A DNA stretch of 45,853 nt from Rhizaria sp. SCN 62-66 (Eukaryota), in contig MEDY01000244.1 in NCBI GenBank assembly GCA_001724265.1, positions 1-45,853 on the forward strand, in the 5' to 3' direction. The notes under the pieces were generated by a model. It saw nothing but the letters and a program-made list of their open reading frames with translations, searched no databases and was not told where the DNA came from. The position numbers and the translations under genes were made by a program. This document shows, one piece after another, positions 1 to 45,853 of this stretch. Within the stretch, counting starts at the first letter, position 1. Each line of letters begins with the position of its first letter.

Positions 1-3000
1 CGGTCGCGCACTGCACGCTCTGCGGACCTGCGGATCGCATCCGTGGCCTGTGAGGACGCGTCAACTCCCACGGTCGCCGCGGCCTCGCTCAGCGCGGGCG
101 ACGGGGAGGTTGAGCCAAGCGGGCTGACGAGGCAAGCGGCCGCGGCAGCGGCGGCTGCGGCCACGGCGGCGGCGTCTTTGCTCGCTGCCGCGGCCACGGC
201 CTTGGACGCGCCCGCGGAGGTTGGGGCAGCGCCCGCGGCGGCGGAGACGACGGCGGCAGCGGCGGTCGCGGTAGTGGCGACGGCGCCGGAGCTGGCGGAG
301 CCACCGGCGGCCGCGCCGCTGGCAGCAGAGGCGGCCGTGAGCGCCGCAGTGGCGGCCGCGGCGGCCGCGTTGGCGTTGGCGACAGTAACCGACGCAGCGG
401 CCGCGGCGGCGGAGACCAAGCGCGCTTCCTCTTCGACGAGATCGGCCCAGCACGGCAACAGCGCCATCGTGCGGTTCGTCATGCTGACCGCAGCCAGCGA
501 GGATGATGCTGCGGTGAGCGCGGAGGCGGCGGCCGAGAGCTCGGCACGCTGATAGCCCTGCATCGCGGGCTCCACGCGCGCGCACGTTTGCGCCTCGAGC
601 AACAAGCGGCCGTAGGGCGCGGAGACGGTGACCAGGTCCAGACCGGCCTTCTCGCGGCGGAAACGGTACGCCGACAGTCTAAACAATGAAACAAGAGTTT
701 GAACAAGTAAAATATATCGTGAGATGTTGAGTTAATGTGAATAAGAAAGGAGCAGCAAAGAAAATATGATCAAATAAAATAAAAGAAGCAAGCAGTGATT
801 CGTACCCAAGGGCCTCCACGTGGCTGAGCGCGGCTGCGACAGGGATATGCGAGTTGGGCAGCAAATCACGAGCCAGCATCGCAGGGTGCACAGTCATAAA
901 TGCGAGCGCAGAGACGTCCTCGCGGTGGCGGCCGCGCTGGTGCGAAGGCAGCGCATCAAACAGCTGCTGCAGCACAGGCATTTCGCCCACGCCGCCGCCG
1001 CCAGAGTCGCCACCCCCGCAGCAGCCGGCGTCGTCGGGCGACGCGTAGCCCGCGGCGCGACGCGCGTCCTCGTTGGCCTGGCCGCGCGCGTTGCGACCGT
1101 CTGAGCCGTCGCCGCCGCCGGTGCCGCAGCAGCCGCCCGAGCAGCAGCCCTTGCCGCTGCTCGCGGGGCGGTCGAAGGTCTCGGCGTTGCTCCAGAGCTC
1201 GCCGTCGGCCGCGTCGTCGTCGTCGTCGAACTCGAAGCCGACCGTGGTGCTGCGCTGGCGGAAGGCGTTGGACCCGTCGCTGTCGTGCGCCGACGCCGAC
1301 GCGGCGCGCGGCGCGGAAGACAGCGGAACCATCTCGATCGCGAGCCCGTCGGCGGTGCCGGCGGCGGACGCTCTCTCGCGCGCGGCGGCGGCAGCGGCGG
1401 CGGCAGCGCGCGTCTCGCGTTCGGCCTCGGCCTCGATTCTCTTGATCGCATTTCGCTTTGCGCGTTCACGGCGGCGCGCGTCGGCCTCGGCCACGGATGC
1501 GGCGTCCATGCCGAGCGACTGCTGCAGGATGTTGGGCTGCGACACCATGAGCACAACGTCGTGGCCGCCGGGCGCGACCGAGAGCTTCGCGGCCCACGCG
1601 CGTGCCACCATCAGCGACTGCGGGTCCGTCGCATAGTCGCGCGGGGAGAGTCCGAAGACGTCGGACGACAGCAGCGCGGGAAGATCGGCGCTCGCGCACC
1701 GCGGAGCGCTCAGCGCGGCCTGCAGCAGGCGGGCGCGCGACACAGCCGCGGCGCTCAGCGCGGCGCCGCGCATGGAGACGGTGTACAGGTGCGCGAACAG
1801 CGGGCACGTCGCGGCAGTAGCCTGCTGCGAGGTGGAATCCGCGCGAGAACGCTTGCGCGACATGCTATGCGTCGCGTGCGCGTTGCCGTGCGTCGTCGGC
1901 GAGTGCTGCGGCGGCGGTGCGTGAGGGAGCATCAGCGCCGCTGCAGCGTCGTCGTCGTTAGCGATGTACGCGCCGACGAGCGGGAACGCGGCAACTGCGT
2001 TGGCGACGGCCAGCATGCGCAGGCGCGCGTCCGGCCCGGGCTCCCAGCACAGCCCCGCGCCCGCGTGAGCGCCCGCACTGGTGGCGACGTCACTGCCGTC
2101 AAGCGCGGCGAGTAGAGCGGTGGCGAGCGGCGCGGCAGGCGCGGCGGCGAGCGCGGCGACCTCTGCGCTAACAGTCACCCCCGCGGCCTCGGCCTCCGCA
2201 AACAGTGCCGCGGCGGCCGCGGTGGCGACGGCGGCGACCACGGGCGTGACCGCAGGCAGCGCGGCGCAGGGCGGGACTGATTGCGGCGGGTCGACCCAGT
2301 ACACGTCGCCACCGTAGGGCTCGGCGGAAAGAGCGTCGGCGCGCGCCCACGTGGCCACGTCGTCTCCGGCAGCGCCAGGTCCCCCCGCAGCGGCGCCGGC
2401 CGGGGGCGCACCGCCGGCGTTCGCGCCCGTAGCGCTGCCGCCGGCAGTGGCGCGGAAGGCGATGGGCTCGGTGTCGGGGTCGAGCGCGGCGCACTTGCCG
2501 AGCAGCGAGAGCAGCGCGGTGAGCACGTGCGGCGGCAGCGGCGGCACCGACATCGGGCCCCCACGCTGCGCCGTGTCGCGCTGCGCCGCGTCACTGCGCT
2601 GCACAGCGTCGTGGCGTTGCGCGGCGTCGCCGCCAGCAGTCGAATCGCTGCCCGCGAGCGGGTACGCGGCGGCGGCCGCGGCGGTGGCGGCGGCGACGTA
2701 GGTGGACGCTGCGCGGCGGCCCTGCATGCGCAGCATCACAGCGAGCGGCCGGCGCACGTACGCACCCAGCGTCGCGGCGACGGCGCGCAGGCCGCAGTAC
2801 TGCGGCATCGGCGCCAGCGCGGGCATGTCCGCGGGCGCGGGCGCGGACCGCGGAGGCGTCGGGAACGTTAAGTGGTGAGCGAGCGCGGTTTCACCAGTGC
2901 GGACGCCGGCTGCTGTGTTGGAGTTGTGCGAGCTAGCGGTGCTGAGGCTGGGGACTGCGAGGCGGAGCGAAGACGCGGGCTTGTCGCCGGCGTCCTTGGT

Positions 3001-6000
3001 CTCCTCGTGCTCATCACCTTCATCGCCCTCGATCAGCGGCGCGCCGGGTAAGCTCAACACCGACACAGACGGCGCGTGCATCACGGGATAAGTGTCGACA
3101 CCGTTGCTGGTGGTGCCCGTGGCCGCGGCGGCGCGGAGCCGCGTGGCGTCGGCGGCGTGGTGCTGAACCTCGGCACCGGTGCGCGCGGTGAGCGCGGAGA
3201 AGATCATGATCGCGGCCGACGCGCGGGGCCGCTGGTACAGCGCGGCGAGGTGCGCCAGCGTCTGGTCGCGCGGCCCCATCGCGGGCAGCGCGGCGAGCGG
3301 CGGGGACATCAGGTGCGGACGCGGCGTCGCCGTCGTGGGCGGGGTCGCGGTGGTGAGCGCGGTGAGGTAGATGTCGCCACAGGGCGCTGGCGCGGGCGGC
3401 AGGGAGACGCGGTAGGCTTCGGATAGGAGCTCGCAGAGACCGCCCCAGGACACCGAGGCTGGACCACTTACAGCAGAGGAATTACCGTTGTGTGATCCCT
3501 GGGCGCTCTGAGTCTGGCTGCTCTGGTTCTGTCCCTGGGCCACCTGGTTAGGGGAGATTACGATGGCTGACAGAAGGCCGTTCACGGGAGTTGCGGGGAC
3601 AGGCGTGTGCGTCGTCGTCGGAGGCGTTCCGTGCGAGGCCGTACTAGAGGTACTACTGACGCTCGCACTCGGGTTCAAGGCGGGAGCGTCGATCGAGGCG
3701 CGGATGCAGCGGAGCGTGCGTTGCACAAAGTCAAGCCGCCTGGGCTGCGCGTCGAAAAACGCGAACCGCGCGCCATCGTCCTTGCTCTCATCGCCGTGGT
3801 CGCCGCGCTGGTCCAAGAACGCACGGCGCGCGCGCGCCTGCGCTGCGGCTTCATCGTCCTCGCCCGCAGCGTCGACGCCGACGTCGTCCTCGTCGCCCGC
3901 AGCGGCGGCGCTAGTGGACGACGCCGCCGCGGCGCCCCCGGACTTGCCGAGCACGGGCTTGCGCGCGCTGGCGCCATAGTACGCGTTTCTGCCATTGCCT
4001 CTACCGTTGAGATCGCCGTCGTCGTCGTCGTCATCGTCGTCGGGCTCGTCGGCCTCCTGCTGCATGCGGCGCACGTCGTCGAACGCGAGTCCTTCACGCG
4101 CCGCGCCGCGGCGGGCGCGGCCGGCGCGGACGCGCGCGCGCAGACCGGCCGCGCCTCTCGCGCCGCCTCTCGCGCCGCCGCCGTTGCCGTCGTCGTCGTC
4201 ATCGTCGCCGCAGTCGCCGTCGCCGGCGGCGTCGGGGAGAATCGTCTGCCCCGCAGCCGTAGCGGGTACGTAATCCTCAGCGACGCCGTAGACCGCGCCG
4301 GGCACCGAGGCGACATCTTCGGCGCGCTCAAAGCCGAGCGCGGGGCCGAAACGCAGCGGGCGCGCGCGGCGCTGCCAGTAGAACCCCATGGCGCCGGCGT
4401 CAGGCCGCGGGGCGACTGCGCCCGCGACGGGGCCAGTGCACGGCGGGAGCGCCGGGTGCGTCACAGGCAGCAGCGGCGAGAGCGCGCGGGACGGGAACGG
4501 CGCCCACGCGGCCGGGCGCAGAGCGGGCAGAACGGGGCTGGGGAAGGGAACCCACAGCGGCCACTGCGGCGGCGCGGCGGGCGGGCCGGCGAGCGTCGCG
4601 GGGGCCGCCTGTGCGGCCGACGGCCGCGATGACGCAGCGCTGTTGGCGCTGCTATTGTTGGTTGCGGTGGGGATGCGGTCGAGAGGACGCAGCACGGGGC
4701 GAGAGAAGCCCTGCAGCATTGGCACGGCCGAGTCGAAAATAGACGGCGGTCCTGTGGCAGTCGCAGTGTTGACAGAACTTGTGTTGTTGTTGTTGTTGTT
4801 GCTGGTGCTCGTGGTGTTGTGAACGCGCGTGCCAAGAGTTGCAGAGTCGGGATCCGTCCCGACAACCGAGACCGCAACACCAGACGTCGTACGCGCAGAG
4901 CTCTGCATCGAGCCATTATGCGTGAAACCACTCTGCGCCAAGTTGCTTTGCGCTGAGTTACTCTGCGCGGCAGACTGGGCGCCGAAGCCCATGGCGGCGC
5001 CGGTGGCGCTCGATGCCGCGTCGGGCGACGACGGCACGTACGGCGGCTGTGGGGGCGCGAGAGGGCCAGCGCGCATGCCCCTGCTAACGCCACCACTTGA
5101 GGCACCGGCGCGGAAGCTGCCGCGGGGTAATGGCGGATTGAACGCCGTCGGTCCGCCGATCGCGACGGAGCGGGAGACGGAGACGCCGTCGCTGTGGTCG
5201 ACGTCGGTGCCGGCGCCGGCGTCGCTGTCGTCGGCGCTCTCGCGGTTGTTGTCGTCGTCGTTGCTGCCACCGCGGTCAGCGTCACTGGCGTCCGAGTCCG
5301 AGTCCGACGCCGAGAGGTCTTCGCCGAGCATGATGGTCAACACGTCCGTCTTGTCGTCCGCAGCAGCCGCGGAGGCCGCCGAGGCTGGTGCCATGGCGGC
5401 GGCCGCCGTGAAGGCCTCCGAGAGCTCAACCCGCGCGCCGGCGGCCTCTGCGACGGCCGCGGAAGCGAGAAGCGCGCCTAGTGACTCCGTGCGCGTACGG
5501 TCGCAGTCGTCTAGCGCGGCGTGCAGCGCGGTAATGCTGCCGGCTAGCGGCGCGGACGGCACGGCAGCCGCGGGCGGGAGCAGGTGCGGGGCGAAGTACC
5601 GCAGCCAGACTTCGACCCAGTGCAGCGAGCGCGAGCGCGGGAGACCGGCGGCGGAGAGAGACGCACGCAGCGCGCGCAGACGCGGGAGCAGCACGCGGCG
5701 CCGCAGTGTCGTGAGCATCGCGCGCCGACGCGCAAGCGGGGGCACGTCCTCCGCACCCGCACCCGCGCCAGCGCCAGAGCCGTAGCCGGTCACAGAAGCG
5801 GGGGGCGCGGGCAGAGTCTCCGTGTATGTGCGGAGCGCGGCGGCGGCGCGGGAGAGGCGTGCGACGAGCCGCGCGCGCTCTAGCGCGGCGAGCGGCGCGG
5901 GCAGCAGGCGCAGCGCCGTGGGGGCGAGCCGCGCCGTGTCGAGCGAGGACCTGAGTCGGCGGTAATGCGCGAGCGGGAAGCCGAGCGCAAAGAGGTCGCC

Positions 6001-9000
6001 GACGTCGGTGCCCTGGAAGTCGGCGCCGGCGTCGAGCAGCAGCGACGCGCACAGCAGCATGTGTTGTCGCCAGGGGAAAGCTGCGCCGGGGGGCAGCGCG
6101 GTCGCGAACGCGCGCGGGAGCGAGTCGGCTGCGGCAGCGATGGCAGCGGCAGCGGTCGCGGCGGCGGCGCGGGCGTGTTGCGCGGCGGCCGCGGCGGAGG
6201 CGGTGGCGGCCTGCGCGGGCGCGTACTTGCTGCTGTTGCGGCGCGTGTTGGCCGCCAAAGTCGCCGCAGCGTCGGCAGCAGCGGCGGCACTCGACGCGGC
6301 CTGCGCGGCCTCCTCAGCGGCGCGGCGGGCGCGGCGCACGCGCGTCTGTCGCTGCTTGCGCCAGACCGCCGTGACGGCCGCTGTGTACCCAGCCAAATCG
6401 CGCTCGAAGCGGGCGCGCTGGTCGAGATACCGGCGCCAGATGCGCGTGAACACAGCCAGCGGCAGGAGACCGCCCGCAGAACACCGCAGCAGGTGCGTGG
6501 CGGGGGCGACTGCGGTCGGGTCGGTCAGGTGCGGGGCGAGAAACTCGGCCAGCGTCGGCGCGGGCGGCGTTGGCAACGCGTTGCGCGCACTGCCGCCGGC
6601 CGCACTGGCGCTCGCACTAATCGTACTGGCGACACCGGAAGACGACGACGACGAGGATGAAAGCGAAGAGTAAGCCTTGGCGGCCGAAGTGGCCTGTTTC
6701 GACCCTGCGGCGGCCGCAGCGGCGGTCGCGGCGTGCGCTGCAGCGGTGGCTTCGGCGAACGCTTCGGGGAACACCGCGTGCGCGTCGTCGCAATCGTCTG
6801 TCACCAGCGGCATGCCAAGGCGGTACATGCGTACGGGTCCCAGGGTGAGAAGCTGAACGGCGGGCAGCCAGGGCCGCGCGGGCGGCGCCGGAGGCGCGGG
6901 GACCGAGGCCAGCCCGGAGGGATCCCACCGGCTCGCGCGGCGCCGGGCCGCGGCCGCTGCGTCACTGGCACCGCCGGCGGCGGCCCCGGTCGCAGCAGCC
7001 GCGCCGGCCGGGCCTGCCGTGGGCGCGGACGAGGCGGATGGCGTGTAGTGGTTGGGCTTACCGGGGCGCAGTGCGAGGAAGATGGGCGCCAATGCCTCGC
7101 CCTCACTGTCGCCGGCGCCGTCGCTGTCGTAGAGGTATGCCAGCTGCGGCGCCGCGGCGAGCGCGATGAAAAGCCGCAAGTCCCGCGCGCGCGCCGCAAG
7201 TGAGATGAGGCGGCGGCACAGGTCGCGGCGCCCGGCGATGGCGGGCAGCGCGAAGAGCTCGGCGGCAGTGGCGAGAGAGAGCGTGTGCGGCGCCGGGGCA
7301 CGCCAGCCTGCGTTGAACGCCTCCAGTAGCAGTTCTGGCGTGACACGGTCGAGCAGCGCGGCGTCGATGTCGCGCGGACGCCGCCGCAGCAGGCCTTCGT
7401 GGCGCCAGAAGTAGTCATGCGCAACCGCGGGCAGCGGGCGCAGCTCGTGGAGGAGGTAGTGCCGCGCCAGCACGCCGACGGCCTCCTCTGGGGTCTGCGC
7501 GCACAGGGCCGGAGAGCCGGTGACCGTGAGCAGCGAGACGTCGGCGCCCGCCAGCAGCAGCAGGCGCAGCACGGCGACGGAGCCGCGGGGCAGAGCTGCG
7601 GCGGCGGTGAGGAGGGCCTCGGGGTCCGCGGTCGCCGCGAGAGCGGATGAAGCGGTGGCGAGGACCGACGCCGCGCCGCCGCCCAGAGACGGCAGCGCGG
7701 AGACGCTCCGATGCGGCGACACAGAGCTAGAGCCCGCGCCAGCGCCGCCGTTGATGCCGGCGGCGGCAGTGCCCATGACTGCGGCTGTGGTGGGGACAGA
7801 GAGGCTGCCCGCGCTCTGCGCACCGGGCATGCGACCAGCAGAGGCGGCAGCGGCCGCGGCGGCGGCTGCGGCGGCGGCTGCGGCGACGGCGGGCGGCGGC
7901 TGCGTGAACTTGTATGCGTCAAACGCGGCGAAATGCAGCGCGGTCCAGCCCAGCGAGTTGCCTGCGTTGACCAGTGCAACCAGCGGCGGCGGCGCTGAGT
8001 CGGCCGTCTGCGACCACTGCGCGCGCACGGGGTACAGGTTCGCGAAAATCTCCGCCGCCGAGCCTAGCGCAGGGCCCGCGAGGCCGGAGGGCGCGCGGCA
8101 GGCGGCCGTGGCGGCGCTGGCGGCCGCGGCTCCGGCCGCGGCGGCGGCCTCGGGGGTCGCGCCTGACGCGAGCGCCGCTGCAGAGGCCGCGGCGGCTGCG
8201 GCGGCTGGACTCGCCCCCGCGCCTGCGCCGCTGCCGATCATCCATAGCGCGGCGGCGGGGGACGCGAAGGCGTCGTCTTCGGCCTGTGCGCCGGCGAGGG
8301 CTTCCTCGGGCTCGGCGGCGGGCAGAGAGAAGAAATCAGCGCCCCGCGCGGCCGAGGCGGAGGAGGAAGATGAGGGGCCGGATAGAGAGAACGGCACCGC
8401 GTGGGGCGCGACGTGCGTTGCGGCAGGGCGCGCGCTGCCGGTGTCGATCTCAGCGTCGACATCCGCATCGACATCCCCCGCATCGTCGGCACCGGGCGTA
8501 CGGGTGCCAAATCCGACTCCGGGGCCAGCGGTCAGAGACGGGGGCCCGGCCTGCGGCGAGCTTGTGGCAGACTTACGAGCGCTGTTGCTACCGCCGCCGC
8601 CGCCATTGCTGTTGTTGCCGTTGGCAGCAGAGAAAAGCATGCCGGGCCCGCTAGCCATTTGCGCGCGCTGGCGCTCATGAATGGCCGCAATCTGCGCCTT
8701 TTGTAGCATGGCGAACTGGCGCTGCACGAGCTGTCGCCGCGCCGACACGCACGCCACCATCGCGGCCTGCGCCGCAGCGCGCTTGCGCGGGTTTGTCGCC
8801 GCAGCCAGATACGCAGCGCGTGCGGCACGTAGTTCCTTGACGGCGACGTCGTAGGATGGGAAGCCGAGGAGCACCGCGCAGAGGTCAGCGTGTCCGTACG
8901 CCGCGCCGACGTGCAACGGGCCCTCGCCGGTGACCGACGACGGCAACGGGGTCGCGCCGCAGTGCAGCAGCGCCTTGGCCACGGTCGTGTTGCCCGTCTG

Positions 9001-12000
9001 CGCGGCCAGCAGCAGCGGGGAGTCGCCGCCCAGTGAGACGGCGTCCGGGTCCGCACCGCGGCGCAGCAACAGCAGCACGGCGTCTTCGGCGCAGCGCGAT
9101 GAGGCAACGTGAAGCGGCGTCTGTGCCTGACCGTCGGGGGCGTTCGCGTCTGCGCCAGCGTCTAGCAGCAGCGTGAGCAAGCGAACCGACGGCGCAGACG
9201 CAGCGGGCGTCATCACACCCCCCGTGCCCACGCGGCCACTACTGTTGCTGCTGTTGTTGTTCGCGGCGGTGGTCGCAGTCGCAATGACGCGCTGCCAAAA
9301 CGCCAGCGCCTTGCCGGCCGACGGCGACGGCACCGCGCAGCCGTTGAGCGCGGCGTCGCCCTCGGCCAGCGCGGCCTCGTAGTCAGCCGGTCCACGGTCG
9401 CCGCCGGGGCCGAAGCCAGAGCTCGCGGCGGAAGACGGGGACGGCGCGGGCGCGGCGAGCACGAGCGCGGAGGCCGCAGGGGCGTCGGCGGCGGCCGTGG
9501 AGGCGCGGGGCGCAGGCAGGCGGATGCCGAGCGCGGCAGCGGCGGCGGCGGCGGGGTCAGTCGCAGAACCGGTCGCCACGATCGCAACCGCGGCGCTCGT
9601 CGTCGCGGCAGCGGTCGCCGCTGAAGCAGCTGTGTTATCACTATTCGACGACGAGGACGATGCAGGAGCAGCGGCGGCGGCTGTCAAAGGCGACAGAGCG
9701 TTGTCGGTGCCGCCGCGGTTGCCCCAGCGCGCCAGCCCAGGCGAACCCGCGTTGATAGTACCGTGCGCCTGGCCCTGGCCCTGGCGGGCTTGCAGAGACG
9801 TGGCGACGGCGATCGCCGCCGCGGTCTGCGCCGCCGCAACGGCCGCCGCACAGGCCGCCGCTGCCGCGTCCGCGGTCTGCCGCAACGCCGAGTGGCCCCA
9901 CGTGCCTTCGGCGAACGCATAGAGAGCAGGCGGGGGCGCGGCGAGCACCTGCAGCGCAACTGTGGGCGGCGGCACGAACGCCTGCGCAATTGACGTGTGT
10001 TGCGCTGCGTAATGCGCCGGTGTCGCGCCCGCGCCGTCACGTGCACTGGGCTCGGCACCGGCGGCGAGTAGAAGCGCGGCGACCGAGTCGTGGGCCGCGA
10101 TGGCGGCCACGTGCAGCGGGGCGCGGCCTAGCACGCACCGAGCGCCGACCAGGTCCGCCACAGTCGCGACCGAGCCCGTGCCCGCGTTCACGGCGGCGGT
10201 CACGGCGGCGGGGGCGACCGCGGCGGCGCCGGCGCCGGTGCGCGCGCGGGCGGCGGCGGCGGCGGAGGCGACCGCGGCGGCGCGCGACGCCTTGTTGGCC
10301 GCGGCGGCGCGCGCTGCGGCGACGGCGGCGGCGGCGTGGTCGATGAGCCGCCCCGCGACGTCGCTGTGGCCCAGCAGCGCGGCGACGTGCAGCGGGGTAA
10401 AGCCGGCCGCGTCGGGCGCGGTCAAAGCGTACCCGGCGGCCGGAGCGCGGAGCAGCCGCGTGACGGCGTCGAGTCCGCCCTGTGCGCAGGCGAGGTGGAG
10501 CGGACACCGCCGGTCGACGTCGAGAGCCGAGGCGTCGGCGCGGGCGGTGAGAAGCAGCTCGACGCACGGCAGCGCGCCGCGCAGCGCAGCCCCGTGCAGC
10601 GGCGTGGCAAGGCGGGAGGATCGCGCGGCAACGTCGGCGTCAGGCGTCACCGAGGCCGCCAGGAGCTTCGCCAGCGGGGCCTCGGCGCCGGCCCAGGCTG
10701 CGCAGTGCAGCGGGAGCAGGCGTTTCGCGGTGGTTTTGGCCGCGATTGAGGCGCCGCGCGCAAGCAGCAGTGCCACGGCGGCCGGACGGTCGAGCGCGGC
10801 CGCGATATGGAGCGCTGTAAAGCCCGCCGGGTCTGCCATCCACACCAGGCGGTCGCACTGCTCCCGGGCCGCGGCGGCGGCGGCCTGCGCGGCGGCGGTC
10901 GCGGCGGCAGCGGCGGCGGCGGCGGCAGCGGCGGCGTCGCTGTTGCCGGTGCCGGTGCTGCTGGAGACTGCCGAGTGGGCGTTGGCCGCGGCCGTGGCGG
11001 CTTCAGCGGCGGCGGCGACCGCGGCGGCGGCGTCGGTCATGGCATCGTCTTCGTCCAAGATAGCGCGCGTCTGGACAGTGTCGTTGGCGACAATAGCGCG
11101 CACCAGCGCCAGCAGACGCGGGTGTTCGGGGAACTCAACGGACGCGGCGCGCGCGAGCTCAGGCCGCTTGCCGCTGTCTGCCGCGGTGGCGGAGAGCGAC
11201 GTCGAGCCGTGCGAGAGCGAGGCGTCATCAGCGCTCTTGCGGGAGGGCGGGAAGAAGAATGATGCCGCGGAGCCGTCGCCGAACAGGGCGTCGTCGTCGT
11301 CCTCGGCGGCGCCGTCGCTGTCGTCGCCGGCGCCGTCGTCCGCGTCGGCCGGGTCGGCGTCCGAGCCAGAGTCAGTGTTGGGGTCCGTGTCTGACTGGTC
11401 GGCACCGGCGCCACCGGCTGCGGCGGCGGCGCGGCGGGCGCGCTGCTTGGCCTTGGCCTTACGTTTCGCGCTCGCAGCAGCAGCGGCGGCCGCGTCGGCG
11501 GCAGTGGCAGTCGAGTGTTTGCCCTTCTTGTTGGTGCTGACGTTTGAGTCTGAGTCGCTGCTGCTAGAGCCCGTGTCCGACAAGGAATCAGAGCCTGCGT
11601 CAACGGCGTCGAGAGCAACGACGTCGTGCAGAGACAGCGCGAGCGAGCCGAGGCTCACGGCGGACCCCGCGGTGGCCGAGGCGGCGGCAAAGGCGTCGGG
11701 ATCCGCGAGTTGCAGCGCATGGGCGAGTGCGGAACAGCCCTCGAGGGGGTTGAACTGTGCCAATAACGCGGGTAGCGGGTCGTCAATCGTGGCGAAGAGG
11801 CCGCTGTTGACGGCGCCCGCGGCGGCGACGGACGCGGCCGAGGCGGCGGAGACTGTGCCGAAGAGCGAGACCGAGTTGCCCGGTCCCAGCAGACGCGATA
11901 GACCAGAGATCGAAACAGAGCCAGAGCCAGGCGCGGCGCCGAGCGAGAGCGCGCCGGGCACCGCGGGACCGGAGCGCGGGGCGGGGGACGCGCCGTGAAC

Positions 12001-12027
12001 GCTCGCGGCGGAAGGGTCGGTCGGCAT
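1..12027 (-). CDS. Giant ankyrin-repeat protein (>3900 aa, 3' end beyond window); exons 12027-806 and 678-<1
   Basis: ATG at 12027 (MPTDPS). About 11 ankyrin motifs (GFTALHIAA, LLPLHCAA, ATPLHGAA, RCPLHLAC, FTPLHVAA, RAPLHVAA, TPAHYAA, QTPLHVAS, DSPLLLAA, EGPLHVGA, GWTALHFAA; LLDAGAD, LLLAGAD). The ORF-track stop at 679 is an intron acceptor; splicing GG|A gives ...VEALGLSAYRFRREKAGLDLVTVSAPYGRLLLEAQ..., which stays open to position 1. Confidence 0.85.
679..805 (-). other. Spliceosomal intron (127 nt, phase 2) in ankyrin gene
   Basis: AT-rich island in GC-rich CDS; donor GTACGA at 805, pyrimidine-rich tract ending TTTAG at 679; removal restores the frame. Confidence 0.85.
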
Positions 12028-12694
12028 ATGCGCTGCGCAAGGAGGCAAGGCTCGGAGGCGCGCGCGGTTCAAGTGTGCGCGGGGAACTTGGCGTGGTGGA
12101 GGGCGTAGTCGTAAAACCTGTTCGAAAGAAAGATGTTAGGATTTCTACGGAGAAAAGCGAGGTATTTAGATGTAAAGGTAAGACTAGCACACCATATACA
12201 AAAATAGACTCAATTTTCGCAAGGTAAAATGTCCTAAGATGAGTTCGTGTGGCGGCACCTGCCCCACAGCCAGAGCAGCTGGGTTGGCTCGAAAATTAAA
12301 GTGCCAGTACACACACAAAACGGATGCTTGGGAAAATATTAAGAATGAAAGTGGAAGTAACACGGTCCTTACAATCCGAACAGTACGCCGACAATCCTCC
12401 CGACGTCTCGGGTGTCGCGATTCAGCAGTCGTTTTTGACTGTTGCTCGCCACTGGTGAGACCAAATCAAAAACCAGAGTCAGACTGTCCGTAGTAATCCT
12501 TTTAGTCGCGGCAACGAGGAGTTTTCGAGTCGAGCTTGACCGCTGCGTCACGGCTGACATGTGCGTCTAGGGTCCTATATGTTTCAACTCCGCAATTCTA
12601 TATGGTTCCTGTATATATACTGCGCCATTTATTGTGTTCTTGTATTTTTACTCACCCTGACGGATGTTTGCTTGTTATTCTCGCCATTTTCAGC
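12028..12694. promoter_or_regulatory. Probable bidirectional promoter/5' UTR region between divergent ankyrin and DDX47 genes
   Basis: ~670 nt lower-GC spacer between head-to-head genes; positional inference only. Confidence 0.35.
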
Positions 12695-14419
12695 ATGTCC
12701 ATGAACAAGGCCAAGGGCGGTGCTGTGGCGGCCCCAGCCCCCAAGCCCAGCTCCAAGTCCGTGTTCGCCAACAAGCCCAGCGCGGCGACCAAGCCCGTTG
12801 CTGCTTCCACAAAGCGCCCCGCTCCCTCTGCACACGAGTCCGATGATGACAACGACGAAGAGGACGACGACGAGGATGAGGACGCTGACGACAATGAAGA
12901 CGACGAAGACGAGGAGGACGAGGAGGTCGTTGACGACGAGGATGAGAGCGATAATGAGGAGGACCCGAAGGAGGATGCGCGCGCTGCCGCCGCTGTGTCG
13001 AAGCCCAAGCTCGCTGCCCCCGCGACCGAGAACGTGACCATCATCGACGAAGACGCAGACAACGCGCAGGCCGAATCCGCCGCAGTCGCCGCCGAATTTG
13101 GCGCCGAGCCACAGAAGTCGTTCGAGGAGCTTGGCGTGTGCAAGCCGCTGCTCCGCGCGATTGCCGGCGTCCAGTGGAAGGTTCCCTCGCTGATCCAGCA
13201 GCACGTGCTCCCCGTAGCCTTCCGCGGCCGTGACATCATCGGCCTCGCCGAGACGGGCTCCGGTAAGACGGGCGCTTTCGCCCTGCCCATCCTTCAGGCG
13301 CTGCTGGCCGCGCCCGGCGAGCTGTTTGCGCTCGTGCTCGCCCCCACGCGCGAGCTCGCATTCCAGATCTCCGAGACGTTCGAGGCCCTGGGCGCGGGCA
13401 TCAACCTCCGCGTCGTCACCATCGTCGGCGGCGTCGACGAGATGGACCAGGCGCGCGCGCTCGCCCGCCGGCCCCACATCATCGTCGCCACTCCCGGTCG
13501 TATCGTGTTCCACCTGGAGAATACCAAGGGCTTCTCACTCCGCGCGCTGCAGTACTTGGTGCTGGATGAGGCCGACCGACTGCTTAACATGGACTTCGAG
13601 AAGGAGATTAACCGCGTTCTCGAACTCGTGCCGCGCGAGCGCCGCACGTTCCTCTTCTCGGCGACCATGACGAGCAAGGTCAGTAAGCTCCAGCGCGCTT
13701 CACTCGTCGATCCGGTCAAGATCGAGGTCGCTAAGAAGTATCAGACGGCGAAGAAGCTCATTCAGCAGTACGTCCTGACTCCCGCCAAGCTCAAGGAAGT
13801 CTACCTGACCTACATCCTGAACGAGCTTGCGGGCAACACGGCAATCATTTTCACCATGACCTGCGAGCAGGCGCAGAAGCTCGCTCTGATGCTGCGCCAC
13901 CTGGGCTTCTCGGCGATCCCGCTGCACGGCAAGATGACCCAGGAGGCCCGCCTCGGTGCGCTGTCCAAGTTCAAGGCCGGGCAGCGCAACATCCTGCTTG
14001 CCACCGACGTTGCCTCGCGCGGTATCGATATCCCATCGGTTGACCTTGTGATCAACTACGACGTGCCTGCCCACTCGAAGGACTACGTCCACCGCGTCGG
14101 CCGCACGGCCCGCGCCGGCCGCTCGGGCCGCGCTGTGACGCTCGTCACGCAGTACGACATCGAGCTGTACCAGCGCATTGAGCAGCTGCTGGGGGAGAAG
14201 CTGGCCGCTTTCCCGCTGCAGAAGGAGACGGCGCTGGTGCTGCTGGAGCGGGTCGGGGAGGCTGCGCGCATCGCGGCAGTGCAGGTGCGTGAGGAGCAAG
14301 AAGAGGAGCGCGCTAAGCTCCGCAAGCGGGCCGCGGGTGGAGGCGGCGGGCGCGGCGGCGCGGCGGGCGCGCGCGGCGGGCGCGGCGGCGGCGGCGGCAG
14401 CAAGCGTGGCCGCAACTAA
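12695..14419 (+). CDS. DDX47: DEAD-box RNA helicase DDX47/Rrp3 (SSU rRNA processing)
   Basis: Q motif, [57 protein letters not shown] and the Rrp3-typical [13 protein letters not shown]; acidic N-terminus, RGG tail; ATG at 12695, TAA stop. Confidence 0.93.
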
Positions 14420-14818
14420 GCCACTTAGCGGACGTAACTACGGGCACTTACATCATGTAAAACAAACGTCGATCGAGCGCTTGTTTTCTTCTTTTGAGAC
14501 AGCTACATATTTTATCACTCACACTACTGTATTCTTCTATTGCGGACTCTGGTTAGTCTGATTGTACTTTCGAGTTCTGCTTTTCATTGGGGTTCGTCTC
14601 TCCCCAAGCAAAATCACAAAAACATGAAACAACCTGTGGATTTCAAGTCCGGTCTAAGTTTTGTTATGAATAAACACAAAATCATAATATCAGTGTGGAT
14701 TTACACAAATCTCAAGTTACAAATAAGATCTTTTTATCATACAAATGTGATTTTTTTATTATGCTCGCTAGATAACTCTCAGTGTCAGTGCTAAGACACA
14801 ACAAAGCTTTGTGTTGTT

Positions 14819-16438
14819 TTAGTCCCACTTCTTGTAAACCATGCCGTCGGGCGGCTTAATATCCTTGCTATAGTCAGTCTCGCTCACTTCCTGCCAGTTG
14901 GTCGACAGCACCGTGCCGCCCGACGTCTGAAAGCTCTTCTGCATCGCACGTTTCGTATCATCACCGGCGCGCTGGTATAAATCACGCAGAAACGCCTCGG
15001 CGCCGCCTTTGTCCAGGGCTTCGGCCTCCGCAGCCGCGGCCTCCGCGTCGACCGCTGCCCAGTCACGTCGGCCCAAATTGCCGGAGTACGCCGCCGGGAG
15101 CGCGCTAGTAGCAGTACCAGCGGACGTCGCAGCACTCGCGCTATGTTGCTGCTGTGCGATGGTGCTCGTGCTTGCGGCGACGGGAGGCTTGGTGCTGCTC
15201 TTGCTTGTGACGAGCGCGGTGCCGTCGTCCCCGGGCATCGCTTCGAGGCGGGCCCACTCGAGAGGGACGGACTCACCGGCGCGCGCGGGCCGCTTGAGCA
15301 GCTTGAAGATGACTTTGTACTCGTTGACCTCGAGCGGAGTCACGGTCTCCACGCCGTCCTCTCCATGCTCGGCACTGGAGGTGGGAACATCTGAGTCGTG
15401 CGTTCCCTCCGGCAACGACTCCGCGGGCGCGAGCGTCGACAGCGCAGCGCCGGGAGCGAGCGCGGTGTGCGGCGCGGCGTGGTTTGCGAGCACAATCTCA
15501 GTGCTGTATAGCGAGCCGTCGGGCATTGTGAAGCGGGCGGCGAAGCGGCGGCCGCGGCTGGCAAGTGTGGCGGCGACCGACGCGGCGGGGACGTTCTTGG
15601 CGTAAAAGGCGAGGGTGATCGCGGCGCCGGTGTCGTACCAGCGGTGAGTCACGCCGGCGGCCAGGCCAGTCAGCGCAGGCTTACCAGCGGTCGCAGTCTC
15701 AGAGGCAGGCGCAGTCACAGTGACGCCAGTGTCTTGGTTGTCAGCCGTCTGAGTTGCGTCGTTGTCATCATCGTTGACATCGTTGACATCGTTGACATCG
15801 TTGATGTTGCCGTTGTTGTTGTCGGGGTCGTCGGTGACTTCTTCGATGCTCATGCGCTCAAATGCGCGCTCGACAGTCGCAGCACCACTCTCATCACTCG
15901 TCGTGTCATTTTTGCTGTTGCTCTTGCGATTGCTCTTGTTATCCTTGGTATTGTTCATGTTTTCCAGCCTGCGGAGCGCCTCAGCGTCCCTCTCAGCCTG
16001 CGCCAGCCACTGCGCAAGCAGCGACTCGTGCGCCCCAAACGAGGCGCCCGTGTCCCGCGCCGCCCGCAGACTGGCCACGGCCGCGGCGGGCTGCGCGAGA
16101 CGGCACTGTGCGATGCCCTGCCTCAGCAACGCCTGTCCGCGACCGACGGTGAGCGCGGCGCGTGCTTCGGGGGACGACGCGGCGGCGACGAGAACGTCGC
16201 ACACTGCCACGGCGGCGCGCGCGGCGGCCAGGGCATCGGCGGCGCGGTCGAGCTGGAGCAGGTTGGACGCGCGGGAGATGAGGAACTTGGGGGGAACGAT
16301 AGGGGACTCGCCGGGGGAAGGCGGGTTTGCCGCTGTGAAGGCGGAGATAGCGCGCACGTATAGCGCGTCAGCGGCAAAGAAGTCGCCTGCGTGCACGCAC
16401 TTAGTCGCCTCGTCGTATAACGCCGACGCGGACTCCAT
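14819..16438 (-). CDS. SUGT1: SGT1 Hsp90 co-chaperone (TPR-CS-SGS)
   Basis: N-terminal TPR-like helices; CS domain start THRWYDT..ITLAFYAKNV; SGS domain DDTKRAMQKSFQTSGGTVLSTNWQEV...PPDGMVYKKWD; ATG at 16438, TAA stop. Confidence 0.92.
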   Translation of the reverse strand: MESASALYDEATKCVHAGDFFAADALYVRAISAFTAANPPSPGESPIVPPKFLISRASNLLQLDRAADALAAARAAVAVCDVLVAAASSPEARAALTVGRGQALLRQGIAQCRLAQPAAAVASLRAARDTGASFGAHESLLAQWLAQAERDAEALRRLENMNNTKDNKSNRKSNSKNDTTSDESGAATVERAFERMSIEEVTDDPDNNNGNINDVNDVNDVNDDDNDATQTADNQDTGVTVTAPASETATAGKPALTGLAAGVTHRWYDTGAAITLAFYAKNVPAASVAATLASRGRRFAARFTMPDGSLYSTEIVLANHAAPHTALAPGAALSTLAPAESLPEGTHDSDVPTSSAEHGEDGVETVTPLEVNEYKVIFKLLKRPARAGESVPLEWARLEAMPGDDGTALVTSKSSTKPPVAASTSTIAQQQHSASAATSAGTATSALPAAYSGNLGRRDWAAVDAEAAAAEAEALDKGGAEAFLRDLYQRAGDDTKRAMQKSFQTSGGTVLSTNWQEVSETDYSKDIKPPDGMVYKKWD

Positions 16439-17474
16439 CTGGGCAGTCAGAGGCAAGCAAGAAGTATTGGGGGGAAACGGTCCTGTTGAGGGAGTCGAAG
16501 TAAAAAAGCTGTTGTTGAGGGAAAGTTAAATATTGTGGCACTTCTGTGAGAGATGTTGTCACATCCTACGCATTAAATCGGAATCCTGTGTCTGTGTGCC
16601 GTCATGTTGCATATAATTTGAGATATGGCGAATGCATTTGAATGGCGAGACGCTCCAGAACAATCCGCGAAGTGGTGTGCAAAACCAACCCAATCTCACC
16701 AGAATGATCGTCAATAGACACGTATTTCCCAACATTAAACGAAAAACGCATATAATATCGTATATGAATGCGCATGCTCTTAATGAACCTTGCTGAAAGT
16801 TATATGTTCGACTTTTAACATCTCCAGAGGGGGGCGCCTCCGCCACCTGATCTTGACTGAAACTTGTCTGCACGGCTCTTGCTGGTTCTCCTACGTTAAA
16901 TTATTTCCGTCCGATCTGTAACTTTTACGCTCAATAAAATGGTACAGATAAGAAAGGAAATGTTAGACGTAAAAAAGACTAGATTTAATGCATTAAACAA
17001 TAAGTGCTTTATTATTGCAATTTTATCTGTTGGAAACAAGAATTGGCACAGATATTGGCCAAATTATACTGCCGGTCACACACGTAAGTGAACAGACAAA
17101 AATCAAGACTCAAAGAAAGTTGTAATTAAAGTTTGGATAGGACGACGGAATGTTTGAGGAAAGGGAAACAAGACAACAACGGTTGAAAAACACGTGTTTG
17201 TCACAATAGAAAGACTCGTACCCACGTTGCAGACATGAAGCTACGAGCAAAGAACGGACTACATAACAAAGTCAAACAGTACAAAAACAGTTTGGAGTTT
17301 CTTTCTCAGAAACAAAAAATAAGATAACAAGTGAATACTAACTACTTGAATATAGGATTAGTTTCACAAAAACAGATTTGAAATATGAGACAAACATATT
17401 TCAAGATGACCGAGTGCCTGCTTCGAGGGGCACATAATCAACAAAGAAGATAAGCTTCTACGAGCGGGCACTCG

Positions 17475-19929
17475 TTAGAACTCCGCATCCCACGACTGGT
17501 CCTCCTTGGGCACCACGTCGAGATCCGGGCGATAGCACGCGGCGACCGCGTCGCGGAAGTTGGCCGTGTCCTCCTCACCGCGCACAAAGGGTGAGATGGG
17601 CGCGCGCACAGTGCGTGCAGTCAGACCGGCCCAGTCCACGGAGCGGAACCACGGATGCGCGCGCAGCAGCTTGAACGCGCCGCGCCGGAACTGCCCGCCC
17701 TGCTGCTGTTGTTGCGGCGGAGCGGCACCAGAGCGCGCGGCCGCTGCGGACCCTAGCTGTGGCTGTGACTGGGAGACGGCTTGCAGTGGGCCTGGTACTG
17801 CGCCGGCGCCAGCGGGACTGAGACCGTCGTTGGCGCCTAAGCGTAATGCGGGCTTCTTCTGCAAAAGCGCGCAGATGAGGTCCCAGGCGTCGTCCGACAG
17901 ACACGAGGCGCGGGCAAACTCGCCGGCGTAGATGCGCTTGAACAAAGCCATCTGATCCTTGCTGCCACGCTCGTCGGGGTGGTAAAACGGCGGGTGGCCG
18001 ACGATCATCTCGTAGATGAGCACGCCGAGACACCATAAATCGACTGCGAAACCGTGGCCCGTGCCCGCGATGACTTCGGGGGCGAGATAATGCGGCGTAC
18101 CGCAGACTGTGAACGTGCGGCCAGTAACGAGGATGTCCTTAGCAAGGCCGAAATCAGCAAGTTTGACGTAGCCCAGCGCGTCAAGCAGAACGTTCTCAGG
18201 CTTCAAGTCGCGGTACACAATGCCCTGCGCGTGAATCGCCTCCAGCCCGCGCAGCACAAGTGCGGCGTAAAAACGCGCCGTTTTCTCGTTGAACGACGAC
18301 TGTGAACGCAACAGCTGGAACAGTTCGCCACCCAACGCGGGCTCCAACAGGAAGTAAAGCCGCTTCTCGTCCTTGAACGTCGCATGCAGCCGCACGACAT
18401 GAGGCGAGTCCACGCGCGCAGCGAGCCGACGCTCTCTGACGACGTTAGCTGTCGCGCGCGTGGCCATAACGTGCGTGCGGAACAGCGTTTTAAGTGCATA
18501 CACAGTACCGGTGGGCTTGTGACGCACGAGTTCCACGTGGCCGTAGCCGCCGCGGCCGAGGAAGCCGACGACGGTGAAAGCTGACAGCCCTTCTGGAAAG
18601 CGCGGGTCGCGGTTTGCAAGCAACGTCGTCCGCGCGGCCGCGTACAACAGGCTCATGTCTTCGCGTGAGACCATGCTAGCAGAGCCAGCGGAGATAGCGG
18701 CCGCAGTCGCCGTCGCTGAAGAAACGCCGCTCACAGTCGCCGTTGCAGTCCCAGGGCTTGCAGCAGAAGTTGCAGCAGAAGTGGCAGTTGCGGCGGGCTT
18801 GCCGGGTGCCGTGCTCGCATCTGCGGCGCGCGCGGCTGCCGCCTTGGCCTTGATGGGCGTTTTGAGGACCTTCTTAATCGTCTTTGTGGCCGTCGCAGTC
18901 GCAGCGGGTGCGCTTGCTTCAGCCGCAGATGTGGCCGCAGCAGAAGCAGCGGCGGCCGCGGCACTCGCAGCCGCCTCCGCGGCCATTGCCGCGGCGTGTT
19001 GCGCAACCTTAGCGAGCGTGTGTACAGCGACGGGCCCCAACATCCGACGGAAAAGGTATCCGTCAAGGATGGCGACCTCGACGTGCCCACACGCGCGCAC
19101 AGTGGCCTCGGCCGGGATCGCACCAGACACGAGCGCGGCTTCGTTGTAGCACGCGCCGACCGCGCCGGCCGTGACAGTGAGGCCCTGGCCGGGGACCTCA
19201 CGCGACACCTCAACGGTGCCGGCGCAAACGACGAACATCGCGTCCTTGCGATCGCCTTGTTTCACAATCACGTCGCCGTGACTGAAGGGCGTTGCCTCGA
19301 GAGCCTCGGCCAGGCGACGCCGCTCGCCCAGCGCCAGCGGCCGCAGCAGCGGCACCGCAGCGAGGAAGCCTTCGTACGCGCGCAGCTGCGACTCAGTGAC
19401 GTTGCGCAGCAGCCGGCGGAAGGTGACCCGCTCCAGCACCCACACGATGCTGGGTTTGATGGCTGTGACGGTGGCGACGCGCGGCGTGTCGTAAAGCAGC
19501 GCGAGTTCGCCGAAGCTGACGCCGGGGACCTTAAGCGAGGCAAGCTTGCGCTGCGAAGCGCCGTCGGGCGCGGAGATGGTGACGTGCATCTTTCCCTTTT
19601 CAAGCACGTAAAAGTGGTCACCTGGGTCGCCCTGCCTAATGAGCACGGTTTCAGGCGGAACTTCAGCGCGCCACATCGAGTCCACCACGCGCGCACGGTG
19701 CGCATCCGACATGCCTTGGCAGAGTACAGACTGACGCAGCGCGCTCAGCAGTAGCGGACGCACTTTCGACGGCGGAGGCTCGTGCACCGCCGCTGGCGTC
19801 GCAGCGGTCACAGTCACGGGCGCGGGCGACGGCGAGGCGGGGCCGGCGTTGACGCTGGGGCTGCTGCCGCGCACGGTGGTGTTGACAGGCAGCGCCAGCG
19901 ACGCCGACGCTGTGGCGGGGCTTGCAGCA

Positions 19930-19982
<53 letters not shown>

Positions 19983-22037
19983 CGCAGAAGTTGTGGGAGT
20001 GGTGATCGAGCTTGTCTAGCTCGCAACCGCACTTGCGACCCCAGGGGATACGGGCGAAGCAGCAGACGCCTTGTCAGCCTTGCTCTTCGCGTCCGCCACA
20101 GACGCCGCCGCCCCGGCGGACGAGGCCGCTGAAGAGGTCGCTGTGACGGCGTCGGTCGCAGAGCCAGTCTGCTGCGGCGCTGTGACAGCTGGCGCGTTCG
20201 CGGAGCCAGGCACCGACGTCTCGCTAGCAGCAGCCGTAGCTGGCGGAATGCAGAGCACCGGTGAGCGCGCGCGCGAGAGCATGAGCGACGGTAGTCCGCC
20301 CTTCATGTGCAAGTGCGCGGACATCGCCTGTGCAGAGGGCGTCGCGGGCGGACGCGCGCGAGAGAACCCGCCTGCTGAGCCACTGGCGCTGCCCCGCGGA
20401 CTCGCACGCGCACTCGCACTCGTCGTAGTCGCGGCGGCCGTGGCAGCGCTGTCGGGGGCACTGTCCCCGTAGCTTGTGGCGGCGGCACTGGGGCCCGTTG
20501 ACGGCGGGCGCGGGGACGACACGCGTGAGGGGACACGTGACACGCCACGGGACTGCGTGAGGGACTGCGCGCGCGAGTGCGGCCGCAGCAGCAGCGGCAA
20601 GTCCGGTCCGCAGTCGGGCAGCAGGATCGGCGGCAGGGTCGCTGAGAAGGCGGCGGCGATGACGGCTTCGGTGTCGGCCTCGGCGTCGGCGGCGGCGGCA
20701 GCGGCCTCGGCGGCAGCAATCGCGGCGGCGGCGACGGACGCGGCGCGCGCGGCCTGTGCAGATTTGGCGGCGTTCGCAGCAACTCCAGGCGCGGACTGCG
20801 ACGGTGCCTGGGTCTGCGGCTGTGGCGGGTGCGTCACGATGGGAGACGCGACAGCTCTCAGACTGGGCCGCGCAGACGCGCTCACAATGACTGGCGCTGC
20901 GGCAGCGGCGACTGTCGCCGTGTCAGAGTCAACAGTAGAGCCGGCAGCGGCCGCAGTGGCAGCGGCCGCAGTGGCAGCGGCGGCACGGGCACGTTCACGT
21001 TCACGCTCACGGAGACGGTTAGTGGCCTTGCGTGTGACCGAGACGGAGCCGGGAGAGCCCAACACCACAGCCGGGGCCATCGCGGCGGCGGCAGCTGTGG
21101 CATTGTTGCCTGTGGCAGTGCGCACAAGGGCTTCTGCGTCACCCTCTGTGTCGGCAGCGGCGGACCTGCGGAACGGTGACCGTGACCGTGAGCGGGAGCG
21201 GGGCCGCGTGAGCGACACAGCGCTGCCGGGCCGCGGCTTCACCGGTGTCGGCGCCGCGGAGAGCGAGACGGAGACGGAGACACGCGCACGGTCGCTGTCG
21301 CCGCCGCCGCCGCCGCCGCCGCCGTCGGTGACGACGCTCGGGGTCGGTAGCGAGGCTCCGGCGCCGGTCAGTAGCGAGAAGACCGGAGCGGGGGCCGGCG
21401 AGACGGAGCTCGATGGCGCGGCGGTCACAGTTGGGGCGAGCCCCGCCGCGGGGATGCGCGTGGTCACGGCAGTGGCGGTATGCGAGGAGGGCGGCGGCGA
21501 CGGCGTTGGCGACGGGGATGGCGAGGGCGAGAAACGGAATTTGCCCGCGGTGGCTGCGGAAGGCGACACGGAGGGCGTGGTGAGCGCATACGATGTCGAG
21601 ATAAGCACGGGCGGCGGCGGGAGCATCGCGCGAGCCGGTCCAGGCTCGCGGTGGGGAGAGTGGTGACGCGTGCGGGACACAGGAACAGGCATCGAAAAAG
21701 TGTTGAAGTCTTCGACGGTGTCTGTGAAGGACGTCAGAAGCGGTTTGATCGGAGAGCGAGAGGCATTGGGCGCGATAACGGTCGGCGCACGGGCTTCCTT
21801 CGCATCGGAGGCTGAGTTCGGGCGCTGGCGCGACGCTGACGACGACGAGGACGTCGATACGGAGGTCGTTGTGGCTGAGGCAGCGGAGGCCGCGTTGGAG
21901 GGCGCCACAGTCGGCACTGAGGGTGAATTCAATGAGAGCGCCGACATAGAGTCGCTGACAGATGGGGGCAGCGACGACGACGCGGTTGAGGAAGACACGC
22001 GCGCCGGGGCCGCGCCGGGAGCTGTGGGCTCGGACAT
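17475..22037 (-). CDS. cGMP-dependent protein kinase-like (two cNMP-binding domains + AGC kinase) with long low-complexity N-terminus; one in-frame TAG at 20016-20018; 1520 aa if read through
   Basis: cNMP domains (LIRQGDPGDHFYVL..FGELALLYDTPRVATV; IVKQGDRKDAMFVV), kinase motifs GRGGYG, YALK, YRDLKPENVLL, DFG, TVCGTPHYLAPE, C-terminal WDAEF. ORFs 20016..22037 and 17475..19874 share a frame with only one TAG between them. The kinase part is high confidence; joining the N-terminus depends on TAG decoding. Confidence 0.8.
19935..19976 (-). repeat. (GCT)14 microsatellite encoding poly-Ala in PKG-like gene
   Basis: Perfect trinucleotide run read directly; in frame with both flanking ORFs. Confidence 0.9.
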
Positions 22038-22966
22038 GGCGATGGGTGCGATGCAATTAGGTCAGAGCCGACACTTTCATCAAACCTGCGCACTTGATAA
22101 TGCACGCGGTTCAGTTGAAAGCTACAGGTTAAGTTGAAGACAACATCGGATATTAGATCAAATCAAATGTGAGTTAAAAAACCGTGATTGTGTTGCAGGA
22201 CGAGTCTCTCCGGATGAGGGTGCGAGCGACGTGGCCAAAGTGCGAGTCAATGAGACCGAGAGAATAGTGTTTGCATCTCACAACAAGTTCCGTCTAGAGC
22301 CCTCTCCAAAAAATATAATGACATGTCCAGGTTTTTATATACAAGGAAGTAAACAACCGTTGCACAACTGTGTTCGTCAGTCTATATACTTTGCTCAATT
22401 TTGCTCACCACAAACGCTCGGCGCGCGCCGAGTCGACCTCCGAGATGCAAACCAGAATTTCGGATAATATTCCAGACCAGCTTCCGGTTTAAGAACACAT
22501 ACTTGCAGCCCGTAAGCAAAATGCGCATTAACGCCGTGGTGCAGAACTTTTATCGCTCAAATCCTATTCTGTCTCTGTAACTTCCTGAGTGCGCAGAAAT
22601 TGGTCTTGCGAGCCGTTGCATCTGACTACACATTTGCATAGTAGACTGCTTGATCTTCCTACGTGGCTCAGCTGAAGTTCTATTAATTCCACAAGATATC
22701 TAATTGTACAATGCTAAGCTATGTATGCGTAGATGTGCTTATTCGACGCGCAATCGTGAGAATATTACTGACTCGTGCCAAGTAGCATCCACGTGATCGC
22801 GGATCGAAACAAAACACAGAATTAGGTAAAAATAAAGACTATATAGAGAATTAATAGGTTAAAAGGCATTTTAAGTGGCGAAAACCAGCGCCCAGCCCCA
22901 TCCGGTTACTTGCTGCGGACACCAGTGTTCGCGTTAATGTAATGCTTCTCTTGGTGACACTGCAGG

Positions 22967-25900
22967 TTACTCACGAGCGTCATCATCGTCACTATCACCA
23001 AGAAAGACAACATCGTTGCTCCGACCAATGTCGTTGCTGTCGCTATGCGGGCTACTGCCTCCATTGCCGCCGTTAACAGCGGAGTTGCCGACATCAACGT
23101 TGTTTTTCCTGTTGCCGTTCGCCGCCGCGTCGTCATCGCTGGTGTCTCCGAGTTCAATCACGTCGGACACAGACACAGACACAGGCAGATTCCTCCCATT
23201 GATTTTCGTCTTCGGGGGTATCGCGCGCGCAAAAGCACGCACAATATTTGTACTAAAGGAAGGACGCAGCGCAGGAGCTTGGAGTCGTAACTGGGACTGC
23301 GTTAACGCCGGTGCTTGCGCCTGCGCCTATGTACGCACTTCCGATAGCTGCAACGGTGGCTCCGGCGGCTGCGCTTGCAACTGTCGCTGCGACTGCGGCT
23401 GCAGCGGCCGACGTTGCTCGACAACATCAGCATCGACCCCAATACTGCTGTCGAGTCCCTCTCTGGCAGTTGGAGACTGGTGGCGTATGTCAAGCCGCAG
23501 TTGCAACTGCTGTTGCTTCGAAACAACACGCTGATCCACCGCAGCGCCCGACGTCTGCGTCTTTGATTGCAACCGCAACAGTGCTTGCGGCTGCGCTGGG
23601 GACTGAACTCGCTCGCCGGATCCACCGGCAGTCACTTGTGACCCAGTTGACGACGCAGCGGCCGCTTTCTCAACAGCCGCTTTTTCAATCACAGCTTTCT
23701 CGCGCGGTAGCTGTGCGGCATTGGGGCGCAGCAGCTGCACATCGGCAGCGCTCTATGCGCGCGCAACAAACTGCTGCTTACGCTCAAACTGCTGCTGCTG
23801 GCGCTGCTGCTGCTGAGATTGAAGTGGCGGATGAGACAGCGATTTCGAGGGGGGATTAAGGGTGCCTCTGCGCCGCGCTTCGGTGACGAGAGCGATGTTC
23901 TCTTTGCGCATCGCATCAAGTGTCGTGGTCAGCTCCTCGCACTGAGTAAATCGCACGGGGCGTCAAAGCAGCATGCGGGGGAATAGTATTCTGACGTGAA
24001 CAAGCAGTATAATAATTTTAAAGAGAGTCAGTTCAAATAAATTCACACTTCTGTTATCTTCCACCAACGTGTAGTTTAAGACGTACCTCGCGCGTTATCA
24101 ACGCCAACTCAGCCTCATCCGCGTTCCGCTGCTCCCGTGCAGCCCGAATCCTGCTCTCACACCGCGCCTCCGCCTCTGCCGCCGCGCACTCAACCGTGTG
24201 AGCGGCCACCGCCGCGGCCGAGTCACGAGGGTCACTGCTCGTCGCAGCGATGGCAGCGGCGGCGTTTGTTTCCCGCTCAAGCGCGTCGATCAAAGGCCGC
24301 ATTGTGGTGACAGCTCGCTCAGCCACGTTTGCCAGCGCTGTCTCTAGTCCCATTGGGACGAGGCGCACCGCGCGGAACACCCACTCGAGCCCCGGCAACG
24401 GCTGTCGCTCGCTTCCCTTGCGCTCAGTACCACCACGGTCACCGCTGCGGTCGCTGCCACTACAGTCAGTGCGAGGGCGGGACGCAAGTGACTTAGCCTC
24501 GTAAAGCGCGCTCGATAAAAACAAGAAAGCGCGCACACACTCGTTCGTCAGCGCTGCGTCTTCCGCAACCACACCTGTCGCCGCAGTTGCCGCTGATCTT
24601 ATCGAGGCAGCAGCAGTCGCAGTCGGCGGAGAAGCCACGTCGTTATTGCGCGCAGGTGTATCATCGTCACCGAAGAAAGCCTTCAACTCAGCCTCGTTCA
24701 CAGGAGCCGACTTCATCTTTCCATCGTTACTCTGGTGCTGGCGGTTGCTAGCAGCGGAGGCGACAACATGCCCTGCGGCCGTGGCCAGGGCATTGCGCAC
24801 CCCATTGACGATCTCCGCAGTCATCTCGGCACATTTCTCCTTGGTTGTAGGCAAAGGCCGGCCCTGGGCGACCTGCGGGTGCCGGCGCCGGCAGTATGAA
24901 CAAACGCCCAGCCGCGCCACTGCAACGGCAAGCGCCGATTGTGGCAGCATGGCGCGTGACAGCAGAGCACCGCTTGAGTGCCGGAGCAAGGGCTTCGGTT
25001 GTTCTGATGCCTGCTGTGAGCCGGGCTGCGCTTGCGGGGTGCGGGCGGATGCGTCTGCGTTTGCGTGCGACACAGTCGGCATCAGCGCGTGAAGCCACGC
25101 CGGGGGCTCTGGGCCCATCCTGCTCCCGTGACCGACGGTAATGCGGCCACTCACAGGCCGCGCGTACGCGCACAGTCGCCGCAACAGGGGCCCTGCATTC
25201 CCACCATTCACATCGTCATCGTCGCCAGCCGGTACAAACAGCGGATAGATAACCGGTTTGCCGCGGACGATGAAACCGTCACGCGTGAGCTCTGGCAACC
25301 GGAGCTTTTGCTGTGTGGCTCCTACACTGCCGTGGCCGAGCGAAACATCTTTGTTCGCATCCGCTGAGTTGCTGTGAGTCTGGTGCGCACTCGCAAGCTT
25401 CGCACGTTGTGCGACGTGTCGTACATCACCGTCTATATCTTCACAACGTGCATTCGCGGCTGCCGCAGCAGCAACATAGGCCGCTGCGCCGTGTGCAATG
25501 TCGGCGCAGATTTGCGTTGCCTTGGCTGCGCGCGCGACCGGGTCACCGATGGCAAAATCAGGCCGTAACAACGCACTGAGACGCTCGAGTCCCAGTGCCG
25601 CATGCCAGTGCACTTCGCGCCACTGCGCAGCCAGCAGCTGTGCCTCGCCCGCCGTCCGCGGCGCCTGCGCGTGCGCGGCGTTAGTGCACGGGAAATGCGG
25701 CAGCGGGGTCGCGCGCGCCAGCACAGCAGTTGCAAGCCGGCCCAGGGCACACACAGCGCCTGCGACTGCGTCCGACAGCAGTACGACAACGCGGCGCTCC
25801 ACAGCGCGCGCCCGCAGCACACGCGCCGTAAGAGCAGCGCGCAGTGACAGGATGTGCGCGTCCCGCAACGCACGCGACTGCGCTGCGGCTATTTCGTGGT

Positions 25901-28900
25901 GTGCAAGGATGAGAAGCGGGAGCTCGCGGCCCAGCGTGACAGGCTTTGTTGCTACAACATCGCGCCAGATCGAGCGCTGCGGTGAAACCCGCTCGCGGAA
26001 GACCGTGTTGTAGAGACCCACTAGCGGCGGCTTGCTTGCAGTCGCGCCGGGCTCAGCGGGGAGTGCGGGCGTGAAGTGCCGTGAGTATCGCGCGGTGAGG
26101 AAAGCGACCAGCAGCGCGGCGGCGTGCGGAGACGCAAACTGGAGCTCAACGCAGAGTTGCGATGCGTCGGATTGAGTCGGCGTGTAGGGCGGCAGAAACC
26201 AGAGGTAAACAAAGCGCGAGTGCGCGCGGTGCAACCACTGACGCATTGAGGCAAAGTCAGGCAGAGGGATATGCTGAGGGACAGTGTCGTCAAGCGGCAA
26301 GGGTTGGAAAACAAGACCGCCTTCTTTGTCAGCCGACGTAGCAGCGTGCGTAAAAACGAACGAAAACGAGAGCGAAATCACACCGACACGCACAGCGGGC
26401 GCGTCAGCGTCGGCGGGTGACGCTGCTTCCGAGGTGAAGCGCACCGCGGCGGCCAACGGCAGCGACAGCGCAAGCACGAGCGCGGGCACCGAGACGGCTT
26501 GCCCCTGTCGTGCGCTTGCCTGCGCCATCGGCAGCGCGGCGGCTGCGAGCACGGACACAGGCAATTTTGCGCTGGCAGCAATCGTGTACGCGTTGGCAAC
26601 GATATACGGTGTCCATGCCGCGGCGGCAATCGCTGTGGCCACGGTCTCGCGCCGGATAAAAGCCGTCGCCGCGGGAGCCACGGTGCACTGCGGCAGCAGA
26701 ATCGGTGCGATGTCGTAGCTCGCGAGGGAGTTGACCGCCGCACACGCCGCAGCGAGCTCTGGCGCGAGCGCGGCAGTGCGGAAGAATGCGGCCGCAACCG
26801 GATCTTTCTCCGACAGAAGCGCTTGCTGCTGCTGATGCTGCTGCTGCTTTGTGGACTCAAACGCGCTGATGTTAGCACACAAGCTGTCGCGGGTGGCGTC
26901 GAAGGTGCTGTAGAGCGCGCAGTGGAACTGCAGCAGACGCGTGTACCGGCCGAACCACGGGTCCTGCGCGGGTTCCAGCGCCGCTGCAACGCGCCGCCAC
27001 TGCGCGAGCGCGTGACGTGCGCTGACGCTGCGCCGCGGGAGCTGCCCGGGCGCGGGTGTGCAGCGGAGCACGGCCTCGTGTAGGTCGGCGGCGGCTGGGT
27101 TGAAGCCACGTGTGAGGTCGTTGTGTGCGATGTCGGCGGCATCGAACATGCTTGTGACGGCAGCGTCGTTATAAGACTTCTGCTGCTGCTGATAAGGGGG
27201 CTGCTGCTGCTGTTGGCCTGGCTGTTGCCCATTTTGCTGCTTCCAGAGCGCCCCCAGTGCGGATGCTTGCGGTCGCACCGACAGTTTGCCTAGCGGCCCT
27301 TTTGGCGGCGCCAAAGCGGGGGCCGGACCAAGCCTGTTCTCAAGCGACAACGCGCCGGCCTCGAGCAGCGCCGCGTGTAACGAACGCATAGCCGCGATCG
27401 ACACTACGGCGCGCCGCCGCAGCGCTCCCCCGCTGCCCGCGGCCAGTAACGCGCCGCGGAAGAGAGCCAGCTCAGCGCACTGCCGCGCACTGAGACCAGG
27501 GATGCGCGTTGGCAGTGCCGTGCGGTGGCTTGCAGCGTCGGCGTCGCTGAGAAGTGTCCACCGCAGACCGACGAGGCCCCAGCGCCGCAGCGCGTCCTCG
27601 GGCGCGGGCAGCGCGGGGCGGCCGGTGCCGGGGCCCGTGGCCGCTGCGGGGACGGGCCCGCATGCGTCGCCGCTGCTGTCGGCGAGCTCTGCAGGCGTGA
27701 GCGCAGCCGCGATGACATCAGCACGGCTCGCGGCGGCGGCGGGCGGCAGTGCGGCTGCGTTGGCAAACGTGCTTAAGCCACCCGCGCGGCCCAGAGGCGC
27801 AAATACGGGCTTAAACCTGTCTCCACCAGCATTTTGACGGACCTACACAAATATCCCATGTGCGGAACTGGCCGAGGCGCGTGCAGCAGCGTTTGATTGC
27901 GCCTGCCTTTGCGCGCGTGTGTGCGCGTGCGCGTGCGCGGCGAGCTCGTTATGCGCTGCAAACGGACCGTGCTCCAGCGTGATTTTCAGCGTGCGCAGCG
28001 CCGCCGGTGAGAGCGCGCAGAGCGAGAACACCGTTCCGCTAAAGCCACTGACCGAGAGCGCGGCGTCTGTCGCTGCGCCGGCGGGTGCAAGCGCGAAGCC
28101 GCCAACTGCGCGCGCAAACTCGGCCCCCGTGAGGCAGAACCCCGGGAGCTGCGCAGTGAGAGCAGGGTCCGGGGTTGTGGTGGGGGCAAGAGCGCGGGCG
28201 ATGAGTCCAAGAGCGAGCGCGGCCTGTGCTTGGAGAGGCATGGCAGGCTTGCTGGGGCGCTCAGGCTCCCCCGTGGTGGCGTTCACAGGTACACCACACA
28301 CAGTTGCAGTCGCACTGGGGTCAGTGTCAGCAGCAACAACAGCAGCGGTTGTTTCGCTAGTTATGAGACGAGTTGAGCTGTTGTCGTCGTCGCCATCAGC
28401 TTCGCAGATGGGGAAATGGCTGCAGTCACGCGGCACACGCCCGCTCGCCCTTGCGGCCTCCGCGCGCGCCGCCGTCAGTGCCGCCACGGCCGCCGCATCG
28501 CCCGCCGTCGTGCTCCGCGCGTCGGCGTCGAGCTTCGCTGCGGCGGCCGCAACAGCGCGCGCCGCCCAGGCCGCGGCGGCGGGGAAACGCGGGTCGAGGG
28601 CCAGGGCGGTCACGCGTGCTGTGAACGTCTCGGACAATGTGCTGATTAGTCCGTTGACAGACCCACGCACGCTCTAGGAGGAGGCCGTATGGGCAAAGGC
28701 TCGCGGGTCTCGGTAGTTGTCAGGGTTGAGAGGGGTGATGCGGTCTGGCGGGGAGGCAAGGAGGTCTTTGTACAATGTGGGACGCGGTGGCTTCTGCGGT
28801 AGCTGCTGCTGCTGCTGCTGCTGCTGCTGCTAGTTTGCCACGGTGCCAGCATCGCCCGCTATATCAGAGCGCAGTGCAAGCGTGCGAGGCAAGTTGCGCA

Positions 28901-29441
28901 CCTGCCAAGGGAGCAGCGTGTGCGCGACAAACGGCGCAGAGTCAACAACACTCGTCATCACAAGAGGCTCCGCAAACGCGGTTGTTGATGCGGATGCGGA
29001 TGTGGAGTTAGACTGAGTGAGAGGATGCAGGAAATCACGCGTGGCGTCGGAAACGGGCAGTGAAGCCGGGCGCTGGGCCTCGTGCGCGTCGGCGACGGCG
29101 TCCGCGGCGTCCTCGCTCTGCGCGTCCGCCGCCGCGACGAGACGGGCCGTGTACGCAGCGGCGATGTTGTGGATGATGTCGTGCGGGAACGCGGGGGCTG
29201 GGACGGGCGCATTAATCTCGGCCGAGAGAACAACCTTGCTATTGCCGCTATGTCCAGCGCGGGGAAAGCTGTAGCGGTAGGCCTTCTTGCAGTTGGGGCA
29301 CTTGAAGCTCTGTCCGCGCGCGAGCTCGACGCGGGCGACGCACGGCGCACAGAGCAAGTGGCCACAGGGCAGCAGGCGCAGGTCCGAGCTGTCCATGCAC
29401 ACAGGGCATGTCCAGGGGGTTGGTGCGCATGTGGGCTCCAT
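22967..29441 (-). CDS. Large C3HC4 RING-finger protein (~2109 aa), exons 29441-24087 and 23941-22967, containing five in-frame TAG codons
   Basis: N-terminal RING CPVC-x10-CGH-x2-CAPC-x13-CPNC. ORFs 28830..29441, 27843..28670 and 24054..27404 share one frame, and 23753..23956, 23327..23740 and 22967..23242 share another; they are broken only by TAG at 28830, 28674, 27843, 23753 and 23327. A phase-0 intron joins a continuous coiled coil (ELALITRE|CEELTTTLDAMRKEN). Ends in TAA at the AT-rich spacer. Confidence 0.72.
23942..24086 (-). other. Spliceosomal intron (145 nt, phase 0) in RING gene
   Basis: GAG|GTACGT donor at 24086, TTTACTCAG| acceptor at 23942, AT-rich interior containing the ORF-track TAA. 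Confidence 0.8.
28803..28832 (-). repeat. TAG-(CAG)9 poly-Gln microsatellite
   Basis: Nine perfect CAG codons immediately preceded in frame by TAG. Confidence 0.9.
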
Positions 29442-29941
29442 CGCGCGGGCAGTAGGGCGGCTGTCGCGCGCTGGGGACAGGTGGGGCCGCTTGGCCGAGA
29501 GACTGGCTGTCCGCTTTGTGGGAGGAGTGAAGATGAGATGAGAGATAATGACTTTAAGGAGATTCCGAAGACAAAGCAGGAGGTAGAGACTAAAGTAAAG
29601 CGAAAAGATTACAAAAAACGGTGTATTATAAGGTCGTATCTTTCATATTCAAAAATATATTGTATACCTCTCTGTGAGCGAGCTGCCAGCGTTTGCTGTG
29701 AGGCGCGCGAGACAAGGCCATCGAGCCGTTACAAAGAAGTGGCTGATCAAATCATAGCTGTACACAACCATTTGATCGTCAGTCAATGCACCAATAACAC
29801 CTCAGATTTGAAACACTAATTTGCCAGTTATTCATTATTTATATTTCTTGGCGTCTTCTTTCAGCCCCACAGTTCCTCCCAAGAGCAGACGCCTACCAAC
29901 CTCAGTTCGATTCGAGTGGCCCCTCCGTGCCCGCGTCTCCC
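29442..29941. promoter_or_regulatory. Probable bidirectional promoter region between divergent RING and GTPase/J genes
   Basis: 500 nt AT-rich spacer between two head-to-head ATGs; TATA-like TATTATAA near 29623. No transcription start evidence. Confidence 0.4.
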
Positions 29942-32354
29942 ATGTCCGCGGACGTCGCTTCCGACGACTTCCTCTTCGCACCCATTACGCGGCCGCCCGC
30001 GCACGGTCCATCTGCACTCTCGGCGTCGGTGCGGCGCCTGGCGACGATGACGCTCAAGGTCCTTGTACTCGGCGAGCAAAGCTGTGGCAAAACGTCATTC
30101 GTGCGCGCGTACTTTGCCGCCGCTCTGCGCAACGCCGCTGTCGCCGGACTCCCGCTCTCCGACACACCCGCCATATGCGCCGCTGCGACCACACCCCTAG
30201 CGAGCTCTAGCGGCGCGAGCGCCGCTGCTGCTGCCGCTGCTGCTGCTGTGACGTCGTATGAGTTTTCACCGCCGCCGCCAGCGACTGTGGGCGTTGACTT
30301 CTGGCCCGCGCCCGTGGCCGTGCCCGCGCGGCTGCCCACGGTGCGCTCCGCCCCCGGCGCGCCCGCGTCCGCGCCCAACACCCGCATCGTGCCCGTCTTT
30401 TACGACGTCTCAGGCGACCTAACTTACGTCAAGGTGCGCGCGGAGGCGTACGGAGACTGGCATGTCGCGCTCTATTGCTGTGATTGTGGAGACAGGGCCA
30501 GCTTCGAGCAAGTGCAAGCATGGGTCGCTGAGCTTGAAAAGGTACTTAGTGTGCTTGATATGCCTTATACGACTTCAAACACATATATTTTGAGCTCCGC
30601 TTGTGATAATGTATGTTGCCCAAGTTTGACACATCGAGCATCTTTTGTGTCTAACCCACAATTTTATTTGCTACTCTTATGCATGTTTTTGTGATTTATC
30701 AGTTTGGCGCTGCCCGCAAGCCGCACAGCGTGTCCGCGTTAGTCCTGTTGAAGACCGATCTACTCTCAGGTTCCCGCTCCCGCTCTTCTACCGCTTCCAC
30801 ACTGGGCACCGGCGCCGCTGCTGCAGTGCCGCTGGCCGAGGCCGCGGCGTGGGCGCGCGCGCACGGGCTGCATTTCCTCGCTCTGTCCGCAGCCACTGGC
30901 GCAGTCGCGGCGCAGGCTCCGGCACCGGACGCACCGACCGTGCCCCCCGCCTCGTCCATACTAGCGTCCCTGCCCCAGTCATCGTCGTCGCAGACCGCTG
31001 GGGAGGAGGACGTGTTCCGCGCGGTCAACGCGCTGTTGCTGCGCGCGCAGGGCGATTTGCGGCAGCCGGGCGAGGCGGCGGCGGACCCGGCGCGGGCGGC
31101 GCACGAACTAGCGCAACAGCAAGCAGCGCAAGCTCAAGCGCAAGCTCAAGCCCAAGCCCAAGCACAAGCTCAGGCGCAAGCACAGCAGCAGGGGCAGAGC
31201 TACTCACAGTCACAGTCGCAGTTTCACGCGCAAGCGCAGGCGCAGGCGCAGGCGGGTTTGTTGCCACCTGAGCAGCTGAGCGCTGGCGAGTTGAAACGCG
31301 AGCTGGCAGCTCGCGGCGTGCCTCCCGCGGAGTGGGGGCTCGAGCGCGCGGAGATGGCGCAGAGGCTGCGGCAGGCGCGTGCGGGCGTTGCCCCGTCAGG
31401 CGCGAACAGCGCTGATAACAACAACAACCATAGTCATAGCAATGCGAGGCCGATGTCGTCTGGGGTGTCCCGACTGCCGACGGCCGCCGCCGCCGCCGCA
31501 GCAGCCAACTCTGCCGCGGCGGGCGCGACCGGGGAGCCGTCTGAGCGGTCGATGGACGGTCTTCGGGCTGAGGTTGACCAGTGGGCTGCGAAGCTGAGGC
31601 GGGACGTGCGGGCTATGCTCAATGATGTCAACGGCGCAAAGGCTGGGAGTACGTGTGCATGGCAAATTCTCCAGCATTCTACGAGATGTCTCGACATTTG
31701 ATGACTTGTTTATTGATCGAGAAGTGAAATTTCTTCATGTTATTTGTAATGCAACGACGATTTTGCGAGGCGTTCTTTTACTAATAATGCTTTATCTTTA
31801 TACTTTACTTCTAATTTTGCTCGCGCTTTCTCTCGCCAAACAGCGGACCTGTATCTGTCGCCGGGCGCTGCGTTGGCGGATATTTCCCGCAGCTACAAGC
31901 GCGCAATGTTGCGCATTCACCCCGACAAACAGGATCCCAACGACGTCAGGGTACGTTTTTTATCACATGTATTGCAACGGCGTGTATAAATTGACCGCAG
32001 TTGCAATGCGTCATCATCACAATAATGGAAAACAGAGCAAGATCAATAATTTTGTCATAGATCAACAAACTCATATGTATCCATGGTTACAACTATTTTT
32101 TTTTGTGTTATTGCTTGTTTTTGTTCCGTTTGTCGTTCTTCTAGGGAACGTTCCGCGCAACAGAGATGTTCAAAATCGTCACTTCAGCGTTTGAGGCGCA
32201 CAAAACCGTTACCGAGCGCGCTACGACCGGTACCAGTAGCAACAGCAATGCAAATCCAGCGGCAGGGCCGACACCGGGGCCGCGGGCCGGCGCTGGTGGT
32301 GGCCACACTGGGGGCAGCACGCACACGCCGTTTTACGGCAATCGGCGCAAGTGA
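29942..32354 (+). CDS. RJL/Rab-like small GTPase fused to a Q/A linker, SAP/HeH-like motif and C-terminal auxilin-type J-domain; exons 29942-30541, 30703-31648, 31844-31950, 32145-32354
   Basis: G1 GEQSCGKT, G2 TVGVDF, G3 FYDVSGD..YVKVRAEAY (RJL/DNAJC27-like, no catalytic Gln), divergent G4 LKTD, FLALSAATG. Spliced C-terminus DQWAAKLRRDVRAMLND...ISRSYKRAMLRIHPDKQ...ATEMFKIVTSAFEAH. Three GT-AG introns keep the frame; TGA stop. Confidence 0.8.
30542..30702 (+). other. Intron 1 of GTPase/J-domain gene (161 nt, phase 0)
   Basis: AAG|GTACTT ... TTTATCAG|TTT; AT-rich; frame preserved. Confidence 0.8.
31115..31252 (+). repeat. Gln-Ala / Ser-Gln dipeptide repeat linker
   Basis: Degenerate CAA/CAG-GCN hexamer repeat encoding QQQAAQAQAQAQ...SQSQSQ...QAQAQA. 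Confidence 0.85.
31649..31843 (+). other. Intron 2 of GTPase/J-domain gene (195 nt, phase 1)
   Basis: A|GTACGT ... CTAAT branch-like site at 31811 ... AAACAG|CG; brings the HPDK exon into frame. Confidence 0.85.
31951..32144 (+). other. Intron 3 of GTPase/J-domain gene (194 nt, phase 0)
   Basis: AGG|GTACGT ... T-rich tract TTCTTCTAG|GGA; completes J-domain helix III. Confidence 0.85.
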
Positions 32355-32543
32355 TCACACGTCGCGCAAACAGAAATATCTTGCGTACCGCGGATCTGCA
32401 CCTTAAATCGGCCGCCTTTTAATTACAGTTACTTAGCAGTTTTAAATACATACAACAACAATCATTCATGACTTCAAAACTCTCCTTGAGTCCCGCAGCG
32501 AGTGTTGTTCATTGCTTTGACTTTCATTAATAAGCTTATAGAT

Positions 32544-34306
32544 TCAGACCTCCTTGAGCGCCGCAGCTAGAACGAGCTGAGCGCCAAAATACAGCGGCAG
32601 CCCGATGGCCTGGTTGATGCTACTCTGCGCCACAAACCTCTCGCGCGCGACAAATACATCGGAGACCATGAAGAGCACCGCCGCCGCCATCGCCAGCGCG
32701 GCCTGGCGTGACAGCGCGGGCAAACCGCGCCACAGCGACGCCACAGACACAGTCGCCGCAGACTGCGCGGACCGCCCGTACGGCGCAAACGCGAGCTTGG
32801 CAGACCCGTCGGCGCCAGCGATGACGCTCTCAGTCGTTGTCGCAGTGCGGACGCTGGTGCTGGTGTGGGGAGTGCCGTCTGCGCCGTGGCTACTCACCGT
32901 GGCGCGCTGGGAGGTGGTTTCCACTGCGGCGCCAGTGGCGGCGTCGACGCCGCGCGCAGTGATGGTCGCCAAGGTCACCTTGTCCAGTGTTTCGTTCTCA
33001 GCACTGTCGACGGAAACAAGCTTCACCTTGTTCTTGCCGGATTCGGATCCTGTGACAGCGTTGACAGCGTTGCGAAGGTCGCTGTCAACAGTGACGTCAA
33101 CCTTGTTGTCGGACTCGCTGTGAGTCGATGTGAAGTCGAGCGTGATGACCCGGCCGTCGACCACTGCGTCAATGACCGTGCCGACCGCTGGCCGCAGGCC
33201 GTGCGCGGCCGGGGTGAACATGGCTACCGAGGCCGCCAGGAACACCATCACTGCGATGACGGCGACGTAGGCGATGACTGCGCGCCACATGAAATCGCTC
33301 TGTTTGCGCAGAGTGCCGCGGATGGAGAGGTACGCGAGGATAAGCCCTAACGCGACTGCAAGCGCGCCGGCGAGGGGCAGCAAGCCGGGCGCCGGGGCGC
33401 CGTCGTCGGACCAAATGACCGTGGGCAGCGAGATAAGCCGCGACGCATGCGCGAGAGCAAAGGCGACGTGGCCGATCAGAAAAGCGGCCAGACCGAGCAG
33501 AAAGGCCTTGGGGGAGGAGCCAAGAAGGGCGACGTCGCCGATAAAGCAGAAGATAAGTCCGACGAAGATGATACTGTGGTGCAGCGGTGCGTGCTTGCTG
33601 AACGTCAGAAACAGCGCAGGCAGCGACGAGGGAGGGAAGAGCACAGCAGGGGAGTCGTTAAGCAGGGCGGTGAAAGCAGCTGCAGTCATTTTAGCAGCCT
33701 TGCCGTTTGCACTCGCAGAGCCGAGCGCTGCAGTGGCGAATGCCTGTGAGTCGTCAGCGGAGAGCGAGGCTGAATCGTAGTATTGGAACGAGACAAGAGT
33801 CGCCGGGCTAGAGAGTGACGCCAACCACGAGCTAACCTTGGACTGCACCTGCGCGGCGCCTGCCGAGCCCTGCGACAACGACTCAGACAGCTGCGCCTGC
33901 GCCTGCGCTTGTGACTGGAACTGCTGTGAATGAGTCAGCTGTGACGGCGACGCTGCCGCGGGGGCGAGGGCGTAAAAGGGGGGGATCAACGACGGGTCCT
34001 TCGTTGTGGTGAGCACGACATGGGCGATGCTTTGGAGAGCAGCGAAGAGGAAGAAAAACGCACAGGACGTCTTCAGGATGGCCTACAAAGGTACATCGTT
34101 ATTGGCGCGCGGATTCAGGGGCAACGTTGGAACTGTGAGCGAGGTGGCTGTTTAAGTGTCAAGGAAGGTCGAAGTAAACAAAGGAGGGTCTAGACAGAGG
34201 GAAGACGTACACGGAGAGCGAGATGCTTGCGGCCGGCAATTGTAATAAGCGGGAGAAGAGCCACCGCGGTCCACGCAGCAAACGGGACGGTGATGGGCAA
34301 CACCAT
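32544..34306 (-). CDS. YhhN/TMEM86 (lysoplasmalogenase-like) multi-pass membrane protein, ~544 aa; exons 34306-34211 and 34082-32544
   Basis: Family motifs GLIFCFIGDVALL...FLLGLAAFLIGHVAF, VIAYVAVIAVM, AVLFMVSDVFVARERFV, LPLYFGAQLVLA; spliced N-terminus ...KHLALR|AILKTSCAFFF; TGA stop. Confidence 0.87.
34083..34210 (-). other. Intron (128 nt, phase 0) in YhhN gene
   Basis: CGT|GTACGT donor at 34210, CTTTGTAG|GCC acceptor at 34083; the nearer CAG at 34148 leads to a TGA. Confidence 0.72.
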
Positions 34307-35427
34307 GAAGCTATGACGGCGAGAGCGCGGGCAAAGGGAGAAAGACCGAAAGGGGACGATTGAATTGGTGGTTGGGAGTCAGGAAGAAAGTTGATTGCAG
34401 GGCAGTGTTTTCTCGATGAAACCGACTAAACTTGTAGTATATTATAGCTTGGCCAAAATTGCTGCATTAAACATTGTTCAAACTTCATATGCAAATTTGT
34501 TAACGGAGATATGTCTTGATTTTAGAGATGGCTTGGAGGAGGGGTTTGAACTATAGGTGGAGGAGTGTTCAACGCGCCAGACATGATCCTATCACATCGT
34601 TAAAAATATAAATAGCACATGAAGAACACATGTGCCTAACCAAAATAGTGCCACACAAGGCAATTGACGGAACAATTAAAGCACCATGCTGGATTCTAAG
34701 ACTGGGTCAGAAGTGATCCACAATCGACCGACGTTGTCGCTGGCCCATTTTTCGCGAACCGAGCCTGACCGACCAGCCAACCACAGCAAAGGGCAACAAC
34801 TCAGATGGGTCGTTAATAAGCTCCCACGCACTAAGGATGTTAGTATATAAGATTTAAAGATTGCACCGAATTGTTATTTGCGCCGGCCCACTATGCCTGT
34901 TTTGATTTTGCTATCCTGACGACCGGAATGGTGTTTGCTGGCTTGTTTCATGTGCTTCTTGGGCGAAGACACTCTCGTGAGACGTCGTCCTCACTCGTGC
35001 CGCGCGCTGCACACTAGGACGTTATCTATTTTAAATACGGATTTACCATAGCATACCTTCTTACTTTAAGTTTGCGCTGTCATGACAACGTCTTCTTTAA
35101 TGGCCATTCCATGCTGCTGGGCATTTTCACGAATGCATCTTCCCCTCCTTGCACTTGATTCACTCACAGGTTCGCATCTTGCATATTTTATACCGGAGCA
35201 ATCCCAGTTTTCTCTTTATAAGCACCATCACAGCTACCGCTAAGGGCGTTTCTTTGCTATCCCACGACTTCTGTGCTCTTTGTCCCTTGTCCGGCGACGC
35301 ATCACACCCCTCCGAGAGACATACCTATAACACAGACCACTCCAATCGATCAAGTCGTGAATCATCACAAGCTCTGCCCGTGCCACTTGACTGCACAACG
35401 GCAACTCCACCCCCCACTCTCCCCGCA

Positions 35428-37767
35428 ATGTCGCGCCCGCCCTTGCGCCCCGACACCCCCGGGAGCTTGGCAGCCGGCGCAACGGGGACACCCACCGCGA
35501 CCGCGACAGCTGCGCCGGTAAACACTGCGTCTGGAGGCGATGCCACCCCCGCGACCGCCAACAGCAGCAGCACCGCGTCCCCGGTCACAACCCCGCAGCT
35601 TGTCCCGCTCACTGCGTCGCTTCTCGCGGCCACCCCGTCCTTCCACCAGGCGGGTGCGGGTCTCCCCGCGTTCGGCGGCGGCGACGGCGGTGAGGGCGCG
35701 CCCCTGATCCCGCCGCGCCTCGCGCCAGAGTTCATCCCCCACCGGTCGACGTCGCCGATCCCGCGCGCCGTGTACGCTGCGCCGGAGCCCCCGCTGCCGC
35801 TCGACACGCTCCGCTCCGTCGTCGCGACCACGCTCGCGCTGCAGCAGCAGCGCCAACAACACCAGCAACAGCAGTACTACGGCACTGGCGGCAGCTCCAA
35901 CACGCAAGTTGTTCCGCCGTCGCCCATGTTGTCGGCGCTGCCCGTGCAGCCCCTTGAGCTCGACCGCCCGACGCAGCGCCACCTTGAGCAGACCTTGGGC
36001 CCCGTCGGCGCCGTCGTCGCCAGTGCCGCTCTGCCCGCGCTCATCGCCGCGAAACAAGACGCCGTTGCGCGCGGCGCGTCCCCGACCACGGCCGTGTCGT
36101 CAGCGGCGACCACCTCCCCGCTCGGCCCCCGCAGCAGCACCCGACGCGTGCATTTCCTCCGCGCCGTCTGCCAGCGGCCCGGCGTCGCCGACCCCGCGGT
36201 GATCCCGCCCGACACGTTCGCCTACACGCCGCTGCCGGCCGGGGACAACGACCCCGTGTGCGCGCCCGTCATCACCTTCGCCAAGGACGACCCACCGTCG
36301 GCCGTACGCGCGCTGTTTGAGTCCCACATGCTCAATGTCCAGGCGGCGCGTGAGTCTACCCGTAACCTCGCTCTCGGCAAGCCGGGCGCCCGCGAGCGCG
36401 CGGCCGAGGCGCTTAACCGCGTGCTGCAAACCTTCTACGACTGTGGGCAGCGCGCCGGCCGCCGCGGCCAGGCCGCCGTGGAGCGCGCCGAAGCCAACGA
36501 CGCGCGCGTGTGCGACGACCTTGCGATGAGGGCGGGGCACACTCTGCAGCTGCAGCGGCTCAAGGAGGTCTCGGAGTCGGCGCAAAACTCGCTCTCGGAC
36601 ACCGCCGCGAATGCAAACGCTACTTCTTCGTCTTCCGCTGCCGGTGCTGCCGGTGCGGCCGCGGCTGGAGGGCTATCACTGGCTGACTCGGCCACCGGCG
36701 CAGCCACACCGTTGACTGGCCCCTTGCCGTCCCCGTCGCCCTCAGCCAACTCCGCCTCTGTCTTGGCCTCGGCCTCTGCGAGCGCGAGCGTCACTGGCGT
36801 CAGTTCTAGCTCCGGCTCTGGCTCTGGTGCGAGCGCCGGGGCGACCCCGAATCCTTGCTCCCCGACCGCGACGGCCGCCCTGAGCCTCCCGCCCAGTCTG
36901 CTGAACCTGCCCCCGCTCGCCGGGCCCGTCGTGGTCACGCAGGCCGACGCGCTGCCGCAGCCCCTGCGCGAGGCCCTGACACCGCTTGAGGCCGCGCGCG
37001 CGCACGCCGCGCACAGGGCCGTGCATGTCCTCGCGCAAGGTCCGCTCGGCGCGATGTCCACCACTGCTGCGCCGGCCGGCGGCGGCGGCGGCGGCTCGCT
37101 CATGGGCCTCGGCGGCGGCGGCCCGTCTGCCGCGGCGAGCAACATCGCCACCGCGGCGGGCGGGCTGATTGTCGGACCCAACGGCGTGCTCATGACGCCC
37201 GCGGCGGCAGCGTCCCTGTCCGTCGGCCGCCGGTCCACCGCCGCGGTGTCCTCGAACCCGGCCAAGATCCGCGTCGCCGCTGCGAACTCGGTCTACTCGA
37301 GCGGCGTACTGGGCGTCTCGCTCGCGCCGCCAGAGAAGATCAAGCTGGCCGCAGATCTGGTGCTAGAAGCCGCGGCGGGCGCGGGGACGCTTCGGTATAC
37401 GCCGCAGTATAACTGGCAGAGGCGGTGGAACCGCGCTGTGCAGCGGGTCGATGAGGTGTACTCGGCTGCGGCCGCGGCGGCGGCGGCTGAGGCTGCGGCC
37501 GGCGGCGGCGGGGGCGGCAAGCACCGGCGCCGGCACAGCGCCCACGCGCAACGGCCGCAGCACTTGGCTGCGACGGGAGACCCCAGCACCGGGTCCGGCG
37601 CCGCTGCGACCGAGGCTGGGACCGCGGCGGGGACTGGGGCTGGGACGGCTGAGGCGCTGTTGTCGCCGCCGTCGCTTCAGCTGACAGGCACAGCTGCAGA
37701 CTCAACCACAAACAAGAACTACAACAAGTGCGGCTGCGGCTCTGCTAACGCAGCAGGTGCTGCTGCA

Positions 37768-37798
<31 letters not shown>

Positions 37799-40700
37799 CC
37801 GGCGACAGCTCGCAGTCGCAGGCGCAGGCGTGTACGGATGCGGTGACTGCGCCTGCGGTTGTCGTGCCCCGCGTGAAGCCGTCCCATCCGCCCGGCCGCG
37901 GCATGCCACAGGATGAGGGCGACCTGCTCGCTCCGATGTCAATCGAGGAGGCCGCCGCCGCCGCCGCCGCCGAGGACGCCGCTTCCCGTGCCACCTGCGT
38001 CACGATCAACGCGATGCGCCGCGGCGGCCGCGCGCCGTCGCACGCAGTGGGGCCGCCGCGGTCCATTCTCCGCGTGTCGTCCTCTGGTGCGCTGAGCTCG
38101 CTGAGCACCGGCTCTTTGAGCGCGTCACCGACCCCGACGCCGTCGACCGGCGACGTGAATATGGCGCACTCGGTCACCGGCGCTGCGTCTGGCCCGTCTG
38201 GCGGCGCTGAGGGCGGGGCGCGGTCGCTGCTCGCGCACCCGGGGGGCCGGGAAAGTCCGGCCGAGACGCTCAAGATCACTGTCTCAGCCTCTGCCAACGC
38301 CGCCGACGCGCTGTCCCGCTCTGGGAGTGATGGAGTGAACCGTGGCAGCGGCGTATTTAGCGCGATTGCGACCACCACCGCAGCGGCTGCTATGGGTATT
38401 CCGGACAGCGCTGCGAGTCCCGGCGGCGTCGTCGCGAGTGCCGACGGTTTGGACCAGGACGACAACGACGAAGATGAGGAAGGTCCGTCGTACTCTGCCG
38501 CGTCGCCGCCGATCATTGCGCTCTCTTGCCCACACTGCCGGCTACCAGTGCCGTCGCCGATCGACCTCGCGGCCCACTGCGCGTGCGGCTGTGCGCTGTC
38601 TCCGCCGTGCCCGGCCGTTGCAGAGGCCGGGGACGGCTTAACTTCGATGCACAGGAACGGCGATGGCGACGAGGACGTGGTCATCTCACCGACGACCATC
38701 AACGCGATCAATATGCTCGCATTTCCGACTGAGAACGACCATAACGCTCTCGCCACCCGTGACGACGACGACTTCGGCAGCAACGCGAGCGATCAAGGTG
38801 ATTCCCCAGTGCGGCGGTCAACCCCCCCTCTGTCGCCGTCGCCGCCCCTGTCCCCCAGTGGCCGTGACCGTGGGCGGAGTGACCGTGAGCCCGATCTGTC
38901 CCGCACTTTGTCCGCGTCGCCCTCGGCCACAGCGTCCGTGCGCGCTTTGGCGGCGCGCGGGCAGCTCGTCGAAGGCCGTCACGGTCTCGTCATCCCCCAC
39001 GCCGTGTTGCACGGCAACGGCGGCGAGCTTTTCGATGGGGACGTGCCTGTGGAGCTGATGCTCAGTGGCAGCAACAGCAACGTCGGGATGAGTGCCCGCG
39101 GTAGTTTCAACAGCCTCAGCGGGACTGCTAACAGCGCGGCACACAACCATAGTACGACGGCGGGGGGGCTCAGTCACAGCAGTAGTAGCAGTAACGTCGC
39201 CTCAGTCGCTGCCTCGGCCGGCGGTGAGTTTAAGTTAGGCCGCCGCGCGTCCGCCAGCGGCAGTCTAGTCGGTCTGACTGACCGTGCTCACTGCACCAAC
39301 CACGGACACTCTGCTCACAGTCAGTCCCACGGTCACACAAGTATCGCTGGCGACGGGGGCGACAGTCCCCAGAGAGGCTCTGGCAGCACCGGCGGCACTG
39401 ATGCGGAGGATGAGAGTGGCGGAATGGTCCGTGATGACTGTTTTCTCGCACGTTTGCGCCAGCTCCACTCCCAGCAACAACAACAACAACAGCAGCAAGA
39501 GAGTCGAACCAAGAACTCGCCCACTGTGCCTATGGCTGTACCTGCGGCGGACTCTGGCGACGCCCCCGGTCACTTGATTGCCTCTACCGCCGACGCCGCC
39601 ACTGGGGCCACAACAACGACAACGACAGATAAGACTGCGGCCGCTGCTGCTAACTCACGCTCACACTCGCCGTCGCACTCTCTGACGCCAAGCCCCAGCC
39701 CTTTGTTGGACGAGGACTCTTTCGACGCTGGCTCCAGTCTCACGGGCTCCACCGGCGAAGGCTCCAGCGGCGGCAACGGCTCCGATGTCATGTCCCCTGC
39801 GACCTTCTACAAGCACATCACTCCGCGCCCGCTGCGCGCTGGAGTCGTCGCCGCCGCCGCTGCTGCTGCAGACTCAGCAATGGGCGGTCAGTGCCATGGC
39901 GACGGCACCTGCGGCGGCGGCGCGATCCGTCCTGTTGGAGCCGGGGTCGGCGTGTTGAACGCAGGCGGCTTGAATAACCCTGCGCACGGTCACGGCCACG
40001 GTCTACCGCTCTATCCTTCGACCCACACCGGCGCTGCGACCGGGGCGACTGCCGCTGGCGCGACTGCGGCCGGAGCTGCGGCCGAGCCGAGTAACTATTA
40101 CATCTACCGTCCAGCGGCGTATCTCACCCCGGCGGCGTGCGTCGAGTGCGACGACGCCGCGCCGGGCACCGACCACTCGCGCTGTTTCTACCGCTGCCTC
40201 TTCCGCCACGTCATCCCTAAGTCGGTCCTGCGGCACCGCGAGGCCGAGGCGAACCACTACTCCGCGCGCGGCCGCATTGTGCTGGCTGCGATCGCGCGGT
40301 CCGTCGCGCTGCGGGTGCTGCAGAAGCCGCTGCAAGTGCAGAAGCTCGCGCTCGACGGCGAGCCGAAACCGCGCTGGGTGTGGATCCCGCCGGCGGGCGG
40401 GCAGCTGCTGTGGGCGCGGTACAACCCCAGCGAGCCGCGCAACTTCCTCTCGAAGCTCATCTCGCGCGCGCCGAAAGTGCGGGAGCTGGCGCACGTGCGC
40501 CGGCTCGCGCTCGGTGTGTTTGCGAAGCGGCGCGAGGCGACGAAGCTCAACGTCGAGAAGTTCGCGCCGTGGCAGTGCATCTCCATCGAGTGGCAGACGC
40601 CCGTCGTCAGCAAGGCCGGGAGCAAGGGCAACAACGCGTCGCCGCCCGGTGGGTCCCCGCCCGCTGGCGCTGGCTCCGCGGGCGCGGCCGCGGGCGATAA

Positions 40701-43314
40701 GGAGAAGGAGAAAGAACCGGAACAGTTTAACTACCGTACGATGGAGCTGGTGTGCGCCAACGATACGGACACGCGTGTGCTCTTCATGGGCCTCCAGGTA
40801 CGCTGCGATTTAAAAACAACAACAACAACATGATCGGAGTCACTCAGGCATACCTTCATTTCTTTTCGGAATTTACTCCACATTCATTACTGTCTTCATG
40901 TTTGATTTCTGTTTGCGTTTTCTTGAAGCTTTTATTCATATCATATCATCTCATGTCACATCATTTTTACTTATTTCGTTCTTTCGTTTGTTTTGTCTCT
41001 CACAATTTTGTTAGGCCCTGGTCCCTCTGTCCAAGTATCACTTGTCGTACGGCCGTTTCCTTTGGCGCCGCGCGGCCTTGAAGCTTCGCCGCAAGGCTAA
41101 GGAGGCTGTCCAGTCTTCCCGCGACTACCTCACTAGACTCTGGCTGCTGGCGCTCGAGGACCGAGCCAAGCGGCTGTGCGAGGCCGTGCTGCTCAACTTG
41201 CGCACGGTCCTGGCCGACTTCGAGGCGCTGGCGGCCATGTGCGCTCACCTCCGCGCGAAGCAAGCCCCTGCAGTCACCTGCGCTGCGGAGGTTACTGAGT
41301 CGCAGTCGCATTCTCAGCCGCAGCCGGAGTGGGGGCTGCCCAAGGGCCCTGGTCAGCACATCCTGCTCCCGCTCGGCGTCGCGCGCACAGTCGTCTGCAG
41401 CGCAATGCAGGCCGCGGCCTCGCTCTGGGTGATGCCGCCGCAATGCTACCGCGACCGCGTCGGTCCCCGCATCCGTGAGATCCTCGTCTACTCCGAGACC
41501 ATCTCGTTCGTGGCCATCATCGCGGGCGTCGTTGTGCCGGGTGTGCAGCCTCCGCCGGCGACGTTCGAGATCGGCGCCCCGGCCACGGTGGCCTACATGA
41601 CGGCGATGTTCGAGGCCGCCAAGGCATGGGCGGCGCAGAACCCCGGTGCATTCATCGCGCCGCGGGCCAACTCAGCCGAAGCCGCGAAGTCGATGACCGT
41701 GCCAGCCCTACCCTCGGCAGCCAGCGCACAGTCGGGCTCGGCGGCGTTCCTGTTCCGGCACGCGGGCTCCACTCTGGCGTCGTTCTACCCCGTGTGCAGG
41801 GACTTCGTGACGACGACGATGCTGGAGTTCGTGCGGACGCGGTTCGGGTACCGGCGGGTCACGCGCTCCTCGCTCGAGGCGTTTGCATCGCCGGACTCGA
41901 CCGCAAACTGCAAATCCGCCGCGACGTGTGCGGCTGCTTCTGGCTCTGCTTTTGCGAAAACAGCTGCTGCCACGGCTGCTCCTGCAGTCACCGCGAAGTC
42001 TACCGCTGTCGCGACTGTGTCGACCGCCGCGCCCTCGGCCTCCCCCAGCAGCGGCTCTACGGCGACTGCCGCCCCCGCCTCCGTGCCATGCAGCGGCACA
42101 GTGGCCGTGGATGACTACGACGCCGACGGCGCCCTGCACCGCGTCGCGTCCTCGACCTCGACGGTGGCCGACTTCCTGGCCGATCCCGACGCCACGGCGC
42201 GCGCACAGGCCCACGCGCGGGCCGCCATCGCCTGCGGCCACACCGGCGGGGACGACACTGTGACTGCCGGCGCGCCCGCGGTCGGGGATGATGCCAGTAG
42301 CACTGGTGGCGAGAGCGCGTCGACGCCCAAGTCAACGGTCTCGATGTCCAGGCTGTCGCTGTCGCAGACGCCCTCCGGCGGCCACTTAGCGGACCCCATG
42401 TCGGACACGGATACTGAGGCGTCTCTCACGGACTCTGACGCCGACGACGAGGACGAGGCCGGCGCAAACGGCAACTCCAGCGACGACGATGATGACGACG
42501 AGGAAGGTAACGCTGCCGCGAACGCCGCTGCTGCTGATGATGATGATGACGATGGGGGGAAGCATAGGGAACGCTCGGCCAGCGTCTCTGACATGCCCTC
42601 ACATTCTCACTCGCACGCCGCCGCAGCCGCTGCCGCCGCAGCCGCTGCCGCCGCAAACGCTGCCGCCGCGGCCACTGCTAACCCGAGTGCCGCTACAGTC
42701 GCCGGCAGCGGCGGTGGCGGCGGTAAGACTGTGTTCAAGCTGCCGCCGCGCCACCCCCGCACGCCGGCCGCCACACCGCAGACTCCCCCCGCGCCCGTGA
42801 ATGCAGCTGCTGTCTCTTCTGCTGCTTCTTCTGCTGCGCTGTCGCCGCCGGTCCGCGTTCGCGCCGCCGCCACTGCCACCGCCACTGTCGCTGCCTCTGG
42901 CGCTGGCGCCGTTGCCGGTGCGGGGGTCGGTGCGAGTGATGGCCCAGTGGGTTCGCTGCGTCTGCAGATGAAACACGCATCCTCAACCTCGGCCCTCACT
43001 GACATCGCCAGCGGCGGCGGCGGCAGTAAGGCTGCTGTCGATTTGGACGCGCCGAGCCCGATCATGGAGCCGTCGCGGCTGATCCACGCCACAGGCACCG
43101 GGTCAACCCCGATGGAGGTCTCTGGCACAGTGCAAAAGCTGCCCGCCGCCGTGCTTGCGAAGCCCTTTTCATCCCCCACGGACGACTACCGTGCCGCTGC
43201 CGTAGATGCCCCGGCGGGACTCGGTTACGACCAGCGGCGGGTGATCCACACAGACTACCCAGCCGTCGCCGCCGCGTCCTCTCTCCACCAGCAACAGCAA
43301 CAACAACAGCAACG

Positions 43315-43345
<31 letters not shown>

Positions 43346-45052
43346 AGCAACAGCAGTGCATCTGTTGCGAGTGCAACGCAGACTGCTGCGAAGCCCCGGT
43401 ACCGTATCCCCGTTTCATCATCGAGCAACGTGCTCTCGACACTGGCCCGCACCGAGTCCGACTCGTTCCCCTCGGAGCCCCCTTCCCCGGCTACTCACTA
43501 TGGCAGAGTGGCGGACCCCCCGTCCTCGGCCGCGGCCTCCGCCGGCGTTGCCACACTGACTTCCTCCCCCGGTTTGACCGGCCCCGACGCCGCTGCTGCT
43601 GTTGACCTTACATTGGGGTCACTGGGCGGGCTACACACGATGTTGAATCAGCTGGAGGACGTTGAGCGCAAATTCGCGCGCAGCGGGAGTAGTTCTGTCT
43701 CGGACACGGAGGCCGCCGCTGCTGCGGCCGCTGCGGCACTGCATGCATCTGCTTTGACCGGCGGTGCACCAGTCACGGGTTCAGTCACGGGTTCAGTCAC
43801 GAGTGCTGGGACAGGCCCGGCTGCGACCGCTGCTAAGTCCCCCGCTCCGCAGCAACAACAGCAAATGCAGCAGCAGAGGCAGCCTGGGAGTGGTGAGCTC
43901 GTGCCGACTCAGCACCTGCGGCCTGACTTACGCTCACCGCCCGGCACCACACCGCTCGTTGTGGTCACCACAGTGGCGTCAGACGCGCTTCCGCAGCTCG
44001 AGAGCCTTTTGTCCACCAAGAACAGTTCTCAACAACAGCAGCAGCAAGAACAGGCTGCTTCGTCACTGCAGCTACCACCGTCGTCCGCTGCAGCCGCAGG
44101 CGGTAGAGTCGGTAAGATCCATCTCACCCCGCCCGGTACCTCCATGAACCTGAACAATAGCTCAACTGCGCCCACAGCCGCCTCTGCGACTTTATATCCC
44201 CCCGGTCTGACCACCGGTGCCAGCGGCGCCCGCCGCGGTACTATGGACGACTCAGTATTCGGTGACCTGCCAGGTGCAGTCTACCCCGAGCCAGGCAGTG
44301 CCGCCGCCGGCGGCGGCGGTGGCGGCGGCGGTGGCGGCGGCCTGGGGCCTGGGGCTCCGACCCCGGTCGGCGCGGCTGGGCCCGGTGGCGACCGGCGCGG
44401 CAGAGCACTGGCCTCCGCAGCCGCGGCCCCCGCCTCGGCCCGTAGTGGCGGCGCCACTGCGCAGACGGCGCAGCCCGCGGTCAACGTTGTCATCGCGGGT
44501 GGCGCTGCCGCTGGTGGCACCGGCGCTGCGAACGTGGTGCCAGGGCTGGTTCCCGGCGTCGTCCAGACCCCGAACCGCGGCCCCATGCACGTGCACCACT
44601 CGGCCGTGCAGGACCCTTTGCTGGCGCGCAAACTGCTTCAATACGCTCAATCCAACGGTTGCGGCGGCAGCAACGGCGGCGCGCTGGGTGGCAACGCGTC
44701 CCCCGGTGGGAGTGGAGCCGGTTTGACCGACAGTGTCGTGAGCCGCGGCACCGCGGAGAACGTCAGCACCGCCGCCATGGCCGCCCTCTCAGCGCTGGCG
44801 AGCCAGTCAACCGCGGGGCCGGCGGAGGAGCGCCGCATCGCGAGCTTCATCTCGTTCCTGCGCGCCATCACACAGCCGTTCCTCATGGGGCTCGAGCGCG
44901 AGATGCTGTCCGAGGCGCGCACGATGGCTGGGATAATCCGCAACCTCGGCGGCTGGGACCTGGTGCGCGCGGCAGAGCGCGGGCAAATCGCAGACGGCGG
45001 GAGTCCGCTGCACGGGGCGCTGCCGCAGGACGACGAGACGCTCGACTTCTAA
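35428..45052 (+). CDS. Very large (~3135 aa) low-complexity protein with a central PLC/Num1-type PH-like domain; exons 35428-40797 and 41015-45052
   Basis: ATG at 35428; two long ORFs joined by a phase-0 intron. Ordered segment LQVQKLALDGEPKPRWVWI..QLLW...VRRLALG...WQCISIEW...RTMELVCAND..VLFMGLQ|ALV fits the PLC-type PH pattern by eye; TAA stop. Confidence 0.75.
40798..41014 (+). other. Intron (217 nt, phase 0) in PH-like gene
   Basis: CAG|GTACGC donor, T-rich interior, TTTTGTTAG|GCC acceptor; in frame with ORF 41042..45052. Confidence 0.88.
43288..43345 (+). repeat. CAG/CAA poly-Gln tract
   Basis: Encodes Q8-R-Q10-type run in exon 2 of the PH-like gene. Confidence 0.85.
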
Positions 45053-45853
45053 AGCTAAACTCAAACTTTCGAAATCGAAAGCAAACGAAAACATCGCCTA
45101 TCGCAGATTATTTGTGAATTATTCATATAATATTATGTATCTATAGTATCTCTGATATGTTTTTGTTGTTATGATGTGTATTTTACACACTCGGAAGACA
45201 GATGTGCCGCTTTTCGTTCACACACAGCTAAACTATGAGTTTGTTCGTTTCAGGCACACGTAGAAGAACATTTACACTAAATGCTTGTTTTCTAGTGTTA
45301 TTTTTTATTTCACCAAAAGGCAACCTGTATTATTGTGATGTCTTAAGTTCAAAAAGTCCAGCTCACGTTTTCTTTCGTTTTGTCAGCAACGCGGTGTCCG
45401 CACGTGCTGTGATGTTATGAGGATTCCAGCTTTTCTTTTTGTTTCGCACGGGAAGTCATGATGTTCTGAGATGCATATGTCACACACACGTGGGTATATT
45501 TACTCAAAAAGATATCTTTATAGTCAAGTGTAGCTCTCATTCATTGTTAAAATCACTGCAAAGTACACTTTTTCGTCAAAATGTGTGCGTTTTTGTTTTG
45601 TTCTCTTATCATCTTCGCCTCGATGCAAGTGCCTCATTAGCTCGTACTTTCGTTGTCTTCGCGTTGATCTTTGTTTACCTCCCACTATATCTGTATTGCT
45701 TACGCCGCGGATTTTATTGCGCGGTTCGCAAACATTCAACTCACAGCAATGTCCGTATGTAACCCCTATGTAGCGTCAACTAAAAAACGCCAAAAACGCA
45801 GTTTTCGGCAGGTAACTTCCACAATAGAAATCTCTGTGAAATAATCGTCAAAG

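What the first reader, a model, noticed from the sequence alone, without database searches (positions are those of the whole stretch)
17475..29441. Probable variant nuclear genetic code: UAG is a sense codon (most likely Gln) while UAA and UGA remain stops
Seen in sequence: six TAG codons (minus strand 20016-18, 23327-29, 23753-55, 27843-45, 28674-76, 28830-32) interrupt otherwise continuous frames in two genes covering about 11 kb of CDS. There is no frameshift, no internal TAA/TGA, and no AT-rich spacer or intron at these sites, although every other gene boundary and intron here is AT-rich. All seven visible gene ends are TAA (DDX47, SGT1, PKG-like, RING, PH-like) or TGA (GTPase-J, YhhN). 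The contexts (N*QQQQQQQQQ, T*AQAQA, SS*SV, RA*SA, AS*TS, FV*VR) match the poly-Q, QAQ, SQS, AQS and SQT words common in these proteins. The downstream bases differ (CAG, AGC, GTC, AGC, GCG, ACA), so there is no shared read-through motif. Established: UAA and UAG are nearly always reassigned together in eukaryotes; uncoupling is known in only a few lineages (e.g. UAG=Gln in the fornicate Iotanema spirale, UAG=Leu in an uncultured rhizarian, some ciliates). Inference: this GC-rich protist may be another case. Caveat: none of the six TAGs lies in a recognisable conserved domain, so the amino acid is inferred from context only.
Basis: partly seen in the sequence, partly recalled or inferred. Interest (0 to 1): 0.95.

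Follow-up and report, generated by a model that had tools for sequence, protein, structure and literature searches.

The report
In-frame TAG codons, unidentified wastewater protist
Two neighbouring genes of an unidentified GC-rich microbial eukaryote from wastewater carry six TAG "stop" codons inside otherwise intact reading frames, which is best explained by this organism reading UAG as an amino acid, though one contig cannot prove it.

Summary
Six minus-strand TAGs (20016, 23327, 23753, 27843, 28674, 28830) are the only in-frame stops in a 1521-codon PKG-like kinase gene (1 TAG) and a 2110-codon RING gene (5 TAGs). All 8 gene models together (13,016 codons) have no in-frame TGA or TAA. Codon usage favours the same frame on both sides of every TAG. 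No AT-rich spacer or intron lies nearer than 188 nt. The next in-frame ATG is 101-371 codons away. Independent assemblies carry the same TAGs, and poly(A) RNA contigs lie on both sides. All 7 visible gene ends are TAA (5) or TGA (2), and two TAA ends are confirmed by homology.

The best reading (about 0.6) is that UAG is a rarely used sense codon while UAA and UGA terminate.

Weak points:
- All six TAGs sit in two adjacent genes, which is non-random (p about 0.001).
- None lies in a conserved column.
- Gln rests on only two repeat contexts (TAG+(CAG)9 and a TAG/CAG/CAA-GCN repeat); dipeptide context gives it no support.
- No tRNA, eRF1 or further genome sequence could be reached.

By DDX47 the organism falls in a clade of unnamed environmental sequences. 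If true, it is a new member of the known UAG-only reassignment class.

The parts
17475..22037 (-). PKG-like kinase gene, 1521 codons including the TAA stop. It has a low-complexity N-terminal 673 codons, then TAG, then 2 cNMP-binding domains and a protein kinase domain.
   Evidence: The C-terminus ...DQSWDAEF coincides with the ends of relatives P0142 and P0146.
20016..20018 (-). In-frame TAG, codon 674 of the PKG-like gene (context AVAS*TSSI).
   Evidence: Frame 0 is the best coding frame on both sides.
24087..29441 (-). RING gene exon 1 (1785 codons). The RING finger is at residues about 13-57, upstream of all the TAGs.
28830..28832 (-). In-frame TAG, RING codon 204, directly followed by (CAG)9.
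   Evidence: Database fragment P0003 ends here.
28674..28676 (-). In-frame TAG, RING codon 256 (context TASS*SVRG).
   Evidence: An X3 contig bridges it with 0 differences.
27843..27845 (-). In-frame TAG, RING codon 533 (context GIFV*VRQN), in non-repetitive sequence.
   Evidence: Fragment P0002 ends here. An X3 contig bridges it.
23942..24086 (-). RING intron, 145 nt, GTACGT...CTCAG, GC 0.41, phase 0.
   Evidence: Splicing restores one frame from exon 1 to exon 2. It was not checked in RNA.
22967..23941 (-). RING gene exon 2 (325 codons including the TAA stop at 22967-22969).
23753..23755 (-). In-frame TAG, RING codon 1848 (context ARA*SAAD).
   Evidence: An X3 contig bridges it.
23327..23329 (-). 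In-frame TAG, RING codon 1990, first unit of the repeat TAG-GCG / CAG-GCG / CAA-GCA.
   Evidence: X3 and X4 contigs bridge it.
679..805 (-). Intron of the giant ankyrin gene, 127 nt, GTACGA...TTTAG. Its terminal TAG (679-681) mimics a stop of the 3819-codon ORF.
40798..41014 (+). Intron of the 3245-codon orphan gene, 217 nt, GTACGC...GTTAG. Its terminal TAG is at 41012-41014.
30542..30702 (+). Intron of the Ras/Roc-like GTPase gene, 161 nt, GTACTT...ATCAG.
14819..14821 (-). TAA terminator of SGT1, verified by homology.
   Evidence: The SGS domain matches profile positions 1-82 of 82 and ends at residue 567 of 568.
17475..17477 (-). TAA terminator of the PKG-like gene, verified by homology.
   Evidence: The last residues align to the last residues of P0142 and P0146.

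Best explanation
In this organism UAG is decoded as an amino acid, while UAA and UGA remain the terminators. UAG is a rare codon: 6 of 13,016 codons, and about 1.2% of Gln-type codons if it means Gln. Within this window it occurs in genes with low GC3 (RING has the lowest of 8, PKG the third lowest).

Shown:
- The TAGs are in the DNA of several assemblies.
- They lie inside continuous, codon-biased frames with no spacer, no start codon and no intron signal.
- TAA and TGA never occur in frame.
- TAA is a true terminator at two ends verified by homology.

Inferred:
- The ribosome reads through all six TAGs.
- This is done by a tRNA with anticodon CUA, most simply a mutated tRNA-Gln(CUG), together with an eRF1 that has lost UAG recognition but keeps UAA and UGA. 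This is the mechanism proposed for Iotanema and found in phyllopharyngean ciliates.
- The amino acid is Gln. I put this at about 0.65 given that UAG is sense, from two CAG-repeat contexts and precedent only.
For: 1. Six in-frame TAG against 0 TGA and 0 TAA in 13,016 codons. Off-frame, TAG is only 15% of stops (76:354:79 in 7 of the 8 models).
2. A codon-usage model trained on the five TAG-free genes ANK, DDX47, SGT1, YhhN and BIG (the GTPase was not used) prefers frame 0 in 12 of 12 flanks at 150 codons and 12 of 12 at 50 codons.
3. After each TAG the next in-frame ATG is 101, 229, 371, 151, 144 and 196 codons away. The 51 codons between TAG 28830 and TAG 28674 hold none.
4. No AT-rich segment lies within 188 nt of any TAG, and the four introns found all lie within AT-rich segments.
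5. 5 of 6 TAGs are followed by a purine. From established knowledge, that context favours termination rather than leakage.
6. 7 of 7 visible gene ends are TAA or TGA. Iotanema (104 UAA, 15 UGA, 0 UAG) and the rhizarian exLh (56 UAA, 15 UGA) show the same pattern (PMC5304391, passages).
7. The TAGs are reproduced in other assemblies and samples.
8. Poly(A) metatranscriptome contigs lie upstream and downstream of the TAGs in both genes: 20937-21254, 24850-25189, 26900-27222 and 29072-29567.
9. A relative's ortholog, P0142, is one uninterrupted 1507-residue ORF with a comparably long N-terminal extension before the cNMP and kinase domains.
10. For Gln specifically: TAG is directly followed by (CAG)9, and TAG-GCG/CAG-GCG/CAA-GCA forms a repeat.
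Against: - All six TAGs are in two adjacent genes. The 3245-codon gene with 129 Gln codons has none (RING vs BIG Fisher p = 0.027; both genes vs the rest p = 0.0012).
- None of the six lies in a conserved column. RING has no relatives at all beyond its RING finger. The 673 residues upstream of the PKG TAG show no similarity to the relative's N-terminus, which carries a third cNMP domain missing here.
- Dipeptide context does not favour Gln.
- Under a nonsense-mutation model TAG is the commonest outcome (57-61%).
- If UAG were a neutral synonym of CAG it should be far commoner than 1.2% in genes with GC3 about 0.7 (inference), so it is either recent or disfavoured.
- Seven gene ends are too few. 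With a 20-25% TAG share, 0 of 7 has p about 0.13-0.21.
- No tRNA or other RNA gene is in the window.
- No RNA contig was shown across a TAG (the listing is cut to 8 pieces per run).
Confidence: 0.6

Rival explanations
1. Ambiguous or leaky UAG. UAG still terminates some genes of this organism, but is read through efficiently at internal positions. This could work through an abundant suppressor or near-cognate tRNA-Gln, or through position-dependent termination as in Condylostoma, karyorelict ciliates or the UAA of Blastocrithidia. On this view it is not a clean reassignment.
For: - UAG use is very low and confined to 2 of 8 genes, as expected if decoding is costly.
- One TAG sits in a poly-CAG context. 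RING is about 5.8% Gln if its TAGs are counted as Gln (123 of 2110 codons, from the counts). In yeast, Q-rich proteins show 2-8% read-through of UAG/UAA by near-cognate decoding (PMC13192750, passages).
- Context-dependent stop/sense codes exist (abstracts of 10.1101/2022.04.12.488043 and PMC4967479, seen in the listing).
Against: - Five TAGs in one gene would leave about 0.08^5 of full-length product at yeast-like efficiencies, so near-complete decoding is needed (inference from the figures).
- 5 of 6 TAGs have a purine at +4, and there is no shared downstream motif.
- No gene end in the window is TAG (0 of 7).
Confidence: 0.18
2. Standard code, with the TAGs acting as real stops. RING would make only a 203-residue RING-finger protein. 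The kinase would be made from an internal start (Met 775). The long open frames around the TAGs would be relics of recently truncated genes, that is, young pseudogene parts.
For: - CAG-rich, GC3-rich genes give mostly TAG when hit by nonsense mutations (57-61%; P(6 of 6) = 0.03-0.05).
- Two TAGs look like C-to-T changes of CAG repeats.
- The TAGs cluster in two neighbouring genes.
- The N-terminal part of PKG has lost the first cNMP domain that relatives have.
- RING is an orphan, so its function is unproven.
- 2 of 3 sample-to-sample differences in RING are non-synonymous, though the numbers are far too small.
Against: - Nonsense changes are only 2.2-2.5% of possible substitutions in these genes. 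Six of them therefore imply roughly 250 substitutions, along with frameshifting indels and about four TGA/TAA stops. None is seen in 3,631 codons, while the off-frames of the same DNA carry 140 TGA/TAA.
- The codon-usage frame signal is intact on both sides of all TAGs, including the ATG-less stretches.
- There is no C-to-T hypermutation (RIP-like) signature: TpA/ApT is 0.56-0.67 and (CpA+TpG)/(ApC+GpT) is 1.11-1.36.
- RNA contigs cover the regions downstream of the TAGs.
Confidence: 0.12
3. The TAGs never reach the ribosome. They would be removed by short unconventional introns, or changed in the mRNA (for example U-to-C editing giving CAG).
For: No RNA contig spanning a TAG was shown (listing cut). 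TAG 27843 sits in ...TTTGTGTAG|GTCCGT, which superficially resembles splice-site sequence.
Against: - The four recognisable introns are 127-217 nt with GC 0.30-0.41 and start GTAC[GT]. The TAG surroundings have GC 0.52 or more in every 100-nt window, and no such motif was noticed in the 60 bases printed on each side (not scanned for systematically).
- Any excised piece would have to be a multiple of 3 at all six sites to keep the frame.
- No joint or other-letter row at any TAG appears in the RNA run or the DNA runs.
- From my own knowledge, nuclear U-to-C editing of this kind is not known.
Confidence: 0.05
4. Sequencing or assembly artefact, or a mixture of strains.
For: Depth of the organism is low, about 4-8 per contig.
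Against: Identical sequence is found in contigs of separate runs and studies, with no variant at any TAG. Protein fragments bounded by the TAGs are on record from 6 contigs in JGI, ENA and Logan assemblies.
Confidence: 0.02

Closest known systems
Iotanema spirale (Fornicata): UAG = Gln, with UAA and UGA as stops (PMC5304391)
   Same: Only UAG occurs in frame. Terminators are UAA-dominated with some UGA and no UAG. The proposed mechanism is a tRNA-Gln with anticodon CUA plus altered eRF1 specificity (passages).
   Different: In Iotanema there are 204 in-frame UAG in 126 genes, and 22 of 28 hyperconserved UAG positions are Gln. Here there are 6 UAG in 2 of 8 genes, none in a conserved column. 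The present organism is GC-rich, intron-bearing and not placed in any named lineage.
Phyllopharyngean ciliates: Hartmannula sinica and Trochilia petrani (UAG = Gln), and TARA metagenome ciliates (UAG = Leu) (PMC11687900)
   Same: UAG alone is reassigned, and UAA is kept as the preferred stop. Some cases were discovered from metagenome assemblies (abstract; passage).
   Different: Those are ciliates with widespread UAG use, and suppressor tRNA genes were found. Here the gene structure is not ciliate-like (genes of 1.5-12 kb, 127-217-nt AT-rich introns, 65-74% GC coding), usage is very low, and no tRNA was seen.
Rhizarian exLh: UAG = Leu (PMC5304391)
   Same: UAG-only reassignment in a non-ciliate protist known only from contaminating or environmental sequence. 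Stops are 56 UAA and 15 UGA.
   Different: There Leu was shown at 82 of 86 hyperconserved positions, with 384 UAG in 71 genes. Here Leu cannot be excluded, but the two repeat contexts point to Gln.
UAR = Gln codes (NCBI table 6 type: Amoeboaphelidium protococcarum, oxymonads, hexamitin diplomonads, ulvophytes, many ciliates)
   Same: Stop-to-Gln capture through the near-cognate relation of tRNA-Gln to UAG.
   Different: Those codes reassign UAA together with UAG. Here TAA ends 5 of 7 genes, two of them verified by homology, and never occurs in frame.
Near-cognate tRNA-Gln read-through of premature UAG/UAA in Q-rich yeast proteins (PMC13192750, preprint)
   Same: UAG next to CAG/CAA codons, in a Q-rich protein, is decoded as an amino acid.
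   Different: Efficiency there is 2-8% per stop in a standard-code organism. That cannot sustain five stops in one gene. Only 1 of the 6 TAGs here is flanked by a Gln codon.
Soil giant viruses that read TAG as Gln
   Same: The code is TAG = Gln with TAA and TGA as stops. Those notes postulate an unknown eukaryotic host with a matching code.
   Different: Those are viral genomes. The present contig is cellular, with spliceosomal-type introns and giant low-complexity genes. No link between them was tested.

Membership tests
UAG-only stop-to-sense nuclear code (table-15-like: UAG sense; UAA and UGA stop) | In-frame UAG inside bona fide coding sequence, confirmed in the underlying reads or assemblies | tested here: met
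   6 TAG in two genes. The frame signal is kept on both sides (12 of 12 flanks). The TAGs are reproduced in other assemblies.
UAG-only stop-to-sense nuclear code (table-15-like: UAG sense; UAA and UGA stop) | UAG not used as a terminator at homology-defined gene ends | tested here: inconclusive
   0 of 7 visible ends are TAG. Only 2 ends are homology-verified, and 7 is too few (p about 0.13-0.21 under a 20-25% TAG share).
UAG-only stop-to-sense nuclear code (table-15-like: UAG sense; UAA and UGA stop) | UAA and UGA retained as stops and absent in frame | tested here: met
   0 in-frame TAA or TGA in 13,016 codons. TAA ends SGT1 and PKG exactly at homologous C-termini. The two TGA ends are not verified by homology.
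UAG-only stop-to-sense nuclear code (table-15-like: UAG sense; UAA and UGA stop) | In-frame UAG aligns with one amino acid in conserved columns of orthologs | tested here: inconclusive
   0 of 6 TAGs lie in an alignable conserved column. RING has no relatives. The PKG TAG aligns with Pro of P0142 inside low-complexity sequence.
UAG-only stop-to-sense nuclear code (table-15-like: UAG sense; UAA and UGA stop) | Sense use across many genes of the genome | tested here: inconclusive
   2 of 8 genes carry TAG, and the distribution is significantly clustered (p = 0.0012). No other DNA of the organism could be reached.
UAG-only stop-to-sense nuclear code (table-15-like: UAG sense; UAA and UGA stop) | Cognate tRNA with anticodon CUA, and eRF1 with altered stop recognition | not testable with these tools
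   No tRNA or Rfam family is in the window. eRF1 is not in the window, and no genome is held.
UAR = Gln code (NCBI table 6 type) | UAA used as a sense codon together with UAG | tested here: not met
   0 in-frame TAA. TAA terminates 5 of 7 genes.
Programmed stop-codon read-through of a single leaky stop | One stop per gene in a read-through-promoting 3' context (such as C at +4, or CARYYA) | tested here: not met
   There are five TAGs in one gene. The +4 base is a purine at 5 of 6 sites. The downstream triplets are all different apart from AGC, which occurs twice.
Pseudogene | A mixture of stop types, frameshifts and loss of the coding-frame signal | tested here: not met
   Only TAG occurs, there is no frame break in 3,631 codons, and frame 0 is best throughout. 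dN/dS is not testable because there are no orthologs.

The most novel reading that the evidence does not exclude
The contig comes from an undescribed eukaryotic lineage. Its DDX47 sits in a fully supported clade made only of unnamed environmental sequences. This lineage has independently captured UAG, but not UAA, as a Gln codon and is still at an early stage. UAG would then be about 1% of Gln codons and tolerated only in weakly biased genes. That would be a natural snapshot of a stop codon being captured, and a candidate for the kind of host implied by the TAG = Gln giant viruses noted elsewhere in this scan.
Probability: 0.35. Interest if true: 0.85.

Novelty: new member of a known kind. Interest (0 to 1): 0.62.

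Why it matters
UAA and UAG are almost always reassigned together. Uncoupled cases are few: Iotanema, the rhizarian exLh and a handful of ciliates. These cases are the main evidence on how eRF1 and tRNA changes can split the two codons.

A further case would be independent of these if its lineage proves new. It would come from a GC-rich, intron-bearing, non-ciliate protist that recurs in wastewater reactors over ten years of sampling. It would show that such changes are not tied to AT-rich genomes or to ciliate biology.

Because UAG is so rare here, it could show the intermediate stage that codon-capture and ambiguous-intermediate models dispute.

There is also a practical consequence. Standard gene callers cut this organism's genes at TAG. 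The public protein collections hold the RING gene only as fragments bounded by the TAGs.

Tried and rejected
- **Whole genome:** none is held.
- **Earlier notes of this scan:** nothing on this genome or on look-alike stretches.
- **Relatives of the RING protein:**
  - The word-indexed search gave no hit at E <= 0.001; 8000 candidates were scored and the search was probably swamped by low complexity.
  - Full HMMER against 1.84 billion representatives gave 16 hits: 2 self fragments and 14 RING-finger-only matches.
- **DNA of relatives or more of this organism:**
  - The metagenome-contig scan with the PKG C-half gave 10 loci, all 24-37% identical kinases and none related.
  - The genome-contig scan with relative P0025 gave 5 bacterial MAG helicases.
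  - The viral-contig scan with DDX47 gave 3 distant hits.
- **Taxonomy:**
  - The ESM Atlas gave only generic DDX47 clusters.
  - The DDX47 tree used 38 rows: the window plus 37 that I picked from the 120 listed hits. It leaves the clade unplaced, and lineages outside the top 120 hits were not sampled.
- **Structure of RING residues 430-760 across TAG 27843:** mean pLDDT was 39.8, which is useless.
- **Sample-to-sample differences:** 14 in coding sequence, 7 synonymous and 7 not. Three are in RING (1 synonymous). This is too few, and some probably come from other organisms' contigs.
- **RNA depth:**
  - Run X5 shows no depth in the PKG-RING intergenic bin 22005-22671, near none in 16669-17335, and also near none in the RING bin 25340-26006.
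  - Contig depth cannot be used as evidence of absence.
- **RIP-like hypermutation as the source of the TAGs:** rejected.
- **A hidden third cNMP domain in another frame upstream of the PKG TAG:** tblastn found none.
- **TAG at 679-681 as a genuine TAG gene end:** rejected. It is an intron acceptor.
- **Literature:** five full-text searches gave no report of a GC-rich non-ciliate protist with UAG-only reassignment beyond Iotanema and exLh. Supplementary tables of those papers were not seen.


Full report
**What the window is.** The 45,853-base window is a cellular eukaryotic contig.
- Coding stretches are 63-79% GC, and intergenic regions and introns are much AT-richer.
- No whole genome is held for it.
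- A 10-kb stretch of it is found almost complete in bioreactor and wastewater metagenome runs of 2015-2017 (word shares 0.97-0.99). It is found partly in runs of four further studies up to 2025, including a poly(A) metatranscriptome of activated sludge.
- Fragments of its proteins are on record from contigs of at most 45,879 bases, so the window is essentially the whole known contig.

**Gene models.** I built models for eight genes:
- a giant ankyrin-repeat gene that runs off the window's start (3966 codons seen);
- DDX47/RRP3;
- SGT1;
- a PKG-like kinase (two cNMP-binding domains plus a kinase domain);
- a RING-finger gene;
- a Ras/Roc-like GTPase;
- a YhhN-family gene;
- a 3245-codon gene with no Pfam family.

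Four introns were found, of 127, 145, 161 and 217 nt. Their GC is 0.30-0.41, they start GTACGA, GTACGT, GTACTT and GTACGC, and they end in YAG. In each case splicing restores a single open frame. The introns were not checked in RNA. Two of them end in TAG (679-681 and 41012-41014). These look like stop codons closing the 3819-codon and 1911-codon ORFs but are acceptor sites.

**The observation.**
- The RING gene is 29441..24087 joined to 23941..22967. It has 2110 codons and five TAGs (codons 204, 256, 533, 1848, 1990).
- The PKG-like gene is 22037..17475. It has 1521 codons and one TAG (codon 674).
- Neither gene has any other internal stop.
- Across all eight models (13,016 codons) there are 6 in-frame TAG, 0 TGA and 0 TAA.
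- The two other frames of seven of these models (all but the GTPase; 12,483 codons) hold 76 TAG, 354 TGA and 79 TAA. If frame-0 stops were drawn from unselected sequence, six of six TAG would have probability 1e-5.

**Are the frames really continuous?**
- A codon-usage model trained only on five of the six TAG-free genes (ANK, DDX47, SGT1, YhhN, BIG) gives frame 0 the best score on both sides of every TAG. This holds for 12 of 12 flanks with 150-codon windows and 12 of 12 with 50-codon windows.
- After the TAGs the next in-frame ATG is 101-371 codons away. The 51 codons between the first two RING TAGs contain none.
- The window has 20 AT-rich segments. They lie at gene boundaries, UTR/start regions or the four introns (one covers the DDX47 start). 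The nearest to any TAG is 188 nt away, and every 100-nt window within 150 nt of a TAG has GC 0.52 or more.

So the TAGs are neither gene boundaries nor inside recognisable introns.

**Are the TAGs real?**
- Contigs of run X3 bridge TAGs 23327, 23753, 27843 and 28674 without a difference. They cover 20016 with only 24 letters on one side, and the listed pieces miss 28830.
- A contig of X4, from a different study, bridges 23327.
- No run shows another letter, an indel or a joint at any TAG. The listing is cut to eight pieces per run, so coverage of each site in each run is not known.
- Independently, the 1.84-billion-protein library holds exactly two pieces of the RING protein: residues 16-203 (P0003) and 258-532 (P0002). 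These are ORFs cut at TAGs 28830, 28674 and 27843, and each is on record from 6 contigs of JGI, ENA and Logan assemblies.

**Expression.** The poly(A) RNA run X5 has contigs at:
- 20937-21254 (upstream of the PKG TAG);
- 29072-29567 (RING 5' end);
- 26900-27222 and 24850-25189 (downstream of three RING TAGs).

None of the listed RNA pieces crosses a TAG.

**Gene ends.** Seven ends are visible: TAA for DDX47, SGT1, PKG, RING and the large orphan gene, and TGA for the GTPase and YhhN.
- The SGT1 end is verified by homology. Its SGS domain matches the Pfam profile to its last position, one residue before the stop.
- The PKG end is also verified. ...DQSWDAEF aligns with the last residues of two relatives.
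- TAA is therefore a real terminator, which excludes the common UAR = Gln code.
- Zero TAG among seven ends is suggestive only.

**Rival: nonsense mutations or pseudogenes.**
- In these CAG-rich, GC3-rich genes, 57-61% of possible single-base nonsense changes give TAG. "Only TAG" therefore has p = 0.03-0.05 under this model, much weaker than the off-frame comparison suggests.
- Nonsense changes are only 2.2-2.5% of possible substitutions. Six of them imply some 250 substitutions, about four TGA/TAA stops and a number of frameshifting indels. None is present in 3,631 codons, and the frame signal is intact.
- A RIP-like C-to-T process, which would make TAG preferentially, leaves no dinucleotide trace.
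- I consider this rival unlikely (0.12) but not dead, for three reasons. RING is an orphan. The 673 residues upstream of the PKG TAG have no detectable similarity to the relative's N-terminus. The kinase could in principle start at Met 775.

**The main weakness: clustering.**
- All six TAGs lie in two adjacent genes. The other 9,385 codons, including 324 Gln codons, have none (Fisher p = 0.0012 on Gln-type codons and 0.0005 per codon; RING vs the large orphan gene p = 0.027).
- RING has the lowest GC3 of the eight genes (0.688) and PKG the third lowest (0.737). A rare T-starting codon surviving only where the GC or codon bias is weakest is a coherent explanation.
- That explanation is not tested. 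CAA use does not follow the same ranking.

**Which amino acid?**
- At the DNA level two sites point to Gln. TAG 28830 is followed by (CAG)9, and TAG 23327 heads the repeat TAG-GCG / CAG-GCG / CAA-GCA.
With dipeptide statistics from the window's own proteins, Gln exceeds its background at 1 of 6 sites, and Ala and Ser win overall simply because they are common.
- No TAG lies in a conserved column. In the alignment with the 1507-residue ortholog P0142, the PKG TAG falls opposite Pro in low-complexity sequence.
- Gln is therefore the best guess on parsimony and precedent. Leu, Glu, Tyr and others are not excluded.

**Relatives and identity.**
- DDX47 has unnamed metagenomic relatives at 84, 78, 74 and 74% identity. 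All named hits among the 120 listed (animals, green algae, Bigelowiella, Amorphochlora, Nannochloropsis) are at 51-67%.
- In a quick maximum-likelihood tree of 38 rows, the window groups with five unnamed sequences (SH-aLRT 100), apart from every named lineage sampled. Only lineages among the best 120 hits could be included, so the placement is open.
- The PKG gene has an ortholog, P0142 (65% identity over the C-terminal half). It is a single uninterrupted ORF of 1507 residues with three cNMP domains and a long N-terminal extension. The window's gene has the same overall length but only two cNMP domains.

**Mechanism.**
- Shown: TAG stands in frame in expressed, codon-biased, otherwise intact genes, while TAA and TGA do not and serve as terminators.
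- Inferred: UAG is read by a tRNA with anticodon CUA, which pairs with UAG but not UAA. eRF1 would have lost UAG recognition while keeping UAA and UGA. This is what was argued for Iotanema and exLh (PMC5304391, passage) and what is found as suppressor tRNA genes in phyllopharyngean ciliates (PMC11687900, abstract).
- Neither component can be examined here.
- An ambiguous code, in which UAG still terminates elsewhere, is the strongest rival (0.18). Simple near-cognate leakage as measured in yeast (2-8% per stop; PMC13192750, passages) cannot carry five stops in one gene.

**Comparison with what is known.**
- UAG-only reassignment is documented for Iotanema spirale (Gln) and the rhizarian exLh (Leu). 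It is also documented for Hartmannula, Trochilia (Gln) and TARA ciliates (Leu). One ciliate gives UAA and UAG different amino acids (PMC10553269, abstract start in the listing).
- Amoeboaphelidium and others reassign both UAR codons.
- The present case shares the defining pattern: in-frame UAG only, with UAA-dominated terminators. It lacks the decisive features: conserved-column evidence, many genes, and the tRNA.
- Earlier AI notes of this scan describe soil giant viruses that read TAG as Gln and postulate an unknown host with that code. That is a lead only and was not tested here.

**Verdict.**
- The reading "UAG is a sense codon, UAA and UGA are stops" is the best-supported explanation at about 0.6, and about 0.4 for Gln specifically.
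- It would be a new member of a known kind of code change, in an unplaced and apparently undescribed protist lineage.
- The claim needs the rest of the genome, which exists in public runs.

Noticed in passing
window 679-805 (-), 23942-24086 (-), 30542-30702 (+), 40798-41014 (+): All four introns start GTAC[GT], are 127-217 nt long and have GC 0.30-0.41 inside exons of 65-74% GC. Two end in TAG and so mimic stop codons of very long ORFs. A gene caller without splicing would report false TAG gene ends.
   Followed up: partly
window 20019-22037 (-) compared with P0142 and P0146: Relatives of the PKG-like kinase carry three cNMP-binding domains. The window's gene has two. Its 673-residue N-terminal part has no detectable similarity to the relatives, in this or any other frame, so a domain seems to have been lost and replaced by low-complexity sequence.
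   Followed up: yes
window 12602-14419 (+): DDX47 groups (SH-aLRT 100) with five unnamed metagenomic sequences at 70-84% identity, apart from all named eukaryotes among the best 120 hits. The lineage appears unsampled by named genomes.
   Followed up: partly
window 1-12027 (-) and 35101-45052 (+): Two giant genes dominated by Ala/Ser/Thr/Gln low-complexity sequence. One has more than 3966 codons and contains ankyrin repeats.
   Followed up: partly
Pfam finds no DnaJ domain in exon 2, only a weak sub-threshold TFIIA match.
   Followed up: partly
window 12551-12710: An AT-rich segment (GC 0.42) lies around the predicted DDX47 start inside the long ORF 12506-14419. It could be the 5' UTR and start region, or a small unrecognised intron.
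   Followed up: no
other genomes of this scan (notes e1-5483516, e1-5483507): Earlier AI notes report soil giant viruses that read TAG as Gln with TAA and TGA as stops, and that lack a known host with that code. A protist with the code proposed here would be the kind of host they imply.
   Followed up: no
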